NCBI GenBank assembly: GCA_052325545.1
Contig: JBKQUP010000009.1
Coordinates: forward strand, 13,486-77,485
Origin: Thermoplasmata archaeon
GTDB taxonomy: Archaea; Thermoplasmatota; Thermoplasmata; Lutacidiplasmatales; UBA184
DNA length: 64,000 nucleotides
Reading direction: 5' to 3'
How positions within the stretch are numbered: the first letter of the stretch is position 1; each line of letters starts with the position of its first letter. Both the position numbers and the translations under genes were made by a program. Shown here piece after piece: positions 1 through 64,000 of this stretch. The notes under the pieces are model-generated. The model had not been told where the DNA came from, ran no database searches, and worked only from the letters and a program-made list of their open reading frames with translations.

Positions 1-326
1 AGGCCGATCGGCTTGCCGCACTCGACCGAAAGGTCGGTGAGCTTGCGCGCTGCCTGGTTCATCACGACCTCGTCGTGCTGGGTCTCGCCCTCGATGACCG
101 CGCCGAGCGCCACGAGCGCGTCCACGTCGTCCCGGCCGAGGAGCACCTTGGCCGCGAGCGGCATGTCGAACACGCCCGGGGTCTTCATCACCGGTCCGAG
201 CGACGCGCCGAGGAAGGAGACCTCCTCCTTCGCCCGCTCGAGCATCAACAGCGTCACATCGTAGTTGAACTCGCTCACGACGATCGCCACCTTCACTCCG
301 TTCCCTTCCTTCGACCTCTTCGGCAT
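1..326 (-). CDS. ribH: 6,7-dimethyl-8-ribityllumazine synthase (RibH), 3'-truncated by window edge
   Basis: Minus-strand ATG at 326-324 preceded by GGAGG; my translation [25 protein letters not shown]...[15 protein letters not shown] matches lumazine synthase; no stop before the window edge. Not in the ORF track. Confidence 0.8.
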
Positions 327-364
327 GATTGTTTCCTCCTTGTTGGATGGATCGTGAAGCTAAC

Positions 365-1979
<1,615 letters not shown>

Positions 1980-2002
1980 CGCCGGGACGACCCGAACGAC
2001 GG

Positions 2003-2010
2003 TATTAAAG
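2003..2010 (-). promoter_or_regulatory. AT-rich TATA-like box (plus-strand tattaaag) about 30 nt upstream of the ribB ATG; probable leaderless promoter
   Basis: Isolated AT-rich octamer in a 68% GC background at the canonical distance from the ATG. Confidence 0.35.
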
Positions 2011-2021
2011 AGAGCGTAACT

Positions 2022-2034
2022 ACTCAAAAAAGGG
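2022..2034 (-). terminator. oligo-T (T6 on minus strand) terminator downstream of 16S rRNA
   Basis: Plus strand caaaaaag at 2025-2032, so the minus strand reads CTTTTTTG directly after the 16S trailer; archaeal terminators are oligo-T tracts. Confidence 0.4.
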
Positions 2035-2127
2035 TTGATGGCCCAAGGGTGGGGAGACGGTACGGAAACGCTAGACAGCACATCGGACCCGACCTCTTCA
2101 GCGAGCTCCTCGAAAGGAGGCGCTGTT

Positions 2128-3594
<1,467 letters not shown>

Positions 3595-3906
3595 TTTTGA
3601 GCACACGATTCGCGTGTGCGGGAATACTTGTGGTCGGAAACCGATCTTTGCTGACTGGCGGAATTGCTCTTTACGTTAGATGAGCTACTTCGCGTACGTT
3701 TCTCGTACTTGTCTCCCCCGTCAGTCCCGAGAGGTCACTCCCCGTCTCCAGGGAGGGGTTCTCAGGGCTCCACGCCCCCATTGGGCCATCTGTGGCGTCG
3801 CCTTGGAGGAGCACGGATCACGGGGTCCCCGGCTCGCCGTGGCGGCGTCGCCATGCCGCGCTTCCGAAGAAGCGGGCGTAGCGTTCGAACGAAGGGGGTC
3901 CGGTAT

Positions 3907-4659
3907 TTAACGGGCGCCACCGGCCGCTGCTCCTCCCATAGAGGCCTCGCCGTTCTCGAGACGGCGCACCACGAGCGGCACCTCGAGGAGCGACGTGATC
4001 TCGGGGGGGTCCCACCCAAACCCGAACCCCTCGCGGTTGAGCCAGACCCCGTACATCCCGACGGCCGAGGCGGCCTTCGCGTCGGTGTGGGCGAGGTTGC
4101 CGACGTAGACCGTTTGCGCGGCGGGCACGTTCATCCGCGATAGGGTCCGGCGGAAGATCTCGGGGTCTGGCTTCTCGACCCCCTCGGTCCCCGAGGAGAC
4201 GATGCGCGAGAAGTAGTCGAGGATCCCCACCCGGTCGAGGATGCGGCGCACAGCCGCCTCACTGGTCGAGTTCGAGACCACGCCGAGCGCCCGGCGCTGC
4301 GCGCGCAGCGTGTCGAGGCAGCGACGCGTGTCGGAGTAGAGACGGACCGGTCGCTCGGTCTCGAAGACCGCGGCGTTGAACTTGAGGGTCGTGGCCTCGT
4401 CCACCTCTCTTTCGGCGGCGCGCGAGAGTGTCCGACGCCAGAACTCCACCATCGCGGCCTCTCCGTGCACGCCGGGGGGCCGGGCGTCCAGCTCCTCCTC
4501 TACTTCCAGGAACGCGTGGCGGAGCTGGTCCGCGTCGAAATCGAGGAAGAACCGCCGGGCGACCTCGGCCCACCCGTCGAAGTCCTTGTGGTCGATCAGC
4601 GTTCCGCCGAGGTCGAACAGCACCGCCCGGACCCGCACCGGCCCTCCCTCCCCCCGCAC
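3907..4659 (-). CDS. HAD-superfamily hydrolase
   Basis: VRAVLFDLGGTLIDH DxD motif at the N-terminus; 250 aa; GTG start. Confidence 0.7.
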   Translation of the reverse strand: MRGEGGPVRVRAVLFDLGGTLIDHKDFDGWAEVARRFFLDFDADQLRHAFLEVEEELDARPPGVHGEAAMVEFWRRTLSRAAEREVDEATTLKFNAAVFETERPVRLYSDTRRCLDTLRAQRRALGVVSNSTSEAAVRRILDRVGILDYFSRIVSSGTEGVEKPDPEIFRRTLSRMNVPAAQTVYVGNLAHTDAKAASAVGMYGVWLNREGFGFGWDPPEITSLLEVPLVVRRLENGEASMGGAAAGGAR

Positions 4660-4720
4660 CCACGAGGACCCGTGTCTTATCCTTCACCCCCGACCGCGGG
4701 GCGGGAGCTCGGCGGGCCGG

Positions 4721-5146
4721 CTACGCGACGCTGACCGACTGGACGTCGGTGTGACGGAGCAATATCGCCCGGGCGACCTTGAGGTTCTTGCCGGCCTTGC
4801 CGATCGCGCGCGCCTTCCACGCGGGGTCGACCGTGACGGTCACGTGGCGGCCCTTTCCCTTCGGGGAGAACTCCGCCTTCTTCGGGGAGTACCAGTAGAA
4901 GATGTTCATCACGAGCGTCTCGGGGTCGTCCGCGAACTCCACGACCTGGATCTCCTTCTTCAGCATCCCCTTCAGCCGGTCGACCAGGACGCCCCCCGGA
5001 CCGACCGCCTTGTGGACCTCGCCGGGGTAGACGAGGTAGACGAGCTTGTCCTCGACCTCGAAGCAGTCCTTGACGCGCGCGCCGGTCCGTTCCTCGAAGA
5101 GGCGGATGTACCCGAGCGTCTCGGTGTCGAACGTGACCTCGGGCAT
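4721..5146 (-). CDS. nusA: archaeal NusA-like transcription termination/antitermination protein (KH domains)
   Basis: 141 aa, ATG verified at 5146; KH-domain signature GKAGKNLKVARAIL; conserved position downstream of L30e in the RNAP operon. Confidence 0.85.
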   Translation of the reverse strand: MPEVTFDTETLGYIRLFEERTGARVKDCFEVEDKLVYLVYPGEVHKAVGPGGVLVDRLKGMLKKEIQVVEFADDPETLVMNIFYWYSPKKAEFSPKGKGRHVTVTVDPAWKARAIGKAGKNLKVARAILLRHTDVQSVSVA

Positions 5147-5167
5147 CGGAAGGGGGGCCGGCGGGCC

Positions 5168-5455
5168 TTACGTCTCGAGGGAGAGGATCGCGCTGGAGCC
5201 GGGGTCGAGGATCGCCATCGCGCTGATCGGGAACGGCCGCCCACAGGCCTGCCCGAGCTCGACCGCGGTGCCCTCGTAGTGATAGATGGGGACCTTGCCG
5301 AGGGCGCGCTCCTTCGTGAGCTTCGCGTCCGGGCAGGTCTTCGCGACGATGAGAAGCCGGGCTCTCTTCGACTCGGCGGCGGCGAGCGTCTCGGTGAGAC
5401 CGATCTGGACCTTGCCGGTCTCGAGCGCGACCTTGAGGGCGTGCGCGAGGTCCAT
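5168..5455 (-). CDS. rpl30e: 50S ribosomal protein L30e
   Basis: 95 aa, ATG verified; L30e/L7Ae-fold signature (ALKVALETGKVQIGLTETLAAAESKRARLLIVAKTCP); conserved position after rpoA''. Confidence 0.9.
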   Translation of the reverse strand: MDLAHALKVALETGKVQIGLTETLAAAESKRARLLIVAKTCPDAKLTKERALGKVPIYHYEGTAVELGQACGRPFPISAMAILDPGSSAILSLET

Positions 5456-5460
5456 CTATC

Positions 5461-6759
5461 TCACGCCTCCCCCTTGGCTTCCTCGACCGGCTTCGCGACG
5501 ACCGGCACGTCCCCGAGCGGTCGGTAGACCAGGTTGACCGCGCCGGTCCCGAGGGTGATCGGCTGTCCGACGATGATGTTCTCGGCCACGCCCTTGAGCT
5601 CGTCGACCTCGCCGGTGATGGCGGCCTTCAAGAGATGGGCCGCGGTGATCTCGAACGCCGCCCGGGCGAGCACGCTCGACTTCTTGCCCGAGATCCCGTG
5701 CCGGCCGATCGCGCGGATGTCGCCTTCGTTCGTCATCACGTCCGCGACGAGCATCAGGTGGCGGATGTCGACCCCGAGACCCTGCTCCGCGAGCGTCCGG
5801 TTCGCCTCGTGGATGAGCGCGGCGCGCGCCGCCTCGACCCCGTAGACGCGGTAGATCTCGAAGACCGAGTTCGTGGTCGTCCGGACCCCGTCCACGCCGG
5901 GGATCTCGATGACCCCCTCGAGGTTCGAGCCCTCGGTGTAGATCACGTACTCGTCCTTCTCCTTGCGGATGAGGGCGCGCTGGATCCCCTCGACGCCCTT
6001 GATCTGGATCCGCTTCGCCTCCTCGCTCGCGATGAGGAGCTTCTTGAACGGCATCTCCTCGACCATCTCCTCGCGGCGGGACTTCGTCGCCCCGACGGTC
6101 GCCTCCTTCAAGTGGACCTCGAACGAACGGGTCTCTCCGCTCCCCGAGCCCGGTTTCACCTCGAACAGACGGGCGTCCAGGTTCGCGACGAGCGCCGCCT
6201 CGAGCTCGGAGCGCTTCACGCCCCGCGCCTCGAGGAGCGCGGCCTGTGGGGAGACGACGACCTTCAGGTCCTCGACGACGGTCCCGATCGACGCGACGTC
6301 GGGGACGGTCGTGACCTCGACCTGGAGGGCGATCTTCTGGACCGCCTCCCGGTCGCCGCGCAGCTTCTTTTCGACATGCACGGTCATCATCGGCGTCGAC
6401 GGGACGCGCCGCGCGTCCACGAGCTCGATCAGGCGCGGGAGCCCGAGCGTGACGTTCATCTCGGCGACCCCGGCGTAGTGGAACGTCCTTAACGTCATCT
6501 GCGTCCCCGGTTCGCCGATCGACTGGGCGGCGATGATCCCGACGGACTCGTGCGCGTCGACGCCCGCCTTCCGGAAGCGGCGCGCGACCTCGCGGACGAC
6601 CTTGGAGGCGTCCGACGGAGCGAGCCGAAGGCTCTGCAACTTCGCGCGGAGGTCCTCGACGAGCGACGGCGGGAGCGGGATCCCCGTCTCGCGACGAGCG
6701 GTCTCCTGGATGCGGGTGGCGAGGTCGCGGACCGGGACCTTCTTCTCGTCGGTCGCCAT
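5461..6759 (-). CDS. rpoA2: DNA-directed RNA polymerase subunit A''
   Basis: Track ORF 5461..6768 trimmed to ATG 6759, 5 nt after the rpoA' stop; [17 protein letters not shown] motif. Confidence 0.95.
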
Positions 6760-6764
6760 CGCGC

Positions 6765-9563
6765 TCACTCCCCTCCGAACTCGGGGCCCTCTTCGGGCGC
6801 TCCGAACTCCTCGGTCTCCTCTTCCTCGGCCTCTTCCTCGAGCTGGGCCTCGGCCTGGAGGTCCATCTCTTCCTCGGTCACGGGCGGGGCGCCGGCGGCC
6901 CCTTCGGGCCGCCGCTCCTCGCTCGAGCGCACGCGCCGGCCCAGGACCTGGGCGACGACCTCGTCGAGCGAGACCGGTGCGCCTCCGTACGAGCGCGTCG
7001 GGTCGATGCCGTCCTCGCCGTACTTGTACTCGATGATCGTCTCCGCCGTGTTGCGCACGGTCCCGTCCTCGTTGACCTTGAGGTCCTCGAGGGCGTTGAT
7101 GAGCCGCCGCTGCATGTAGCCGGACCGGCTCGTCCGGACCGCGGTGTCGACGAGCGACTCCCGGCCGCCCATCGAGTGGAAGAAGTACTCCGTCGGGGAG
7201 AGCCCGCGCTTGTAGCTCGAGCTCACGAACCCGCGCGCATCGGAGCCGAGGTCGCCCCGCTCGAAATGCGGGAGCGTCCGGTGGACGAACCCGCGCATGA
7301 GCCGCTCCCCGCGCACCGATTGCTGTCCCACGGCACCCGCCATCTGGGTGAGGTTGAGCATCGAGCCCCGGGCGCCCGACTTCGCGAGGATCACCGCGGG
7401 GTTCTCGAGCCCGAGGTACCGGCCCGCGATGTCGCCGGCCGTGTCGCGCGCCTGGCCGAGCTCGCGTCGGACCATCACTTCGAGCGTCTCCTCGAGCGAG
7501 CGGCCCGGCATCTGCTCGAGCTCGCCCTTACGGTACTGGGCGACGAGCTCGTTCACGCGGACGCGCGCGTCCGAGAGCGCGGTGAGGATCTCCTTCAGCG
7601 CCCCTTCGGGGACGTCCTCGTCGTCGATCCCCGTCGAGAGCCCTTTGAGGCCGATCGCCGTGATCGCGAGGCGGCTCATCTCGTCCAGGAACTGGCGCGC
7701 GCGCGGCATGCCGTTGTTGCGCGCGATCGAGTCAAGGACCGCCCCCTTCTCGTAGGCGATCGCCTTCTTGTCGATCACGCCGGCCTTCAGGATCCCGTTC
7801 TCGATCACGACGTTCGCGTCGTGCTTGCAGGCGAGCGGCGAGCAATCGCACCGCGCCCAGATGTTCGCGCGGAACTCGATCGTGAGGTCCTTCGGGAGCG
7901 TGAGCGAGAAGAGCTGCTTTCCGCCCCAGAACGGGAGACCGTCCTTGTCCTTTCCTTCGGGCGGCGGGAGCGGGTAGTGGAGCTTCGAGAGGAGGTACGT
8001 CACCTCGCTCTTCGTGAACTTCGGGTTCTGGTACGTGAGCAGGAACGCCGCGGTGATGTGGTCGTGCAGCATCCCGATGATCGGGCCGCCGTACCGCGGG
8101 GAGAGGATGTGCTCCTCGACCTTCATCAGGACCTTCGCCTCGGCGCGGGCCTCCTGGCTCTGGAGGACGTGCAGGTTCATCTCGTCGCCATCGAAGTCCG
8201 CGTTGTAGGGCGGGCAGTCGCAGAGGTTGAACCGGAACGTCTTGTGGGGTAGGATTCGAACGAAGTGCGCCATCATGCTCATCCGGTGCAGGCTCGGCTG
8301 CCGGTTGAACAGCACGATGTCGCCGTCGATCAGCTGACGCTCGACGATCGAGCCGGGGACGACGAGCTCGGCGCACGCCTCGGCGTTCTTCTCCATCACC
8401 CGGATGCGCTGGCCGTCCTCGCGGACGAGGTAATTGACCCCGCACCGGACGTGCCCCTCGGCGTCGGGGGCCGGCGACGGGCCGCGGCGGACGAGCTCCT
8501 TCGCGACCTCCTGGTTGTGCAGCGTGACCTCGAGCGGGACGGTGAGCCCGCGAGCGACCTCGACCGGGATCCCAACCTCGTTGATCGAGAGCAGCGGGTC
8601 CGGGCTGATGACCGTACGGGCCGAGAAGTTGACGCGCTTTCCCGAGAGGTTCGAACGGAACCGGCCGTCCTTCCCCTTGAGCCGCTGTGCGAGGGTCTTG
8701 AGCGGCCGGCCCGAGCGATGCCGGGCGGGCGGGATGCCACTCGTCTGGTTGTCGAAGTACGTCGTGACGTGGTACTGGAGGAGCTCCCAGAGGTCCTCGA
8801 CCACGAGCTGGGGAGCGCCCATGTCGCGGTTCTCGCGCAGGCGCTGGTTGATCCGCAGCACGTCGACGAGCTTGTGCGTGAGGTCGTCCTCGCTCCGCTC
8901 TCCGCTCTCGAGCGTGATCGACGGGCGGACCTGGACCGGCGGGACCGGGAGGACGGTGAGGACCATCCACTCCGGGCGGCCGAACTTCGGGTTGAGCGCG
9001 AGCGAACGAACGTCCTCGTCGGGGATCCGCTCGAGGCGGGCGCGCACCTCCTTCGGGGTGATCTTGTGGCTGTTCTCGCGGAAGGTCGTGGGTTTGTCGA
9101 GGACGATCTTCTGCTGGAGCTCGTGGCAGTTCGGGCACGCGCGCTCGTCCTTCGCCTCCCGCGTCCGCGGGGCCCGCGGCGTCGGGGCCGCGTCCTCCGC
9201 GTCGGCGGCCGCCTCCGCCCGCTGGGTCGGGGCGTCGGGGAGCATCCGTCCGCACGCCCGGCACGTCGACTGCAAAAGGCGCTTGACCTCCTTCGCGTAC
9301 CCGACGTGGATCACCGGCATGGCGAGCTCGATGATGCCGAAGTGGCCGGGGCATTCGTTGACCCGGCCGCCACAGGTCCGGCACCTTAGGTTCGGCTCGA
9401 TGACCCCGAGGTGGAGGTCCATGAGGCCCATCTCGATGGGGTAGCCGTCGTCGTCGTACGTGTCGGCGGTGATGATCTTCGCCGCGCTCATCCGCCGGAT
9501 CTCGTCCGGCGAGAGGAAGGCGAACTGGAGGCCGCGGATCTTCTTCGAAAGTCCTTGTGCCAT
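6765..9563 (-). CDS. rpoA1: DNA-directed RNA polymerase subunit A'
   Basis: 932 aa; ATG verified at 9563; zinc-binding CRTCGG..C.GHFG motif, [10 protein letters not shown] catalytic loop; acidic C-terminal tail. Confidence 0.95.
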
Positions 9564-9573
9564 CGTCGTCCTC

Positions 9574-12500
9574 CTACCGCATCTCCTCGAGCTGGAGCCG
9601 CATGATCACGCCGAGGCTGATCAGCTCCTCGAGGAGGAGCTTGAACGAGTAGCTCATCTCGACCGGGTAGATCGACGAGGTGTTTCCGCAGCTCGGGCAG
9701 CGCAGCGAGTTCGCGCGCGTGTCGGGGATGGCGATGTGTCCGCACTCCGGGTTCCCGCAGACGTACTGAATCGTGCCGTCCGACTCGTCCAAAAGACGGT
9801 CCTTGATGACCATCGCGACGCCGTGGCCGATGAGACAGTCGCGCTCCATCTCTCCGAACCGGAGACCGCCCTGGCGCGAGCGACCCTCGGTCGGCTGGCG
9901 CGTCAGGATCTGGACCGGGCCGCGCGAGCGCATGTGCATCTTGCCCGCGACCATGTGGTGGAGCTTCTGGTAGTAGATCACGCCGATGAAGATCTCCGCC
10001 TCGTACCGGCGACCCGTGAGCCCGTCGTAGAGCGTCTCCCGGCCCGACGGGTGGAAGCCGAGGGCCTGGAGCCCTTCGCGCAGGGCCTCCTCGCGCGCCC
10101 CCGAGAACGCCGTGCCGTCGATCGTGTGCCCCTCGAGCGCCCCGACCTTCCCGCCCAGCATCTCGAGAACGTGGGCGACGGTCATCCGGGACGGGATGGC
10201 GTGCGGGTTGATCAGCAGGTCCGGCGTGATCCCGTCGCGCGTGAACGGAAGGTCCTCCGGCGGGACGATGAGGCCGATGACCCCCTTCTGTCCGTGACGG
10301 CTCGCGAACTTGTCGCCGAGCTCGGGGACCCGCTGGTTGCGGACCTTGACCTTCACGAGCTTCGAGATGTTCTCGCCCTCGGTCAGGACGACGTTGTCGA
10401 CCCAGCCGGACTCCCCGAAGCGGACCGTGACGCTCGTCTCGCGCCGCTTCTGCGGCGTGAGGAGGTCGGTCTTCTCCTCGAGGAAGCGGGGCGGGCTCGT
10501 CTTTCCGACCAGCACGTCGCCCTCGGTGACCTCGAGCTCGGGGAAGATGAGACCATCCTCGCCGAGGTTCCGGTACGCCGTGTCGACGCGCGCTCCCGCG
10601 ACGTCCGGACGCGGGATCTCGAACCGGTCCTCTTGGCCGCCGGGGTACTTTCGCTCCTCGCCGCGGTACGTTCGGAAGAACGACGAGCGCCCGAGGCCCC
10701 GGTCGATGGCGCCCTTCGAGAACACCAGGGCGTCCTGCATGTTGTAGCCCTCGTAGGAGAGGACCGCCACGACGAAGTTCTGTCCGGCCGGACGCTCGGT
10801 GAAGTGGACGTAGCGCATCGTCTGCGTCCGAAGGAGCGGGGCCTGCGGGTAGTGGAGGAGGTGGCCGCGGGTGTCCGGCCGCCGCCGGTAGTTGACCGAC
10901 TCGACCCCGAGCGCCTGCTTCGCCATCCCCGATCCCATCGTGTTCCTCGGAGCGCTGTTGTGCTCCGGGTAGGGGATGAGCCCCGTGCAGACGCCGAGGA
11001 TCAGGTTCGGGTCAATCTCGAGGTGCGTGTGGCGGTCGGTGAGGAGGTTCGCGGTCGGGAACGTGCCGTGGCAGAAGCCGCACTCCACGGTCGTCTGCTC
11101 GCCCTTGTCGCCCATCGAGGCCCAGCGGATGTCGGAGCGGCTGAGCGCCTTCTGGCACTTCGGACATCGGTCGGGGGAGACGTACGCGTCGACCGCGATC
11201 AGCGCGTCCTCCTCCTCTTCCGCGTCCGCCCACTCGATCTTCCCTTGCCGGACGAGGTCGGTGAACGCGAGGGTGCCGCGGGCGAGCTCGTCGAGGTCGG
11301 AGCGCGAGACGCGGGGGACGCCGTTCTTGACGACCACGAGCGGGCGGCGGAGGCGGCCCCCGTCGCAGTGAACGATCACCTCGTTCATCTCGTCATCGTA
11401 GCGGACGTTGAGCTCGTAGGTCTTGTCGCCGAGGGTCGGCGAGAGCGTCCCCGTGCGCCGACGCTCGCGGATCTCCCGGACGAGCTCGAGCGGCTGGGAG
11501 TGGAGACCGACCAGGTTCCCGTTGACGTAGACGCGCGCCGCGCGCTTCCCGCGGGGAGCGGCGGACTCCTGGAAGACCTCGGGACCGATCTCGCGGGTGT
11601 TGAGGTCCCGGAGGATGAGGGTGACCTCCTCCTCGTCGGCGCCTTCGCTGACGTCGACGCAGAGGGCGTAGTTCTTGACGAGTCCGCAGTTCTGCCCTTC
11701 GGGCGTCTCGTTGGGGCAGAGGCGGCCCCACTGCGTCGGGTGCAGGTCGCGCGCCTCGAAGTGCGGCTGGCTCCTCGTGAGCGGGCTCGTGACGCGACGC
11801 AGGTGGCTGATGGTCGACATGTGGCTCGTCCGGTCGAGCACCTGGCTCACCCCAGCGCGGCCGCCGACCCAGTTCCCCGTCGCGAGGGCATGCACGAGCC
11901 GCTGCGTCAGAAGGTCCGGGCGGATCGCGCTCGCGATCCGAAGGTCCTTCTTGCGGGCGAACGACCGCTCGAGCTGGTACTTGAGGTCCTTCAGGAGGAG
12001 GGAGAACGCGACGCGGAAGAGGTCCTCCATGAGGTCCCCGGCGAGCTTGAGCCGCTTGTTCGCGTAGTGGTCCTTGTCGTCCTCGCCCCGCACCTTGAGG
12101 TGGAGCTCGAGGACCGTCCTCGCCATGCGCGCGAGGTAGAGGGCCTTCTTCAGACGGTCCGGCTTCGTGTCGCCGAGGTGCGGGAGGAGCGAGCGGTCGA
12201 GGATCCCGTCGACCTTGCGCTGACGGTACTCCTTCGCCTGGCCGGTCGCGAACTTCTTTTCGAGGAAGATGAGCGCGTCGTCCGTCGAGAGGACCCCCTC
12301 GGGCGGGTAGAGCTTCTTCGAGACGCACTCCTCGAGGTTGACGTTCAATAGGTGTTTCATCGTCTGGACGAACGGTTCGTCCAGCGGGAGGAGTTCGCCG
12401 AGGACCGCCTGGAAGATCTCCTCGTCGTTCTTCATCCCGAGCGCCTTCATCAGGATCACGAGCGGGATCTGCCCGCTCGCCGTCGGGACCGAGACCTGGA

Positions 12501-13245
12501 GGACCCCGTCCTTCTTCTTCTCCACGACCGTGAGGGAGCGGTACCCGCCGCGCTGGCTGAACACTTTCGCGCTCTCGATGGGGGTGCCGTAGCGCTCGTT
12601 GAACTCGGCGAAGATCCGGTTGGGCGCGAGGTCCTCGAGGCTGATGATGACCCGTTCGGTCCCGCCGATGATGGCGTACCCTCCGGGGTCGAGCGGGTCC
12701 TCGCCGTACTCGACGAGCTTCGCCCGATACTCGTCGTCCGAGAGCCAGATCTGGTCGTCCTCGGAGATCTTGTAGCGGTTCAGGTTGCAGGGGCGGCTCT
12801 TGACCATGATGGGGAGGTCGCCGATGTGCACGTCCTCGGGGGCGCGCTCGACGCCGTTCTCGACGACGGTGACCTTGAGGAAGATGGGGGCCTGGTAGGT
12901 GAGGTTCCGGAGCCTCGCCTCCATGGGGGTGAGGGTCGGCTTCGAGCCGACCGGCTCCTTCACGAACGGAGCGCCGATGAAGATGGTCGGTTCGGCCGAG
13001 GGGTTGACGTTCCCCCGGGCGTCCCGGCGGCGGCCGACGCGCACGTAGATCGAGCTCTTCGTCTTCTGGACGTCCAGTCGGATGACGCCGCGTTCGGTCG
13101 AATCCTCGCTGACGCGCGCGTCGTCGACGATGCGCTGCATCCTCGAGTTCGGGTTGTCCTTGGTCGGCAGGAAGTCGTTGAAGCTCGCCAAGTGGTGGTT
13201 GACGATCGAGCGTTCCCGGAAGAACGCGTCCACAATTTCTCGCAT
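9574..13245 (-). CDS. rpoB: DNA-directed RNA polymerase subunit B (unsplit)
   Basis: 1223 aa single ORF. Unsplit B is characteristic of Thermoplasmata/Crenarchaeota rather than methanogens or halophiles. Confidence 0.95.
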
Positions 13246-13254
13246 GGATTGGTA

Positions 13255-13593
13255 CTAGTCCCCTCCGACCGACGGGACGATGAGGCGGTAGGCGATGGCC
13301 ATGCCGGCGGTGGCGCTCGGTCGGCGGACCCGAACGAGCCGGCCCACGAGCGTCTCCCCGCGTTCGCGCAGGCTCTCGAACTTGGGGTCGGTCTTGAGGC
13401 CGGGGTCCGAGACCAGGATCTTCGGAAGGCGCTCGGGCGACGCGCCGAGCTGTTCGAGGACCTTCCGCGACTCCTCCTCGCTCAGGATCTCGTGGGGCGG
13501 AGCGAGGTGATGAGCGACGAACGGTCGGGGCGGGACGGCCACCTTGGCCGCGGCCGGGCGGGCGCGCGATCGACGGGTCGTGCTGGGGGTCAT
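13255..13593 (-). CDS. rpoH: DNA-directed RNA polymerase subunit H (Rpb5 homologue)
   Basis: Track ORF 13255..14100 trimmed to ATG 13593 (verified). The C-terminal 75 aa HEILSEEESRKVLEQLGASPERLPKILVSDPG...GRLVRVRRPS...AYRLIV match RpoH; the upstream part of the track ORF overlaps a tRNA. Confidence 0.8.
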   Translation of the reverse strand: MTPSTTRRSRARPAAAKVAVPPRPFVAHHLAPPHEILSEEESRKVLEQLGASPERLPKILVSDPGLKTDPKFESLRERGETLVGRLVRVRRPSATAGMAIAYRLIVPSVGGD

Positions 13594-13614
13594 GCGGTCC
13601 TCCGAGGAACGGGA

Positions 13615-13757
13615 CGGGCCCGGGGGGACGTCCGGAGCGACCTCGCGGTTGGCGCGAGGAGGCTCGTTCGAACCCCCGACCACCTGGTTAAAAGCCAGAT
13701 GCTCTTTGTAGGGCCACCCGGCGAGCCGGACGGCCAACCTAACTGAGCTACGGGCCC
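13615..13757 (-). tRNA. tRNA-Lys (anticodon UUU) interrupted by two putative non-canonical introns (about 31 nt in the D-loop, about 38 nt in the T-loop)
   Basis: Manual fold of the minus strand: acceptor GGGCCCG/CGGGCCC, D-stem GCTC/GAGC, anticodon arm TCTGG-CTTTTAA-CCAGG, variable TGGTC, T-stem GGGGG/CCCCC with TTCGAA(C) T-loop, discriminator G. The two extra segments form internal hairpins (CCGG-CTCG-CCGG; CCTCGCG-CCAAC-CGCGAGG). Mature length is 74 nt; there is no anticodon-loop intron. Confidence 0.6.
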
Positions 13758-13816
13758 GTTTCCGCTCCGAGGAGCCGAGACCCGGGAGCCGTATTTGACA
13801 GTATGCCTGACGGGAT

Positions 13817-14140
13817 TCACTGAAGGCTCTCCAAGCTCGAGATGATCGACCAGATAGCCGTGCGTCCGTGGGTCGGGAGGTTAGGGTCGTTCGCGAGGTC
13901 ATCGAGAACGTAGACCGCGCTCGCGATCCGCATGTCGAGAGCGGCCCGCGGCTTCGAGAGCTCGTCCTTGGCGGACTGGGCGCCCCGGCGGATGTTCCTC
14001 GGGACCAGTGCATCGTCGGCCAGGTCGGTGAGCGCGGCGACGATCCGTTCGAGACCGGGGAGTTCCGGTTCGGTCCTCGGCGCGACCGGTGGGGCGGCAC
14101 CGACCACAGGGGTCGAGGGGGCGGTGGTGGGGGTCGTCAT
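13817..14140 (-). CDS. UPF0147-family small conserved archaeal protein
   Basis: 107 aa, ATG verified; the ATGA overlaps the stop of the upstream gene; the C-terminal pattern ...RTAIWSIISSLESLQ is consistent with UPF0147. Confidence 0.55.
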   Translation of the reverse strand: MTTPTTAPSTPVVGAAPPVAPRTEPELPGLERIVAALTDLADDALVPRNIRRGAQSAKDELSKPRAALDMRIASAVYVLDDLANDPNLPTHGRTAIWSIISSLESLQ

Positions 14141-14478
14141 GGTCCGGACGTCACGCCTCCCTCCTTGTAGGCGGTGACCACGAGCAGCGTCTTCGTCTCG
14201 CGGATCCCGCGGACGGCCGGCAGTCGGTGCAGGACGAACTCCTTCAGCTCCTCGTAGTGCGGGAAGCGGGCCTTGAGGAAGATGTCGGTGTCTCCCGTGA
14301 CGAGGAAGTCGTCCTGGACCTCGGCGAACTTCGCGACCTCGCTCGCGACGTTGTCCGCCTCGGCGGTCTCGACCTTGAGGGCGATGAGGGCGACCACGTG
14401 CTCGTTCCCCCAGACCTTCGAGAACGTGCTCTCCACGGCTCCACTGACCGGCGACTTGGTCGCGGCGGGTTTCTCCAT
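14137..14478 (-). CDS. stand-alone Lrp/AsnC C-terminal (RAM) ligand-binding domain protein
   Basis: 113 aa, ATG verified; HVVALIALKV...FAEVQDDFLVTGDTDIFLKARFPHYEELKEFV pattern of AsnC-type regulatory domains; SD-like AAGGAG/GGAGG upstream. Confidence 0.55.
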   Translation of the reverse strand: MEKPAATKSPVSGAVESTFSKVWGNEHVVALIALKVETAEADNVASEVAKFAEVQDDFLVTGDTDIFLKARFPHYEELKEFVLHRLPAVRGIRETKTLLVVTAYKEGGVTSGP

Positions 14479-14507
14479 GGTGAACCTCCGAAAAGCGTCG
14501 TCTCCTT

Positions 14508-14557
14508 AGTGAAAAGCGAATGCCCCGCTCTCGAACCGCGCTACACCACCGGGGCGG
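14508..14557 (-). terminator. GC hairpin (GCCCCG...CGGGGC) followed by ATTCGCTTTTCAC on the minus strand
   Basis: The stem is seen directly at 14522-14555 with T4 downstream on the transcribed strand; it sits between the small ORF and the AsnC-like gene. Confidence 0.3.
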
Positions 14558-14714
14558 ACTCGAACTCCTCTTGGAGGTCGTTGATGACCTGATCGATCAC
14601 AGTGCCGGCCGTGCCCCCGCGGTACTCGCGGATGCCCCCCGCCTCGCTCGAGACGCGGGCGATGACGTCGGCCGCTCCGCGCAGGAACTCAACACTGCAG
14701 ATGAACTCCTCCAT
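14541..14714 (-). CDS. hypothetical small protein (57 aa), possibly expressed from the palindromic TATA box
   Basis: ATG at 14714 lies about 46 nt downstream of a TATA box. There is no homology signal I can recognise, and it could instead be an untranslated RNA. Confidence 0.3.
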   Translation of the reverse strand: MEEFICSVEFLRGAADVIARVSSEAGGIREYRGGTAGTVIDQVINDLQEEFESAPVV

Positions 14715-14756
14715 TGACGGCCGGCCCCCCACCGAGCCGGGCGCCCGAAAAAGCTC

Positions 14757-14767
14757 CTCTATATAGG
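14757..14767. promoter_or_regulatory. palindromic archaeal TATA box CTCTATATAGG (with an AAAAG BRE-like sequence upstream on the minus strand)
   Basis: Strong A/T hexamer TATATA in a GC-rich intergenic region, flanked divergently by a small minus-strand ORF and a plus-strand membrane-protein ORF. Confidence 0.4.
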
Positions 14768-14914
14768 CTTTTGCAAAGCCCCGAAACCGGTCGCGCGTCG
14801 TCGGGTCGCGATTCCCTTGCCCCGCGCGGCTCTCGCAACCTCTTCTCGCACCGAGATTCATCCCTACCCCGGGTCGAAGGAGGGTCCTTAACCGCGCAGC
14901 GCCTCGCCCCTTCC

Positions 14915-15229
14915 ATGACGTCCGGACCTACTACGCCCATCCATGCCCCGGTCCCGCAGACCGTCTCCAGCATCCCACCTGCCGGCCGACCCGACCCGAG
15001 TTCGGGCGCACCCGTCGTGAAGATGGTGGGGATGATCCTCGAAGGGGTCGGCGCGGTCGTCTCTGGCCTGAGCCTTTCGTTCCTGATTCCGGTCATCAAC
15101 GGCAGCTCATCGAACTATCAATCCTCCGAGACCGCGCTCTTCAACACCCTGGAGGCCGGAATTATCATCATCGGGATCGGCGTGATCGTGCTCGGCATCG
15201 GCGCCTACTTGGAATCTCGACATCGCTGA
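14915..15229 (+). CDS. hypothetical small membrane protein (two predicted TM helices)
   Basis: Track ORF 14714..15229 trimmed to ATG 14915; the C-terminus MVGMILEGVGAVVSGLSLSFLIPV...AGIIIIGIGVIVLGIGAYL is strongly hydrophobic. Confidence 0.4.
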   Translation: MTSGPTTPIHAPVPQTVSSIPPAGRPDPSSGAPVVKMVGMILEGVGAVVSGLSLSFLIPVINGSSSNYQSSETALFNTLEAGIIIIGIGVIVLGIGAYLESRHR

Positions 15230-15292
15230 CGGGATCCGACACAGTTCGGTCCTTCGGCGCGACCCTCGGAACGGACCGGTAGGTGACCCGAT

Positions 15293-15640
15293 TTGTCCGG
15301 GTCTCGGGCCATCCGTCCTAAGACGCGGGCGTATCGTTATCTTCCCGGTTCGGTACTGGAGCCCCGGGAGGTCGGGAGAACGAACGCGCCGACGGTCCGC
15401 ATCGAGGTACGCGTAGAGCTCAAGCCCGGCGTGATGGACGCCGAGGCCGAGAGCATCGAGAAATCCCTCGCGCTCCTCGGGATCCCGTCCGTGCGCCACG
15501 TGACCACCGCCCGGGTCTACGACCTCGAGTTCGCGAACGTGTCGGAGGCCGAAGCCCGGCGCCTCGCGGACCGCGCGGTCGAACGCCTCCTCGCGAACCC
15601 TGTCATCCACCGAGTGTCGGTGCGCCCGCTCTCGGCCTAG
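15293..15640 (+). CDS. purS: phosphoribosylformylglycinamidine synthase subunit PurS
   Basis: VRIEVRVELKPGVMDAEAESIEKSLALLGIPSVRHVTTARVYDLEF...LLANPVIH matches PurS. The first in-frame start is ATG 15293, giving a 34-aa N-extension; the true start is uncertain. Confidence 0.75.
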   Translation: MSGSRAIRPKTRAYRYLPGSVLEPREVGRTNAPTVRIEVRVELKPGVMDAEAESIEKSLALLGIPSVRHVTTARVYDLEFANVSEAEARRLADRAVERLLANPVIHRVSVRPLSA

Positions 15641-15644
15641 ACGC

Positions 15645-17951
15645 ATGTCCGACTGGGCGGACGAGGTCGCCTCGTTTCCCATCCGCCACGTTTCGCTTTC
15701 CGGCCTCGACCGGCTGTCGGAAGCGCGGGGCCTTGGGCTCGACCGACGCGAGCTCCTTCGGCTCCGGGCGTACTACCGGGCTGAAGGTCGTGAGCCGACG
15801 GACGTCGAGCTCGCCGGGATCGCGCAAAGCTGGAGCGAGCACTGCAGCTACAAGAGCTCCCGACCGTTCCTGAAGCGCGCGTTCTCGAGCCTGCACCCCA
15901 AGCCCCGGGTCCTGGGGACCGGCGACGCCGGGGTCCTCCACTTCGAGGACGGGTTCGCCTACGCCATCCGCATCGAGTCCCACAACCATCCGTCCGCCGT
16001 GGAGCCGTACGGCGGCGCGGCGACCGGCATCGGAGGGATCCTCCGGGACGTTCTCGCGGTCGGGGGTAAGCCGATCGCGCTCAGCGACCCTCTCTTCTTC
16101 GGCCCTCTTGACCGTGGACCCGACACGCTTCCGCCCGGAGTGAAGAGCCCTCGGTACATCGCCGAGGGGGTCATCGCCGGGATCCGCGACTACGGAAACC
16201 GGGTCGGCGTCCCGACCGTCTCGGGGTGCGTTTACTTCGACCCGGCGTACGTCGTGAACCCGCTCGTGAACGTGGGCTGTGTCGGGTTCCTGCCGAAGAG
16301 CCGACTGACCCCGAACCGTGCGCACGCCGCGGGGGACCACCTGGTCCTCGCCGGGGGGCTCACCGCCCGCGACGGCATCGGGGGAGTGGCGTTCGCTTCG
16401 AAGGAGCTCACCGACCGCAGCGAGTCCGAGTCCCGCGGCGCGGTCCAGCTCGGGAACCCGATCATGAAGGAGCCGCTCATCCACGCTTGCCTCGAGTCGT
16501 ACGACCGGGGCCTCGTCCGCGGGCAGAAGGACCTCGGGGGCGGCGGCCTCGCCACGGCCTCCGGCGAGCTCGTCAACTCCGGCGGCTTTGGCTCGCACAT
16601 CCACCTCGACCGCGTGCCGCTCCGCGAGGAGGGACTCCGCCCGTGGGAGGTCTGGGTCTCCGAGTCCCAGGAGCGGATGATCCTGGACGTCGCTCCGTCG
16701 GACCTCCCCGCGCTGCTCGCGATCTTCCGGCGCCACGACGTGCCGGCGACCGATATCGGTGAGGTGGTCCCCGGGCCGTACGAGACCTTGCTCTGGAAGG
16801 GGGCGCTCGCCGCTCAGATGAAGGTCGGCTTCCGGGTCGACCCGCCGACCGTCCGTCGGCCGACCCGCGCCCGGCGCCGTCGGTCCGCCCGGTCCCCCGA
16901 CCTAGCGAACGAGGATCCGGCCGGCGTCCTCGTCGACCTTCTCCTCGCCCCGGACTCCGTCTCGCGAGAGGGGGTCCTGCGGGTCTACGACCACGAGGTC
17001 CAGGGCCGAACGGTCGTGAAGCCGCTCCACGGGCGCGTCACCTCCCCGTCGCACGGCGACGCGACGGTGATCCAGCCCCGTCCCTCGAGCCTGCGCGGGC
17101 TCGGCATCACGACGGCCACCCAACCCTGGGCGTGCTCCGAGGACCCGGAGAACGGAGCCGTCATGATCGTCGAAGAGGCCGCTCGGAACCTCTACTCCGT
17201 CGGTGCGCGGCCCGACTCGTTCACGAACTGCCTCAACTTCGGTAACCCCGAAGACCCGCGCGTGCTCGGGGACTTCGCGGCCGCGACCCGGGGCCTCGCG
17301 CGCGGCGCCCGGGCCCTGGGATTCACCGTGCCGAGCGGGAACGTCAGCTTCTACAACGGAGGTCTGGGCGCTGAGATCCCCCCGACCCCCGTGCTGCTCG
17401 CCACCGGGATCGTGGACGACATCACCCACGTCGCGACGAGCGACCTGAAGACCGAGGGAGACCCGCTCTACCTGCTCGGACGCTCGGCCAGCGAGCTCGG
17501 CGGGTCGTTGTGGGCTCGGCGACACGGCCGGACCGGGCTCGCTCTCCCCCGGACCGACCCCGCGGGCCTCCGTCGGCTCGGGGAGCGATTGCTCTCGGCG
17601 GAGCGCCGGGGTCTCGTGCGGGCCGTCCACGATGTCTCGGATGGAGGGCTCGCCGTAACGCTCTCCGAGATGGCGTTCGGAGGAGGCATCGGGTTCGCGG
17701 TCGACCTGGACGCCACGGGTCTTCGTTCTCCGCCCCTCGCGCTCGCGGCCGAAGGCGGAAGCCGGTTCGTGGTCGAGGTGCCCGTCGGGGAGCGGCGGCG
17801 GTTCGAACGGACGTTCGCCTCGTCCGACCGCGTCCGCCTCGGCACGGTCGTGGCCGCCGACGCGACCTTGCGCTGGAAGGGCCACACCCTCGCGACCGTG
17901 CCGCTCCGACCGCTCTACGAGCGGTGGCGCAGCGGTCTCGGACTTCCCTAG
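15645..17951 (+). CDS. purL: phosphoribosylformylglycinamidine synthase II (PurL)
   Basis: 768 aa, ATG verified; AIRIESHNHPSAVEPYGGAATGIGGILRD motif; adjacent to purS. Confidence 0.95.
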   Translation: MSDWADEVASFPIRHVSLSGLDRLSEARGLGLDRRELLRLRAYYRAEGREPTDVELAGIAQSWSEHCSYKSSRPFLKRAFSSLHPKPRVLGTGDAGVLHFEDGFAYAIRIESHNHPSAVEPYGGAATGIGGILRDVLAVGGKPIALSDPLFFGPLDRGPDTLPPGVKSPRYIAEGVIAGIRDYGNRVGVPTVSGCVYFDPAYVVNPLVNVGCVGFLPKSRLTPNRAHAAGDHLVLAGGLTARDGIGGVAFASKELTDRSESESRGAVQLGNPIMKEPLIHACLESYDRGLVRGQKDLGGGGLATASGELVNSGGFGSHIHLDRVPLREEGLRPWEVWVSESQERMILDVAPSDLPALLAIFRRHDVPATDIGEVVPGPYETLLWKGALAAQMKVGFRVDPPTVRRPTRARRRRSARSPDLANEDPAGVLVDLLLAPDSVSREGVLRVYDHEVQGRTVVKPLHGRVTSPSHGDATVIQPRPSSLRGLGITTATQPWACSEDPENGAVMIVEEAARNLYSVGARPDSFTNCLNFGNPEDPRVLGDFAAATRGLARGARALGFTVPSGNVSFYNGGLGAEIPPTPVLLATGIVDDITHVATSDLKTEGDPLYLLGRSASELGGSLWARRHGRTGLALPRTDPAGLRRLGERLLSAERRGLVRAVHDVSDGGLAVTLSEMAFGGGIGFAVDLDATGLRSPPLALAAEGGSRFVVEVPVGERRRFERTFASSDRVRLGTVVAADATLRWKGHTLATVPLRPLYERWRSGLGLP

Positions 17952-17969
17952 CCTCCCGAGGACGCGACC

Positions 17970-18674
17970 ATGACGGTCACGGCGCTGGTCTCCGGGGGGA
18001 AGGATTCGATCTACGCGGCCTACCTCGCGGACACGCAGGGCTGGCCGGTCGACGAGCTCGTGACGATCGCCCCCGAGAACCCCGACGCGATGATGTTCCA
18101 CACCCCGAACCTGGAACTGGTCACGCTCCAGGCCCAGGCCTGGAAGAAGTCGCATCGTCGGGTGCCGGTGCGCGGGACGGGCGAGGAGCGCGAGCTCGCG
18201 GCCTTGCGGGAAGCGATCGAAGGCGAGCGGGGGCCCGTGGTAGCGGGCGCGATCCAGTCGTCGTACCAATGGGCACGCCTGCTGAGGATCGCGGACGGGG
18301 TGGGCCGGCGCCTCTATGCCCCTCTGTGGAGGAAGGAGCCCGCCCGAGTGGTCCGCGAGGAGATCACGGCCGGCCTCGACATCCGCCTCGTGCACCTCGC
18401 GGCCGAGCCGCTCACCCCCGATCTGCTCGGTCGTCGACTGGACCTCGACCTCGTCGCCGAGCTCGAGCGCCGAAGCCGAGAGATCCGGCCGGTGAACGTC
18501 GCCGGAGAGGGGGGCGAGTTCGAGACCCTGGTCGTCGACGCCCCGTTCTTCGAGGGACGGATCGAGCCCGAGGTGGTCGAGCGTTCGGTGACCGGGTCTA
18601 CCTCCCAGCTCCGGATCACGAAGGCTCGCCTCGTCCCCAAGGCCGCCCGTCCTCCGCCGCGCGCGGCCCCGTGA
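17970..18674 (+). CDS. PP-loop ATPase of the diphthine-ammonia ligase (Dph6/MJ0570) family
   Basis: ALVSGGKDS PP-loop; 234 aa; ATG verified. Confidence 0.7.
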   Translation: MTVTALVSGGKDSIYAAYLADTQGWPVDELVTIAPENPDAMMFHTPNLELVTLQAQAWKKSHRRVPVRGTGEERELAALREAIEGERGPVVAGAIQSSYQWARLLRIADGVGRRLYAPLWRKEPARVVREEITAGLDIRLVHLAAEPLTPDLLGRRLDLDLVAELERRSREIRPVNVAGEGGEFETLVVDAPFFEGRIEPEVVERSVTGSTSQLRITKARLVPKAARPPPRAAP

Positions 18675-18745
18675 CCCGCGCCGCTTCCTCCGGCATTTTT
18701 TCGAGGCCCCCGGAGTTATAGTTCCCGTCGGTCTCCCCGGCCCCG

Positions 18746-20461
18746 ATGTCGGCGAGCCGCCCGACCCGACCGTCCTCCCCGACGGGGCGGGACGAGGACC
18801 GCAATGACCCGGTCCGAGAGCGCACTCGCCGCTGGGAGGAGACGACCCTCGCTCCCGCCCTCGCGAAGAACCCGGAGCGGAAGGAACGGTTCACGACCCT
18901 GGGGGGTATCCCGGTCGACCGGCTGTACACCCCCCGCTCGTCCGCGGGGTCGTTCGACCGGATCGGCTACCCGGGCCAGCCCCCGTTCACGCGTGGGGTC
19001 CATCCCACGATGTACCGGGGCCGGCTCTGGTCGATGCGGATGTTCTCCGGCTTCGGCACCCCCGAGGATACGAACCGCCGGTTCCGCTACCTCCTGAAGC
19101 ACGGAGAGTCCGGGCTCTCCGTCGCGTTCGACGACCCGACGCTCTACGGGATCGACGCGGACGACCCCGAGGCGCTCGGCGAGGTGGGGAAGTGCGGGGT
19201 CAACGTGAGCTCGCTCGACGACATGCGCCGGCTGCTCGCCGGGATCCCGCTCGCCGACGTGACGACGAGCATGACGATCAACGCCCCCGCGAACATCCTC
19301 TGGGGGATGTACCTGCTCGCCGGCACGGCGAGCCGGGTCCCCTTCGCCCGCCTAGGCGGCACGACCCAGAACGACATCCTGAAGGAGTACATCGCGCAGA
19401 AGGAGTTCCTCTACCCGCCGCGCCACGCCCTGCGTCTCGTCACCGACACGATCGAGTTCGCGACCCGGTCGACCCCGAAGTGGAACCCGGTCTCGATCTC
19501 GGGCTACCACATCCGCGAAGCGGGGTCCACCGCGGTCCAGGAGCTCGCGTTCACCCTCGCGGACGGACGCACGTACGTCGCGGAGGCGAAGAAGCGCGGC
19601 CTCGACGTGGACGAGTTCGCGCCGCGACTGTCGTTCTTCTTCAACTCGCACAACGACTTCTTCGAGGAGGTCGCGAAGTTCCGCGCCGCCCGCCGGATCT
19701 GGGCGCAGCTGATGCGCGATGAGTTCGGCGCGAAGCTGGACCGGTCGACGTGGCTGCGCTTCCACACGCAGACCGCGGGATGCTCGTGCACCGCGCAACA
19801 GCCCGAGCTCAACATCGTCCGGACCACCATCCAAGCGCTCGCCGGCGTCCTCGGAGGCACGCAGTCGCTGCACACGAACTCCTACGACGAGGCGATCCAG
19901 CTCCCGAGCGAGGACGCGGTCCGCATCGCGCTCCGCACCCAGCAGATCCTCGCGCACGAATCCGGCGTCGCGGAGTCGGTCGACCCGTTCGCGGGGAGCT
20001 ACTACGTCGAGTGGCTCACCGACACGATGGAGGAGGAAGCGCGCCGCTACTTCGACCGGATCGATGCCCTCGGTGGGGTGGTCGCCGGGATCGAGCGCGG
20101 ATTCTTCCAGCGCGAGATCCAGGAAGCCTCGTTCCGCTACCAGCGGGCCGTCGAATCGGCGGAGGAGAAGGTCGTCGGCGTGAACGCCTACACGGTCGAC
20201 ACCCCCGTGAAGGTCCCGCGGCTCAAGATCACGGAGGAAGCCCGCCGGGCCCAGAGCCGCCGGCTCCGCGCGGTGCGTTCCCGCCGCGACCCCTCGCGTC
20301 ACACCGCCGCGCTCGACCGACTGCGCAAGGTCGCCGCGACCGAGGAGAAGAACACGATGCCCGCGGTCCTCGAAGCCCTGCAGGCGGACGCGACGCTCGG
20401 AGAGATTGTCCGCGCGTTCCAAGAGGTGTTCGGGTCGTACCGCGAGCGTTCGATGTACTAG
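18746..20461 (+). CDS. methylmalonyl-CoA mutase, large (catalytic) subunit
   Basis: 571 aa; FTTLGGIPVDRLYTP, RMFSGFGTPEDTNRRFRYLL, TIQALAGVLGGTQSLHTNSYDEA motifs. There is no B12-binding subunit adjacent. Confidence 0.9.
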   Translation: MSASRPTRPSSPTGRDEDRNDPVRERTRRWEETTLAPALAKNPERKERFTTLGGIPVDRLYTPRSSAGSFDRIGYPGQPPFTRGVHPTMYRGRLWSMRMFSGFGTPEDTNRRFRYLLKHGESGLSVAFDDPTLYGIDADDPEALGEVGKCGVNVSSLDDMRRLLAGIPLADVTTSMTINAPANILWGMYLLAGTASRVPFARLGGTTQNDILKEYIAQKEFLYPPRHALRLVTDTIEFATRSTPKWNPVSISGYHIREAGSTAVQELAFTLADGRTYVAEAKKRGLDVDEFAPRLSFFFNSHNDFFEEVAKFRAARRIWAQLMRDEFGAKLDRSTWLRFHTQTAGCSCTAQQPELNIVRTTIQALAGVLGGTQSLHTNSYDEAIQLPSEDAVRIALRTQQILAHESGVAESVDPFAGSYYVEWLTDTMEEEARRYFDRIDALGGVVAGIERGFFQREIQEASFRYQRAVESAEEKVVGVNAYTVDTPVKVPRLKITEEARRAQSRRLRAVRSRRDPSRHTAALDRLRKVAATEEKNTMPAVLEALQADATLGEIVRAFQEVFGSYRERSMY

Positions 20462-20477
20462 CGCCGGGGGGGCGGCC

Positions 20478-21881
20478 GTGACACGCGAGGAGTATTCCGC
20501 GGCGCTCGAGGAGCTGTTCCAGCGCCGACGCTTTGGCCTCCGCCCCGGGCTCGAAACGATCCAGGCCCTGCTCGCCGGGCTCGGCCACCCCGAGCGAACG
20601 TTCCCGGCGGTCCACGTCACGGGCAGCAAGGGGAAGGGCTCCACCGCCGTGATGGCCCAGTCGATCCTCACCGCGCACGGGCTGAGGACGGGCCTCTTCA
20701 CGTCGCCGCACCTCACCACCTACCGGGAGCGCGTGCGCGTCGACGGACGGCTCATCCCGCGCTCGGCGGTCGTCGACGGGGTGCGGCGCGTCGAAGCGGT
20801 CACCCACGCCGCCGAGGCGGCCGGGGACATCGACCACGCGCCGACGTTCTTCGAGGCGACGACCGCGCTCGCGTTCGACTGGTTCGCCCGCGAGGAGGTG
20901 GACGTGGCCGTCGTCGAGGTCGGTATCGGCGGACGTCTCGATGCGACCAACGTGCTCGACTCTCGCGTCGGCGTGATCACGACGATCGAGCTCGAGCACA
21001 CCGACCTGCTCGGGCCGGACCTCGCCTCGATCGCTCGCGAGAAGGCCGGGATCCTCCATGCGGGGATGACCGGCGTCGTCGGGGAGCTTCCGGCGGAGGC
21101 TCGGACGGTCGTTGAGGCCACGGCGACCCAGGTCGGCGTTCCGCTCTGGCACGCCGAGAAAGAGGTCCGTGTCGAAGGTCGGAGCCTCTCCGCCGACGGC
21201 CAGACGCTCTCGGTGCGCGTGCCGGGGCGGTCGTTCCCCGACCTCTTCCTCCCCCTGCTCGGCCGGTTCCAGCCGGGGAATGCGGCCCTCGCGGTCGCCG
21301 CGACGGTGCGCTTCGCCCAGGCCACCGGCCTCGAGCTCACCGACGAGAAGGTCGCCGCCGGGCTCGCCCACGCGCGTTGGCCCGGACGGCTCGAACGGGT
21401 CGGGAAGCGACCCGAGCTGTTCTACGACGTCGCCCACACGCCCGACAGCGCACGGCTGCTCGCTCAGAGCCTGGCCGAGATCTCTCCGCTCGCGAGTCCC
21501 GAGGAGAGCGTGGTCCTCTTCGGCTGTCTCCGGGAGAAGGATGCCGGCCGCATCCTGGACGCCCTTTCGCCGCTCGCACGGACGCTCATCGTCGTGCCGG
21601 TCCGTTCGGACCGAAGTGCCCGCCCCTCCGAGCTGAGGCTGGCGGCGGTCGGACGCTTTCCCCGGATCGTCGAGGCCCGCTCGGCGGCGGAGGGACTCGC
21701 GCTCGCCCGGGCCGGCACAGGCCCGGACGGGTTCACCCTCGTGACGGGCAGTGACTACCTCGTAGGCGAGCTCCTTCGGGGAGCGGAGGATCGCGACGAA
21801 CCGGATCTTTCCGATCCCGGCGTGTCGCCTTCCAGGGCTGTGGCTCCAACGGCCTTCTCGAAAGGGGGGGACCCGGTATGA
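20478..21881 (+). CDS. folC: folylpolyglutamate synthase / dihydrofolate synthase (FolC)
   Basis: Track ORF 20406..21881 trimmed to in-frame GTG 20478 (the upstream part overlaps the mutase). HVTGSKGKGST P-loop, TSPHL motif. Confidence 0.85.
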   Translation: MTREEYSAALEELFQRRRFGLRPGLETIQALLAGLGHPERTFPAVHVTGSKGKGSTAVMAQSILTAHGLRTGLFTSPHLTTYRERVRVDGRLIPRSAVVDGVRRVEAVTHAAEAAGDIDHAPTFFEATTALAFDWFAREEVDVAVVEVGIGGRLDATNVLDSRVGVITTIELEHTDLLGPDLASIAREKAGILHAGMTGVVGELPAEARTVVEATATQVGVPLWHAEKEVRVEGRSLSADGQTLSVRVPGRSFPDLFLPLLGRFQPGNAALAVAATVRFAQATGLELTDEKVAAGLAHARWPGRLERVGKRPELFYDVAHTPDSARLLAQSLAEISPLASPEESVVLFGCLREKDAGRILDALSPLARTLIVVPVRSDRSARPSELRLAAVGRFPRIVEARSAAEGLALARAGTGPDGFTLVTGSDYLVGELLRGAEDRDEPDLSDPGVSPSRAVAPTAFSKGGDPV

Positions 21882-22732
21882 CGCGCGGGAAGGTCGTCGC
21901 CGGGTTCGACTGGGAGCGGCTCCTCGACCGGCTCAGCGCGTTCTACGGGACGGGAGACTGGCGGCGGCCGTATCTCCGGGACCACGCCGAGAACCCGTTC
22001 CAGGTCCTCATTGGAACGATCCTCTCGCAGCGGACGCGCGACGCGAACACCGACGTCGCGAGCGCCCGCCTCTTCGCCCGTTTCCCGGACGCTCCCTCCC
22101 TGTCCCGAGCGAGACGGTCCGACGTCGAAGCGCTCATCCGGGTGACCGGCTTCTATCGTGTGAAGGCGCGGGTCCTCGGAAGGGTCGCGCGGGAGGTCCT
22201 CGACCGGTTCGACGGCACCGTCCCCCGGACCTTCGAGGAGCTCACCTCCCTCCCCGGCGTCGGCCCCAAGACCGCGAACTGCGTACTCGTCTTCGGGTAC
22301 GGCATCCCGGCGATCCCGGTCGACACTCACGTTCACCGCATCGCGAACCGGCTCGGCGTCGTCCGGACCCGCACTCCCGAGGAGACCGAAGCCGGTCTCC
22401 GCGAGAAGGTGGACCCGCGCTACTGGATCCCGGTCAACCCGCTCCTCGTCCAGCACGGCCAGAACCTCTGCCGCCCGAACCGCCCGCGCTGCCCGGAGTG
22501 CCCGATCGCCGACCAGTGCGCGACCGGTCTCGCTCTCAGGGACGGACGGAGCCCTCCGCGACCGGAGGACCGGCCGACGCGGCGGGCATCGCCGGAAGCA
22601 GCACGATCGCCACGAAGGTCGAGAGCATCAGGAGCGGGAGCACTTCCCACGCGACGGCGTAGGAGTACGTCGCGACGATCACCCCGAAGAGAGCCGAGAC
22701 GCCCGCTCCACCGGCGAGCTGGATCGAGTTGA
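21878..22732 (+). CDS. nth: endonuclease III (Nth) HhH-GPD DNA glycosylase with a 4Fe-4S cluster; C-terminal low-complexity tail
   Basis: The ATG overlaps the folC stop (ATGA). LPGVGPKTANCVL HhH motif; CRPNRPRCPECPIADQC cluster. The last ~60 aa are an R/P/S-rich tail overlapping the convergent MFS gene. Confidence 0.85.
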   Translation: MTRGKVVAGFDWERLLDRLSAFYGTGDWRRPYLRDHAENPFQVLIGTILSQRTRDANTDVASARLFARFPDAPSLSRARRSDVEALIRVTGFYRVKARVLGRVAREVLDRFDGTVPRTFEELTSLPGVGPKTANCVLVFGYGIPAIPVDTHVHRIANRLGVVRTRTPEETEAGLREKVDPRYWIPVNPLLVQHGQNLCRPNRPRCPECPIADQCATGLALRDGRSPPRPEDRPTRRASPEAARSPRRSRASGAGALPTRRRRSTSRRSPRREPRRPLHRRAGSS

Positions 22733-23777
22733 ACAGCCCGATCGCGAGCGGGATCTCCGCGGCCGGCACCTCCCGCCAGGAGTGCGGGATGACATACATC
22801 ACCGCGTAGATGATCCCGTACGAGAACGCGAAGACGACCCCGACCGCCAGGGCGACCGCGAGTCCGGCCCATGGCAGCAGGACCAGCACGCCGGCCCCGA
22901 CGAGCATCGCGACCACGAACTGGGTCCGGTGGTTCCGGTGGCGTTCGGCGGCGCGGCCGCCGATCGGACCACCCAGGATGCTCGGAAGGACGAACATCAT
23001 CCCGACCACGCCGGCCAGGGCGATCGTCCAACCTTCGACCGTTTCTCCCCACGGAACGACGAACTGGCCGGTCGCGAACGTGGCGCCTTCCAGCCCGATG
23101 AACGCGATGCCCACCGCCCAGACCCCTCGGTACCGCAACGACACCGGAAGTCGGGGACCCCGGACCGTGGGACTTTTCGGTGCCGCACCGACCGTTGGGG
23201 GAACCAACACGATACTGACCAGAGCAGCCCCTCCGAGCACCGCTCCTCCGACCACGAGGGTGAGCTGCCAGCCAATGAACGGGATCAGAAGCGCCGAACC
23301 GACGATCCCGAGCGCGGACCCGGCGCTGAACGCGGAGCTGAAGATCCCGACGGGGACTCCCCGGCGTCCGGGTGGGTAGAGGCTGGCCACGAGCCCGATC
23401 GCCGGCGAGAAGAAGAGCGCGGCGCCCACGCCCGCGACCAGGCGAAGGGCGACGAGGATGAGGAACGACGGCGCCGCGGCGCAGGCCGCCGCGCTGACGG
23501 CGAGCAGGCCGACCCCGGCGAGGGAGACCAACCGCGCGCCGTACCGACGGGCGAGCAATCCCGCCGGGACCTGAAGAAGCCCCGCACCCACGAGGAACGC
23601 GGCGACGAGGACCCCCCAGTCCGCGGGGCCGACCCCGTACGTCGCTCCGATCGGCCGCAGCGCGGGGCTGATGTCGAACCAATTGTAGGCGTATCCAATC
23701 CGCAGCGCGATCAACGCCGCGGTGGCGCGCGCCGCGGCCCGTGGGCTCAGTGGGATTTCGCCGAGCGTCTCCTCCAC
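22536..23777 (-). CDS. MFS-type transporter
   Basis: 413 aa, about 12 hydrophobic segments, MFS-like G..R motifs. Confidence 0.75.
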   Translation of the reverse strand: MEETLGEIPLSPRAAARATAALIALRIGYAYNWFDISPALRPIGATYGVGPADWGVLVAAFLVGAGLLQVPAGLLARRYGARLVSLAGVGLLAVSAAACAAAPSFLILVALRLVAGVGAALFFSPAIGLVASLYPPGRRGVPVGIFSSAFSAGSALGIVGSALLIPFIGWQLTLVVGGAVLGGAALVSIVLVPPTVGAAPKSPTVRGPRLPVSLRYRGVWAVGIAFIGLEGATFATGQFVVPWGETVEGWTIALAGVVGMMFVLPSILGGPIGGRAAERHRNHRTQFVVAMLVGAGVLVLLPWAGLAVALAVGVVFAFSYGIIYAVMYVIPHSWREVPAAEIPLAIGLFNSIQLAGGAGVSALFGVIVATYSYAVAWEVLPLLMLSTFVAIVLLPAMPAASAGPPVAEGSVRP

Positions 23778-23880
23778 CGGCTTGACCGCCTACGGTTTCC
23801 GGGGGCGCTCGCCCACGGAAAGCGTTCGGTCCCAACCACCAACCAAACGTTTAAACATCGGCGGCCGTCCGCGCGCCGTC

Positions 23881-26448
23881 ATGGATGCAGCCGAGTACGA
23901 CCTGCCCTTCTTCCACAAGGGTGGATTTCACCGGCGTACCTGCGTCGTCTGCGGGCACGCCTTCTGGACCCTCGGCGAGTTCGACCGCTGTCAGGAGGCA
24001 CCGTGCCGCGACTACGGGTTCGTCGGCCACCCGATCCTCGGGCGACCCTACGACCTTCGCACGATGCGGGAGACGTTCCTCTCGTTCTTCGAGCGACGGG
24101 GCCACACCCGGATCCGACGGTATCCCGTGGTCGCCCGGTGGCGGAACGACGTCTTCTTCACACAAGCGTCGATCTACGACTTCCAGCCCTGGGTGACGAA
24201 CGGGACGATCCCGCCCCCCGCGAACCCGCTCGTGATCAGCCAGCCGGTCCTGCGGTTCATCGACCTCGAGGAGGTGGGCCGGAGCGGGCGGCATTTCACG
24301 CTCTTCGAGATGATGGCGCACCACGCGTTCAACCGGCCGGACCACGAGGTCTACTTCAAGGAACGGTGCGTCGAGCTCTGCGACGAGCTCTTGACGAGCG
24401 ACCTCGGGGTCGACCCGAAATCGATCACCTACAAGGAAGAGGTCTGGGAGGGCGGAGGGAACGTCGGCCCGTCGCTCAGCGTGAGCGTTTCGGGCCTCGA
24501 GCTGGCGACGCTGGTCTTCATGATGTATGTCCGCGACGGCGAGCGACTGAAGCCGATGCCGCTCCAAGTCGTGGACACCGGCTACGGCCTCGAGCGGTTC
24601 GTCTGGGCGAGCCAGGGGACGAAGAGCGCCTACGAGGCGGTCTTCGGCCAAGAGTACGACGAGTTCCGGCGCACCTTCCCTCCGCGAGAGACCGCGCTCC
24701 TGATCGACCACGCGCGCGCCCTCAACTTCCTCCTCACGGACGGCGTCGTGCCGTCGAACAGCAAGGAAGGGTACTTCGCTCGCCTCCTGCTCCGACGGTC
24801 GCTGCGGATCCTCCAGAAAGCGCCCGAGGCCCCGGATATCCTCTCCGTCCTCGACCGCGTCGGCCGCGAGATCGCCCGCGATTTCCCCGAGGTCGGGGCG
24901 CACCGGGACGACATGCACAAGGTGGTCCTGGCCGAGGTCGAGCGGTACGAGGACGCTATCGGCCGCGCGCGACAGACGATCCGTAGGTACGAGGAACGGG
25001 TCCTCTCGACCGGCGGACGCGTCGGCGAGGAGACCCTCATCGAGTGGTACGACTCGCTCGGCGTTCCGCCCGACCTCGCGGTAGAGGAGCTCTCCCAACC
25101 CCCGGCGATCCCGGAGGATTTCTACTCCCGCGTGGCCGAACGCCACGAGAACGAGGGGCCGACGACGGAGTACGCGGACGCGACCGACGGGCTTCCCGAG
25201 CTTCCCGCGGGGACGCCGCCCACCGAGGTCCTCTACTATCTCGACCCGTACACGGTCAGCTTCGAGGCGCACGTCGTGTGGTCCGAGGGCCCGTTCGTCG
25301 CGCTCGACCGTACGTACTTCTACCCCACCGGGGGCGGCCAAGTGACGGACAAAGGGTTCCTCGGAGACCTCGAGGTCGTCGAGGTCGCGCGTCGCGGGCC
25401 GTGGGTCCTGCACCGGCTCGAGCGCTCATCGCCGTTCTCGGTCGGGGAGCGCGTCCGGGCGAAGGTGGACCAGGCGCGCCGCACCCAGCTGATGCAGCAC
25501 CACACCGCCACGCACCTTCTGAACGGCGCGTTGCGCGAGGTCCTCGGCCCCCACGTCTGGCAGGCCGGAGCGTACAAGGGGACCGAAGCCGCTCGGATCG
25601 ACGTCACCCACTACCGGGCCCTCTCGAAGGAGGAGCTCCACAAGGTTGAGCGGCGGGTCAACGCGGTCGTCCGCGAGGACCGACCGGTGAAGAGCTACTT
25701 CGAGACCCGCGGCGAGGCGGAGCGCCGGTTCGGCTTCACGCTCTACCAGGGCGGCGCCGTCCCCGGCCGCGACCTCCGGATCGTGGAGGTCGAAGGGTTC
25801 GACGTGGAGGCCTGCGGGGGAACCCATTGCACGCACACGAGCGAGGTCGGGGCGATCGCGATCACCGACGTCGAGCGGATCCAGGACGGGATCGTCCGCC
25901 TCACGTATGTGAGCGGGGACCGGGCGCTCGACGTCCGTGACGAGCACGAAGCGATCCTGCACGAGGCCGCCCACCGGCTCGGGGTGCCGGTCACCCAGCT
26001 CCCCGACGGCATCGACCGGCTCCTCACCGAGGTCGAGGATTCCCGCAAGAACGCCAAGGAACGGAAGAAAGGGGACCTCGGAGCGACCGCGACCAGTCTC
26101 CTCGCCGACCCCGCCCGGAACGAGGTCGTGGGGGGAACGGTGATTGTCAGCGGAGTCGTCAACCTCGACCGCAATGAGATGATGGAGCTCTCCCGACTCC
26201 TGACCAAGGACGGACGACGGGTCGCGCTCCTCGCGAGCGAGCGGGACGGACGCGGGCTCCTCTTCGTGGGCTCGACCGAACCGAAGGTCTCGGCCCTGGC
26301 GACGCTCGACGCGGCGAAGGCCGATTTCGCCGGCAAAGGCGGAGGGAATCCTTCGGCGGCGACCGCGGTGGGAGAGCCGGGCACCCCGCTCACGAACGCG
26401 CTCGAAGCGAGCCGAAAAGCCGCGCGTCGGGCGGCGGGCGAGGAATAA
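23881..26448 (+). CDS. alaS: alanine--tRNA ligase (archaeal type)
   Basis: Track ORF 23722..26448 trimmed to ATG 23881 (MDAAEYDLPFF...); TTTAAAC TATA-like about 25 nt upstream; the HTATHLL class-II motif region is present. Confidence 0.95.
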   Translation: MDAAEYDLPFFHKGGFHRRTCVVCGHAFWTLGEFDRCQEAPCRDYGFVGHPILGRPYDLRTMRETFLSFFERRGHTRIRRYPVVARWRNDVFFTQASIYDFQPWVTNGTIPPPANPLVISQPVLRFIDLEEVGRSGRHFTLFEMMAHHAFNRPDHEVYFKERCVELCDELLTSDLGVDPKSITYKEEVWEGGGNVGPSLSVSVSGLELATLVFMMYVRDGERLKPMPLQVVDTGYGLERFVWASQGTKSAYEAVFGQEYDEFRRTFPPRETALLIDHARALNFLLTDGVVPSNSKEGYFARLLLRRSLRILQKAPEAPDILSVLDRVGREIARDFPEVGAHRDDMHKVVLAEVERYEDAIGRARQTIRRYEERVLSTGGRVGEETLIEWYDSLGVPPDLAVEELSQPPAIPEDFYSRVAERHENEGPTTEYADATDGLPELPAGTPPTEVLYYLDPYTVSFEAHVVWSEGPFVALDRTYFYPTGGGQVTDKGFLGDLEVVEVARRGPWVLHRLERSSPFSVGERVRAKVDQARRTQLMQHHTATHLLNGALREVLGPHVWQAGAYKGTEAARIDVTHYRALSKEELHKVERRVNAVVREDRPVKSYFETRGEAERRFGFTLYQGGAVPGRDLRIVEVEGFDVEACGGTHCTHTSEVGAIAITDVERIQDGIVRLTYVSGDRALDVRDEHEAILHEAAHRLGVPVTQLPDGIDRLLTEVEDSRKNAKERKKGDLGATATSLLADPARNEVVGGTVIVSGVVNLDRNEMMELSRLLTKDGRRVALLASERDGRGLLFVGSTEPKVSALATLDAAKADFAGKGGGNPSAATAVGEPGTPLTNALEASRKAARRAAGEE

Positions 26449-26568
26449 TCGTTCTCCTCTTCTCGGTACGAAAGCTTTACTTTAGGATAGCACCCATGAT
26501 GGCACGGGATACGGAATGGCTCGTGGGACTTCAGGGCCCTCGTTCCTTCCGTAGATAGAGAACCTAAC

Positions 26569-28113
26569 ATGACCGCGAGCGAGGGAAGTACCGTCGGCGG
26601 GGTGCCGGCTGAGGTGATCACCTTCCTGAGCGGGAAGGGAGGGCGGTCGCTCATCATCAAGGGCGGCGCGGGAACGGGGAAGACGACCTTCGGGCTCGAG
26701 CTGCTCGAGCGCGTCGGTCAGCCGAACCGGTCGTACTACCTTTCCACGCGTATCGGGGACGAGGCGCTGTTCCGGCAGTTCCCGTGGCTGAGGACCTCGG
26801 AGATGCGGACCCGGGTCCTCGACGCGGCGAAGCTGTTCCTCGATGCGATCCAGGCGTCCAGTCGGTCCCGGGACGTCGAGCTCCCCGAGGTCGAGGCGAA
26901 GAAGGTCCGGGCCGGCCGAGAGGTGCTCGCGAGCTTCGGCCAAGAACGCGGACCTCCGACCCGGGTCGACCGCACGCATCTCACCGCCCTCCTCAAGCGG
27001 AGCCCGATGCCCGAGGTGGAGAACGTCTACCAACGCATCGAGCGAGCCCTCCCGGAGAAGTCGCTGCTCGTCATCGACTCGCTCGAGGGTGTGACCCACA
27101 AGTACGGACTCGAGATGGAAGAGTTCGTCATGGCCCTCCAGAAGGACCTCGTCGAGGCGTCCAGCACCGACGTCGTCATGATCCTCGAAAAGCCCGAGGC
27201 GGGCGGGATCGAGTACCTCGTCGACGGTCTCATCTCCATCCAGCGCGAGGAGCTGGACGAACGACGCGTGCGCCACCTGCGTCTCGAGAAGCTCCGGGCG
27301 ACCAACATCGGGCGGGCCCGCTACGCGGTCACGCTCGACGGAGGGCGCTTCGAGGCCCTCGGGAACACTTCGGCCCCCGCCGCCGTAGCCTCGAACAGTC
27401 CGTGGAAACCGGTCACCGACGCCGAGAAGTACTACTCCACGGGCGTCCCCGATTTCGACCAGCTCCTCGGGGGTGGGTTCCGCCGAGGGAGCTTCAACGC
27501 GTTCGAGGTCGACGTGAACGTCGGCGTCGACGACTACTACATGCTGTTCACCCCCACCTTCCTGAACTTCCTCTCGCAGGGCCGGGGCATCATCGCGGTG
27601 CTCGCCGCGGGCGAGTCCCCCGACAAGCTCCGGGACACGGTGATCCGCCACGTGTCGGCGAACCAGTTCGACACGCGCGTCCGGATCCCCGACTACTCCG
27701 CGAACGAGACCGAGGAACCGTACATCCTCCCCATGGGCCGCTACGGCCGCGAGGAGGCGGCGAAGGCGATGGTGGCCGCGGAGCGGGCGGTCGCCGGACC
27801 GGACCGCAAGCCGTTCCTCGAGTACATGGCGTTCGACACGTTCGAGAGCCTCATGGGCGACCAGGTCGCGATCCGGATGTATTTCCAAGGGGTCTCGCGC
27901 ACCAAGCACGTGGGGAACCTCGGGATCGGTCTGCTGAAGCCGGGGCTCCTCGTGTCGAGCGAGATCCTGAACATGATGGACTCGTACTTCCGGATCATCA
28001 ACATCGACAGCGCGACGTGCATCTACGGGATCCGGCCGCGAACGACCATCTACGCGATCAGCCCGGACCCGGAGAAGGGCGCCCCGCACGCGACGCTCAC
28101 CCCGATCGTATAG
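26569..28113 (+). CDS. tandem KaiC/RecA-like ATPase (N-domain with intact Walker A/B, C-domain degenerate)
   Basis: GGAGTGKTTFGLELL Walker A, LLVIDSLEG Walker B; the second half repeats the fold (GVPDFDQLLGGGFRRGSFNAFEVD) but lacks a P-loop. Confidence 0.7.
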   Translation: MTASEGSTVGGVPAEVITFLSGKGGRSLIIKGGAGTGKTTFGLELLERVGQPNRSYYLSTRIGDEALFRQFPWLRTSEMRTRVLDAAKLFLDAIQASSRSRDVELPEVEAKKVRAGREVLASFGQERGPPTRVDRTHLTALLKRSPMPEVENVYQRIERALPEKSLLVIDSLEGVTHKYGLEMEEFVMALQKDLVEASSTDVVMILEKPEAGGIEYLVDGLISIQREELDERRVRHLRLEKLRATNIGRARYAVTLDGGRFEALGNTSAPAAVASNSPWKPVTDAEKYYSTGVPDFDQLLGGGFRRGSFNAFEVDVNVGVDDYYMLFTPTFLNFLSQGRGIIAVLAAGESPDKLRDTVIRHVSANQFDTRVRIPDYSANETEEPYILPMGRYGREEAAKAMVAAERAVAGPDRKPFLEYMAFDTFESLMGDQVAIRMYFQGVSRTKHVGNLGIGLLKPGLLVSSEILNMMDSYFRIINIDSATCIYGIRPRTTIYAISPDPEKGAPHATLTPIV

Positions 28114-28121
28114 AGCGGGCC

Positions 28122-28775
28122 CTATCGGGGCAACCCGAGCGCCAGGACCCCCACGCCGTAGAGGAAGAGCCCGGGCACGAACGTCATCACGAGGTCGTCG
28201 TCCACCCACGGCCATTTCGGGCGCTCCGCGGCGACCGCGAGCGGCGCCGCGGCCGCCGCGAGCAGGGCCGAGAGGCCGGCGGGCCACCCTCCGATCGCCG
28301 CGAGCCCCACGAACGCGAGGAGCCCGTAGGCCCCGAGGGGGAGCCCGACCGTGAGGACCGGGGACGAGGACTGGCGGCGGAGCTCGCCCGCAACCGGGTC
28401 GACGATCGCCGTCCCGAGCACGACCGCCGCCGCAATGGGGAGCGGGAAGAGGAGGACCGCGAGGACGAGCGCGAGCGAAAAGAAGACGAAGCTCGCGATC
28501 CGATGGGTCTCGTAGGGACGGATCGTCGGGAGCTCGAGCCCGGCCGTGTGCCTCAGGGCTTCCAGGACGAGCATGACCGCGAGGGCCGCGAGGAGGACGT
28601 CCGCCTTCGGCGCGATGACGAAGAAGTCGTCCGGGATGGCGTAGTAGACGAGGACGAGGGCGCCGAGGAGGTGCAGGATCCTTCGCCACGCGCGGTCGCC
28701 GAGCTCCTCGTCGCCCCCGAGCGCGGCGCCGAGCCAACGCCGGAACCGACCATGCCAGTGAAGTCGGAGTTCCAT
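28122..28775 (-). CDS. integral membrane protein (possibly polyprenol/dolichol-kinase-like)
   Basis: 217 aa, 6-7 hydrophobic helices. The family assignment is tentative. Confidence 0.45.
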   Translation of the reverse strand: MELRLHWHGRFRRWLGAALGGDEELGDRAWRRILHLLGALVLVYYAIPDDFFVIAPKADVLLAALAVMLVLEALRHTAGLELPTIRPYETHRIASFVFFSLALVLAVLLFPLPIAAAVVLGTAIVDPVAGELRRQSSSPVLTVGLPLGAYGLLAFVGLAAIGGWPAGLSALLAAAAAPLAVAAERPKWPWVDDDLVMTFVPGLFLYGVGVLALGLPR

Positions 28776-28858
28776 GGCGCGCTCGAGGCCTCCTATGGGT
28801 CGGAAGGCAGAGCCCGCCGGCCGAGAAAGGTTTTCTTGCCGGAGCGCTCGACCGCTAC

Positions 28859-29320
28859 GTGAAGGTCACGGTCCTCGTGGGGTCGAAGTCGGACCTCGAG
28901 GTCGCCGAGAAGGTCCGGGCGCGCCTCGCGGAGTTCTCCGTTCCGTGCGAGGTCCACGTGGCCTCCGCGCACCGCACGCCCGAGAAGGTCGACCGGCTCG
29001 TCCGCGACCCGGCGACCGACGTGTTCATCGCGATGGCCGGCCTTTCGGCCGCGCTTCCCGGCGCGGTCGCGGCCCGGACATTGAAGCCGGTGATCGGCGT
29101 CCCGCTCCATCGGGGCCTCGGCCTCGACAGCCTCCTCTCCGTCGTCCAGATGCCCCCCGGAATTCCGGTGGCGGCGGTCGGGCTCGACGCCGCGGAGAAC
29201 GCGGCGCTCCTCGCGACCGCGATCCTCGCCCTCAAGTATCCGGAGCTCACGGCCCAGCTCGAGAAGTACCGGGCGAAGTGGCACGAGGAACCGTCGGCGT
29301 CCTCGGGGAGCTCGGGATGA
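28859..29320 (+). CDS. purE: N5-carboxyaminoimidazole ribonucleotide mutase (PurE)
   Basis: GTG start verified; VLVGSKSDLEV...ASAHRTP...GLSAALPGAVAARTLKPVIGVP...SLLSVVQMPPGIPVAAV matches PurE. Confidence 0.9.
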   Translation: MKVTVLVGSKSDLEVAEKVRARLAEFSVPCEVHVASAHRTPEKVDRLVRDPATDVFIAMAGLSAALPGAVAARTLKPVIGVPLHRGLGLDSLLSVVQMPPGIPVAAVGLDAAENAALLATAILALKYPELTAQLEKYRAKWHEEPSASSGSSG

Positions 29321-30264
29321 ACGACCCGGCCGCGTTCGTCGAGGAAGCCGTCCGCCGCCTTCGCGCCGATGTGGCCGAGCGGACGATCGTGGCCGCTTCG
29401 GGCGGGATCGATTCGACCGTCGCCGCGCTCCTCGCCCACCGGGCGCTGGGGGACCGGGCGAAGGCGATCTTCGTCGACACGGGCATGCTGCGCGCGGGCG
29501 AGGTGGAGCAGGTGGGTCGGTTCTTCGCTGCGAGCCACCTTCCCTACGAGCTCGTGCCCGCGGCCGACCTCTTCTTCGAGGCGCTCGCGGGCGTGGCCGA
29601 CCCCGAAGAGAAGCGACGTCGGATCGGGGCGGCGTTCGTCCGGGTCTTCGAGACGGAGGCCGACAAGTTCCATTGCGACCGGCTCATCCAGGGGACGATC
29701 GCGCCGGACTGGATCGAGAGCGGAGGGGCCCTCCGGGACACGATCAAGACCCATCACAACGTCGGCGGGATCCCGAAGGACATGCGGCTCACGCTGGTCG
29801 AGCCGCTTCGGGACCTCTACAAGGACGAGGTGCGGGCCGTCGCGCGCCATCTGAATATCCCGGAGTCCGAACGCCAGCCGTTCCCCGGTCCCGGTCTCGC
29901 CGTCCGGGTGAACGGACCGATCACCCGGGAGCGGGTCGAGCGCGTGCGGGTCGCGAACGCGATCGTCGAGGAGGAGGTCCAGCGCGCGGTCGAGGCGAAG
30001 GAGATCGCCCGGCCGTGGCAGTATTTCGCGGTGCTCCTTCCGGTCCGAACGGTCGGCGTCACGGGCGACAACCGGGTGCACGGTGAGGCCGTGGTCGTCC
30101 GGGTCGTGGAATCGGTCGACGCGATGACGGCGACCGCGATGGCCCTCCCGCGCCCGGTGCTCTCTCGGATGTCCGAGCGGATCACCCGGGCGCTGGCGGG
30201 CGCCGTGGTCCGAGTCCTCTACGACGTCACCGACAAGCCGCCCGCGACCATCGAGTGGGAATAG
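29317..30264 (+). CDS. guaA: GMP synthase subunit B (ATP pyrophosphatase domain)
   Basis: ATG 29317 overlaps the purE stop (ATGA). SGGIDSTV PP-loop, KTHHNVGG, C-terminal ...YDVTDKPPATIEWE dimerisation motif. No GATase subunit adjacent. Confidence 0.9.
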   Translation: MNDPAAFVEEAVRRLRADVAERTIVAASGGIDSTVAALLAHRALGDRAKAIFVDTGMLRAGEVEQVGRFFAASHLPYELVPAADLFFEALAGVADPEEKRRRIGAAFVRVFETEADKFHCDRLIQGTIAPDWIESGGALRDTIKTHHNVGGIPKDMRLTLVEPLRDLYKDEVRAVARHLNIPESERQPFPGPGLAVRVNGPITRERVERVRVANAIVEEEVQRAVEAKEIARPWQYFAVLLPVRTVGVTGDNRVHGEAVVVRVVESVDAMTATAMALPRPVLSRMSERITRALAGAVVRVLYDVTDKPPATIEWE

Positions 30265-30325
30265 CGGCCGCCCGCCCCGAAGGGAATATCTATCGCACCC
30301 ATGCTCGCGCTCCGAGGATGAGCTC

Positions 30326-30553
30326 GTGACCGAGAAGTCCCCCCCGTCCGAACCGACGCGCTCGGTACAATTACCGGCGGAGCTCGTGGCGGCGCTCGAG
30401 GAGCGGTTCCGCGGCACCTCGTTCGAATCCGTGGACGCGTTCATCGCCTTCGTTCTCGCTCGCCTTCTCGACAAGCCCGGGACGACCGGGTTCAGCGAGG
30501 AGGAGGAGCGGGGACTGAAGGAACGCCTGCGCTCCCTCGGGTACATCGACTGA
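30326..30553 (+). CDS. small ribbon-helix-helix-like protein (hypothetical)
   Basis: 75 aa, GTG start; SVQLPAELVAALEER... beta-strand/helix pattern. Confidence 0.4.
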   Translation: MTEKSPPSEPTRSVQLPAELVAALEERFRGTSFESVDAFIAFVLARLLDKPGTTGFSEEEERGLKERLRSLGYID

Positions 30554-30562
30554 GCGGCGACC

Positions 30563-30862
30563 ATGGACCCCCCGACCGGTGCAACGAGCGCGCTCGTGTG
30601 TCCGTTCTGCGGAGCCCCGGAGACCGACCGCTTCACGCTCGAGGGCCACCGGTTCCTCGTGTTCCGGTGCCTGTTCTCCCCCCAGGTCGAGGAGGGGCTC
30701 ACGGACGACGAGGTCGGCGAGCGGCTGCGCGCGTTCGCCGCCGAGCAACCGACCTACTTCCGCGGGACCTGCGACCGCCTCCACCTCTACGTGACGAAGG
30801 GGGAGGGGGCGCGCCGGTTGGGAGCGGAACCGGCCCCCGATACACCCTCGAAGGACCCGTAG
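30563..30862 (+). CDS. small Cys-containing hypothetical protein (CPFCG zinc-ribbon-like)
   Basis: 99 aa; a 9-nt gap after the preceding small ORF suggests co-transcription. Confidence 0.35.
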   Translation: MDPPTGATSALVCPFCGAPETDRFTLEGHRFLVFRCLFSPQVEEGLTDDEVGERLRAFAAEQPTYFRGTCDRLHLYVTKGEGARRLGAEPAPDTPSKDP

Positions 30863-30948
30863 CCCCTACCGTCCCGGGAGCCCGCAGTCACGCCCCCGGG
30901 CGGTCCCCCGCGAACCACGGACACGACCGAGCGGTGCGGCGGTCCGCG

Positions 30949-31395
30949 TCACTCGTCGGCCGGGACCTCGGCGTCGACCTCGATCTCGACCTTCATGGCC
31001 GGGTCGATGAGCGCGGCCACCTGGACGAGCGAGTTCGCGGGTCGGATCTCGCCGAACCGCTCCCCGAGGGCGCGGGCGATCGCCTCGAAGTCGCCCATGT
31101 CGGTTACGTAGACCCGCACGCGGACGATGTCCTCCCGCCGGCTCCCGAGGGCGGTCAGCGCGCGCTCGACGTTGTCGAGGGTCTGGACCGTCTGGGCGTA
31201 GGCGTCCCCGCGGCCCACGACCGACCCGTCCGGCGCGGTCGCGGTCGTGCCCGAGACGTAGATGTGCGAGCCGACCCTCAGCGCGCGGCTGTACCCGACC
31301 TTGGGTTCCCACGGCGTTCCGCTCGCGTAGCGGGTCCGGTCGGTCCCGGCCCCGTCACGCGGGAGCGGACGCGTTGACCTTCGCGAGGGCGCCAT
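30949..31395 (-). CDS. ridA: RidA/YjgF-family reactive-intermediate deaminase
   Basis: Track ORF 30949..31575 trimmed to ATG 31395 (verified); SHIYVSGTTA...AYAQTVQTLDNVERAL...VRVRVYVTDM...ANSLVQVAALIDPAMKVEIEV matches RidA. Confidence 0.8.
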   Translation of the reverse strand: MAPSRRSTRPLPRDGAGTDRTRYASGTPWEPKVGYSRALRVGSHIYVSGTTATAPDGSVVGRGDAYAQTVQTLDNVERALTALGSRREDIVRVRVYVTDMGDFEAIARALGERFGEIRPANSLVQVAALIDPAMKVEIEVDAEVPADE

Positions 31396-32239
31396 CGGTG
31401 TGCACCAGGTGACGGTGGAGGCCGATCTCCTCAGGGGATGCCCCGAGCGCGAGCGCGACGACCTGCGGCAGGTGGAAGATCGGCATGTCGAGCGGGGTGC
31501 GGACCTCCTTCGCCGCCTTATTCTGGTAGGCATCGAGCGAGAGGTGGCAGAGCGGGCACGGCGTCGCCATCGCATCGGCCCCGTGCGCCTTCGCGTCGAG
31601 GATCTGGCGGCCGGCGATCGCGCTCGCGGTGGACGGCTTGACGAACTGGATCGGGAAGCCGCAGCACATCACCCGGCCTCGGTAGTCGACCGGGGTCGCG
31701 CCGATGGCCGCGAGGAGGTCCTCGAACGAGCGGGGCTCCTCGGCGCTCTCGCTCTGCATCTCGTCCGCGGGGCGGAGGAGGTGGCAGCCGTAGAACGCCC
31801 CGACCTTCATCCCGTGGAGCGGCCGGCGCACCTTCGCCTTCACGGCGGGGAGGCCGATGTCCTCGGTGAGGACCTTCAGGAGGTGCTTCACCTGCACCGT
31901 TCCCTTGTACTCGATCCCGATCGGTTTCAGCGCCGCGTCGACCCGGGTCCTCACCTTCGGGTCCTGCATGCGGACCTTGGCGAGGTTGAGCATCCCCTGG
32001 CACGTCGAGCAGATGGTGAGCACATCGAGGCCCGCCTTCTCGGCGATCGCGAGGTTGCGCGCGTTGATGGCGATGTTCAGGACCTCGTTCGCCTCGTCGA
32101 TGAACCCGGAACCGCAGCACGAGAAGTTCGGGAACTCGACGAGCTCGATACCGAGCGCCCGGCAGACCCACCGGGTCGCCATGTCGAGCTCCTTCGCCGA
32201 CTCCTGCGCGACGCAGCCGGGGTAGTACGCGATCTTCAT
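31355..32239 (-). CDS. sdhC: succinate dehydrogenase subunit C, HdrB-like with two CCG (Cys-rich) domains
   Basis: Track ORF trimmed to ATG 32239 (verified, AAGGAGGAA SD, ATGA overlap with sdhB). Two CCG motifs: NFSCCGSGF and VMCCGFP. Confidence 0.85.
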   Translation of the reverse strand: MKIAYYPGCVAQESAKELDMATRWVCRALGIELVEFPNFSCCGSGFIDEANEVLNIAINARNLAIAEKAGLDVLTICSTCQGMLNLAKVRMQDPKVRTRVDAALKPIGIEYKGTVQVKHLLKVLTEDIGLPAVKAKVRRPLHGMKVGAFYGCHLLRPADEMQSESAEEPRSFEDLLAAIGATPVDYRGRVMCCGFPIQFVKPSTASAIAGRQILDAKAHGADAMATPCPLCHLSLDAYQNKAAKEVRTPLDMPIFHLPQVVALALGASPEEIGLHRHLVHTDGALAKVNASAPA

Positions 32240-33210
32240 GGTTCCTCCTTCGGGGGCGGGTCCAGAGCCGCGTAGATCTTCTCGATCTCGTCCATCCCTT
32301 CGATCTTGCGCGGTTTCTTCATGATCTCGGGCTTCTTCCGATAGATCCGGATCCCCTGGCCGAGCTGCCCGAGCATCCCGCCGAGCCCGTAGGTCGCCCG
32401 GACGAGCTTCATCTCGTTCAGCTGGCCGGCCCCCTTCAGGTTCTCCTTGAACCCGACGGCGTGCTTGGAGCCCATCTCGTTGGCGCCCTGCACCGAGATC
32501 GCCATCTCCTTCAGGTCCCGGATCCGCTCGGACGGTCGGACGTCCTTCGGGCACGCCTCGGTGCACAGGTGACAGCGCAAGCAGAGCCAGAGGCCGTTCG
32601 GCTGGATCCGACGGAGCCGCTCCTCATGCGCCGTGTCGCGCGGGTCGACCGCGAACCGGTAGAGCTTCGCGAGCGCCATCGGACCGGGGAACCCGGGGTC
32701 CGCCTCGGCGGCCGGGCACGCGGAGTAGCAGGCCGCGCACGCGATGCACCGCGGGACCTCCTTGAACCGGTCCACCTGGGCCGGGGTCATCGAGGTCGCC
32801 TTGCCCTCGGGCATCGGGCGGCGGGGGTCGAGCTTCAGGTGAGGCTCGATCTTGTTGTACTCTCCCCAGAACCGGCTCTGGTCGACGATGAGGTCCCGGA
32901 TCACGGGCTGGTTGCGCATCGGTTCCACCACGATCCGTCCGTGACGGGCGACCTCGGGTCCGACCTGCGTCTCGCACGCGAGCCGGCTCTTCGAGTTGAT
33001 CTGCATCGCGCACGACCCGCAGATCGCGCTCCGGCACGAGTAGCGGAGCCCGAGGCTCGGGTCGACCTCGGACCGGATCTGCAAGAGCGCGGTCAGGATC
33101 GGAGTGTGGGGAACGAGGTCGAGCGTGTACTTTTGGTAGCGAGCGGTCGTATCCTTACCGGGTTGATACCGGTAGACCTCGAACGGTACGGAGACCTTCT
33201 CTTCGGACAT
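32236..33210 (-). CDS. sdhB: succinate dehydrogenase / fumarate reductase iron-sulfur subunit
   Basis: 324 aa; CRSAICGSC, CIACAACYSACP, CLRCHLCTEACP cluster motifs. Confidence 0.9.
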   Translation of the reverse strand: MSEEKVSVPFEVYRYQPGKDTTARYQKYTLDLVPHTPILTALLQIRSEVDPSLGLRYSCRSAICGSCAMQINSKSRLACETQVGPEVARHGRIVVEPMRNQPVIRDLIVDQSRFWGEYNKIEPHLKLDPRRPMPEGKATSMTPAQVDRFKEVPRCIACAACYSACPAAEADPGFPGPMALAKLYRFAVDPRDTAHEERLRRIQPNGLWLCLRCHLCTEACPKDVRPSERIRDLKEMAISVQGANEMGSKHAVGFKENLKGAGQLNEMKLVRATYGLGGMLGQLGQGIRIYRKKPEIMKKPRKIEGMDEIEKIYAALDPPPKEEP

Positions 33211-34910
33211 CAGTACACCCTCTCCTTCGGTTCCCAGCGAGTGAATGCGACCGGCGAGTACGACAGGACGGGACCGCTGGGGCCGCGGAGCGCGAGCGTG
33301 TGCTTCATCCAGTTCTTGTCGTCCCGTTTCGGGTAATCCTTACGGAAGTGGGCCCCCCGGCTCTCCGTCCGGGCGATCGCCCCCACGATGATGACCTCCG
33401 CGAGGTCGATCATGTGCTCCGTCTCGATGGCGTCCGAGAGGTTGATGTTGAACACCTTCGACTGGTCGACCACGCGCACGTGGGAGAACCGTTCCTTGAC
33501 GGCCCGGACCCGTCGGAGCCCTTCGGTGAGGTCCGCTTCGGTCCGGAAGAGGTTGACGTACCGGTCCATCGTCTGCTGGAGCTCGGTCCGGATCGCGCTC
33601 GGGTCCTCCCCATCCGCCCGACCGAACCATGTCCGGTAGGTGGCCGTGACCTCGTCGAGGTCGCTCGGCTGCAACGTGGTCGCGGGGGCTTTGACCGCGT
33701 ACGCGGCGGCCGCCGCGCCCGCGGACTTCCCGAAGACGAGGGTCTCCATGAGCGAGTTTCCGCCGAGGCGGTTCGCCCCGTGGATCGAGACGCATGCGGC
33801 CTCGCCGGCAGCGTAGAGGCCGGGCACGTTCGTCTCGCCCGGGATGTTCGTGCCGACCCCGCCCATCATGTAGTGCTGGGCCGGAGAGATCGGGATCGGG
33901 TCGGTCACCGGGTCCATCCCGGCGAACGACCGGCATAGGTCGCAGATCTCCTGGAGACGGCTCTCGATCTTCTCCTTCCCGAGATGCATCAGCTCGAGGT
34001 GGACGTACGGACCATACGGCCCGGTGAACCCGCGTCCCTCGAGGATCTCGGTGGTGATCGCCCGTGCGACCACGTCGCGCGATGCGAGCTCCATGACCTT
34101 CGGGGCGTACTTGGTCATGAACCGCTCCCCCGAAGCGTTCTTCAGGAGCCCTCCTTCGCCGCGGGCCCCTTCGGTGACGAGGATGCCGCCCTCGAGCAGG
34201 GCGGTCGGATGGAACTGGACGAACTCCATGTCCTTCAGGAACGCTCCCGCGTCGTAGGCGGCAGCGGCCCCGTCCCCGGTGCAGCTGTGCGCGTTCGTCG
34301 ACCGACCGTAGATCCGGCCGGCCCCACCGGTGGCGATGATGACGGCCTTCGCCGCTACCTGCTGGAACTCACCCGTCTTCTTGTCGAGGGCAACGATCCC
34401 CTGGACCCGACCCTCTCGCACGACGATCCGGGCCAGTTCCCACTCTTCGTAGAGCGTGAACCGCTGGCTCCCGAGCTGCTCCCACAGTCCCTGCAGGAGC
34501 GCGAGCCCGGTCCGGTCGGCGGCGTAGACCGTGCGCGGGAACCCCGCGCCCCCGAACGGCCGCTGGGCGAGCGAGCCGTCGTCGGTCCGGCTGAAGATGG
34601 TGCCGAAATGTTCCATCTCGATGACCGTCGGGCCGGCCTCTTTGCAGAAGAACTCGATCGCGTCCTGGTCGCCGAGGTAGTCGGACCCCTTGACCGTGTC
34701 GAAGATGTGGGCGTCGATCGAGTCGTTCACTCCGATCGCCGCGTTGATGCCGCCCTGCGCCGCGCCCGAATGCGACCGGAGCGGGTGCATCTTCGTGACG
34801 ATGGCGACGTCCCTGCCGGCATGGACCGCCGCGAGCGCCGCGCGCTGACCGGCGAGACCCGCGCCCACCACTACGACTTCGTGACGCAACATAGGAAGCC
34901 CCGGGTCCAT
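33210..34910 (-). CDS. sdhA: succinate dehydrogenase / fumarate reductase flavoprotein subunit
   Basis: 566 aa; VVVVGAGLAG dinucleotide fold, RSHSGAAQGGINAA covalent-FAD His region. An alternative ATG lies at 34892. Confidence 0.9.
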   Translation of the reverse strand: MDPGLPMLRHEVVVVGAGLAGQRAALAAVHAGRDVAIVTKMHPLRSHSGAAQGGINAAIGVNDSIDAHIFDTVKGSDYLGDQDAIEFFCKEAGPTVIEMEHFGTIFSRTDDGSLAQRPFGGAGFPRTVYAADRTGLALLQGLWEQLGSQRFTLYEEWELARIVVREGRVQGIVALDKKTGEFQQVAAKAVIIATGGAGRIYGRSTNAHSCTGDGAAAAYDAGAFLKDMEFVQFHPTALLEGGILVTEGARGEGGLLKNASGERFMTKYAPKVMELASRDVVARAITTEILEGRGFTGPYGPYVHLELMHLGKEKIESRLQEICDLCRSFAGMDPVTDPIPISPAQHYMMGGVGTNIPGETNVPGLYAAGEAACVSIHGANRLGGNSLMETLVFGKSAGAAAAAYAVKAPATTLQPSDLDEVTATYRTWFGRADGEDPSAIRTELQQTMDRYVNLFRTEADLTEGLRRVRAVKERFSHVRVVDQSKVFNINLSDAIETEHMIDLAEVIIVGAIARTESRGAHFRKDYPKRDDKNWMKHTLALRGPSGPVLSYSPVAFTRWEPKERVY

Positions 34911-35025
34911 CTAAGTCGGGGTTTTAATGGGTGCCGTTCTCCGGGCTGCACTCACCGAGGAACGACCCCCCCCCGGGTCGGGGCGGGGTGCCTCGGTGAT
35001 GCCGGCGTAATCGGCCGGTGAGCCC

Positions 35026-35033
35026 TTATATAG
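35026..35033 (+). promoter_or_regulatory. TATA box (CCCTTATATAGC) about 50 nt upstream of psmB
   Basis: An isolated AT hexamer in a GC-rich divergent intergenic region. Confidence 0.4.
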
Positions 35034-35081
35034 CGACCCCGGGTCCGCCGTCGCACATTCCGGGCGACCGGAGGTACGACG

Positions 35082-35756
35082 ATGCAAACGGTGATCAGCT
35101 CGGCCGACGAGGAGCGCCTACTGAAGGGCACTACGACGATCGGGATCGTCTGCAAGGACGGGGTCGTCCTCGCCACCGAGCGCCGGGCCACGGCCGGCAG
35201 CTTCATCTCCAACAAGCAGACCCAGAAACTGTTCAAGATCGACGAGAACATCGGGATCACGATCGCCGGGCTCGTCGGCGACGCCCAGGTCCTCGCCCGC
35301 TACCTGAAGGCCGAGGTCTCGCTCTATCGGCTCCGCCGCAGCGCCCCGCTCACCGCCGAAGGTGCCGCGACGCTCCTCGCGAACATCCTGAGCGGGAACC
35401 GCTACTACCCCTACTACGCCTGGCTCATCCTGGGCGGTGTCGACGGCAAGGGCTCCCACGTCTTCTCGGTCGACCCGGCGGGCGGTTGCATCGAGGACCG
35501 GTACGTCTCGGTCGGGTCCGGCTCCACGATCGCCTACGGTCTCCTTGAGGAGGGGTACTCCCGAGAGATGTCGACCACCGACGCGGTCGACCTCGCGCTC
35601 CGCGGCCTCACCGCCGCGATGAAGCGGGACAGCGCGAGCGGGGACGGATACCTCGTCCACATCATCACGCCCAAGGAATACCGAGAACTGTCCGAGGACG
35701 AAATTAATAAACGTCTGAAGGCACTCAAGATACCGCTGCCTCCTGTTCTTCCGTAA
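35082..35756 (+). CDS. psmB: proteasome subunit beta
   Basis: TTTIGIVCKDGVVLATE: propeptide followed by the catalytic Thr; 224 aa. Confidence 0.95.
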   Translation: MQTVISSADEERLLKGTTTIGIVCKDGVVLATERRATAGSFISNKQTQKLFKIDENIGITIAGLVGDAQVLARYLKAEVSLYRLRRSAPLTAEGAATLLANILSGNRYYPYYAWLILGGVDGKGSHVFSVDPAGGCIEDRYVSVGSGSTIAYGLLEEGYSREMSTTDAVDLALRGLTAAMKRDSASGDGYLVHIITPKEYRELSEDEINKRLKALKIPLPPVLP

Positions 35757-35820
35757 GGAACGACGGGCCCGGGCGGCCTTCGGAACCCTTTCTGCGCCAA
35801 CCCTTTCCGTTCATCGAAGG

Positions 35821-37725
35821 ATGAGTTTCGAATCGCTCATAGAGCAAACCCGGGAAGCGCTTCGCGAAGTGCTGCCGGAAACCATCGAGGTCACCGACAT
35901 CGAGCTGGAAGGCCCGCATGTCGTGGTCTACACGAAGCAGCTCGACGCGTTCCTCTCCGGGGGCGACTACCTGCGCCAGGTCGCTCAGCGCCTGCACCGC
36001 CGGGTGGTCGTCCGTTCCGACCCGGCGACCCTCATCGACCCCAAGGAGGCCGAGAAGGCGATCCGCGCGCTCATCCCAGTGGAGGCCGAGATCGCCCAGC
36101 TCTTCTTCGAGCCCGAAACGGGCGAGGTGACGATCGAGGCGGCGAGCCCCGGGGCGGCGATTGGCCGTGGGGGCTCGGTCCTGAACGACCTCAAGAAGCA
36201 GATCGGCTGGGTGCCCACCGTCGTCCGCACGCCCCCGATCCCCTCGAAGACCGTCGAAGAGGTACGGATCCACCTCCGGAACTCCTTCGACGACCGGCGG
36301 ACGTTCCTGAAGAAGGTCGGGATCCGGATCGCGCGCGACCCGCTCCCGGAGAAGCTCTGGGCCCGCAGCACGGCGCTCGGCGGCTACCGCGAGGTAGGGC
36401 GGAGCGCCCACCTGCTCACCACCCAGAACTCGAAGGTCCTCATCGACTGCGGGATCGACCCCGGGTCGGACCGGACCCCGTTCTTCAACGCGCCCGAGCT
36501 TCTTCCGCTCGACTCGCTCGACGCGGTGGTCGTCACCCACGCCCACCTCGACCACTGCGGCCTCGTCCCCGTGCTGCTGAAGTACGGGTACAAGGGGCCG
36601 ATCTACTGCACCGCGCCGACGCGCGACCTGATGACGCTCATGCTCCTCGACGCCATCAAGGTCGTCAACCAAGAGGCGAGGAAGGCCCTCTACGACTCGG
36701 GGAACGTCCGGGACCTCGTCACGAGGACGATCCCGCTCCGGTGGGGCGAGACGACCGATATCGCGCCGGACATCCGCCTCACCATGCACAACGCGGGCCA
36801 CATCCTCGGCTCGTCGATCTGCCACTTCCACCTCGGGGAGGGCGACCACAACCTCGCCTACTCCGGGGACATCAAGTTCGAGCGGAGCTGGCTGTTCAAC
36901 CCGGCGACCAATCGATTCCCCCGCCTCGAGACCCTCGTCCTCGAGTCGACCTACGGGGGCTACCGCAACGTGCAGCCGAGCCGTCAGCAGGCCACCGAGG
37001 ATTTCAGCTCGCTCACGAACAAGGTCCTCGCCCGGGGGGGGAAGCTCATCGTCCCGGTCTTCGCGGTCGGGCGTTCCCAGGAGGTCATGCTCGTCCTCGA
37101 GGAGAAGATGCGCGAGGGGAAGATCCCCCGCGTGCCGGTCTACCTCGACGGGATGATCTTCGAGGCGACCGCGATCCACACGGCGTACCCGGAGTACCTG
37201 AACAGCCAGCTTCGGACGCAGATCTTCCAGCAGGGCGACAACCCGTTCCTATCGGATGTCTTCCACCGCATCGATTCCCAGCAGATGCGCTCGACCGTCC
37301 TCGACTCGAAGGAGCCCTCGATCATCCTCGCCACCTCCGGCATGATGAGCGGGGGGCCGGTGATGGAGTACTTCCGGGCGTGGGCGCCCGAAGAGAAGAA
37401 CGGGCTCCTCTTCGTCGGCTACCAGGCCGAAGGGACGTTCGGGAACCGGCTGCAGCGGGGCGTGAGCGAGGCGACGTTCCTCGACGGGTCGCGCCAGGCG
37501 TCCGTCCCCGTGAAGCTCGAGGTCGCAACGATCGAGGGGTTCTCGGGCCACTCCGACCGGGTCCAGCTCATGAACTTCGTCGCGTCCCTCGACCCGCGGC
37601 CCCAGCGCATCATCCTGAACCACGGCGAAGAGTCCCGCATCCTCGACCTCGCGTCGAGCCTCCACAAGCGGTTCAACGTGGAGTCCCGCGCCCCGTTCAA
37701 CCTCGAAGCGATACGGCTGGTCTAG
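35821..37725 (+). CDS. archaeal CPSF1 / FttA-like KH-domain beta-CASP ribonuclease
   Basis: 634 aa; N-terminal KH domains, HAHLDHCG metallo-beta-lactamase motif, beta-CASP region. Confidence 0.9.
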   Translation: MSFESLIEQTREALREVLPETIEVTDIELEGPHVVVYTKQLDAFLSGGDYLRQVAQRLHRRVVVRSDPATLIDPKEAEKAIRALIPVEAEIAQLFFEPETGEVTIEAASPGAAIGRGGSVLNDLKKQIGWVPTVVRTPPIPSKTVEEVRIHLRNSFDDRRTFLKKVGIRIARDPLPEKLWARSTALGGYREVGRSAHLLTTQNSKVLIDCGIDPGSDRTPFFNAPELLPLDSLDAVVVTHAHLDHCGLVPVLLKYGYKGPIYCTAPTRDLMTLMLLDAIKVVNQEARKALYDSGNVRDLVTRTIPLRWGETTDIAPDIRLTMHNAGHILGSSICHFHLGEGDHNLAYSGDIKFERSWLFNPATNRFPRLETLVLESTYGGYRNVQPSRQQATEDFSSLTNKVLARGGKLIVPVFAVGRSQEVMLVLEEKMREGKIPRVPVYLDGMIFEATAIHTAYPEYLNSQLRTQIFQQGDNPFLSDVFHRIDSQQMRSTVLDSKEPSIILATSGMMSGGPVMEYFRAWAPEEKNGLLFVGYQAEGTFGNRLQRGVSEATFLDGSRQASVPVKLEVATIEGFSGHSDRVQLMNFVASLDPRPQRIILNHGEESRILDLASSLHKRFNVESRAPFNLEAIRLV

Positions 37726-37828
37726 ACGTCCGGGCGCCCCGGCCCTCGAAAGTAGGCGGTTCTCGGGACGAAACCCTTTATAGACGGTCCGGGGTCATTG
37801 GGGGTGACCCCCCTCTGGAGGGCTTCGC

Positions 37829-39331
37829 ATGGGACATCCACACCGTAGGTTCTTGGTCCTCGGCCTTGACGGGGGGACCTTCGACCTTCTGGACCCCCTC
37901 ATGGCCGCGGGGGAGCTCCCGTTCCTGAAGTCGCTCGTGCACCGGGGCGTCCGCGCGCCGCTGCGCTCGGTCTACCCGGCAAAGACGATCCCCGCATGGT
38001 ACTCGTTCGCGACGGGCAAGGACCCGGGCGAGCTCGGGATCTTCGGGTTCACCGAGCCCGACGGAGGACCCGGCCACTCGAAGCTCGTCCAGACGTTCCG
38101 CCCCGCCGAGGCGTTCTGGGACACGCTCTCGCGCGTCGGCGTCAAGGTGGGCGTCCTCAACTTCCCGTTCCGAACGGCCTACCCCATCCACGGGTTCGTG
38201 GTCCCGGGGATGTTCACGGGCACCAACGCCACCTATCCGGCGGCCCTCAAGAACGAGATCCACGAGACGATCGGAGCAGAGTACCCCCGCGAGCTGCCGG
38301 CCTACAAGGAGTCCGAGCGGGCCGAGTGGATCGCGGAAGCGACCCACGCGGTGGAGCAGCGGGGGAAGGTGGCGGCGACCCTGGCCGAGCGCCACAAGCC
38401 CGGTTTCCTCTTTGCGCTGTTCCGCGAGACCGACCGGCTCGAGCACCAGCACTGGTCGGAGATGAGCCAGCCCGTTTCGGAGATCCCCCCGGACCTCCTC
38501 CAGTTCTGGCGGACGGTCGACCGGTCCTGCGAGCAGGTCGACCGCGCCTTCCGTTCGGGCGGGGGCCCGGCGGTGACGCTCGTCATCTCCGACCACGGCC
38601 ACGGGCCGATCCAGTCGGACTTCCTGACCAACCGGTGGCTCGCAGAGGAGAAGTTCCTGTTCTTCCGGGGTCGAGGGGACTTCGGACGCCGCAAGCTCCT
38701 CGGTAAGCTCATGCTCCAGGCCCAGAAGAACCGCGTGACCCGACGGGCGATGCGCCCGCTGGTCGAGTTCGTCAAGGACGGGCGACGGGCCCATTTCGCG
38801 GAGTTCGTGGGTGGAGGGACCTCGTTCGAGCAGTTCTCGAAGCGGATCGATTGGGAGCGCACCGTCGCGTTCTCCTACCCGGTCCCCGAGGGGATCTACC
38901 TGAACCCGAACAATCCCCATCTCACCGCGGAGCGCCGGGACGCGATCCGCACGCAGATCCGGCAGCGCCTCGAAGCGTATCCCGACGCCCACATCGAGGT
39001 GCTCGACCCGCGGATGATCTACCGCGGTCGCAACCTCTCCCACGCTCCCGCCCTCCTCATCCGGGTGGATGGGATGAACACGGAGCCCCGGATGGACTTC
39101 GGATACCCGGACGCCCTGATCCGGCAGCGTCCGAACTACTTCTGCGGGACCGGCACCCACCGCATGAACGGGATCATGATCGCCGCGGGGGACGACATCC
39201 GGCCCGACACGACGGTCAGCACCCTCGACCTCGTGGACGTCGCGCCGACCATCCTCGATGGGATGGGTTACGACGCGCCGGCCGGGATGGGCGGCCACTC
39301 GTTCGGTCGGCGCCTGGGCCTCTCAGGGTAA
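37829..39331 (+). CDS. alkaline-phosphatase-superfamily protein (nucleotide pyrophosphatase/phosphodiesterase-like)
   Basis: 500 aa; GLDGGTFDLL N-terminal metal-site motif typical of the AP/NPP family; CTTTATAGA TATA about 48 nt upstream. Confidence 0.6.
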   Translation: MGHPHRRFLVLGLDGGTFDLLDPLMAAGELPFLKSLVHRGVRAPLRSVYPAKTIPAWYSFATGKDPGELGIFGFTEPDGGPGHSKLVQTFRPAEAFWDTLSRVGVKVGVLNFPFRTAYPIHGFVVPGMFTGTNATYPAALKNEIHETIGAEYPRELPAYKESERAEWIAEATHAVEQRGKVAATLAERHKPGFLFALFRETDRLEHQHWSEMSQPVSEIPPDLLQFWRTVDRSCEQVDRAFRSGGGPAVTLVISDHGHGPIQSDFLTNRWLAEEKFLFFRGRGDFGRRKLLGKLMLQAQKNRVTRRAMRPLVEFVKDGRRAHFAEFVGGGTSFEQFSKRIDWERTVAFSYPVPEGIYLNPNNPHLTAERRDAIRTQIRQRLEAYPDAHIEVLDPRMIYRGRNLSHAPALLIRVDGMNTEPRMDFGYPDALIRQRPNYFCGTGTHRMNGIMIAAGDDIRPDTTVSTLDLVDVAPTILDGMGYDAPAGMGGHSFGRRLGLSG

Positions 39332-39361
39332 GCGACACCCTCCGCCGGAACCCTTTTCGGG

Positions 39362-40531
39362 ATGGGCCGGCTCCGACAGCGGATGCCGGGGCGCACGGTG
39401 GACGTGGTGGCCGTGGGTCCCCCCCCGCTCGACCCCTACGAACCCGCGGCCAGCGCCTGGGCACTCGCCGCCGCGCTCGCGGCCCGGGGCGACGACGTTC
39501 ACGTTCTCCACCTGCCCGGTCCCGCAGCCGACCGGGTCCCGTCGGGGGTCACCGCCATCCCCGTCGAGATCCCGCTGCGCCGTCCGGGAGGCCCCGTCGA
39601 GCCGGCGGAGTTCGCCGCGGCCGCGGGTCGTCGTCTCCGTAAGCCGGTCGACCTCGTGCTCCGTGACCCCGTCGGTCTGGGCTCGCTGGGCGCGCGACGA
39701 GCACGTCGAGGCCTTCCCCTGGTCGGAGGTTTCGCACGGGCGCTCGAGCTGCGGACCTACGAGGGGGAGCGGCAGGGCCATTCGTCAGCCGGCGTCGTCG
39801 ACCGTCTCGACACATGGCGCGACCGGCGGTCGGTCCGTCGGCTCGAGCGGGTGGCGCTCGAGGAGGCCGACCGCCTCTTCTACGATGCTCCCGAGGTGGC
39901 CAAGTCGCTGACCGAGGAGTATGGGGTCCCCGGGCGTAAGCTCGTGGCGCTCCCCCCGGCCGTCGCCCTCCTTTCCCCGCTCCCGACCCGAGAATCCGCG
40001 CGTCACGACCTTCGGATCCCCACGGACGTGCCGGTCGTGGTCGCGCCGACGGCGTTCGAGGCCCCGGCGTCGAGCGGGGTCGACCGGGTCCTCGAAGCGT
40101 TCCGTCGGGTCCGCCCGTTCTTCCCCGGCGTTCGGCTCGTCCTGTGCGGGGCTCCCGCCCCGTCCGACCCGGGGGTGATCGTGCTACCTGATCGTCGCGC
40201 GGACACGCTCGCGGCCGCCATCGCGAGCGCGGACGTGGCCGTCTTCGCCCGGCGCGTTCCCGGATTCGACCCGGGGGTCGTGCTCGCCGCCCGGGCGGCC
40301 GTCCCTCCGATCGTGTTGCCGGACGCGCGCCTCTCCGTCGACCCGGTGGGCGGCGTGCGCGTCGCGGCGAGCGACGACCCGGGCGACCTCGCCTCGGCGC
40401 TCGCCGAGCTGCTCGCCGACCCGGCGGTGGGAAAAGAGGTCGGTCAGGCCGCGGTCCGGTTCGCGCAAGCGTTCCTTCCGGAGCGCGTCGCGGCCGCGCT
40501 CAGCGAGGCGGTCTCCCCGAAAGGGGCCTAA
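39362..40531 (+). CDS. glycosyltransferase, GT-B fold (family 4-like), divergent
   Basis: 389 aa, A/R/P-rich, weak GT4 pattern. Low-complexity composition reduces confidence. Confidence 0.45.
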   Translation: MGRLRQRMPGRTVDVVAVGPPPLDPYEPAASAWALAAALAARGDDVHVLHLPGPAADRVPSGVTAIPVEIPLRRPGGPVEPAEFAAAAGRRLRKPVDLVLRDPVGLGSLGARRARRGLPLVGGFARALELRTYEGERQGHSSAGVVDRLDTWRDRRSVRRLERVALEEADRLFYDAPEVAKSLTEEYGVPGRKLVALPPAVALLSPLPTRESARHDLRIPTDVPVVVAPTAFEAPASSGVDRVLEAFRRVRPFFPGVRLVLCGAPAPSDPGVIVLPDRRADTLAAAIASADVAVFARRVPGFDPGVVLAARAAVPPIVLPDARLSVDPVGGVRVAASDDPGDLASALAELLADPAVGKEVGQAAVRFAQAFLPERVAAALSEAVSPKGA

Positions 40532-40549
40532 GGACGGGCCCAACGCCTG

Positions 40550-41110
40550 TCAGCGGTCGCGCTCGACCGGCTCGTCGAGACGCCACTCCGCGAACCCCCG
40601 GCCGCCCGAGGTCCGTCGGACCGAGCGCACCACGCCCGACCACCGCACGTCGGGCGGGAGTTCGCCGGAATCGATACGGTCGAGGACCGTCCGGAACCGA
40701 AGGCGGAGGTCGGAGAACGGGTCCTCCTCGCCGGGCCGGACCCAGGAGCCGGCCGCGCGGACGACGCGGACGGTGCCTTCGTGGGTGGCCCACACGCCGA
40801 CGCGAGAGGCCCTGGTCCCGTCGGTGCGGGCCGCGAGCGCCGCGGCGGCCTTCTCGGACGGCAGGACGACCGCGACCCAGTCCCCCCACGCGCGCCGCTT
40901 GAGCGCCTGCACGAGCACCGCGCGGCTCCCGGAGACCTTCGCCTCGACGAGGCCGACCTCGTCCCCCCGCCGGGCCACGAGGTCGAAGTAATCGGCGGAG
41001 TCCGGGTTCGGATAGACCCGGTAGCCTTGCTGCTCAAGGAAGGTCGCGGCGGTCCGGACGACCTCTTTTTCGGAGACCCGGGGCGGGCGAGGTGCCGCGG
41101 CGCGGCTCAC
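40550..41110 (-). CDS. PD-(D/E)xK nuclease-fold protein, Hjc (Holliday-junction resolvase)-like N-domain with about 90-aa C-terminal extension
   Basis: GTG at 41110 overlaps the mutL TGA (GTGA). EKEVVRTAATFLEQQGYRVY...DYFDLVARRGDEVGLVEAKVS reproduces the E...D...ExK pattern of Hjc-type resolvases. The track ORF 40550..41662 is a frame-extension into mutL. Confidence 0.5.
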   Translation of the reverse strand: MSRAAAPRPPRVSEKEVVRTAATFLEQQGYRVYPNPDSADYFDLVARRGDEVGLVEAKVSGSRAVLVQALKRRAWGDWVAVVLPSEKAAAALAARTDGTRASRVGVWATHEGTVRVVRAAGSWVRPGEEDPFSDLRLRFRTVLDRIDSGELPPDVRWSGVVRSVRRTSGGRGFAEWRLDEPVERDR

Positions 41111-42873
41111 GGACCGCTCCTCAGGAACCAGCGGTCGAGGCGCGACCGGGGGATCCCGAGCACGATCGGGCGTCCGTGGGGACAGGAGTAGGCCGCTTCG
41201 GGAAGGGCGTGCAGCGTCGTGAGCACGCGGGAGAACTCCTCCGACGTAACAACGTCCCCCGCCCGAAGGGCCGCGTGGCAGGCGACGGTCGCGGCGCGTC
41301 GCTCCTCGAGCCCGTCGGGGAGCGTGGGGCGCCCACCGGTCGCGAGCTCGTCCAGGAGCTCCGCGACGGCCTCGGGCCGCGCGGACCGGCCCCGGTATGC
41401 GGGGACCGACCGGACGAGGAACGACTCGGGACCGAACGGCTCGATGTCGAATCCCGCGGCCCGGACCGTCTCGCCGTGGGCTTCGAACGTGCTTCGCTCG
41501 GCGCCCGTGAGACGGACGGTGACCGGAGCGACCAGGGTCTGTCGCTGCAGGGTCCCGGAGTGGCGCAGCTCCTCGTAGAGCACGCGCTCGCTCGCCGCGT
41601 GCTGGTCGATCAGCACGAGGCCTTCGTCGCTCTCGGCCACCCAATAGAGGGCGTGAAGGCACCCAAGCAGCGTGAGCCGCGGATGCCCCGCCGCCGCCGG
41701 AAGCGGGGTCGGGGGTGGGGGCGCGGCGACCGGACCTTCCAGGGTACGTTGGACGCCCGGATGTCCCGCGGAGGCCGTGGGGACGCCTCTCACCAGGGGC
41801 GGCGCGCCTCCGAGGGGCGGTCGAGCCGCGGCCCGGGCGGCCGGAAGCTCCGCCACCTGGGGGGCGGAGACGAGGGCCTCGCGGACGCGCAGCCGGATGG
41901 CGTCGAGGATGTCCCGTTCGCGGGCGAAGCGCACCTCGCGTTTCGTCGGGTGGACGTTCACGTCGAGCCGGTCGGGGTCGACCTCGAGATGGAGGACGCC
42001 CACCGGGAACCGGGTGCGGGGCAGGTAGTCGCCGAAGGCGAGGCGGACGTTCTGGGCGATCGTGCGGGAAGTGACCGAGCGGCCGTTGACGGCGACGAAC
42101 AGTCCTCGCGACGAGGCGGCCGCCACCCCGGGCCGGCCGAGCGACCCGAAGAGACGGCCCCCGGGGATCTCGGCGGAAAGCTCGAACGACGACGTGAGGA
42201 ACCCGGGGCCGAGGACCCGGGCCGCGGCGTCCTTCAGGTCGTGGGCGGGGGGATACGTTCCCGCCTCGCGGCCCTCCGATTCCACGCGAAGGCCCACCTG
42301 CGGACGCGCGAGGTAGAGACGCTCGACCGTCTGCAGCACCTCGACCTGCTCCGCGGGAGCGCCTTTGAGGAACTTGCGCCGGGCCGGGGTGTTGAAGAAG
42401 AGGTCCTCGACCTCGACGGTCGTCCCCGGGGCCCGCGGGGCGGAGAACCGACCGGCGACCGCCCCTCCGACGACCGAGATCCCCTCGGCGACCTCCCGGT
42501 CGGGGGGCCGGGAGAAAAGGCGGAACCGGGAGACCGAGGCGATCGCCGCGAGCGCCTCCCCCCGGAAACCGAGGGTCCCGATCCGCTCGACCGGACCTTC
42601 CGGCGGGAGCTTGCTCGTGGCATGCCGCTCGACCGCGAGCTCGAGCTCCTCCGGCGGGATCCCCGACCCGTCGTCGGCGACCTCGATCCGCTCGAGCCCC
42701 CCGCCCGAGAGTCGGATCGTGACGAGCGAAGCGCCCGCGTCCACGGCGTTCTCGACGAGCTCCTTCACGACGGACGCCGGGCGTTCCACGACCTCGCCCG
42801 CGGCGATCCGCTCGACCGTTTCGCTCGAGAGCTTCCGGATCGGCCGACGCGAGTTGGGGGGCGGCGTCGTCAC
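41107..42873 (-). CDS. mutL: DNA mismatch repair protein MutL (endonuclease-type, DQHA(x)2E(x)4E motif present)
   Basis: 588 aa; GHKL ATPase N-domain (ELVENAVDAGA); C-domain LIDQHAASERVLYEEL. The GTG start overlaps the mutS TGA (GTGA). Confidence 0.9.
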   Translation of the reverse strand: MTTPPPNSRRPIRKLSSETVERIAAGEVVERPASVVKELVENAVDAGASLVTIRLSGGGLERIEVADDGSGIPPEELELAVERHATSKLPPEGPVERIGTLGFRGEALAAIASVSRFRLFSRPPDREVAEGISVVGGAVAGRFSAPRAPGTTVEVEDLFFNTPARRKFLKGAPAEQVEVLQTVERLYLARPQVGLRVESEGREAGTYPPAHDLKDAAARVLGPGFLTSSFELSAEIPGGRLFGSLGRPGVAAASSRGLFVAVNGRSVTSRTIAQNVRLAFGDYLPRTRFPVGVLHLEVDPDRLDVNVHPTKREVRFARERDILDAIRLRVREALVSAPQVAELPAARAAARPPLGGAPPLVRGVPTASAGHPGVQRTLEGPVAAPPPPTPLPAAAGHPRLTLLGCLHALYWVAESDEGLVLIDQHAASERVLYEELRHSGTLQRQTLVAPVTVRLTGAERSTFEAHGETVRAAGFDIEPFGPESFLVRSVPAYRGRSARPEAVAELLDELATGGRPTLPDGLEERRAATVACHAALRAGDVVTSEEFSRVLTTLHALPEAAYSCPHGRPIVLGIPRSRLDRWFLRSGP

Positions 42874-45497
42874 GGGGGCTCCTCCTTCGGGGACGACCCG
42901 ACGGATGCCCGGCGCTTGAGATCGCGCAGCGTTCGGGCGGCTTCCTCAGGACCGAGGTGTTCGAGGTCGAGCTGCCGGAGCTCGTCGACCACCGGGTGTT
43001 CGGAGGCTCCCTCCGAAAGCAGCACCGCCTGGGTGTACCGCGGCCCGCGACGGCGAGAGCCCTTCGGAGCCGTCGGCACGACGCTTTCGGTCTCGAGGCG
43101 ATGGAGAAGGCGTTCGGCCTCCTCGAGGACCCCCTCCGGGACCCCCGCGAGGCGCGCCACGTGAACGCCGTAGCTCCGGTCGGTCGCGCCCGGAACCAGA
43201 CGGTGGAGGAAGACGATCCCTTCCGGGCCCTCGTGGACGGCGAAGTGGGCGTTCTCGGCCGCCGAGAGCCCCCGGACCAGGTCGGTGAGCTGATGGTAGT
43301 GGGTCGCGAGCAGGCAACGGGCCCGGGTCGCGTCGTGCAGGTGCCTCAGCGTCGCCCAGGCGATCGCGAGCCCATCGAACGTGCTGGTACCACGACCCAC
43401 CTCGTCGAGCAGGACGAGGGACCGGGCGTCGGCCGAGCGCAGGATCTCGGCGACCTCGCTCATCTCCACCATGAAGCTCGACTTTCCCCGGCCGATCTCG
43501 TCCGTGAAGCCCATCCGGGTGAACAGCTGGGTGACGAGGCCGATCCGGGCGAACTTGGCCGGCAAGAACGACCCCGCCTGCGCGAGGACGACCAGGAGGC
43601 CGACCTGGCGCATGTACGTCGACTTCCCCGACATGTTCGGGCCGGTCAGCACCAACATCCGTCGCCGGTCCGGGTCGAGGTCCAGGTCGTTCGGGACGAA
43701 CGATTCCCCGAGGACCCGGTCGAGCACCGGATGGCGCCCGTCGCGCACCACGAGGACCGAGGAATCGTCGACCGTGGGCCGGACGTAGCCTCGGGTCTGG
43801 GCGAGGTGCGCGAACGTGGCGAGCGCGTCCAGCTCCCCGACGGCGCGGCTGACCCGGTGGACCGCCGGTACGTGACGTTCGACGGAATCGAGGAGCTCCT
43901 CCCAGCGGGTCGCCTCGGCGGTCTTGATCCCGTCCCGCGCTTCCAGGATGCGTCGCTCGATCTCCTCGAGCCGGTCCGACGTGAACCGCTCGGCCTGGGC
44001 GACCGTCTGGCGCCGGCGGAAGTGCGGCGGGACCCGGGCCAAGTGGGGCTTGGTGACCTCGAAGTAGTAGCCGAAGACCTGGTTGTAGCCGACCTTGAGC
44101 GTCCGGATGCCCGAGGCCTCTTGCTCGGACCGCTCGAGGGCGGTCATCTCGCGGAGCGCCGAGCGCTCGGCGTCGCGCCACCGGTCCACCTCGGGGGCGT
44201 GGCCGGGCCGGAACAGCTCGCCCTCGTCCTGCGTGGCCGCGGGATTCTCGGGCAACGCTCCGGCGAGGAACGGGACCAGCCCGGGCGGGGGGGCTAGCTC
44301 CCCGGCGAGCATCGTGAGCCGGACGGAGGACCCACCCTCGGTCAGGCTGCGGCCGAGCGCTTCCGCGGCCTCGAGGCCGGCCCGCAGCGCCACGAGCTCG
44401 GCCGGTCGTACCCGGCGCCCGGCGACCCGGGCCGCGATGCGAGAAAGGTCCGGGACCGACTTGAGCCGCGCGCGCCATCCTTCGAGGGCGGCGCCGCGGT
44501 CGACGAGCGACTGCACCGCGTCCTGACGAACGGCGATCGCCGACGCGTCGGCGAGCGGGTTCGTCAACCAGAACGCGAGCGTGCGCCGGCCCGGGGCGGT
44601 TACGGTCTCGTCCCAGGTCCCGAGAAGGGTGACGCCTTTCGCGTCGTCCGGGTTCATCGGCCGGTTGATCTCGAGGTGTCGGAGCGTCTTCGCGTCCAGA
44701 ACGAGCCGCCGTCCCCCCGCGCCCCGCTCGACGAGGTCGAGATGGGGAAGGAGGCGGGGCTGGGTCGCCCGCAAATAGGCCGCCAATCGGCGGTCGGCCT
44801 CGAGGACCTCTTCGGCCAGGTCCGCTTCACCGCGGAGAGCGCTCGGGAGCTCTCCGGCGACGGCGGGAGCTGGGGCGGCCTCGAGCCGAGCGGACGGGAA
44901 CTCGCGTCGCAGGGCGGCGACGAGAGGGGGTGCCGCCGACTCCTCCCCGACGGCCCATAGGATCTCGCGCGGCTGGAACGCGGCGAGGGAGGAGACGATA
45001 CCCTCCGCACCGTGCCCGTCCGCCGACCCATGGTACCATTCTCCGGTGGTGATGTCGACCGCCGCGTAGGCTCCGAGCTTCCGGGTCGGGGCGACGACGC
45101 TGACGAGGAAGCTGTGGTCGGAGCCCCCGAGGATGCGGTCCTCGACCGCCGTGCCCGGCGTGACGACCCGCGTGACCTCCCGCCGGACCAGGCCCTTCGC
45201 GAAGCGCGGGTCCTCGACCTGGTCGCAGATCGCCACCTTGTAGCCCTTCCGCACGAGACGACCAAGGTACGTCTCCACCGAGTGGTGGGGAACGCCCGCC
45301 ATCGGGGTCCGGACGCCCTGGGCGTCCGCGGCCCGGGCGGTCAAGACCACGTCGACCTCGCGCGACAGGAGCCGCGCGTCGTCCCCGTAGGTCTCGTAGA
45401 AGTCCCCCACGCGGAAGAGCACGAGGTGGCCGGGGTACCGTGCCTTGACACCCTCGTACTGTTCTAGCAGAGGGGTCAGGGGCAGCGGTTCGGGCAT
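42870..45497 (-). CDS. mutS: DNA mismatch repair protein MutS (bacterial MutS1 type)
   Basis: 875 aa, ATG verified; TGPNMSGKSTYMRQV Walker A; N-terminal mismatch-recognition domain. Confidence 0.9.
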   Translation of the reverse strand: MPEPLPLTPLLEQYEGVKARYPGHLVLFRVGDFYETYGDDARLLSREVDVVLTARAADAQGVRTPMAGVPHHSVETYLGRLVRKGYKVAICDQVEDPRFAKGLVRREVTRVVTPGTAVEDRILGGSDHSFLVSVVAPTRKLGAYAAVDITTGEWYHGSADGHGAEGIVSSLAAFQPREILWAVGEESAAPPLVAALRREFPSARLEAAPAPAVAGELPSALRGEADLAEEVLEADRRLAAYLRATQPRLLPHLDLVERGAGGRRLVLDAKTLRHLEINRPMNPDDAKGVTLLGTWDETVTAPGRRTLAFWLTNPLADASAIAVRQDAVQSLVDRGAALEGWRARLKSVPDLSRIAARVAGRRVRPAELVALRAGLEAAEALGRSLTEGGSSVRLTMLAGELAPPPGLVPFLAGALPENPAATQDEGELFRPGHAPEVDRWRDAERSALREMTALERSEQEASGIRTLKVGYNQVFGYYFEVTKPHLARVPPHFRRRQTVAQAERFTSDRLEEIERRILEARDGIKTAEATRWEELLDSVERHVPAVHRVSRAVGELDALATFAHLAQTRGYVRPTVDDSSVLVVRDGRHPVLDRVLGESFVPNDLDLDPDRRRMLVLTGPNMSGKSTYMRQVGLLVVLAQAGSFLPAKFARIGLVTQLFTRMGFTDEIGRGKSSFMVEMSEVAEILRSADARSLVLLDEVGRGTSTFDGLAIAWATLRHLHDATRARCLLATHYHQLTDLVRGLSAAENAHFAVHEGPEGIVFLHRLVPGATDRSYGVHVARLAGVPEGVLEEAERLLHRLETESVVPTAPKGSRRRGPRYTQAVLLSEGASEHPVVDELRQLDLEHLGPEEAARTLRDLKRRASVGSSPKEEPP

Positions 45498-45523
45498 CGG
45501 GCGCGGCGTGGAGCGGAGGACCC

Positions 45524-45531
45524 CATATAAT
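45524..45531 (-). promoter_or_regulatory. TATA box (minus strand ATTATATG) about 30 nt upstream of the mutS ATG; leaderless promoter
   Basis: Isolated AT octamer directly after the tRNA-Ser 3' end. Confidence 0.4.
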
Positions 45532-45556
45532 CCAATTCAGCCGGCGAGAGGCGGGA

Positions 45557-45640
45557 CGCTGAGGGGGAGATTTGAACTCCCGTGGCGGAACCGCCACCAG
45601 CTTTCAAGGCTGGCGCCTTGCCGGGCTAGGCTACCTCAGC
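45557..45640 (-). tRNA. tRNA-Ser (anticodon UGA), class II with long variable arm
   Basis: Manual fold: acceptor GCTGAGG/CCTCAGC, D-arm GCCT-AGCCCGGCA-AGGC, anticodon arm CCAGC-CTTGAAA-GCTGG, variable arm GGCGG-TT-CCGCC, T-arm GGGAG-TTCAAAT-CTCCC, discriminator G. Confidence 0.85.
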
Positions 45641-45706
45641 GCATCGGGCAGAGCGGAGCCGGGAGGAATAAACCCTCCCTTTGGGAGGGGGTCCGGGGCG
45701 GAGGAG

Positions 45707-45808
45707 TGCAGGTGCCGGGACATCCGCGCGAGACCTGGTCGGGTCTCGCGTTTCGAACCCGGGTAGTCAGCTTGGAGGGCTGACATCCTACCACTAGATT
45801 ACACCTGC
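45707..45808 (-). tRNA. tRNA-Gly-like (anticodon UCC) with about 31-nt non-canonical intron in the T-loop; unusual C33
   Basis: Manual fold: acceptor GCAGGTG/CACCTGC, D-arm ATCT-AGTGGTA-GGAT, anticodon arm TCAGC-CCTCCAA-GCTGA, T-stem CCGGG/CCCGG enclosing TTCGAA + hairpin insert (CGCGAGACC-CGA-GGTCTCGCG) + T, discriminator A. Confidence 0.55.
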
Positions 45809-45848
45809 ACGGCCGCCGCCGGACCGAGGGCGCGACCGCCCTGCGTGG

Positions 45849-46415
45849 TTAATGCTTTTCGTTTGCAGTGTGGGCCGCCGGAGCCGAAAGGTCGAGGAGC
45901 GCCACCCGTTCGAGGACGAGGCCTTCCCACCCCGATGGCGGGACCGCGCTCCGCTCCGCGGCCTCGATCCCGAGCCGCTCGAGGACCTGCTCGTCCACCG
46001 GCCTCGGGTACGCGCTCGGGTCCAGCGTGAGCTCGAACCGTTCGAGGAGAACGGCGGGGTCCTGCGGGCGCTCGGTGACCAGGACGAACTGCTCGGTCGC
46101 ATCGGAGACCCCGACCTTCGCGAGGGCCCGCGGAAGCTGGTCGTCGCCGGCGACGTACAGGGCGAACTCCGCGCCCCGGTCCCGGAGGCGGATCTCGCCG
46201 CGGGTGCGGGCACGCCCGAGATGCGCCCAGGCGGAGAGGAGGTGTCGCTCTCCCGCCACCGCGCGCGCGTCGAAGAGGGCGACGAGCGCCGGCGACTCCT
46301 TGGCCAGCTCCCGGAGGGTCCGGATGATCGCGTCCGTCGCGGGGCTACCGGGACGGGAGCGACGGGCACCGACCGCTCGGACCGGGCGTTCCTCGGGCGG
46401 GGGCAGAGGGGTCAT
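45849..46415 (-). CDS. cgi121: KEOPS complex subunit Cgi121
   Basis: 188 aa, ATG verified; Cgi121-like pattern (ALVALFDARAVAGERHLLSA...). Confidence 0.6.
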   Translation of the reverse strand: MTPLPPPEERPVRAVGARRSRPGSPATDAIIRTLRELAKESPALVALFDARAVAGERHLLSAWAHLGRARTRGEIRLRDRGAEFALYVAGDDQLPRALAKVGVSDATEQFVLVTERPQDPAVLLERFELTLDPSAYPRPVDEQVLERLGIEAAERSAVPPSGWEGLVLERVALLDLSAPAAHTANEKH

Positions 46416-46425
46416 CGAACCGGGG

Positions 46426-47037
46426 TCACTCCCGCATGAACTTGAGGAACTCGTCGAGGGTCCGGGGCTGGAGAGTGTAGTTCTCCTCCCGTTCCCGCCC
46501 GATCGTGGAGGTCGGCGTCGTGCCGTAGTCGTGACCGGGGAGCACGACGAGCGCGTCGTCCAGGGTGAGGAGCCGGTGGTGGAGGCTGTCGTAGAGCTGG
46601 GCGGTGTCCCCGCCCGGAAGGTCGGTGCGCCCGCACTCGCCGACGAAGAGGGTGTCGCCGGTGGCGACGTTCCCCTCGAAGACGTAGAGGACGCTGTCCT
46701 TCGTGTGCCCCGGCGTGTGAACGACGTGGAACCGCAGCCGCCCGGCGGCGATCGCGTCCCCGTCGTCGACCGAGACGTCTTGGTGGATCGGCGCGACGCG
46801 GTGCGCGACGACCTTCGCCCCCGTCCGCTCCTTCACCTCATCGTTGCCGGCGATGTGGTCCGGGTGGCTGTGCGTGTTGAGGATGTAGCGGACCTTCACC
46901 CCCCGCGCGTCGATCGCCTCGAGGACCGGGTCGATCCCGAACGAGGGGTCGATGACGACCCCCTCACCTCCGGGCTCCTCCGCCACGAGGTACGTGAAGT
47001 TCAGGTACGGGCCGATGCGGAACTGGTCGAGGAGCAC
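46426..47037 (-). CDS. MBL-fold metallo-hydrolase (glyoxalase II-like)
   Basis: Track ORF trimmed to GTG 47037; NTHSHPDHIAGN (HxHxDH) and HTPGHT motifs. Confidence 0.75.
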   Translation of the reverse strand: MLLDQFRIGPYLNFTYLVAEEPGGEGVVIDPSFGIDPVLEAIDARGVKVRYILNTHSHPDHIAGNDEVKERTGAKVVAHRVAPIHQDVSVDDGDAIAAGRLRFHVVHTPGHTKDSVLYVFEGNVATGDTLFVGECGRTDLPGGDTAQLYDSLHHRLLTLDDALVVLPGHDYGTTPTSTIGREREENYTLQPRTLDEFLKFMRE

Positions 47038-47080
47038 ATCCCGGCGAGAAAGGGAGCGTATTTGAGACTGGGGGCACGAA

Positions 47081-48016
47081 CTACGGGCTGCCCGGTTCGG
47101 GCGCCGTGGTCCGGCGACCCGTGACGGCGTCGAGGACGACCCGGCCCTGGGACCCCTCGGCGTACCAGTGCGGCACGTAGAGCAGGACGAACGGCCCGAG
47201 CCGGATGTCGTCGGCGGAGGGCGGGACCCGACGGGTCTCGATGACGAGCGCTCCCTGGTGCTGTTCGGTGTGGTCGACGTGGACCGTATGGTGCCGGCGG
47301 ATCGCATCGAGCGCGAGCGGGACGACCTGGGACTCGTCGAGCTGGGGAGAGAGCCGCTGGTGCGGTTCGCTGAGGTCCGCGATCAGCTCGCGGTCGCCGT
47401 CCGCCCAGATCTCGGCGCGACGGGTGACCGAGTTGACAGCGACCAGGTTGCGGACGACCGCGCCATGGCCTCCGTCGGGAGAGGCCGGGCGGACGCGATA
47501 GGCCGCGACGAAGAACGGGACGAGCCGCAGGGTGGACCGGGGGCCATCCACACCGGCGAGGGTCTCCGCTTCCGACCGGTCGATCCGAGGCCGCACCGTC
47601 CGCTCGCCGTGGGGCGCGATCGCGAACGGCGGCTCGAGCGGGCCCCCGGGGTCCGCATCCACGGGCGAAAGCTCCGCTCCGGCGGGCGGTAGGAGCAGGA
47701 TCTCGCCGAGGCCGGGACCGAGGGTCGATGGGTCGAGGACCTCGATCCCCCGGTCGGCGGCGAGCGCGCGCGCGACCTCCCCGGGTTCGTCGTCGTAGAC
47801 GATCGTGCGGTGGATGCTTTCCGAGGGAAAGAACGCCTCGATGTCGGCCGGGGACCGGGCGGCCGTGAGGATCACCACGGCCCGTCGGTCGCGCCCGCGG
47901 ACCGCCACGAGCGTGTCCTGACGGACCTCGACGCGGTACCCGGCCGCCTCGAGGAGCTTACCGAGGACCGAACCGGGCGGCCCGCTGCGGGTCATCAGGC
48001 TGCGGACGCGCGCCAT
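47081..48016 (-). CDS. hypothetical protein (N-terminal region weakly restriction-endonuclease/Mrr-like)
   Basis: 311 aa, ATG verified; no confident family assignment. Confidence 0.4.
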   Translation of the reverse strand: MARVRSLMTRSGPPGSVLGKLLEAAGYRVEVRQDTLVAVRGRDRRAVVILTAARSPADIEAFFPSESIHRTIVYDDEPGEVARALAADRGIEVLDPSTLGPGLGEILLLPPAGAELSPVDADPGGPLEPPFAIAPHGERTVRPRIDRSEAETLAGVDGPRSTLRLVPFFVAAYRVRPASPDGGHGAVVRNLVAVNSVTRRAEIWADGDRELIADLSEPHQRLSPQLDESQVVPLALDAIRRHHTVHVDHTEQHQGALVIETRRVPPSADDIRLGPFVLLYVPHWYAEGSQGRVVLDAVTGRRTTAPEPGSP

Positions 48017-48105
48017 GGAATAAGTGGGTTCCGCTCGTCTGGCGACGGCGGCACGCGTTCGCGAGTCTCCGCTCCACAGCGGCGTCTTCCGCCGAAAGAG
48101 AGCTA

Positions 48106-48951
48106 ATGTTCCCGACCACCCCTGGGGAGGTCGTGGGCCGGTTCTGGGTCGGTTGCTCCGGTTGGGCGTACGACGATTGGGTCGGGCCGTTCTATCCTCC
48201 CGGGACCGCGCCGGGCGACTTCCTCCTTTGCTACGCCCGTGTGTTCCGAGTCGTAGAGGTGGATTCGAGCTTCTATCGGGCGCCCAGCCCTTTCCTCATC
48301 CGTCGGTGGGCGGAACGTACGCCCGATGGGTTCCGCTTCGCTCTCAAGGTTCCGCGGGATGTGACCCACGAGACGGCGCCGTCGACCGTGCACGATGTCC
48401 TCGGCCCTTTTCTTTCGAGCCTCGAGCCACTCCGCTCGCGCGGCAAGCTCGGGCCCGTGGTCCTTCAGTTCCCGCCATCGTTCCGCGCGACCGCAGGGAG
48501 GGCCCGCCTCGAACTCCTGCTCGAGGCCATTCCTCGCGAGTACGAGCTCGCGGTAGAGCTCCGGCACGGCTCATGGTGGACGGACGCCACGCGTTCGCTG
48601 CTGGAGAGCCGAAAGGCGACGCTGGTCTGGTCGGTCGTTCCCGAGACCCGACCTCCGCCCTGGGTAACGGGCGACTTCCTGTACGCCCGGTTCATCGGCG
48701 ACCGGGCCCTCACGCAGTTCGACCGGATCCAGCGGGACGCACGCCCCGAGATCGTCGCGATGAAGAGCCTTTTCGAGAACGAGGGACGCGCGATCGCGAC
48801 CATCTACGCGTTCGCGAACAACCACTTCATGGGCTTCGGGCCGGGAACGGCCGCGGTCATCTCCGAACTGTTGGGGGAGCCGCGCCCCGACCTGGGGGCC
48901 GTTGGCCGTCCCCCGGGCCAGAGCCGCCTCGAGCCGGGGTCCGAAGGGTGA
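48106..48951 (+). CDS. DUF72-family protein
   Basis: WVGCSGWAYDDWVGPFYP...FLLCYARVFRVVEVDSSFYR: canonical DUF72 N-terminus. Confidence 0.8.
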   Translation: MFPTTPGEVVGRFWVGCSGWAYDDWVGPFYPPGTAPGDFLLCYARVFRVVEVDSSFYRAPSPFLIRRWAERTPDGFRFALKVPRDVTHETAPSTVHDVLGPFLSSLEPLRSRGKLGPVVLQFPPSFRATAGRARLELLLEAIPREYELAVELRHGSWWTDATRSLLESRKATLVWSVVPETRPPPWVTGDFLYARFIGDRALTQFDRIQRDARPEIVAMKSLFENEGRAIATIYAFANNHFMGFGPGTAAVISELLGEPRPDLGAVGRPPGQSRLEPGSEG

Positions 48952-49074
48952 TCGTGCCCGGCTCCGCCCGAGCACGTGGGCCGACCTGGTCGACGCGGCA
49001 TCGCCGGCGGTTCAGGGGACAACGCTCAATAGAGCGGCCCGTTCTTTCAGGGTCCCCCGCCGATAAGGACGTCA

Positions 49075-50034
49075 ATGGACACCGAGGCGCCCGAACCGAA
49101 CCCGGTCCGTAGTCGGATGCGGTGGCTCGCCACGGAGGGGGCCCAGACCCTGACGGTCCTTCGGAACTGGCCTACCTACTGGGTGGACCGGTTCCTCGGG
49201 CGACGTCCCGCGTCCTTGCGCTTCCGCCGGGGATTCTCGTTCCCCAAGCCTACCCGGGACGAGGCGGGGACCCTCCTGTTCCTGGGCGCCAACGGAGTGA
49301 GGTTCGGCGAAGCTCCCGACCCTTCGCGCCTGTCATGGGGATTGGATCCCCGCGACCGGATCATCACGACCCCGACGGGGATCCGGTTCCACCTGCCCTC
49401 GGTGGAGGGCGTGATCCTCGCCGAGACGTATCTCTACGACATCCACTTCGCGGGTGACCTGCCCGGGAAGACGGTGGTCGATATCGGAGCCAATGTGGGC
49501 GACACGGCCCTCTACTTCGCCGAGCGGGGTGCGGAGGTCTTGGCCTACGAGCCCGACCCCGCGAACTACGAGTGGCTGCTCTCCAACCTCGACCTCAATC
49601 CGAATCTGCGCCCCCGCGTCCACCCGTTCCCCTTCGCGGCGGGCGTGGACGGGGAGGTCGAGTTTCATGTGGGTCTGCGCGGGGGCAGCAGCATCTACGA
49701 GACCGCGGGCACCGTTCGCCGGGTGAAGTCCGTCAGCCTGGAAACCATCCTCGCGGGAAAGGACCGCATCCACCTGCTCAAGGCCGACTGCAAAGGCGCG
49801 GAGCACGAGCTGGCCCGACAGCCGGCGATCGGCCGGTTCGACCACATCGCGATCGAGTACTACTGGTCCGTGCCCGGACTTCCCCCGGGCGAGACACCCC
49901 TAACGGTGTTGCTCGCGCGGTTGCGCGAACAGGGCTTCGGGCACTTCCGAGTCTTCAAGCATAACACGGGCTCGCTCCCGCTCGGCCAGCACGGTATGCT
50001 CGAAGCCGATCACGACCGGACCACTGTCTCGTAA
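49075..50034 (+). CDS. FkbM-family SAM-dependent methyltransferase
   Basis: VVDIGANVGDTALYFA...; 319 aa. Confidence 0.7.
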   Translation: MDTEAPEPNPVRSRMRWLATEGAQTLTVLRNWPTYWVDRFLGRRPASLRFRRGFSFPKPTRDEAGTLLFLGANGVRFGEAPDPSRLSWGLDPRDRIITTPTGIRFHLPSVEGVILAETYLYDIHFAGDLPGKTVVDIGANVGDTALYFAERGAEVLAYEPDPANYEWLLSNLDLNPNLRPRVHPFPFAAGVDGEVEFHVGLRGGSSIYETAGTVRRVKSVSLETILAGKDRIHLLKADCKGAEHELARQPAIGRFDHIAIEYYWSVPGLPPGETPLTVLLARLREQGFGHFRVFKHNTGSLPLGQHGMLEADHDRTTVS

Positions 50035-50172
50035 GCTTCGGGGCCCGAGGCGGCGGTACCGGGTCCGGTAGAATCCCAAGCGGCGTTTCTCGGCGGACCG
50101 ACAGCGCGCCTCCGGGCGCGTCCTCCCGAGGACAATCTATTTAGGTCGCTCCGGGGTCCAAACCTCTCGTAG

Positions 50173-52398
50173 ATGGCCGAGGCTATCACCCTGCGAGTCG
50201 CCGAAGCGTTCCAGCAGGACATCGGCTTGGGGACGGCCCGCCTCGACGTTCAAACGCGGCAACGGCTCAAGGTGGGCCTCCAGGACATCATCGAGGTCCG
50301 GGGCCGCAAGCCCACGCCCGCCGTGGTCGCCCGGGCCCAGCAAGAGGACGAAGGCAAGGGGCTCGTCCGTATCGAAGCGGTGGTCCGTCGCAACGCGGGG
50401 GTCAGCATCGGGGACCGGGTCTCGGTCCAGCGGGTCGACTGCCCGAACGCCGACGCGGTGACGATCGCCCCGATCTACGCCGGGTCTGCGCGCATGGACC
50501 TCGGGCCGGGCCTCGAGAGCTTCGTCGCGAAGGCGCTCGCCCGCCGTCCGTTCATCCGCGGCGATGTGTTCGTGATCCCCGGCGTCTTCCTCATGGGGGG
50601 CTCGCTCCCCTTCATGGTGGTCTCCACCCAGCCGAAGGGGATCGTCCAGGTCGCTCCGTCGTCGCTGATTACGATCAAGGAGGAGACCGTCAGCGAGACC
50701 GAGGTCAGCGCGCCTCGGATCTCCTACGAGGACATCGGTGGCCTCACCGAGAAGCTCGGTCGGGTGCGGGAGATGATCGAGCTCCCACTGAAGCACCCCG
50801 AGCTGTTCGACCGCCTCGCCATCACACCTCCTAAGGGGGTCCTGCTCTACGGGCCGCCGGGGACGGGGAAGACGCTCATCGCCAAGGCCGTCGCGAACGA
50901 GGCGGGCGCCCACTTCATCGGGATCCAGGGTCCCGAGATCATCTCGAAGTACTACGGGGAGAGCGAGAAGGAGCTCCGCGAGAAGTTCGAGGAGGCGGAG
51001 AAGAACGCCCCGAGCGTGATCTTCATCGACGAGCTCGACTCGATCGCGCCTCGCCGGGACGAGGTCACCGGCGAGGTCGAGCGCCGGGTCGTCGCGACCT
51101 TGCTGACCCTGATGGACGGACTCTCGGGCCGCGGGAACGTCATCGTGATCGCCGCGACCAACCGGGAGGAGGCGATCGACCCCGCCCTCCGCCGCCCCGG
51201 CCGGTTCGACCGGGAGATCGAGATCGGGGTGCCGACCATGGAGGGCCGGCTCGAGATCCTCCAGATCCACACCCGGGGGATGCCGATCGACGGCACCGAC
51301 CGGGACCGCGAACGGATTTTGAAGGTCCTCGCGGCCCAAAGCCACGGGTTCGTGGGCGCGGACCTCTCGTCGCTCGCCCGGGAAGCCGCGATGCGGGCGC
51401 TGCGACGCTACCTCCCCGAGATCGATTTCGACCAGCCGATCCCGCTCTCGCTGCTCGAGCGGATGAAGGTCACCGAGCACGACTTCCGAGAGGCGCTCAA
51501 GCAGATCGAACCCTCGAGCCTAAGGGACGTCGCGGTCGAGGTCCCGACCGTCCACTGGGAGCAGGTGGGCGGCGTCGAGCGGGTCCGGCGGATCCTCGAG
51601 GAATCGGTCGAGCTCCCGTTCAAGAACCCGCAGGTCTACCGCCACATGGGCATCGAACCGCCGCGCGGCATCCTCCTCTACGGCCCGCCGGGCGTCGGGA
51701 AGACCCTCCTCGCGAAGGCCGCCGCGACGGAGAGTCAGGCGAACTTCATCTCGGTGAAGGGCCCCGAAGTGATGAGCAAGTGGGTCGGGGAGAGCGAGAA
51801 GGCCATCCGAATGATCTTCAAGAAGGCGCGGCAGGCCTCCCCGTCAATCGTTTTCATCGACGAGATCGACGCCATCGCCCCGCGCCGGGGGCTGCAGAAC
51901 TCGAGCGGCGTCACGGAGCGGATCGTCAACCAGCTCCTCACCTCGATCGACGGGCTCGAATCCCTCGAGCGGGTGCTCGTGATCGCCGCGACGAACCGGC
52001 CGGACATCGTCGACGAAGCGCTCCTTCGGACGGGTCGGTTCGACCGTCTGCTCTACGTCGAGCCCCCCACCATCGCCGGGCGGCTCGAGATCCTGAAGGT
52101 GCACACCAAGACGATGCCGCTCGCGGAGGACCTCGACCTGAACGCCCTCGCGGCGAAGACCGACGGATACGTCGGAAGCGACCTCGCGGCGCTCTGCCGG
52201 GAGGCCGGGCTCACCGCGATCCGGGAGAACATCAAGGCCACGAAGGTCACCCGCGCCCACTTTGAGGCCGCCCTCAAGCAAGTGCGGCCCTCGATCGACG
52301 CGGAGGGACTGAAGTTCTACTCCGAGTTCGAACGCCACCTCTTGCGCGAGCGGGTGACGCCCCGCCGCGACGAGCCGGTCGAGGCCATCTACCGATAG
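50173..52398 (+). CDS. cdc48: CDC48/VCP-like AAA+ ATPase (two AAA domains)
   Basis: 741 aa; two [16 protein letters not shown] Walker A, DELD Walker B, N-domain double-psi barrel. Confidence 0.95.
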
Positions 52399-52503
52399 GG
52401 TGCGTCGCCGACGCAGGCCGCAGCCCCTTCGCAAAGCAAGCTATATGTAGCAGAGCCAAGTTCGGCGCGCCGCCTCCGATAGGGGGCCACCGATACGGGA
52501 GAT

Positions 52504-55500
52504 GTGAAACACTTGGTTCGACAGCAGTACCGCGCCGCTCTGTGGGTCCTGGTACTGGTCGCGCTCGTGACGAGCTCACTGGCCGCGATCGCCGGGGCTC
52601 AGGCCGCGTCTTCAGCGAACTACACGCTGAGAGGCTATGTGGAGCAGGGACCGACCGTGGGCTACGCTCCGGTCGCGGCGGGTGTACAGGTCGACCTCGT
52701 ATCCCGGGCGACGGGCCAGGTCTTTACGACCACGGTCGCAACCGGCGGGAGCTACACGTTCACCACCACCAGCACGGGCGGGGCCTTAGTGCCCGGCTAC
52801 TGGGGGGTCTGGGTTCCGCCGCAGGGGAATGTCAGCCTTTCGGGCTGTGGCGGGGCGAAGCCCTTCTACCAGTGCGCCATCCTCCCCGCGGACCAGAACC
52901 CGACCTTCCAGTTCGAGAACGCGACGGCGCTCACGACCACCTACTACCCGGTCACCATCACGGGCGTCTCGCAGGTTCCCTACACTAGTTCGGTCTCGGG
53001 GACGGTCAGCACCAAGGTCCCCGGCGCTCAGGTCTCTCTCCTCGACCCGTACTACAACGGGCTCTCTCTCGTGAACAATACGACCGCCGCGAACGGGTAC
53101 TTCAACTTCAACGCCCCAATCTCCACCGGCTACGCGCCGGCGGGGGGTTGGGTCGTCAAGACGGTCGTACCTGGGTCGCCTCCGCAGTACAACTTCACTC
53201 AGGTCGCGATCCCGAGCACCGCCCAGGTCACGGTCAACCCGAGCATCCAATCATACATCGTCTCGGGCTACGTCAACCAGTCCGCACACCCATCGGCTCA
53301 CGTTCCCACCGCCGGTAATGTCACGCTGTTCGACCCGACGAGCGGCTACCTCTACTCGAGCGCCACTCCCCCCGGAGGGTACTATTCGGCCGGGACGTAC
53401 GGGACCAACTTCGGGAGCGGCTCACACACGTTCGACCTGGTCCTCTCGTCGATCGGCTACGGGACCGTTTGGTACCCCCTAACGGTGAGCACCCCGAGCC
53501 CCGTCCAGCACAACTTCCTGGCGTCCCCGCTAGCCCCGAGCCAGCTCGGGAGCTTCCAAACGACGCTCAACTTCTCCGGAATCAACGTCGCGAGCGGCTC
53601 CGGTAATCTCGCGGTCAAGACGGTGGCCACGCTCGGCAACGACACGGTCTTCCCGAACCTTCCGAACGCGACCGTCGGCCAGTTGTGGGCGCAGCTCGGT
53701 CTCGACTTCAATCACTCGATCATCTTCCCGAGCACGATGCTGCCCACGGTGACGAGCTGGGTGAACTCCACCGGGCCATTCTTCCCGGCGGTCCAAGCTC
53801 AGACCACGGTCAACGGCACCGGGTTCGTCGGACCCGCCGCGCCGGAGACGCTCGCCAGCTGGGCCTCCACCTGCTCGGGCGCGTGCGACCTCTCCACGAA
53901 CGCGAACCTGACCTACCAGTGGTCGGAGAGCTACGGTCTCAACGGGTCGGTCCCGATCAACGGGACCACGTACTCGATAGCGTTCGGCTTTGCCCACCCC
54001 GCGTCGAGCTCGGACGTCTACAACTACACGCTCGTGCTGCCCAGCGGCTACGTTCTCGCGGCCGACACCCAAGCCCCCACGGGCACGCGCCTCTCCGCAG
54101 CCGGAACGGGAGGGACATGGACGAGCTTCACCCTCCAATCGCTCCCCAGCACTTCCTCCGTCGGGACCGCCAAGTTCTCGATCGTGAAGTACTCCGCGCT
54201 GACCCCGATCGTCAACGCCACGGTGTCGAACTTCGCGTTCTCGAGCCACAACGTCCTCAACAGCACGCAGAAGAACTACACCGTTGAGGTCGGTGTGGGT
54301 CAGAACGTGACGTTCAGCGCCCTCAACTCCCTCTATCCGGCGGGGACGAACGGGACGAAGTTCTCGTGGGCGTTCGGCGACGGCGCGACGGCCAACTCGA
54401 CCACCGCGACCACGAACCACACCTACGCGGCGGCGAGCGGCTCGAGCCCCTACCCCGGGAAGCTTACGGTCACCAGCTCGGGAGGACTCACGAACTCGAC
54501 CCCGTTCTTCGTGTGGGTCGCGCAGGGGCCGGTGACCCCAAAGATCTCGGTGAACTCCACGGCGAGCCAGAACAAGACCGCGGGGTCGACCTCCTACGTG
54601 TTCGTCAACTGGGGGACCGTCCTCCACTTCAACGCGAGCCAAAGCTCGGCCACGGTCAGCTCCTCGACCGGAGTGGCGGGCGTCCTATCGGTCGCGTCGT
54701 TCGCGCTGGTCTCCTCGGGCGGATTCAAGCAGACCGCGAACTACTCGGTCGGGCAAGGGGCCAACTTCTGGTCGAACTTCACCGTCCAGTTCCTTGGGGC
54801 GGGCTACTACCTCTCCACGGGAACCGTGGGCGGCACGGCGGTCCCGATCAAGGGCTGGCAGTACAACCTCACCTTGACCGTCTGGTCCGGGACCGGCCAG
54901 ATGGCGAAGACCACGCTCGACATCCTCGTGAACGACACGCAGAAGCCCACGTCGGCGTTCCAGGTGCTCACCACGGGCGGCAAGGCCGTCACGGGTAGCG
55001 GAGTGGTCGCCGGAACGAACCTCTCCGCGAACGTCCTCCTGAGCGGGGCGAACGCGACCGACCCGCACAACGGGTCCATCGTGAAGTACTACTGGCTCGT
55101 CACGAACTCGCAGAACGCGTCGTTCCACCAGGGCGTGAACGTCACGTCGGTGAAGCCGTATCCCTCGTTCTGGATGCCCGCTTCGACCAACCCCTACACG
55201 GTCAACCTGACGGTGTGGGACCTGAACCAGAACTTCGGGTACACGACCCAATCGCTCACCGTCTCGCAGAACACGACCACGAGCCCCATCATGGCCGCGA
55301 AGAACCTCACGGGCCCGTCGAGCATCTCGGACGGGTCGTCCGTGACGTACTGGGTGAACATTACGGTCGGCGGTGGTTCAAAGGCGGTCGCGGACGACGT
55401 CTCGGTCGCGTTCTACCTGCTCTCCCCGAGCGGCGGAGGGAGCCCGAACTACATCGGCGGCTCTCCGGGCTCCGTGCAGTTCTTCAACTACACCTCGCCC

Positions 55501-55887
55501 GGGGTCGTCAACACGGTCTCGTTCGCCACGGGGAGCATCGCGAGCCTCGCGTACAACACGACCGTGCGCGCGGTGGTCACCTGGACGCCCGGGATCACGG
55601 GTAACTACGTCCTCTACGCGAACGTGACGGCGGCCAACGAGTTCTCGGGCGACTACACGAACGGGCCGAACGTTGCGACGATGTCCATCTCGATCGGACC
55701 GAACCCAACGACCCAACTGCTCGAGTACGTCGCGATCGGGGTCGCGGTCGTCGTGGTCATCCTGCTGCTCATCCTCTACTACCGCCGCCGCACCGGAAAG
55801 GGCGGCGCGAAGGGCGGGACCCCGAAGTCGGGGCTCGAGCGCTCCAAGCGCCCGGCGGACGAAGACGACGAGGACGACGACAAGTAG
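52504..55887 (+). CDS. large secreted surface glycoprotein (S-layer candidate): signal peptide, CarboxypepD_reg-like and PKD-like domains, C-terminal TM anchor plus charged tail
   Basis: GTG start after a TATA box (GCTATATGT, about 52441); N-terminal hydrophobic signal; more than 50 N-x-S/T sequons; WAFGDGATANSTTATTNHTY PKD signature; C-terminus VAIGVAVVVVILLLILYYRRR...PADEDDEDDDK. Confidence 0.8.
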   Translation: MKHLVRQQYRAALWVLVLVALVTSSLAAIAGAQAASSANYTLRGYVEQGPTVGYAPVAAGVQVDLVSRATGQVFTTTVATGGSYTFTTTSTGGALVPGYWGVWVPPQGNVSLSGCGGAKPFYQCAILPADQNPTFQFENATALTTTYYPVTITGVSQVPYTSSVSGTVSTKVPGAQVSLLDPYYNGLSLVNNTTAANGYFNFNAPISTGYAPAGGWVVKTVVPGSPPQYNFTQVAIPSTAQVTVNPSIQSYIVSGYVNQSAHPSAHVPTAGNVTLFDPTSGYLYSSATPPGGYYSAGTYGTNFGSGSHTFDLVLSSIGYGTVWYPLTVSTPSPVQHNFLASPLAPSQLGSFQTTLNFSGINVASGSGNLAVKTVATLGNDTVFPNLPNATVGQLWAQLGLDFNHSIIFPSTMLPTVTSWVNSTGPFFPAVQAQTTVNGTGFVGPAAPETLASWASTCSGACDLSTNANLTYQWSESYGLNGSVPINGTTYSIAFGFAHPASSSDVYNYTLVLPSGYVLAADTQAPTGTRLSAAGTGGTWTSFTLQSLPSTSSVGTAKFSIVKYSALTPIVNATVSNFAFSSHNVLNSTQKNYTVEVGVGQNVTFSALNSLYPAGTNGTKFSWAFGDGATANSTTATTNHTYAAASGSSPYPGKLTVTSSGGLTNSTPFFVWVAQGPVTPKISVNSTASQNKTAGSTSYVFVNWGTVLHFNASQSSATVSSSTGVAGVLSVASFALVSSGGFKQTANYSVGQGANFWSNFTVQFLGAGYYLSTGTVGGTAVPIKGWQYNLTLTVWSGTGQMAKTTLDILVNDTQKPTSAFQVLTTGGKAVTGSGVVAGTNLSANVLLSGANATDPHNGSIVKYYWLVTNSQNASFHQGVNVTSVKPYPSFWMPASTNPYTVNLTVWDLNQNFGYTTQSLTVSQNTTTSPIMAAKNLTGPSSISDGSSVTYWVNITVGGGSKAVADDVSVAFYLLSPSGGGSPNYIGGSPGSVQFFNYTSPGVVNTVSFATGSIASLAYNTTVRAVVTWTPGITGNYVLYANVTAANEFSGDYTNGPNVATMSISIGPNPTTQLLEYVAIGVAVVVVILLLILYYRRRTGKGGAKGGTPKSGLERSKRPADEDDEDDDK

Positions 55888-55907
55888 GGGTCCGCAAGGT
55901 GGACCGC

Positions 55908-55950
55908 TTTCCCCCGGCGACGGGGGAGACCAACCCCTTCCTTCTCTCTT
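55908..55950 (+). terminator. hairpin CCCCCG-GCGA-CGGGGG followed by a T-rich tract (CTTCCTTCTCTCTT)
   Basis: Seen directly 20 nt after the stop of the surface-protein gene. Confidence 0.4.
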
Positions 55951-56077
55951 GAATGAATTCGTTCCCAGGGTCGGTACCGATAGCTCGGCCGCACCATACC
56001 CGAAGGGCGAATCGGGTCCGTATCGGCCCGCCCATCCCGGGAGGTGGGAAAGGACCTAACCGGGGGCTCGAGTCCGC

Positions 56078-56275
56078 TTAGCCGTACGGACCGACCTCGT
56101 CCAGGAGGTCGACGTGGGTCAGCAGCATCCGTCGGCAACAGTACCGGTGGAGCCCGAGCGCGTCCAACACGGCGCCGGCGGGCTCGCCGCGCGCGGTCCG
56201 CTCGCGGTACTCGTCCCAGTGTTGTCCGATCACCGCTCCGCAGGTAAAACAGCGGACCGGCACCATCATCGTCAT
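56078..56275 (-). CDS. rpoN: DNA-directed RNA polymerase subunit N (Rpb10 homologue)
   Basis: MVPVRCFTCGAVIGQHWDEY...RYCCRRMLLTHVDL zinc-binding motif. The true start is probably the 3rd or 4th Met (56266). Confidence 0.85.
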   Translation of the reverse strand: MTMMVPVRCFTCGAVIGQHWDEYRERTARGEPAGAVLDALGLHRYCCRRMLLTHVDLLDEVGPYG

Positions 56276-56294
56276 CGATCGAAGACCTCCCAGC

Positions 56295-56702
56295 TCACCG
56301 GTACGACTTCTGCCGACGCTTGCGGGCCCCGCGGCCGCCGGGGCGCTTCGGCAGCTTGCGGCGCGGGTCGTTCACGAGGAGAGAACGGTCGTAGCGCTTG
56401 AACATCTCCTTGAGCTGGTCGTCCTTGAGCCAGAGGATGAGGCCGCGGGCCACGGCTGTCCGGGCCGCCGAGGCCTGGCCGACGTAGCCCCCGCCGGCCG
56501 TCTGGACCGAGATGTCGAGGTTCTTTGCACGGTCCCCGACCATGAGCAGCGGCTCCTGGACCTTCAAACGGATGATCTCGGGCTCGACGAGCTCGAGCGG
56601 ACGGTCGTTGAACCGGACGCGGCCCGCCCCCTTGCGCACGGTGGCCCGGGCGACCGCCGTCTTGCGCTTTCCCGTGGCGAGGACGATGACGGGTGCCTTC
56701 AT
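56295..56702 (-). CDS. rps9: 30S ribosomal protein S9
   Basis: 135 aa; ATG overlaps the rpl13 stop; C-terminal RRKLPKRPGGRGARKRRQKSYR. Confidence 0.9.
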   Translation of the reverse strand: MKAPVIVLATGKRKTAVARATVRKGAGRVRFNDRPLELVEPEIIRLKVQEPLLMVGDRAKNLDISVQTAGGGYVGQASAARTAVARGLILWLKDDQLKEMFKRYDRSLLVNDPRRKLPKRPGGRGARKRRQKSYR

Positions 56703-57139
56703 GAACGGGCCCCCAGGAGCTTCGTGATCTCAGCGAGCGTGACGGGCGGGCGGAGGGTCGGTCGGGCCTTGGCGCCCTCGATCGTCTCGGTCGGATGGCC
56801 GGCGAGCTCGGGCGGCACGCCGATGTGAACCTGGAGGCGACGGAACGCGACCTTGCCTCGGGTCTGGAGGTGCGGCAGCATGCCGCGGACAGTACGACGG
56901 AAGATGCGGTCGGCGTAGCGGGGGAAGTGCGGTCCGCTGCGGACCGAGCCGCGGGCGCGGGCCTCCGTGTAGTGGGCGACCACCTGGGACCGTCCGCCGG
57001 TCACGACGCTCTTCTCCGCGTTCACCACGACGATCGTCTCGCCGTTCAGCAAGCGCTTTGCGATGAGGCTCGCGGCACGTCCGAGGACGAGGCCGCTCGC
57101 GTCGACGACCGTGACGGACGGCTCGGGAGCGTTAGGCAA
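56699..57139 (-). CDS. rpl13: 50S ribosomal protein L13
   Basis: VVDASGLVLGRAASLIAKRLLNGETIVVVNAEK...matches the L13 family. Confidence 0.9.
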   Translation of the reverse strand: MPNAPEPSVTVVDASGLVLGRAASLIAKRLLNGETIVVVNAEKSVVTGGRSQVVAHYTEARARGSVRSGPHFPRYADRIFRRTVRGMLPHLQTRGKVAFRRLQVHIGVPPELAGHPTETIEGAKARPTLRPPVTLAEITKLLGARS

Positions 57140-57497
57140 AGAGCCGTACCCCCGCCCCGTCGGGCTTGGTCTTCAGAAGGTCGTTGACGGTGATCGCGAC
57201 CCCGCCGGCCGCGTGAATCTTCGTCCGGGCCTCCTTCGAGTAGGCAAACGCAGCAACGGTGAGCTTCTTCGACAACCGCCCTTCGGACAGCAACTTTCCG
57301 GGGACGATGACGGTCTCGCCGGCCTCGGTCAACCGGTCCAGGTGGCCCACGTTCACGGGGACCACGCGGTGGCGGGGGCGCTCGAGGCGGTCGGCGACCG
57401 AAGCCCAGATCGGGGCCTGGTTCGAACGGGCCGCCCGGCGCAGCTCGACGATGAGCCGTACGAGCTCGGAATTGTCCTTAGGAATGGGATGGGCCAT
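57132..57497 (-). CDS. rpl18e: 50S ribosomal protein L18e
   Basis: Track ORF trimmed to ATG 57497 (verified); 121 aa; a TATA box lies about 30 nt upstream. Confidence 0.8.
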   Translation of the reverse strand: MAHPIPKDNSELVRLIVELRRAARSNQAPIWASVADRLERPRHRVVPVNVGHLDRLTEAGETVIVPGKLLSEGRLSKKLTVAAFAYSKEARTKIHAAGGVAITVNDLLKTKPDGAGVRLFA

Positions 57498-57523
57498 GGC
57501 GGGAGGGCCTCGACCCGGGTGGC

Positions 57524-57532
57524 TCATATAAG
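57524..57532 (-). promoter_or_regulatory. TATA box (minus strand CTTATATGA) for the leaderless rpl18e-rpl13-rps9-rpoN operon
   Basis: AT hexamer 28-34 nt upstream of the rpl18e ATG. Confidence 0.45.
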
Positions 57533-57661
57533 CGTTGCCGCTCGCAGAGATGCCGGAACGGAGCACGCCGGTCGCCGGCGGTCCGGCACACTGCTTCCGC
57601 GCTTCCATTACCGGCCAACGGTTAAATACGCCCCCCCGCCATCGGCGGTCGGAGCCTCCCT

Positions 57662-57904
57662 ATGCGCAAGTTCCTCACCGAACTCCGAGGAAAGACCGTG
57701 ATGACGAACGACGGCCAGATCCTGGGCATGATCGACAATTTCGTCGTCGACACGTTGACGGGCGGCATCGCGCACGTCCTCGTGACCCCGAGCGAGGATG
57801 TCGAGCAGCGCCTCTTCCAGAGCGATGCCTCCGGCCGGCTCGTGCTCCCCTTCAAGAGCATGCGCGCGGTGAAGGACGTCGTCGTGATGGACATTGGGAA
57901 GTAA
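57662..57904 (+). CDS. PRC-barrel domain protein
   Basis: 80 aa; LRGKTVMTNDGQILGMIDNFVVDTLTGGIAHVLV is a typical PRC-barrel. Confidence 0.6.
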   Translation: MRKFLTELRGKTVMTNDGQILGMIDNFVVDTLTGGIAHVLVTPSEDVEQRLFQSDASGRLVLPFKSMRAVKDVVVMDIGK

Positions 57905-58745
57905 CCCCTCCGATTCCCCGCTCGTTTCGGTCGTCATCACCGTCCGCAACGAAGCGCAGCACATCGACCAGCTCCTCGAGAGCCTCCTCGTACAGGAGGC
58001 GCCGTTCGAGGTCGTCCTCGTTGACTCCGAGAGCCGGGACGGCACAGTGGAGGCCGCCCGGGCCTTCGCCGTGCATCATCCCGACCTCCTGCGGGTCTTC
58101 GAGCGGCCGGGCTCGCGGGGAGTGGGCCGGAACACGGGCGTCAAGGAGGCTCGGGGAGAGTTCGTGGCCTTCATCGACGGCGACTGCTTCGCGGACTCCC
58201 AGTGGCTGAAGCGCTTGCGGGAAGGCCTCACCGGGTCCGCCGTGGTGGCCGGCCGCACGGTCGTTGTGGGGAAGCATCGCTACGGCCAGCTCGAGCGGGT
58301 CGAGCTGCTGCAGAAGGGGTTCGACGTCACCTTCCCCTCGTGCAACCTCGCGTACCGGCGAGAGCTGTTCGTGCGCCTCGGAGGGTTCGATACGCGGTTC
58401 ATCACCGCGGAGGACATCGACCTCAACATGCGGGCCGTCCAGGCCGGGGCCTCGATCGTCTACCGGCCGGAGGCGATCGTGTACCACCACATGCGGACCA
58501 CGTTCCTTCGGTTCCTCATGCAGGCGTTCTGGAACGGCTACGGGCGAAAGCAGCTCACGGAGAAGCAAGGCAGCCTGTGGGGACGCTACCGGGTCCGCCG
58601 ACTGATCTCGGACCAGCGAGGGGTCATGGCCTGGGCCCGCCTCACGGCAGCGCTCGCGGGCTACACCACCCGCGTTGCCACCGGAAGAAAGCGACGGCTT
58701 GCCCCGGGGACAGCGATTCCCGAGCTCGGCGCGTACCCGGCGTAA
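57894..58745 (+). CDS. family-2 glycosyltransferase
   Basis: VSVVITVRNEAQHIDQLLESL...FIDGDC (DxD) GT-A signature. Confidence 0.8.
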   Translation: MGSNPSDSPLVSVVITVRNEAQHIDQLLESLLVQEAPFEVVLVDSESRDGTVEAARAFAVHHPDLLRVFERPGSRGVGRNTGVKEARGEFVAFIDGDCFADSQWLKRLREGLTGSAVVAGRTVVVGKHRYGQLERVELLQKGFDVTFPSCNLAYRRELFVRLGGFDTRFITAEDIDLNMRAVQAGASIVYRPEAIVYHHMRTTFLRFLMQAFWNGYGRKQLTEKQGSLWGRYRVRRLISDQRGVMAWARLTAALAGYTTRVATGRKRRLAPGTAIPELGAYPA

Positions 58746-58779
58746 GGACGGCCGCGGGCGGCGCCCGCAGGGAGCTTGG

Positions 58780-59139
58780 TCAGTTCGCCTTCAGGAGGTC
58801 GGCGACCTTCACGACCTCGGCCAGGACCTTCGTCAGGTCGGCGGTCTGGTCGACGACGGCGACGAGGAGCGCCTTCTTGCCGCTCCCGACGATGATCGTC
58901 TTGGAATCGTTCCCCTCGATCACGATCCGCTCGGGCGGGGCCCGGTTGAGTTCTGTGTTGGCGGTCGCGGCCGCGCCGAGGATGGTGGCGCACATGATGG
59001 CGAATGTCTCGGTGTAGACGCCCGTGGGCACGTCGGCGTAGAGGACGAGGCCGTCCCGCGAGACGAGGGCCGTCGCGATCCCGCCGATGCGGGTCTTCAG
59101 GTCCTTTACGACTGCGCCCACGTTTCCCGTCGCCATCAT
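58780..59139 (-). CDS. Roadblock/LC7 (MglB-like) domain protein
   Basis: 119 aa; GAVVKDLKTRIGGIATALVSRDGLVLYAD...ETFAIMCATILGAAATANTEL matches the Roadblock/LC7 pattern. Confidence 0.65.
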   Translation of the reverse strand: MMATGNVGAVVKDLKTRIGGIATALVSRDGLVLYADVPTGVYTETFAIMCATILGAAATANTELNRAPPERIVIEGNDSKTIIVGSGKKALLVAVVDQTADLTKVLAEVVKVADLLKAN

Positions 59140-59152
59140 TTCATTTCCCCCC

Positions 59153-59554
59153 TTAGAGCTCCTCGATCCGGAAGCGGCACTCGGAGGGCCCGGTGCTCGA
59201 GCACATCTCCTCAGTGCATTTAACGCGCCCCCCTTTAAAACGTTCGTAGAACTCGCGCAGCATGCCCCGGAGACGGTGGCAGGTCGGGATGTCGCTCGGG
59301 GCGACCTCGATCGACCCTTTCACGACGACTTCCGGGTCGGAGAACGTGATCTCCTCGACCCATCCGCGCTCCTTGAGCAGGTGTGCGACGCGGTCGAAGT
59401 AATGCGCCCGGTCCTTGAGCGCCTCCTCGGCCATCGCCGATCCGATGACCGAACCCTCCTTGAAGAACAATCCGTGACAGGCATGCGACATCACGCTCTC
59501 GTAGAGCTCCATGATCTGCCGGAGCTCGGCCTGGTCGATCTTGACCGATCGCAT
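59153..59554 (-). CDS. V4R-domain (hydrocarbon-binding-like) protein
   Basis: Track ORF 59153..60292 trimmed to ATG 59554 (verified); 133 aa; Cys/His-containing V4R-like C-terminus. Confidence 0.5.
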   Translation of the reverse strand: MRSVKIDQAELRQIMELYESVMSHACHGLFFKEGSVIGSAMAEEALKDRAHYFDRVAHLLKERGWVEEITFSDPEVVVKGSIEVAPSDIPTCHRLRGMLREFYERFKGGRVKCTEEMCSSTGPSECRFRIEEL

Positions 59555-59592
59555 GGACAGGGGCCGCACCAGCGTGCTCTGTATATATGTTA

Positions 59593-60384
59593 TCAGTCGA
59601 GCGGCGGTGGGTCGTTCCTCGGCTCCCCTTCGGCCCCCTCGGTCCCTTCGGTCTCGGCCGGGGAGCCTCCGGCCGCGAGGGTCGCCTCGAGCACGTCCAG
59701 GGTCGTCAGCCGGCCGGTGAGGACCTTCGGCCACGCGTCGCGCCGGTCGAGCAGCACGGACGGGAGGCCCGCGCGCGCCGCGGCCCGGACGTCGCTCCAG
59801 AAGAGGTCGCCGACGTACGCGACCCGTTCGGGGGGCGCGCCGAGCGCCTCGGCCGCGGCCCGGAACACGGAGCGGTCCGGGACGCACGGTCCGGGGCCGT
59901 CGCCCGAGCCGAGCAGAAGGGTCTCGGGAAGGCCGCACCGGTGGAGGAGCCAGCGGGCGGATTCGGCGGGCAGGGGGGTCACGGTGCCGACCTTGACGCC
60001 GCGCGAGCGGAGACGGTCGAGGGCGCGCGGAACGTCCTCGTACCGTTCGACCTCGCCCGCGGGTCGCAGGAACCGACGCACGACCGCCTCCGTTTCCGCG
60101 GGGGGGAGAGGGTGGCCCGCGACGGTCGCGAGGGCGTCCGCGAGATGGGCCCGGAGGGCCTCCACGTTGGCCGGCGGGGCCTTCCCCGTGAGCCCCTGCC
60201 AACGACGACGGTCCCAGCCCTTGAGGGCCCGTCGCACCGCCGCCTTCACTCGGCGTTCGCCCAGGACCGGGCCTTGGGGCCGCCACGCCCACTGCCAGGC
60301 GGCCGGCGTCTGGAACGGGACGAGCACATCGTCTAGGTCGAGCAGGACGGCGTCGACCTCATGGGGTCCGTAGGAGAGCGTCAC
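59593..60384 (-). CDS. HAD-superfamily hydrolase
   Basis: AVLLDLDDVLV DxD motif; 263 aa; GTG start. Confidence 0.6.
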   Translation of the reverse strand: MTLSYGPHEVDAVLLDLDDVLVPFQTPAAWQWAWRPQGPVLGERRVKAAVRRALKGWDRRRWQGLTGKAPPANVEALRAHLADALATVAGHPLPPAETEAVVRRFLRPAGEVERYEDVPRALDRLRSRGVKVGTVTPLPAESARWLLHRCGLPETLLLGSGDGPGPCVPDRSVFRAAAEALGAPPERVAYVGDLFWSDVRAAARAGLPSVLLDRRDAWPKVLTGRLTTLDVLEATLAAGGSPAETEGTEGAEGEPRNDPPPLD

Positions 60385-60397
60385 GGTCGGTGCCGCG

Positions 60398-61270
60398 CTA
60401 CGCGCGCCCGCTCTTCTGGAGTTCGAGCAGGTCCTCGGTCGATACCTTCTCGCCCTTCTTCAGACGGGCGAGGAAATCCTCCTCCTTCGGCGGTTCGGCC
60501 TCGCCCCACGTCTGGGGGGCCCGGCCGCCGCGGGCGGCGTAGAGCATTTTCTCGAAGTCGCGGACCTCTTCGATCGCGGCGATATGAGCGCGGTGCGCCT
60601 CGTCGGCCTGGGCCTTCACCTCGAGGAGGTGGGCCTGGACCTCGTCCGCCTGGCGTCGGAGCGCGTCCACGGACTCGTAGAGCACGACCATCGCCTCGTG
60701 CTCGCGCTGAGCGTCTTCGGCGAGCTTCCCGACGGCCGCGTGGTGGGCCTCAGCCTCCGTGCGCGCCTCGGCGAACTCCTTCAGCGTCTGCTCGACCTCG
60801 GGGTCCTGCCGGAGCTGGTCGTCCTGCTCCCGGATCGAGGCCTCGAGGCGCTTCATCTCCTCGATCAGCCGCTTCTCCTGGTCGCCCGTGAGCGCCGTGG
60901 TCATGTGGCGGAACTCGAGCTCCTTGAGCTCCTTGCGGAGGCGCCAGACGGGCACCGCGCCCGGCCTCGGCTGGCGGGTGCGCTTGAGCTCCTGGACCTT
61001 GTCCCCGAGCTCCTGGAACTTGCGGTTCCACTCCTCGCGGAGACGCTTTTCCTCGCGGACCTGCGCGTTGAAGGTGTCGCGAAGGCGACGGTGTTCCTGG
61101 GCCTCGGCGCTCTTGTCGTGGAGCTCGTCGAGGATATTGGACCGGGACTCCGCCGTCGTCCGGGCGTCCGCGTTCAGCCGGTCGCGCTTGGCGCGCGACT
61201 CGTCGGCCTTCGCGTTGGACTCTGCCCGCTTCCGTTCAAGTTCTTCGATTGCGTCGTCGGTCAAGGCCAC
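60398..61270 (-). CDS. archaeal coiled-coil protein (COG1340-like), 290 aa
   Basis: Essentially continuous heptad-rich E/K/R/A composition; GTG start. Confidence 0.6.
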   Translation of the reverse strand: MALTDDAIEELERKRAESNAKADESRAKRDRLNADARTTAESRSNILDELHDKSAEAQEHRRLRDTFNAQVREEKRLREEWNRKFQELGDKVQELKRTRQPRPGAVPVWRLRKELKELEFRHMTTALTGDQEKRLIEEMKRLEASIREQDDQLRQDPEVEQTLKEFAEARTEAEAHHAAVGKLAEDAQREHEAMVVLYESVDALRRQADEVQAHLLEVKAQADEAHRAHIAAIEEVRDFEKMLYAARGGRAPQTWGEAEPPKEEDFLARLKKGEKVSTEDLLELQKSGRA

Positions 61271-61395
61271 CGTTCCGCCGTAGGAGCACGTCCCGGATGG
61301 GGAAGAGTTTCGACATAAGTGCGCGATATAAAGGCTTCCGAGGAGCGGCGACCGTGGTTTCTCCTGCCGCGTCAGTCTAATAACCGCGACCCTCG

Positions 61396-62856
61396 ATGAT
61401 TTGCCCCGTGGACGAGGTCGGCCGCATCTACGGTGACGTAGGGCTGGGTCAGTTCCACCTCAGCCTCTCCCAGCCCGTCGAGCGGGGCGACTACCTGGCG
61501 GTCGAGGACGAGCTCCACGGGAAGGTCCTCTGCCAGCTGGACGACCTGAAGCGCAAGAGCGACCTCGGACTCGAGGCGGCGGGGGCGCTCAAGCCGACGG
61601 AAGAGGCTCCAATCCACGAGAACCTCCTCGGGCTGGTCCGCATCATCGGCTACCGGGACGCCCGGGGGATCGTGAAGATCCCGACCATCCCCTTCCGGCC
61701 GGGGGCCCACGTCTTCCGGGCCGATGAACCGCTCATCGCCGAGGTGCTCGGCCTGAAGCACCGGCCGAACTCGGGCGCGTACGTGGGGTTGCTGCGGAAC
61801 CACGCGATCCACGTCGAGCTCGACATCAACCAGCTCGTCCAGCGGCACGTGAGCGTGCTCGCCAAGACCGGCGGCGGGAAGAGCTACCTTCTCGGCGTCC
61901 TCATCGAGGAGCTGCTCCGCCACAAGGTGACGTGCGTCATCATCGACCCGCACGGGGAGTACGGCTCGCTGCGCATGTCCGCGGAGCCGAACGGCGGCAA
62001 CGCACGGTTCGGGGTCTCCGCCCAGGGGTTCGCGAAGCAGGTCCGGGAGTTCTCGCCCGATGCCACCCTGAACCCGGGGGCGAAGCCGCTCACCTTCTCG
62101 CTCCACCACCTCGACCCGCGCGAGCTGCTGGTGTTCATGGGCCTCACGAACGTGAAGACGTTCCTCCCCCCCCTGAAGCAGATCATCGAGCGGGTGAGCG
62201 TGGCCACCCCGGACTTCACCGTCCACGACCTCGTTCGTGCGGCCGAGGTGGGAGAAGGGGCCGTCGCGGACACGCTCCACGAACGGCTCGAGTACGTCGA
62301 GCAGACGAAGCTCCTCGGCCCCCAGGGGACGAGCCTGAACGAGCTCGTGAAAGAGGGCGATGCGACCCTCATCAACCTGCGCGGCGTCGCGGTCGACATC
62401 CAGGAGCTCGTGGTCGCCCGGATCGCGGCGACGCTCTTCGACAACCGCAAGCGGGGGAGGATCCCGCCGCTCTTCCTCGTCATCGAGGAGGCGCACAACT
62501 TCGCCCCCCAACAGGGTCAGGTGACGAGCTCGCGGGTCCTGAAGAACATCGCGAGCGAGGGGCGGAAGTTCGGTCTCGGACTATGCGTTGTCACGCAGCG
62601 CGCGGCTCGCATCGACAAGAACGTCCTGTCCCAGTGCAACACGCAGCTGATCTTGCAGGTCACGAACCCGCTCGACCTGAAGGCGATCACCCAGTCGATC
62701 GAGGGGCTCACGAACGGGATGACCGAGATGATCCAATCGCTCCCCGTCGGAGTGGCCCTCATCACGGGCGGCGGCTACCACACGCCCCTCTTCTGCGAGG
62801 TCCGCCCGCGCTCCACCCGGCACGGCGGCGAGAGCGTCCAGGTCGTCGCGGCCTGA
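61396..62856 (+). CDS. HerA-like DUF87 ATPase (FtsK-HerA superfamily; HAS-barrel plus RecA-like domain)
   Basis: ATG verified; VLAKTGGGKSYLLGVLIEELL Walker A, LFLVIEEAHNF Walker B, arginine-finger region CVVTQRAARID. Confidence 0.8.
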   Translation: MICPVDEVGRIYGDVGLGQFHLSLSQPVERGDYLAVEDELHGKVLCQLDDLKRKSDLGLEAAGALKPTEEAPIHENLLGLVRIIGYRDARGIVKIPTIPFRPGAHVFRADEPLIAEVLGLKHRPNSGAYVGLLRNHAIHVELDINQLVQRHVSVLAKTGGGKSYLLGVLIEELLRHKVTCVIIDPHGEYGSLRMSAEPNGGNARFGVSAQGFAKQVREFSPDATLNPGAKPLTFSLHHLDPRELLVFMGLTNVKTFLPPLKQIIERVSVATPDFTVHDLVRAAEVGEGAVADTLHERLEYVEQTKLLGPQGTSLNELVKEGDATLINLRGVAVDIQELVVARIAATLFDNRKRGRIPPLFLVIEEAHNFAPQQGQVTSSRVLKNIASEGRKFGLGLCVVTQRAARIDKNVLSQCNTQLILQVTNPLDLKAITQSIEGLTNGMTEMIQSLPVGVALITGGGYHTPLFCEVRPRSTRHGGESVQVVAA

Positions 62857-62938
62857 CGGACCGCCCCGCCCGTCCGCGAACGCGCCCGGGGAAGCGGAAC
62901 AGCCCCGGGCCGGGGCGGCGTCGGGAAGGTCGGCCGAA

Positions 62939-64000
62939 CTATCCCCGCGGGGGAGCGGTCTCCAGGTACCGGGTAACGAGGCGCACCGCGAAGGCGGTCG
63001 CGCCGATGTTCTGGTACGCCGGCTGCCACCGACGTGTCTTGCCCGTGGTGTACGCCGGTCCGGCGATGTCGATGTGCGCCCACGGGGTCGTGCCCACGAA
63101 CGTCTCGAGGAACGCGGCCGCGGTCAGCATCCCCGCGACCGGGAGCTCGGTCGAGTTGCGGACGTCCGCGATGTCGCTCTTCACGATCTCGCGGTGGTAG
63201 TCGGTGAGCGGCATCTGCCACACCGGCTCCCCGGTCTGCGCCGAGGCGAGGAGGAGCGCCTGGGCGAGCTTCTCGTCGTTCGAGACGAGGCCCGCGGTGT
63301 CGTCCCCGAGCGCCACCACCTGGGCCCCGGTGAGCGTCGCGAGGTCGATCACCTCGTCCGGACGGTACTGCTTGACGACGTACCCGAGCCCGTCCGAGAG
63401 GACCACGCGTCCCTCGGCGTCGGTGTTGACGACCTCGATCGTCTTCCCGTTGAACGAGCGAACGACGTCGCCCGGCCGGTAGGAGGTCCCGCTCGGGACG
63501 TTCTCGGCGCAGCACATGACCCCGATCACGCGGGGCGGCACCTTGAGGGTCGCCGCGGCGCGCAGGATGCCGAGGACGGCGACCGCCCCCGACTTGTCGA
63601 ACTTCATCTCCTGCATGCTCATCGCCGGCTTGATCGAGATCCCGCCGGAATCGAACGTGATCCCCTTGCCGACCACGGCGATCGTCCGCCCGCGGCGGGC
63701 GCCGCCCGGATACTCGAGGACGACCATGCGCGGGGGGTGGCCGGACGAACCGCTGCCGACCGCGAGGATCCCGCCGCATCCCATCTCGGCGAGCTTCTTC
63801 TCGTCGAAGACGGTGACCTTGAGCCCGAACTCCTTGCCGAGCGCGACCGCTTCGTCGGCGAGCCGCTGCGGGGAGGCCGTGTCGGCCGGAAGGTTCGCGA
63901 TGTCCCGGGTCCAGACGACCACGTCCGCGATCGTTGCCTGGTCGGCCACGGTCTTCTTGAGGGCCGCCTCGTCCCGCGAGAACTCCTCGCCGAGGTGGAT
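62939..64000 (-). CDS. M17 leucyl aminopeptidase, 5'-truncated by window edge
   Basis: NTDAEGRVVLSD and IDLATLTGA motifs. The reading frame continues in-frame to position 64000 (no start within the window; the track's Met is a GTG). Confidence 0.85.
   Translation of the reverse strand: MHLGEEFSRDEAALKKTVADQATIADVVVWTRDIANLPADTASPQRLADEAVALGKEFGLKVTVFDEKKLAEMGCGGILAVGSGSSGHPPRMVVLEYPGGARRGRTIAVVGKGITFDSGGISIKPAMSMQEMKFDKSGAVAVLGILRAAATLKVPPRVIGVMCCAENVPSGTSYRPGDVVRSFNGKTIEVVNTDAEGRVVLSDGLGYVVKQYRPDEVIDLATLTGAQVVALGDDTAGLVSNDEKLAQALLLASAQTGEPVWQMPLTDYHREIVKSDIADVRNSTELPVAGMLTAAAFLETFVGTTPWAHIDIAGPAYTTGKTRRWQPAYQNIGATAFAVRLVTRYLETAPPRG

Follow-up and report, generated by a model that had tools for sequence, protein, structure and literature searches.

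A conserved tRNA-Lys(UUU) gene of Thermoplasmata with probable protein-spliced introns in the D-loop and T-loop, located directly upstream of rpoH

Within the window, the whole stretch of 64,000 nucleotides of Thermoplasmata DNA that was analysed, there is in all probability a functional tRNA-Lys(UUU) gene transcribed as a 143-nt precursor that contains two protein-spliced bulge-helix-bulge (BHB) introns. One is located in the D-loop and the other in the T-loop, and the same two non-canonical introns are conserved across order-level lineages of one euryarchaeal class. The original prediction had read this region as a tRNA-Lys gene with two introns, and the analysis supports that interpretation as essentially right. 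The organism appears to be a soil or peat Thermoplasmata related to Ca. Lutacidiplasmatales. By RpoB its nearest relatives, at 98% identity, are MAGs from peat or soil, one of Ca. Lutacidiplasmatales is found at 92%, and the exact RpoB of the window is also present in GCA_052326765.1, GCA_052326225.1 and several ENA/Logan assemblies. The RpoB scan and the rpoB open reading frame bear out the earlier assignment to a Thermoplasmata-like lineage with an unsplit rpoB.

The layout of the gene and its surroundings is given in Table 1. The exons fold into a cloverleaf with a 7-bp acceptor stem (GGGCCCG/CGGGCCC), U8 and A9, a 4-bp D stem (GCUC/GAGC) with A14, G18 and G19, an anticodon arm UCUGG-CUUUUAA-CCAGG that has a 5-bp stem, U33, the anticodon UUU and A37, a 5-bp T stem (GGGGG/CCCCC) and the T loop UUCGAA|U. 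The span claimed at the outset corresponds exactly to tRNA +1 through discriminator G73, and all the canonical elements that had been listed are present, including an anticodon loop that is uninterrupted. The inserts, which had been put at about 31 and 38 nt, are of just those lengths (13736-13706 and 13666-13629). The unspliced gene is poorly visible to standard tools. ARAGORN makes no tRNA call on the unspliced region, even in intron mode, and the Rfam tRNA match is partial, scoring 18.7 bits under relaxed thresholds against a gathering score of 29. In silico deletion of the two inserts leads ARAGORN to recognise a tRNA-Lys(ttt) in 440 of 441 junction variants, with a product of 74 nt, so that the ARAGORN check proposed initially returns a lysine tRNA only after removal of the inserts. 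The spliced molecule has the stems, U8, A14, G18 G19, U33 and UUCGAAU of an archaeal elongator tRNA-Lys(UUU). The fold of the 143-nt RNA has a z-score of −4.5 relative to dinucleotide shuffles, and the cloverleaf-plus-BHB conformation has a free energy of −74.1 kcal/mol compared with −80.2 for the minimum free energy structure. A split or circularly permuted tRNA is ruled out, as the exons are colinear and contiguous within the 143 nt. Self-splicing group I or II introns were also rejected; the inserts of 31 and 38 nt compare with a ribozyme core of >200 nt, and they have no Rfam intron match. No C/D-box motifs were seen by eye in the introns.

Table 1. Features of the tRNA-Lys(UUU) gene and the adjacent RNA polymerase operon (window coordinates)
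Feature	Position	Strand	Remarks
pre-tRNA-Lys(UUU), complete gene, 143 nt, +1 (13757) to G73 (13615)	13615-13757	−	conserved at 67 loci
Layout 5'→3': GGGCCCG UA GCUC AGUUAGGU (intron 1 UGGCCGUCCGGCUCGCCGGGUGGCCCUACAA) A GAGC A UCUGG CUUUUAA CCAGG UGGUC GGGGG UUCGAA (intron 2 CGAGCCUCCUCGCGCCAACCGCGAGGUCGCUCCGGACG) U CCCCC CGGGCCC G	13757→13615	−	
Exon 1: positions 1-20 (acceptor 5' strand, U8 A9, D-stem 5' strand, D-loop AGUUAGGU)	13737-13757	−	
Intron 1: 31 nt, D-loop 20/21, UGGCCGUCCGGCUCGCCGGGUGGCCCUACAA	13706-13736	−	relaxed HBh'
Exon 2: positions 21-59 (A21, D-stem 3' strand, anticodon arm, variable loop, T-stem 5' strand, UUCGAA)	13667-13705	−	
Anticodon UUU in loop CUUUUAA (U33, A37)	13690-13692	−	
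Intron 2: 38 nt, T-loop 59/60, CGAGCCUCCUCGCGCCAACCGCGAGGUCGCUCCGGACG	13629-13666	−	strict hBHBh'
Exon 3: positions 60-73 (U60, T-stem 3' strand, acceptor 3' strand, G73)	13615-13628	−	
TATA-like box AAAUAC, −39 to −34 from tRNA +1, inside conserved UGAAAUAC	13791-13796	−	conserved across loci; putative
5' leader strand GGAGCGG (−11 to −5)	13762-13768	−	complementary to trailer
3' trailer strand CCGUUCC (+3 to +9)	13606-13612	−	pairs with leader
rpoH Shine-Dalgarno GGAGG	13599-13603	−	after trailer
rpoH, 112 aa, RNA polymerase subunit H	13255-13593	−	Pfam RNA_pol_Rpb5_C E = 1.4e-16
rpoB, unsplit, 1223 aa	9574-13245		downstream of rpoH
rpoA'	6765-9563		downstream of rpoH

The T-loop intron forms a strict hBHBh' motif, i.e. 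two 3-nt bulges on opposite strands with a 4-bp helix between them and helices on either side. The outer helix is the T stem itself. The central helix H is formed by U54-G57 (UUCG) with CGGA of the intron, and the inner helix h' (GAGC:GCUC) continues into an apical hairpin. The bulges are AA|C on the 5' side and CG|U on the 3' side, and a cut after the second nucleotide of each restores the sequence UUCGAAU. In a gapless alignment of 27 copies, each of 143 nt (alignment A1), the four base pairs of H are formed in every sequence (27/27), where U-A alternates with U-G, and h' exhibits compensatory changes at columns 94:122 (AU 18, CG 4, UA 1), 95:121 and 96:120 (CG 10, AU 5, GC 2). The strict hBHBh' motif is a substrate for all types of the splicing endonuclease EndA (PMC5829648). 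The geometry is exactly that of the canonical archaeal 37/38 introns processed by α4 or α'2 EndA, whose bulges are of 3 nt, whose H has 4 bp and in which the cut follows the second nucleotide of the bulge. It differs from those in its position at 59/60, in having the T stem as the outer helix and in the use of U54-G57 in H. EndA would be expected to cleave at AA|C and CG|U, and joining of the exons would then generate UUCGAAU. Five unrelated metagenomic tRNA-Lys(UUU) genes (L152, L127, L145, L154 and L174) have a T-loop intron at or near 59/60, that of L152 being 59 nt in length; these lack a D-loop intron and do not lie beside rpoH. Insertion at the T-loop site seems to have happened repeatedly.

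The D-loop intron is built around a 10-bp inner hairpin (h'), and its 3' end CUAC pairs with U16-G18 of the D-loop to form H, nucleotides 17, 17a and 18 being paired with the 3' end of the intron. The 5' site is in a 3-nt bulge GU|U that adjoins the 10-bp hairpin. The 3' site AA|A is found in an internal loop opposite the unpaired A14 G15, and the motif is therefore of the relaxed HBh' kind (central helix, one proper bulge, inner helix and a second site in a loop) and not a strict BHB. The exon and intron covary at columns 17:49 (UA 18, CG 8, UG 1) and 18:48 (CG 14, AU 13), and the pairs 17:49, 18:48 and 19:47 are formed in every sequence. The BHB search that had been suggested for both junctions thus reveals a strict motif in the T-loop and a relaxed one in the D-loop, with covariation in support of each. 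With nucleotides 16/17-18 held by the intron, cleavage at GU|U in the proper bulge and at AA|A in the internal loop opposite A14 G15 would leave a D loop of sequence AGUUAGGUA.

The register of this helix bears on where the intron ends. With H at 16-19 the intron is 31 nt long and the D loop 9 nt; 83% of the cells of this helix are paired, and its outermost pair 16:50 is unpaired in 18 of the 27 sequences of this high-GC clade. An alternative H, 17-20:46-49, is paired in 27/27, and would generate a 29-nt intron at 20a/20b, an 11-nt D loop and a 76-nt product. The gene could be genuine and yet be cut in this second register, or removal of the D-loop intron could require a factor besides α'2 EndA, in keeping with the D-loop intron of Methanopyrus kandleri that is located at 20b/21 and is poorly cut by an α'2 EndA (PMC5829648). 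We consider this improbable. We have chosen the 31-nt intron because the spliced 9-nt D loop AGUUAGGUA matches the 9-nt D loop AGCUAGGUA of intronless syntenic orthologues, and this comparison disfavours the 29-nt register. In copies of the Methanomassiliicoccales type the 16-19 register is a perfect CUAG:CUAG helix, and columns 22 and 52 behave like intron positions in that they differ between genes that are almost identical. The intronless orthologues likewise support the junctions that had been proposed in the D-loop and T-loop, which fall at 20/21 and 59/60.

The gene is widely conserved. A scan with RpoB, using one genome per GTDB species, gave 80 loci labelled as Thermoplasmata, Methanomassiliicoccales or broader Methanobacteriota/Thermoplasmatota. 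An orthologous tRNA-Lys lies upstream of rpoH in 67 of these 80 Thermoplasmata genomes, including those of Methanomassiliicoccales. Most of the remaining loci have no upstream sequence; in Ca. Sysuiplasma (L067) and in L079 the gene is absent despite ample upstream sequence. Together with the window there are 68 copies, and in 68/68 the exon lengths sum to exactly 74 nt, the mature length that was originally predicted. The D-loop intron is present in all 68 (27-41 nt) and the T-loop intron in 66 (28-41 nt), while 16 have a third, canonical intron at 37/38 (29-52 nt). Three introns are found in L044, L046, L048, L049, L053, L056, L059, L060, L061, L066, L068, L069, L074, L077 and L078. L071 has the D-loop and 37/38 introns, its T-loop intron being lost or never present, and L040 has the D-loop intron alone. 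These varied sets should be useful for reconstructing the gain and loss of introns.

Within alignment A1 essentially all the exon columns are invariant and the intron columns vary; exon 1 is without variation except at positions 16-17a, which covary with the intron. The proposed structure has 90% of cells paired, compared with ≤55% when the 3' partners are slid by one to three columns. There are 21 pairs that change on both sides, none of 500 column shuffles reaches the observed covariation, and H and h' are kept. One might suppose that this is a decaying pseudogene, a former tRNA-Lys that suffered two insertions and is no longer used. Standard tools make no call on it, and with 64 kb of the genome in view a second intact tRNA-Lys(UUU) could lie elsewhere. 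Yet the exons are invariant across genomes whose RpoB sequences are 65-98% identical, the inserts diverge while retaining compensatory pairing, the length less the inserts is constant across every copy and the synteny with rpoH is kept. Since the exons are invariant and the introns vary with their pairing preserved, chance hairpins are excluded and a pseudogene is strongly disfavoured; we regard the latter as extremely unlikely.

A metagenome scan for versions lacking introns yielded eight contigs with a plain 74-nt tRNA-Lys(UUU) directly upstream of rpoH (L109, L118, L131, L136, L139, L144, L147 and L153). On seven of these rpoB is also found downstream, with an RpoB 51-58% identical to that of the window; the contig L109 is not long enough for rpoB to be seen. 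Five of the contigs (L109, L118, L131, L139 and L147) were compared base by base with the spliced product of the window. Their D loop is AGCUAGGUA or AGCUCGGUA, and their T loop is UUCGAAU except in L139 (UUCAAAC). The spliced 74-mer of the window is identical to L131 at 72/74 positions and to L109, L118, L139 and L147 at 70-71/74. It is also 69/74 identical to the intronless L120, a short contig without a match to rpoH. The gene is thus orthologous to recognised tRNA-Lys(UUU) genes, and the predicted 74-nt product agrees in length with its intronless syntenic counterparts. As an intronless tRNA is found at the same place in distant lineages, the linkage of tRNA-Lys to rpoH predates the introns. 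The distribution supports a gain of the introns in an ancestor of the clade that contains Methanomassiliicoccales and the Lutacidiplasmatales-like lineages. With intronless syntenic outgroups, this would provide a dated and polarised case of intron gain followed by long-term retention.

The start codon of rpoH (ATG at 13593) is 22 nt beyond the discriminator, exactly as first claimed, and Pfam confirms the identity of rpoH. The 21-nt spacer contains only the GGAGG Shine-Dalgarno sequence; it has no T-run and no room for a promoter. Upstream of the tRNA the sequence AAAUAC within UGAAAUAC is found at a fixed distance in all high-GC relatives, and other clades have AT-rich TATA boxes at about −55. 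We take this to be a putative promoter for both the tRNA and rpoH. Given a TATA-like box upstream of the tRNA and a spacer without a T-run, co-transcription of the tRNA and rpoH is the most economical reading. The tRNA most likely shares a promoter with rpoH-rpoB-rpoA', so that 3' processing of the tRNA would create the 5' end of the RNA polymerase mRNA. It is plausible that tRNA processing is involved in expression of the RNA polymerase operon, as had been raised originally. A more doubtful possibility, taken up below, is that synthesis of RNA polymerase is coupled to the splicing and processing of the probably co-transcribed tRNA.

The leader and trailer of the window are complementary, with a few compensatory changes. 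Other intron-bearing clades (loci L044-L061, L073 and L075) have leader and trailer pairs that are unrelated in sequence but complementary. That of the L044 group comprises about 20 bp, with a free energy of −35 kcal/mol compared with −22 ± 4 for shuffles. The intronless outgroups have no leader-trailer complementarity. We suggest that the leader-trailer stem may act as a clamp on the acceptor end for as long as the introns disrupt the D and T loops. Excision of the whole tRNA by EndA through a leader-trailer BHB, as in rRNA processing, was considered and rejected; the stems contain only 1-nt bulges and mismatches. In the window an extended pairing would also cover the Shine-Dalgarno sequence and ATG of rpoH, only if transcription starts upstream of the point predicted from the TATA-like box.

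The proximity to rpoH, with a 21-nt spacer and no terminator, and the complementarity of leader and trailer in intron-bearing clades would both fit with an unspliced tRNA-like leader of the rpoH mRNA, in which the inserts are structural expansions of a regulatory RNA. However, the inserts are set in exact BHB geometry, and the predicted cleavage restores a canonical tRNA like those of the intronless orthologues. Inserts in the D and T loops would moreover abolish the G18/G19-Ψ55/C56 elbow of a tRNA-like fold, and in the outgroups this position is occupied by a plain 74-nt tRNA. A regulatory leader is therefore very unlikely, and a spliced tRNA-Lys(UUU) remains by far the better explanation.

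We infer that the RNA is indeed spliced, and that the cuts made by EndA fall behind the second nucleotide in each of the 3-nt bulges. An RtcB-type ligase would then join the three exons into the 74-nt tRNA, which would be completed by RNase P, tRNase Z and CCA addition. The window and all the rpoB loci gave no match to EndA on searching by phmmer with the M. jannaschii EndA sequence, which is identical to that of PDB 1a79. A protein-database search with the catalytic fragment of the A. fulgidus enzyme returned 95 candidates, none of them from Thermoplasmata, the query being too insensitive. A profile search, and then the use of protein P0100 as query, was needed to reach the Thermoplasmata family. 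This is a large family of 350-aa EndA proteins, several of which are labelled Thermoplasmata archaeon by NCBI. One of these, P0269, is encoded on DATEGJ010000039.1 of MAG SMAG_U8782, the same MAG that contains locus L061 (DATEGJ010000152.1) with its three-intron tRNA-Lys. The EndA contigs of JASDBE01 and ERZ1758346 gave no tie to any tRNA-bearing genome, and only DATEGJ01 matched.

P0269 has two tRNA_int_endo_N and two tRNA_int_endo stretches in Pfam, i.e. the tandem architecture of an α'2 enzyme, and the catalytic Tyr/His/Lys triad is kept. P0265 is likewise a 350-aa protein of a relative, with two N-terminal and two catalytic-type domains. In these relatives the architecture is neither that of separate α and β subunits nor that of a three-unit ε protein. 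By alignment, the Tyr-His spacing is 7 residues, where M. jannaschii has 9, A. fulgidus 10 and ARMAN-2 14, and no specific-loop insert (L1/L2) is seen beside the catalytic His; the insert of ARMAN-2 sits in the Tyr-His loop. The check on the type of EndA that had been proposed gives, for the relative that carries the same gene, an α'2 enzyme and not the broad-specificity ε2 or (αβ)2 type. These Thermoplasmata α'2 enzymes (P0269, P0265 and P0234; loci L089, L082 and L081) exceed that of A. fulgidus in length by about 45 aa. In the structural repeat at their N-terminus the loop PRGGxPKKTPS is conserved, whereas A. fulgidus has a deletion there. The order of genes around endA is conserved as PDDEXK_19/HTH, endA, HAD hydrolase and DUF1028.

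By the published rule relaxed introns are handled only by (αβ)2 and ε2 EndAs, and in vitro the D-loop HBh' intron of M. kandleri was a poor substrate for the α'2 enzyme of A. fulgidus (PMC5829648). The occurrence of α'2 P0269 and a three-intron tRNA-Lys in one MAG thus indicates that at least one relative pairs an α'2 enzyme lacking a known specificity loop with a relaxed D-loop intron. We offer as a tentative and rather doubtful proposal that throughout the clade of Methanomassiliicoccales and Lutacidiplasmatales-like lineages a presumably essential tRNA-Lys(UUU) depends on such an α'2 EndA for removal of its relaxed D-loop intron, with splicing possibly coupled to RNA polymerase synthesis. 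If this were so, broad specificity would have arisen by a different route, for which the PRGGxPKKTPS loop or the leader-trailer clamp (found in intron-bearing lineages only) are candidates. The combination of an α'2 enzyme with a conserved relaxed substrate makes the clade directly testable, including in a cultured organism.

Multi-intron tRNAs with introns in the D- and T-loops are well described in Thermoproteales and Thaumarchaeota (Sugahara 2007/2008; PMC8450103). The present gene resembles those in that they may contain as many as three BHB introns, placed at non-canonical sites that include the D and T loops, and are missed by ordinary tRNA finders. The Thermoproteales and Thaumarchaeota have an (αβ)2 EndA with the crenarchaeal specific loop and many such genes, whereas here the lineage is a Cluster-II euryarchaeal one, seen from a 64-kb sample of its genome. 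The original prediction held that such genes are much less expected in a Thermoplasmata-like euryarchaeon than in Thermoproteales, and this is only partly correct. tRNAscan-SE 2.0 lists 25 non-canonical introns in 144 euryarchaeal genomes, with one in Thermoplasmatales (PMC8450103, Table S7). The same table has 13 canonical and 6 non-canonical introns for three genomes of Methanomassiliicoccales, including one gene with two introns (PMC8450103, Table S7), and M. kandleri has a D-loop HBh' intron (PMC5829648). Those Methanomassiliicoccales are of the same clade as our loci L058, L062, L065, L073 and L075, and the counts very probably include an orthologue of the tRNA-Lys(UUU) gene. Table S7 gives aggregate counts only, without description of the gene, its positions, conservation, synteny or enzyme, and the published literature that we searched describes neither the gene nor its conservation, synteny or enzyme.

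The closest parallel among Euryarchaeota is pre-tRNA-Glu(UUC) of M. kandleri, which has a relaxed HBh' D-loop intron (20b/21) together with a canonical intron (Kaneta et al. 2018, PMC5829648). This too is a euryarchaeal multi-intron tRNA, with a D-loop intron that has one good bulge, an inner helix and a disrupted second bulge, and an EndA without a specific loop. In the present gene the second intron is in the T-loop at 59/60 rather than at 37/38, the tRNA is Lys(UUU), the enzyme of the relative is α'2 and not (αβ)2, and the pair of introns is conserved across orders and not confined to one species.

A further point concerns Methanomassiliicoccus luminyensis, in which no tRNA-Lys was detected, a lack that was attributed to ~17 kb of unavailable sequence (Borrel et al. 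2014, PMC4153887). Methanomassiliicoccus sp. UBA6 (L062) has an orthologous multi-intron tRNA-Lys of 142 nt, which suggests that the M. luminyensis gene was simply undetectable. The missing tRNA-Lys is probably an undetected orthologue of the multi-intron gene. As a kind, multi-intron archaeal tRNAs are known; what is modestly new is the clade-wide conservation, the occurrence of a relaxed intron alongside an α'2 enzyme, and a likely explanation for M. luminyensis.

Other RNA elements are found in the window. A complete archaeal 16S rRNA gene is located at 2128-3595 on the minus strand, and there is no 23S rRNA anywhere in the 64 kb. Unlinked rRNA genes have been described for lineages related to Thermoplasmata (PMC4153887), with which the lone 16S gene is consistent. 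A sub-threshold Rfam match to CRISPR-DR29 at 4270-4300 on the minus strand (26.8 bits against a gathering score of 39, E = 0.18, single copy) is probably due to chance.

Across the whole window ARAGORN calls just one tRNA, an intronless tRNA-Ser(UGA) at 45554-45641. A second hidden tRNA is present at 45707-45808 on the minus strand, 67 nt upstream of the tRNA-Ser, with an Rfam score of 25 bits that falls below threshold. On removal of a 31-nt insert from the T-loop at 59/60 (45721-45751) ARAGORN calls tRNA-Gly(tcc). The BHB of this intron is of the same design as that of the T-loop intron of tRNA-Lys, with H formed by UUCG:CGGA and bulges AA|A and UG|U. The anticodon loop, CCUCCAA, has C33 in place of the universal U33. 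With the Lys and Gly genes both carrying an intron at 59/60, two of the three tRNA genes in the window have one, and the same proportion are invisible to ARAGORN and to Rfam at the gathering score. Consequently tRNA complements, and MAG quality scores that count tRNA genes, may come out too low for this clade if annotation relies on such tools.

Follow-up and report, generated by a model that had tools for sequence, protein, structure and literature searches.

A PD-(D/E)xK Nuclease-Fold Gene in the mutS–mutL Operon of a Thermoplasmata Archaeon

In a high-GC Thermoplasmata archaeon, mutS and mutL, mismatch-repair genes of bacterial type, share an operon with a third gene, designated X, whose product has a modelled PD-(D/E)xK nuclease fold with invariant catalytic residues and which is strictly linked to mutL in about 150 related loci. 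X is tentatively regarded here as an accessory nuclease of the MutS–MutL pathway that derives from a mobile element and whose C-terminal tail may bring it to MutL or the sliding clamp, a reading to which we would give somewhat less than an even chance. The whole stretch of DNA analysed, referred to below as the window, comprises 64,000 nucleotides of the core chromosome; the relatives of this genome include UBA184 (Lutacidiplasmatales) MAGs. The presence of mutLS in Lutacidiplasmatales has already been reported in a paper that does not mention the third gene (PMC9287336).

Organization of the Operon

The three genes and the elements that join them are as follows.

45524-45531, minus strand: TATA box ATTATATG, 30 nt 5′ of the mutS ATG
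42870-45497, minus strand: mutS, MutS1 type, 875 aa (TIGR01070, NF003810, Pfam)
42870-42873, minus strand: GTGA overlap of the mutS stop (TGA) and the mutL start (GTG), from the sequence
41107-42873, minus strand: mutL, endonuclease (nicking) type, 588 aa (TIGR00585, Pfam)
41107-41110, minus strand: GTGA overlap of the mutL stop (TGA) and the X start (GTG), from the sequence
40550-41110, minus strand: gene X, PD-(D/E)xK nuclease fold, 186 aa, start GTG

Both GTGA overlaps claimed in the sequence-only reading are thus in place, and they are preserved well beyond this genome: the 4-nt mutS/mutL overlap is kept in 63 of 67 related loci, and the mutL/X overlap (RTGA or TTGA) in 71 of 78, including one (L080) where X identity is just 39%. 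Upstream of mutS, an ATTATA(T/A) box occurs, always equally far from the ATG, in almost all of some 60 related loci; its position is kept with or without a tRNA-Ser gene upstream, while the surrounding GC-rich DNA is variable. Judging from the position of this box, transcription would start at or close to the mutS ATG, and the mutS–mutL–X mRNA is probably leaderless or near-leaderless. The overlaps together with the positionally conserved TATA box bear out the earlier proposal of a single, translationally coupled three-gene operon. These features are not due to chance, since the overlaps and the TATA box are conserved and X shows a GC3 of 0.91 in frame and 55 invariant residues in an alignment of 19 homologues. 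A Shine–Dalgarno site was considered as the basis of the coupling and rejected: the GGAG before X comes from the C-terminal codons of MutL and is not conserved elsewhere.

MutS and MutL

The motifs by which the two proteins were assigned are listed below.

45393-45407, minus strand: MutS Phe-X-Glu mismatch motif GDFYE
43620-43643, minus strand: MutS Walker A motif GPNMSGKS
43386-43406, minus strand: MutS motif DEVGRGT
42550-42570, minus strand: MutL ATPase motif GFRGEAL
41572-41607, minus strand: MutL endonuclease motif DQHAASERVLYE (aa 423-434)
41524-41541, minus strand: MutL clamp-binding-type motif QTLVAP
41275-41283, minus strand: MutL motif ACH
41167-41184, minus strand: MutL motif CPHGRP

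MutS is of the bacterial MutS1 type by its domains, its mismatch and ATPase motifs, and its score against TIGR01070 (mutS1), 813.5 bits versus a cut-off of 641.7; NF003810 is matched with 850 bits, and Pfam domains MutS_I, III, IV, and V are present, with a weak match to domain II. MutL matches TIGR00585 with 477 bits (cut-off 180) and the Pfam domains HATPase_c_3, DNA_mis_repair, and MutL_C. Its GHKL ATPase and C-terminal motifs are those of the endonuclease, MutH-independent type, so that MutL is predicted to nick DNA by itself; in bacteria, an endonuclease motif of MutL's own goes with the absence of MutH. The combination of a bacterial-type MutS1 and a nicking-type MutL in an archaeon, as first read from the DNA, is upheld by the TIGR01070 and TIGR00585 matches, by DQHAASERVLYE, and by the archaeal 16S rRNA encoded in the window.

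Fold and Catalytic Residues of X

An E...D...ExK signature had been recognised in the third gene, and its product had been taken for a PD-(D/E)xK nuclease. The AlphaFold2 model of X (pLDDT 83.6, pTM 0.80) indeed has an alpha-beta-beta-beta-alpha-beta core, and every top match of this model in Foldseek searches of PDB and BFVD is a PD-(D/E)xK nuclease. The candidate catalytic residues, all invariant, are encoded at the following positions.

41069-41071, minus strand: X E14
40982-40984, minus strand: X D43
40937-40945, minus strand: X E56-x-K58

In alignment, these residues and Q68 do not vary across the cellular and virus-like members of the family, whose pairwise identity is about 25%. The confident fold and the invariant catalytic signature thus place X, as modelled, in the PD-(D/E)xK superfamily, and fold and residues together point to a nuclease activity. 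At the same time, the family is undescribed and absent from Pfam: the window protein matches VpsR (E = 0.03) and Hjc (E = 0.04) weakly, no family reaches its cut-off, and a scan of 20 X-family members at E <= 1 gave no Pfam match beyond such weak ones.

In some proteins, the PD-(D/E)xK fold serves as a DNA-binding module, and X might likewise be a DNA-binding or regulatory protein that keeps the restriction-endonuclease fold only, as the weak match to VpsR could suggest. However, an inactivated fold is not expected where the full set of E14, D43, E56, K58, and Q68 remains invariant at about 25% identity, and such a non-catalytic role appears very improbable.

Relationship of X to Hjc

The initial description of X as Hjc-like is correct at the superfamily level only. 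X resembles Hjc in its E...D...ExK spacing and in its alpha-beta-beta-beta-alpha-beta core, the PDB entries best matched by the X model include solved Hjc structures, and JGI labels two X members “Holliday junction resolvase”. At the family level, however, X reaches 14.2 bits (E = 0.04) against Pfam Hjc (PF01870), below the cut-off of 21.1; an HMM built from four Hjc sequences gives E = 1.5, and a 120-sequence profile of genuine Hjc has no match at E <= 1 in any of the approximately 150 X copies. In the Foldseek comparison, which bears out the nuclease fold, the Hjc structures are matched weakly, with E of at least 1e-2, versus 8e-7 to 7e-5 for phage proteins. By the sequence profiles, X is not a member of the Hjc family or an orthologue of Hjc.

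The same data bear on the idea that X is the Holliday-junction resolvase of this lineage, having displaced the canonical Hjc and hitch-hiking on mutSL. Besides the structural likeness, the weak Pfam match, and the JGI names, this idea draws on the finding that the 4-sequence HMM detected no second, canonical hjc in the 64-kb window, nor did the 120-sequence HMM in related loci totalling 1.66 Mb; since the searched loci all cover one syntenic region, this says little about hjc outside the window. Against it stand the failure of both Hjc profile comparisons and the better structural matches to phage proteins, the approximately 50 additional residues of X with their conserved tail, and a phage-like contig on which a relative of X occurs along with a RusA resolvase. 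To our knowledge, Hjc is near-universal in archaea, other Thermoplasmata included, and this also counts against a resolvase role, which we consider improbable.

The Hjc of the lineage was further sought in a database of 5.8 billion proteins with a synthetic, arginine-rich Hjc probe alignment, which recovered 1487 proteins. All 120 of the 1487 that were listed carry PF01870; among those listed, the matches named or inspected are all from Methanosphaera, Methanobrevibacter, or haloarchaea, and none comes from a contig on which X is known.

Phage and Mobile-Element Relatives

The best structural neighbours of X in BFVD are phage Gp1.5 and MmcB-like proteins (E 8e-7 to 7e-5, TM up to 0.67). Those annotated as MmcB-like include proteins of Acidovorax phage ACP17 (2.7e-5) and Dickeya phage JA13 (5.3e-5, TM 0.67) and a Podoviridae protein (6.7e-5, TM 0.63); all BFVD entries are predicted structures, and the MmcB-like names are annotations rather than tested functions. 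None of the 20 X-family members scanned matches PF06319, which we take to be the MmcB-like family, at E <= 1. The alignments span about 145-197 columns and cover most of the C-terminal extension of X. An extra C-terminal domain of about 90 aa had been noted initially; an extension of this size is present, but much of it aligns with the phage proteins and hence seems to belong to a fold common to them and X rather than to an appended module.

X also matches PHROG 12193 (8.9e-6), and distant relatives of X are found in virus or mobile-element replication modules that lack MutS and MutL: one adjoins MCM (L165), another is on the above phage-like contig, which encodes YopX in addition to RusA, and a third is near a ParB-methyltransferase gene. 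The “viral” label of these relatives is based on gene context and on the PHROG and BFVD matches. Only six proteins were retrieved when a profile of the virus-like group served as the query, and IMG/VR gave no match to cellular X, P0156, or one virus-like subgroup.

Conservation of the mutL–X Linkage

Adjacency of mutL and the nuclease gene, noted originally in one genome, holds in all of the approximately 150 related loci from GTDB and metagenomes, down to about 40% X identity. Among the GTDB loci, all that include upstream DNA have X behind mutL, as do 71 of 71 metagenome loci; at the far end of this range (L149), the linkage is kept at identities of 40% for X, 47% for MutL, and 47% for MutS. 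A GNAT gene lies between mutL and X in one lineage (L078). The outcomes that would have refuted the original proposal were thus not encountered: X is modelled with a nuclease fold, its catalytic residues are intact, and the adjacency is shared with other genomes.

It is possible, although doubtful, that X is a bystander, i.e., a domesticated mobile-element nuclease with its own role in replication, recombination, or damage repair (such as the repair of crosslinks in the manner of MmcB, or the processing of flaps and branches at the replisome) that landed behind mutL in the ancestor of a lineage with a very stable gene order and is merely co-transcribed with mutSL. The whole block (MBL, Cgi121-like, tRNAs, mutS, mutL, X, GT4, phosphodiesterase) keeps its synteny in those lineages too, so that adjacency alone is weak evidence of shared function and the linkage may reflect inertia. 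The relatives of X beside MCM, RusA and YopX, or the ParB-methyltransferase, away from MutS and MutL, are consistent with such an independent function, as are the MmcB-like annotations of some structural neighbours, since MmcB acts in crosslink rather than mismatch repair (PMC9578287). On the other hand, the 4-nt mutL/X overlap persists in deep branches too, mutL–X outlasts the X–GT4 linkage (it is kept despite loss of the downstream GT4 neighbour in L109, L140, L163, and L164), and no cellular X away from mutL was seen among the approximately 150 loci.

X diverges faster than its neighbours, e.g., with identities of 40-47% versus 47-60% for MutL and 47-67% for MutS; this rate fits a bystander and speaks against an accessory role.

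A GC3 of 0.89-0.91 matches that of housekeeping genes, and a recent horizontal transfer was rejected on this ground; as the module is present throughout the order, any transfer would be ancient. A reading of the locus as a defence system was also rejected, there being no PADLOC matches. The composition, the lack of PADLOC matches, and the absence of X from IMG/VR all fit a core-genome setting.

The C-Terminal Tail of X

Near its C-terminus, X bears a motif conserved in alignments.

40568-40606, minus strand: X conserved tail motif GGRGFAEWRLDEP (aa 169-181)

The tail reads E-W-R-L-D-E-P in the window protein, xWRL[DE]EF in deeper cellular relatives, and QxxLxxF in virus-like ones, with L178 invariant throughout, virus-like relatives included. 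It is modelled at a lower pLDDT (55-76) than the protein as a whole. PIP boxes, and the clamp motif [E/K][L/Y][T/R]LF through which NucS is activated at its C-terminus (PMC8228993), offer an analogy by which the tail may be a short linear motif for binding the clamp (PCNA) or another partner. Compared with the PIP box Qxx[LIM]xx[FY][FY], the window tail lacks the Q and the terminal aromatic residue, whereas the Leu is invariant in the family. That the tail of the window clade ends in P, not F, and has no PIP-box Q is an observation against an accessory role.

Proposed Role of X

The preferred reading, in which X is an accessory nuclease of the MutS–MutL pathway, can be put as a sequence of steps. 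In this archaeon, a soil member of the Thermoplasmata (Lutacidiplasmatales/UBA184 lineage), a nuclease of a mobile element would have been captured and fixed directly behind mutL, to become co-transcribed and translationally coupled within a TATA-driven mutS–mutL–X operon. X would be an active, Mg2+-dependent PD-(D/E)xK DNA endonuclease. After recognition of a mismatch by MutS and loading of MutL, X would be directed to MutL or the sliding clamp by its conserved W-R-L-D/E-E-(F/P) tail and would then cut or process DNA, e.g., by strand incision, excision, or cleavage of branched heteroduplex intermediates; a parallel exists in E. coli, where MutH and Vsr, nucleases of the restriction fold, are activated by MutL. 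Both the tethering and any part of X in mismatch repair are inferred. With an endonuclease site already present in MutL, the need for another nuclease is not evident, which counts against this reading.

In a stronger form of this proposal, X would be a third core component of mismatch repair, derived from a virus or mobile element and activated by MutL or the clamp, supplying the incision/excision or heteroduplex rejection that bacteria carry out with MutH or with UvrD and exonucleases; we hold this to be rather unlikely.

Archaea, into which bacterial MutS–MutL was transferred, use PCNA and not the beta clamp. As cited in PMC7776575, removal of mutS and mutL leaves the mutation rate unraised in Halobacterium, whereas by an unpublished observation it raises the rate in Haloferax. 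X is a specific gene that can be cloned and a candidate for a missing partner; its coupling to mutL extends through an abundant order of soil-dwelling archaea. Its family, absent from Pfam, links cellular repair genes to replication modules of viruses and mobile elements. If X is a third core component, it would explain how an acquired bacterial repair system works on an archaeal replisome; if it is only a passenger, what remains is a three-gene operon, well documented and probably leaderless, together with a nuclease family yet to be characterised.

Comparison with Known Systems

MutH and Vsr of E. coli are nickases of the restriction-endonuclease fold that are activated by MutL, and vsr is translationally coupled to a neighbouring gene. 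Like X, they are small PD-(D/E)xK-type endonucleases acting downstream of MutS–MutL and provide a precedent for the mechanism proposed, but here MutL carries an endonuclease motif of its own. No specific similarity of X to either was seen in sequence or structure, neither was found in the top 50 PDB matches of the X model, and homology of X to MutH, Vsr, or NucS was rejected, as none of them is among the top structural matches.

NucS/EndoMS, a mismatch endonuclease of archaea and actinobacteria that usually replaces MutSL rather than accompanying it, gave no Pfam or NCBIfam match to X and is absent from the top PDB matches. Like X, it has a PD-(D/E)xK domain, and its short, activating C-terminal clamp motif resembles, in the actinobacterial form, E-W-R-L of the candidate motif of X (PMC8228993). 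In contrast, X has no counterpart of the N-terminal mismatch-binding domain of NucS, and its nuclease domain is N-terminal, while that of NucS is C-terminal.

Hjc (PF01870; PDB 1GEF, 1HH1, 2WCW) resembles X in its small core, where helix 1 carries Glu, strand 2 opens with Asp, and strand 3 carries ExK, and in the D-to-ExK spacing of 13 residues. However, Hjc has about 120-140 aa, whereas X has 186 with an added beta-hairpin, two helices, and the conserved tail, and is encoded inside the mutSL operon.

MmcB of Caulobacter, an SOS-regulated PD-(D/E)xK endonuclease that confers resistance to mitomycin C and crosslinks (PMC9578287), is, as X is predicted to be, a small stand-alone nuclease of repair type, and proteins annotated as MmcB-like and phage Gp1.5-type proteins are the best structural neighbours of the X model, but MmcB is not linked to MutSL. 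Finally, the mutS1–mutL genes of haloarchaea and methanogens are likewise bacterial-type, acquired by archaea, and arranged in an operon; those operons are described as two-gene (PMC7776575), whereas the unit described here has a translationally coupled nuclease gene as its constant third member.

Organization of the mutS-mutL-X operon

On the minus strand, the genes for MutS, MutL and a third protein of 186 aa (X) follow one another head to tail, just below a tRNA gene:

45554-45641, tRNA-Ser(TGA), with the TATA box just downstream of it
45531-45524, minus strand, TATA box ATTATATG, 30 nt upstream of the mutS ATG
42870-45497, minus strand, mutS, 875 aa (TIGR01070, 813 bits; NF003810, 850 bits)
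41107-42873, minus strand, mutL, 588 aa (passes TIGR00585)
40550-41110, minus strand, X, GTG start overlapping the mutL stop as GTGA

The GTG start of mutL likewise overlaps the mutS stop codon, and the three genes form one operon with translational coupling by overlap. This arrangement, noticed in the sequence-only reading, is real and robust: 71 of 78 related loci preserve the 4-nt mutL/X overlap, and 63 of 67 the mutS/mutL overlap. Nearly every locus has an ATTATA(T/A) box at a constant spacing from the mutS ATG, whether a tRNA gene lies upstream or not, amid GC-rich DNA that shows no other conservation. Since the overlaps and the box position recur far beyond chance, the single, probably leaderless transcript suggested earlier is well supported as a predicted tricistronic mRNA.

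The mutS product is a bona fide bacterial MutS1, TIGR01070 and NF003810 being equivalog models for that protein; it contains GDFYE, the motif for mismatch binding, and its Walker motifs are intact. MutL has a complete endonuclease signature (DQHAASERVLYE, ACH and CPHGRP), which marks it by its motifs as the nicking type, as had been proposed, and also contains QTLVAP, a clamp-binding-type motif. The mutSL genes of archaea are considered imports from bacteria and have been described as a two-gene operon in Haloferax (PMC7776575), and their presence in Lutacidiplasmatales has already been published (PMC9287336). The GC3 of the module (0.89-0.91) is like that of core genes, and its composition carries no mark of a recent transfer.

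A short way upstream of the mutS promoter and tRNA-Ser(TGA) there is a tRNA-Gly(TCC) gene (45706-45808, minus strand), which a hairpin-forming insert of ~31 nt interrupts at about 45720-45750. The insert falls in the region of the T-arm or T-loop, where an intron would be non-canonical. The gene is missed by ARAGORN and by Rfam at the gathering threshold; ARAGORN calls a 72-nt tRNA-Gly only once the insert is removed in silico.

Fold and relatives of X

The AlphaFold2 model of X is confident (pLDDT 83.6, pTM 0.80) and displays a PD-(D/E)xK core (helix 13-26, strands 30-33, 43-47 and 50-56, helix 61-70, strand 77-82, helix 85-94) followed by a beta-hairpin (104-117), two helices and a tail of lower confidence. 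An alignment of 19 homologues (58-90% identity) contains 55 invariant positions, among them E14, D43, E56, K58 and Q68 of the catalytic set, numbered from the start codon. The nuclease fold with its catalytic residues is thus borne out, and the active site is intact as judged from these residues.

No family assignment for X is given by sequence libraries. Pfam yields only sub-threshold matches (VpsR, 0.03; Hjc, 0.042; Mrr_cat, 0.059), with nothing better among 20 diverse members; NCBIfam offers YraN at 1e-3, a PDB profile search the YraN-family protein 3FOV at 3e-3, and the match to PHROG 12193 (function unknown) reaches 8.9e-6. Database entries name X a "hypothetical protein" or, twice, a "Holliday junction resolvase". 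No solved structure matches at E < 1e-3, the best being PaqCI (4.9e-3), Sulfolobus Hjc (1e-2), AF1548 and YraN, while 11 predicted viral structures match better than 1e-3. The top one is "Gp1.5" of an uncultured marine phage (8.3e-7), followed by proteins annotated as "MmcB family DNA repair protein" (2.7e-5 to 6.7e-5, TM up to 0.67, ~146 columns). In Caulobacter, MmcB is a PD-(D/E)xK endonuclease under SOS control that has been implicated in the repair of crosslinks (PMC9578287). The C-terminal extension pointed out earlier exists but appears not to be a separate extra part, as most of it aligns with these phage proteins, some of them annotated as MmcB-like.

When searched with a profile of 120 genuine Hjc proteins, ~150 copies of X give no hit, and membership in the Hjc family has been rejected. 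Together with the structure and library matches, this points to a PD-(D/E)xK nuclease outside the Hjc family; the label "Hjc-like" holds for the catalytic layout, which X and Hjc have in common, but is too specific as a family name.

Distant homologues (E = 1e-11 to 1e-4, 190-310 aa, ~25% identity) keep the E, D, ExK and Q-A..R residues and an invariant Leu in a C-terminal QxxLxxF. One lies directly downstream of an MCM helicase gene (L165, 838-3847), another near a phage-type ParB-methyltransferase, and a third on a 38.6-kb Logan contig with a unidirectional array of small genes including RusA, YopX and a DUF5131/radical-SAM protein. These contexts look like virus or mobile-element replication modules; "viral" is here a reading of context, because the relatives are absent from IMG/VR. 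That X might have displaced the housekeeping Hjc is quite improbable, since every Hjc profile fails on it and the phage-like contig encodes a RusA as well.

Linkage to mutL and genomic setting

A word-indexed protein search has returned 357 clusters, and an exhaustive profile search 95 representatives at E <= 1e-3; 23 of these fall below 1e-30 and are ~160-200 aa long. Wherever a GTDB locus includes upstream DNA, the order is mutS-mutL-X; a metagenome scan with the most divergent cellular members has returned 80 loci, and MutL ends at the X start in all 71 having >300 nt upstream. The adjacency is conserved in relatives, and among the ~150 loci surveyed no cellular X has left mutL. The linkage is kept where X is 40-47% identical to the window protein, MutL 46-61% and MutS 47-67% (L078-L081, L085-L095, L128 and L149, for example). 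In one divergent lineage, a GNAT acetyltransferase gene (291 aa, L078 2327-3202) stands between mutL and X, with stops and starts overlapping on both sides.

Adjacency alone is weak evidence of function, because a larger block (metallo-beta-lactamase, Cgi121-like protein, tRNAs, mutS, mutL, X, a convergent GT4 glycosyltransferase and phosphodiesterase) is syntenic over the same range. A passenger nuclease with a replication or repair role of its own would fit this shared gene order, the relatives in mobile-element contexts and the structural neighbours of MmcB type, and is a somewhat unlikely alternative. What goes beyond background synteny is the preserved start/stop overlap and the survival of mutL-X where the GT4 neighbour has been lost (L109, L140, L163 and L164).

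A full-length archaeal 16S rRNA (2128-3595, minus strand) identifies the window as archaeal; its overall GC is ~69%. The related GTDB loci all come from a "Thermoplasmata archaeon", except one "Thermoplasmatales archaeon" and one "bacterium" (L022); their genomes include UBA184, UBA61 and AcS/SubAcS soil MAGs and therefore place the module in the TMEG/Lutacidiplasmatales lineage (PMC9287336). Around it lie core housekeeping genes (RNA polymerase large subunits, alanyl-tRNA synthetase, FttA/aCPSF1, succinate dehydrogenase, Cdc48, the Cgi121-like protein and, in related loci, a proteasome subunit), and no mobile-element or defence signatures were found there.

The gene order at ~32200-52400 is very stable throughout this taxonomic order and beyond it (loci L001-L164): succinate dehydrogenase, proteasome (in related loci), FttA, phosphodiesterase, GT4 (convergent with X), X, mutL, mutS, tRNAs, Cgi121-like, metallo-beta-lactamase, a 311-aa ORF and Cdc48. 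Such stability weakens guilt-by-association arguments in this lineage. The rRNA genes appear unlinked, as the 64-kb window has no 23S or 5S match and protein-type ORFs (1251-2141 and 3907-4659) flank the 16S gene. A HerA-like DUF87 ATPase (61396-62856, plus strand) and a divergent DUF7121 protein (60398-61270, minus strand) could be partners in DNA processing or defence. A KaiC/GvpD-like P-loop ATPase (26569-28113, plus strand) has GvpD_P-loop, KaiC ATPase and GvpD_bR2 domains; gas-vesicle genes are absent from its surroundings. A 1127-aa protein (52504-55887, plus strand) has one PKD copy as its sole domain and an unusually low first-codon-position GC (0.52 vs 0.62-0.85 in other called ORFs). 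Conserved ORFs of 615 aa (28855-30702) and 311 aa (47081-48016), both on the minus strand, are without a Pfam match.

Proposed role and the C-terminal tail

In E. coli, MutL activates the restriction-fold nucleases MutH and Vsr, and an archaeon importing MutSL is without the bacterial clamp and may lack bacterial excision helpers. For these reasons an accessory-nuclease role is favoured, if tentatively: X would be made in step with MutL and act with it; its tail would bring it to PCNA or MutL, and it would cut or process the DNA once a mismatch has been recognized. The functional link stands at the level of association. Searches of the literature turned up no archaeal nuclease gene described as linked to MutL. 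The module presents MutSL with a fixed, undescribed nuclease partner and a clear, testable hypothesis.

The C-terminal consensus SGGRGFxEWRLDEP (SGGRGFAEWRLDEP in the window) is strongly conserved, with EWRLDEP in the window's clade and xWRL[DE]E[FLY] in deeper cellular branches. Judged by its position, its conservation and the lower confidence of the model there, it may be a short linear motif. The tail resembles PIP boxes but is not canonical, and may be considered a candidate binding motif; it likewise resembles the clamp-binding pentapeptide [E/K][L/Y][T/R]LF that activates NucS (PMC8228993).

Follow-up and report, generated by a model that had tools for sequence, protein, structure and literature searches.

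An interrupted tRNA-Gly(UCC) gene with a conserved T-loop intron and a C/U-polymorphic position 33 in a high-GC soil Thermoplasmata archaeon

Two neighbouring tRNA genes of a high-GC soil Thermoplasmata archaeon, tRNA-Gly(UCC) and tRNA-Ser(UGA), are best explained as functional, separately promoted genes, a reading to which we assign, as a whole, a probability of about 0.85. The tRNA-Gly gene carries a 31-nt intron in its T-loop and has C rather than U at position 33. The argument is built on gene anatomy, a strict bulge-helix-bulge (BHB) structure, restoration of the cloverleaf on excision, and conservation with covariation in related genomes and metagenomes.

RESULTS

Layout of the tRNA-Gly(UCC) and tRNA-Ser(UGA) genes

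Both genes are on the minus strand of the window (the whole 64-kb stretch of DNA that was analysed), in the order tRNA-Gly(UCC), spacer, tRNA-Ser(UGA). Their features are as follows.

45808..45707, minus strand: tRNA-Gly(UCC), read directly from the sequence as a 102-nt precursor
45752..45808, minus strand: tRNA-Gly(UCC) exon 1, positions 1-59, with G1 at 45808 and the end ...CCGGG UUCG AA (direct reading)
45778..45772, minus strand: anticodon loop of tRNA-Gly, CCUCCAA
45777, minus strand: C33, the nucleotide 5' of the anticodon (direct reading)
45774..45776, minus strand: anticodon of tRNA-Gly, UCC
45751..45721, minus strand: 31-nt BHB intron between positions 59 and 60, A-CGCGAGACC-CGACCA-GGUCUCGCG-CGGA-UG
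45707..45720, minus strand: tRNA-Gly exon 2, with U60, the T-stem 3' strand CCCGG, the acceptor 3' strand CACCUGC and A73; CCA not encoded
45706..45641, minus strand: 66-nt spacer between tRNA-Gly and tRNA-Ser
45640..45557, minus strand: tRNA-Ser(UGA), class II, intronless, with U33, G73 and a long variable arm; CCA not encoded (ARAGORN; Rfam 61.8 bits over the full model)

The tRNA-Gly gene has an acceptor stem GCAGGUG/CACCUGC, a D arm AUCU-AGUGGUA-GGAU with the stem AUCU/GGAU, an anticodon stem UCAGC/GCUGA that closes a 7-nt loop with 5 bp, and a T stem CCGGG/CCCGG whose strands are separated by 38 nt where 7 are usual. A preliminary description of this DNA had called all four stems perfect, and direct reading and ARAGORN after excision of the insert agree. 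The features of an archaeal-type tRNA-Gly(UCC) are present, namely, a 4-nt variable loop (class I), G1:C72, C2:G71, and A73. The gene is still classed as tRNA-Gly despite C33, because all of its other features and its conservation pattern fit a functional tRNA. Unspliced, it received no call from ARAGORN and only a partial Rfam tRNA match of 25 bits, under the 29-bit threshold. An assembly error is ruled out by the conservation data given below.

The T-loop insert forms a strict BHB and its excision restores tRNA-Gly(UCC)

In the minimum-energy fold, the tRNA-Gly T-arm consists of the 5-bp T stem as outer helix (h), a 4-bp helix UUCG/CGGA, 3-nt bulges, and a 9-bp inner helix (h'), which is the hairpin CGCGAGACC/GGUCUCGCG. 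The central helix pairs U54-U55-C56-G57 with the CGGA near the 3' end of the insert. One bulge is AA|A (A58-A59 plus the first intron base), and the other is UG|U (the last two intron bases plus U60). With two 3-nt bulges on opposite strands, 4 bp between them, and both flanking helices, the arm is a strict hBHBh' motif. For the whole 102-nt precursor the folding energy is -49.3 kcal/mol (z = -4.36), a value matched by 0 of 200 shuffled sequences. Excision of the 31 nt leaves a perfect 71-nt cloverleaf with the T-loop UUCGAAU, which ARAGORN then calls tRNA-Gly(tcc).

BHB candidates were sought on both strands of the window, and ARAGORN was run on the sequence left after excision of each. BHB-like motifs (h ≥ 4, h' ≥ 4) numbered 267 in the window versus about 215 in shuffled sequence; being nearly as common in shuffles, BHB geometry by itself was dropped as evidence. 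The case for an intron exceeds chance because excision restores a perfect tRNA, because of the z score of the fold, and because the structure is conserved with covariation. The insert, which had been noted beforehand as 31 nt in the T-loop with a 9-bp hairpin, lies at 45751..45721 as described; its interpretation as an intron is supported and can be stated more precisely as a strict hBHBh' intron at 59/60.

Conservation of the intron in soil and peat relatives

We identified relatives with a search for the adjacent MutS protein over contigs representing one genome per species. This search yielded 13 "Thermoplasmata archaeon" metagenome-assembled genomes (MAGs) from soil or peat, with 61-89% MutS identity and 64-73% GC (68.7% in the window). 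Lutacidiplasmatales/TMEG genomes have ~69% GC, and one MAG relative, AcS4-93, comes from the study that defined the order (PMC9287336); the relatives carrying the syntenic tRNA-Gly are probably Lutacidiplasmatales/TMEG, and the window itself most likely belongs to this order or to one close to it. The order tRNA-Gly, tRNA-Ser, MutS is kept in 10 of the 13 MAG loci, and none of these 10 lacks the insert or has it elsewhere. Scanning metagenomes for the anticodon-arm pattern GGATGTCAGCCYTCCAAGCTGA added at least 120 loci, every one from a soil or peat sample. The 59/60 intron was present in every parsable gene with a GCAGG[U/C]G acceptor, which make up more than 100 of the 120 metagenome matches listed. 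Three other listed matches are intronless and have the acceptor stem GCGGYCA of another lineage, and one is not a tRNA; no intronless gene with a GCAGG[U/C]G acceptor was found among the metagenome matches listed.

To the extent of the matches listed, the intron is uniform in size, at 29-32 nt in 98% of 101 unique sequences of T-arm plus intron. The central helix is UUCG with CGGA, CGAA, or CGAG in 87 of the 101. The nine pairs of the inner helix are each paired in 80-96% of these sequences, with several pair types apiece (at pair 3, for example, C-G in 31, G-C in 30, G-U in 10, and A-U in 7). A one-base slide of the 3' partner lowered six of the nine pairs to 14-61% paired and left three at 80-89%; with a slide of two bases, eight fell to 13-40% and one remained at 84%. 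Run on 42 homologues, RNAalifold independently arrived at the T stem, central helix, bulges, and hairpin described above; eight of the nine inner-helix pairs showed compensatory double changes. Departures from the strict motif among homologues comprised G57A in four, which costs one pair of the central helix, and a 4-nt 3' bulge in five.

The exons behave differently: only 8 of 71 positions (6, 16, 20, 33, 45, 46, 57, and 67) vary in 96 unique genes. With exons almost frozen and an intron whose sequence drifts while its pairing is kept, the intron is selected for shape and not for sequence, which is the signature of a functional gene. From its distribution, the intron appears to be ancient and fixed across an order-level clade. 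We also looked for the pattern that would speak against function, insert-free homologues beside a decaying copy, and it was absent, in keeping with the few variable exon positions. Of the two traits proposed for comparison with related genes, the intron site is kept, whereas C33 is C/U polymorphic.

A second interrupted gene, tRNA-Lys(UUU)

The preliminary description had pointed to the same T-loop intron site in a tRNA-Lys gene about 32 kb away and had taken the two cases together as a lineage-wide feature. The features of this gene are as follows.

13757..13615, minus strand: tRNA-Lys(UUU) with two introns, upstream of rpoH-rpoB (partial Rfam match, 18.7 bits; sequence)
13735..13707, minus strand: D-loop intron of tRNA-Lys, 29 nt
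13666..13629, minus strand: 59/60 T-loop intron of tRNA-Lys, 38 nt

The site is indeed 59/60. There the tRNA-Lys intron forms a strict BHB with the same central helix, UUCG/CGGA, as in tRNA-Gly and an otherwise unrelated sequence. The D-loop intron has a central helix UAGG/CCUA and a 9-bp inner helix with an outer helix of 1 bp only. Removal of both introns leaves a perfect 76-nt tRNA-Lys(UUU). Transposition as a common origin of the Gly and Lys T-loop introns was considered and rejected: they share only CGGA, which is required to pair with UUCG.

For tRNA-Lys, nine relatives, including Methanomassiliicoccales-labelled MAGs, were fetched via RpoB homologues with 91% to 67% identity. All nine have insertions at both the D-loop and the 59/60 sites, so that, with tRNA-Gly in 10/10 syntenic MAG loci and in the metagenome genes, the T-loop introns are lineage-wide as proposed. 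In four of the nine, strict BHB parsing followed by ARAGORN rebuilt the tRNA-Lys; the other five, with insertions at the same sites, show mismatches or a bulged inner helix. In one relative (L208), tRNA-Lys has a third intron as well, located at the canonical 37/38 position and again a strict BHB. With its intron option switched on, ARAGORN found the gene in 0 of the 9 relatives. An exhaustive search of the 64-kb window for other hidden tRNAs, by one or two BHB excisions followed by ARAGORN, gave only Gly and Lys as credible; two further calls, "tRNA-Val(cac)" (5769..5884) and "tRNA-Ser(cga)" (~60.9-61.1 kb), were discarded as artefacts because of their poor stems.

Position 33 of tRNA-Gly is polymorphic between C and U

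The anticodon loop of the window tRNA-Gly reads CCUCCAA, as had been reported, and the U33 expected of an elongator tRNA is replaced by C; U33 is present in both the adjacent tRNA-Ser and the tRNA-Lys. A sequencing error can be dismissed for C33, which recurs in 67 of 120 metagenome loci (matches listed) and in 7 of the 11 genomic ones. Across 96 unique genes among the matches listed, position 33 is C in 51, U in 45, and a purine in none. The nearest relative of the window by MutS (L009, 84%) has U33. On a 75-taxon MutS tree (neighbour-joining, midpoint root), U33 taxa occur inside C33 clades and the reverse, and Fitch parsimony gives 11 changes at this position, which is a rough count. C33 is confined to the U6:A67 variant of the acceptor stem (50/50), while U33 occurs with U:A, U·G, and C:G; the link between C33 and U6:A67 may reflect shared ancestry. 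C33 is therefore real yet not a fixed lineage trait: the site is a C/U polymorphism.

Elongator tRNAs otherwise have U33 almost throughout (PMC5041475). Exceptions include the eukaryotic initiator tRNA-Met, with C33, and Candida tRNA-Ser(CAG), with G33 (PMC5041475, PMC9023262), and C33 is clade-wide in Sulfolobales tRNA-Cys(GCA) (PMC7668247). Like the Sulfolobales tRNA-Cys(GCA) and the eukaryotic initiator, the gene described here encodes C in place of U33 in a well-formed, conserved tRNA. Unlike them, it is a tRNA-Gly(UCC) in another lineage, and its site, instead of being fixed, varies between C and U among close relatives. GGA, which depends on this tRNA for decoding, accounts for 21 of the 185 Gly codons in five window genes, fewer than any other Gly codon, and for ~0.9% of all codons. 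We prefer to read C33 as a tolerated pyrimidine variant in a low-demand GGA decoder that would drift between C and U under GC pressure and would be close to neutral.

Two other accounts of C33 were weighed. It could be adaptive, tuning the decoding by UCC of GGA versus GGG or giving resistance to an anticodon-loop nuclease. The presence of C33 in large, deep clades (50 of 75 taxa) and not at tips alone, together with its strict linkage to U6:A67 (50/50), would fit such a role, but repeated changes to U33 on separate branches, with the anticodon arm otherwise unchanged, argue against strong selection for C, and shared ancestry alone can explain the linkage. We regard adaptation as unlikely. It could also be that the position is edited at the RNA level, a cytidine deaminase converting C33 to U33 and leaving the DNA position free to flip. 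C-to-U editing of tRNA does exist in archaea, where CDAT8 converts C8 to U8 in Methanopyrus kandleri, and this precedent is joined by the restriction of position 33 to C and U (51 versus 45) and its ~11 changes on the tree in exons that are otherwise almost frozen. Other loop positions that vary (16, 20, and 45) also drift between C and U with no need of editing, however, and C33 is tolerated in eukaryotic initiators without known editing and is encoded in Sulfolobales tRNA-Cys (PMC9023262, PMC7668247); editing is quite unlikely in our estimate. Finally, that the gene is a pseudogene or inactive relic, or that the insert stays in place and leaves an RNA unable to work as a tRNA, is very improbable: the standard finders miss the gene (no ARAGORN call; Rfam 25 versus 29 bits) and it departs from a near-universal U33, but its stems are all perfect after excision, 96 unique genes share almost the same exons and have introns that diverge with compensatory pairing, synteny is retained down to 61% MutS identity, and among the matches listed the only three intronless genes are those of the other lineage.

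tRNA-Ser(UGA), the spacer, and promoter-like boxes

Earlier described as canonical, tRNA-Ser(UGA) is confirmed as such by the ARAGORN call and the full-model Rfam score. A further ARAGORN call, obtained with 22 nt removed from the tRNA-Ser variable arm, is an artefact. The elements around the two genes are as follows.

45689..45673, minus strand: spacer hairpin CCCUCCC-AAA-GGGAGGG, 7 bp
45672..45667, minus strand: TTTATT box, candidate TATA-like promoter element of tRNA-Ser
45847..45855, minus strand: conserved box GCATTAACC upstream of tRNA-Gly, overlapping the stop codon of the upstream ORF
45849..46415: ORF upstream of tRNA-Gly

The 66-nt spacer and its TTTATT are present as originally noted; the two hairpins listed with them are mutually exclusive alternatives, because the second, GGGAGG/CCUCCC around TTTATT, shares an arm with CCCUCCC-AAA-GGGAGGG. 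The latter is not conserved in sequence in the homologous loci. In 110 homologous loci among the matches listed, spacer lengths group around 61-66 nt. A TTTATT/TTTAAT box lies ~32 nt upstream of the tRNA-Ser 5' end, with the consensus gGgtTTattcc in 93 unique regions from genomes of ~70% GC, against which this A/T stretch is conspicuous. By its position and conservation, TTTATT is likely a TATA-like element of an independent tRNA-Ser promoter. The box upstream of tRNA-Gly is ~40-47 nt (GCATTAACC) or 40-50 nt (AAAGCATTAACC) away and has the consensus aAA.cattaacc in 106 unique regions among the matches listed. GCATTAACC may conceivably be a tRNA-Gly promoter element; given an overlap with the stop codon of the ORF upstream, the conservation of the AAAGCATTAACC box is ambiguous.

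DISCUSSION

Proposed processing of pre-tRNA-Gly

Transcription would give a 102-nt precursor whose T-arm is built like an anticodon arm with an intron. As with the canonical 37/38 intron, a 5-bp stem carries the loop, four loop bases form a helix with the 3' end of the intron, and the insertion point follows the sixth base of a 7-nt loop; unlike that intron, the one in tRNA-Gly is in the T-loop, so the T-loop/D-loop elbow cannot form before splicing. The archaeal splicing endonuclease (EndA) cuts past the second base of each bulge of a BHB. We placed the cuts in tRNA-Gly on the basis of the canonical 37/38 case and of what is established about the BHB, and the placement agrees with published 59/60 examples (PMC3239211). 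EndA is proposed to recognize the bulge-helix-bulge shape wherever it is located in the tRNA and would cut at 59|i1 and i31|60, after which an RtcB-type ligase would join the exons into a 71-nt tRNA with the T-loop UUCGAAU. CCA would be added after splicing. Cleavage, ligation, and the mature sequence are in this way predicted from the gene. As a side observation, the M. jannaschii EndA sequence agrees with PDB 1A79.

Relation to known archaeal tRNA introns

BHB introns at 59/60 are known from pre-tRNA-Pro(GGG) and pre-tRNA-Cys(GCA) of Candidatus Micrarchaeum ARMAN-2, and 59/60 is among the noncanonical sites listed for intron-rich archaeal genomes, at which EndA cuts (PMC3239211, PMC4090602). 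The intron described here has the same T-loop insertion point and BHB logic as those of ARMAN-2, and an ARAGORN/SPLITS-style test of excision and refolding works equally on it. It is a strict hBHBh' like that of ARMAN-2 tRNA-Pro, unlike the relaxed hBH of the ARMAN-2 tRNA-Cys 59/60 intron. It differs from both in its host, a member of the Thermoplasmata and so of the cluster II Euryarchaeota, and in being, as far as the comparisons indicate, ancient, fixed order-wide, and consistently of the strict type. The tRNA-Lys gene, which has a D-loop intron with a weak outer helix beside its T-loop intron and carries three introns in L208, resembles the multi-intron tRNAs of Thermoproteales and Methanopyrus kandleri pre-tRNA-Glu (a D-loop HBh' intron [PMC5829648]), except that its hosts are Thermoplasmata and Methanomassiliicoccales-labelled MAGs.

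Noncanonical BHB introns, including those at 59/60 and in the D-loop, and multi-intron tRNAs are well described, but most reports concern Crenarchaeota, Nanoarchaeota, and ARMAN-2, whose endonucleases are of broad specificity (PMC4090602, PMC3239211, PMC6379350). The host lineage is unexpected because, according to reviews, Euryarchaeota with alpha4/alpha'2 endonucleases have no tRNA introns other than single ones at the canonical position (PMC4090602). The narrow alpha'2 EndA is said to be the sole type in cluster II Euryarchaeota (PMC5829648) and is also that of the solved Thermoplasma acidophilum enzyme (PMC6379350). Narrow-specificity EndA requires the strict 3-4-3 hBHBh' motif (PMC3239211, PMC6379350), and alpha4/alpha'2 enzymes are said to cleave a strict BHB solely at the canonical position (PMC3239211, PMC4090602). 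Taken literally, this last rule would be a problem for the splicing proposed here. The strict T-loop introns would fit cleavage by a narrow-specificity EndA at any position of the motif; the tRNA-Lys D-loop intron, with its weak outer helix, is the harder case for such an enzyme. A more radical combination, in which C33 is deaminated to U33 or, less radically, tRNA-Gly(UCC) and the ribosome do without the U-turn contact of U33, and in which the intron set moreover contradicts the alpha'2 rule, is a long shot. If true, deamination of C33 to U33 would be a previously unknown archaeal tRNA editing site, and the genomic state would be irrelevant.

The 59/60 type of BHB intron and C33 as such are already known. 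What is mildly surprising is a seemingly ancient, fixed intron set in this euryarchaeal clade, along with the free flipping between C and U. We found no report of noncanonical tRNA introns in Thermoplasmata or Methanomassiliicoccales in a literature of incomplete coverage, which is weak evidence of novelty; tRNAscan-SE 2 probably annotates such genes silently.

Implications

ARAGORN, and Rfam at its gathering threshold, miss these tRNA-Gly and tRNA-Lys genes; MAG annotations made with such tools would therefore show soil Thermoplasmata without their putative sole decoders of GGA and AAA, which affects claims of completeness. With its free variation between C and U, position 33 offers a rare natural test of how far an elongator tRNA depends on U33. 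The apparent long retention of strict 59/60 BHB introns and D-loop introns in an order-level euryarchaeal clade fits the idea that EndA needs the shape of the motif and not its position, and the introns of this clade would provide a natural test set for that idea.

The tRNA-Lys(UUU) gene carries multiple introns

The window also holds a tRNA-Lys(UUU) gene interrupted in both its D-loop and its T-loop, laid out as follows:

13615-13757 (-), tRNA-Lys(UUU) with two introns, rpoH-rpoB lying downstream of the gene
13735..13707 (-), D-loop intron of 29 nt, with a weak outer helix
13666..13629 (-), T-loop intron of 38 nt at position 59/60, with a strict bulge-helix-bulge (BHB) motif

ARAGORN did not call this gene, and its Rfam match was partial (18.7 bits). 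Insertions at both sites were found in the tRNA-Lys genes of all nine relatives retrieved through RpoB homologues (L201-L209), Methanomassiliicoccales-labelled MAGs among them. The orthologues of L201-L207 and L209 are located upstream of rpoH. That of L208, a more distant Thermoplasmata MAG (RpoB 68% identity; positions 1022-1195 of contig ERZ25039477 contig_17467), carries three introns: in the D-loop, at the canonical position 37/38, and in the T-loop at 59/60.

Variation within and upstream of tRNA-Gly

At least five tRNA-Gly homologues (L012, L114, L135, L179, and L180) have TT in place of T 5' of the T-stem 3' strand, which gives a 4-nt 3' bulge or, after splicing, an 8-nt T-loop. In at least four others, position 57 is A rather than G, with the loss of one pair from the central BHB helix. 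Directly 5' of tRNA-Gly, the sequence CCGT (45809-45812, -) is strongly conserved among the matches listed (106 unique upstream regions). Within the window's own gene, the leader GT pairs with the AC that follows the 3' side of the acceptor stem, giving an acceptor helix of 9 bp; the conserved CCGT and extended helix may constitute a leader-trailer processing signal.

Neighboring genes and other RNA features

Protein-coding and additional RNA-related features of the window are as follows:

41107-45497 (-), MutS-MutL pair of bacterial type (875 and 588 aa, respectively), directly downstream of tRNA-Ser
2128-3595 (-), complete archaeal 16S rRNA gene
15046-15176 (-) and 12640-12688 (+), sub-threshold Rfam matches to archaeal C/D-box sRNA families (sR28, sR44, sR47)
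4270-4300 (-), sub-threshold CRISPR-DR29 repeat match in a single copy, scoring 26.8 bits where the model threshold is 39

The stop and start codons of the MutS-MutL pair overlap. Because the best MutS matches beyond Thermoplasmata MAGs are bacterial (33-42% identity), the sequence comparison suggests an old transfer from Bacteria. In two related MAGs (L002 and L004), the site immediately upstream of MutS is occupied by another gene, encoded on the opposite strand, and the tRNA-Gly with C33 is present elsewhere within the same 14.6-kb locus; this displacement points to local rearrangement.

Since the complete 16S gene is accompanied by no 23S or 5S rRNA gene within the 64-kb window, the rRNA genes appear to be unlinked. 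The sRNA-like matches are weak (15-16 bits versus thresholds of 39-45) with discernible UGAUGA boxes, and may represent unannotated guide RNAs or chance similarity. The lone CRISPR-DR29 match is probably due to chance.

Annotation of interrupted tRNAs

None of the interrupted tRNAs at 45557-45808 or in L201-L209 was called by ARAGORN, even with its intron option, or passed the Rfam gathering threshold. ARAGORN-based annotation pipelines would consequently list tRNA-Gly(UCC) and tRNA-Lys(UUU) as absent from these genomes.
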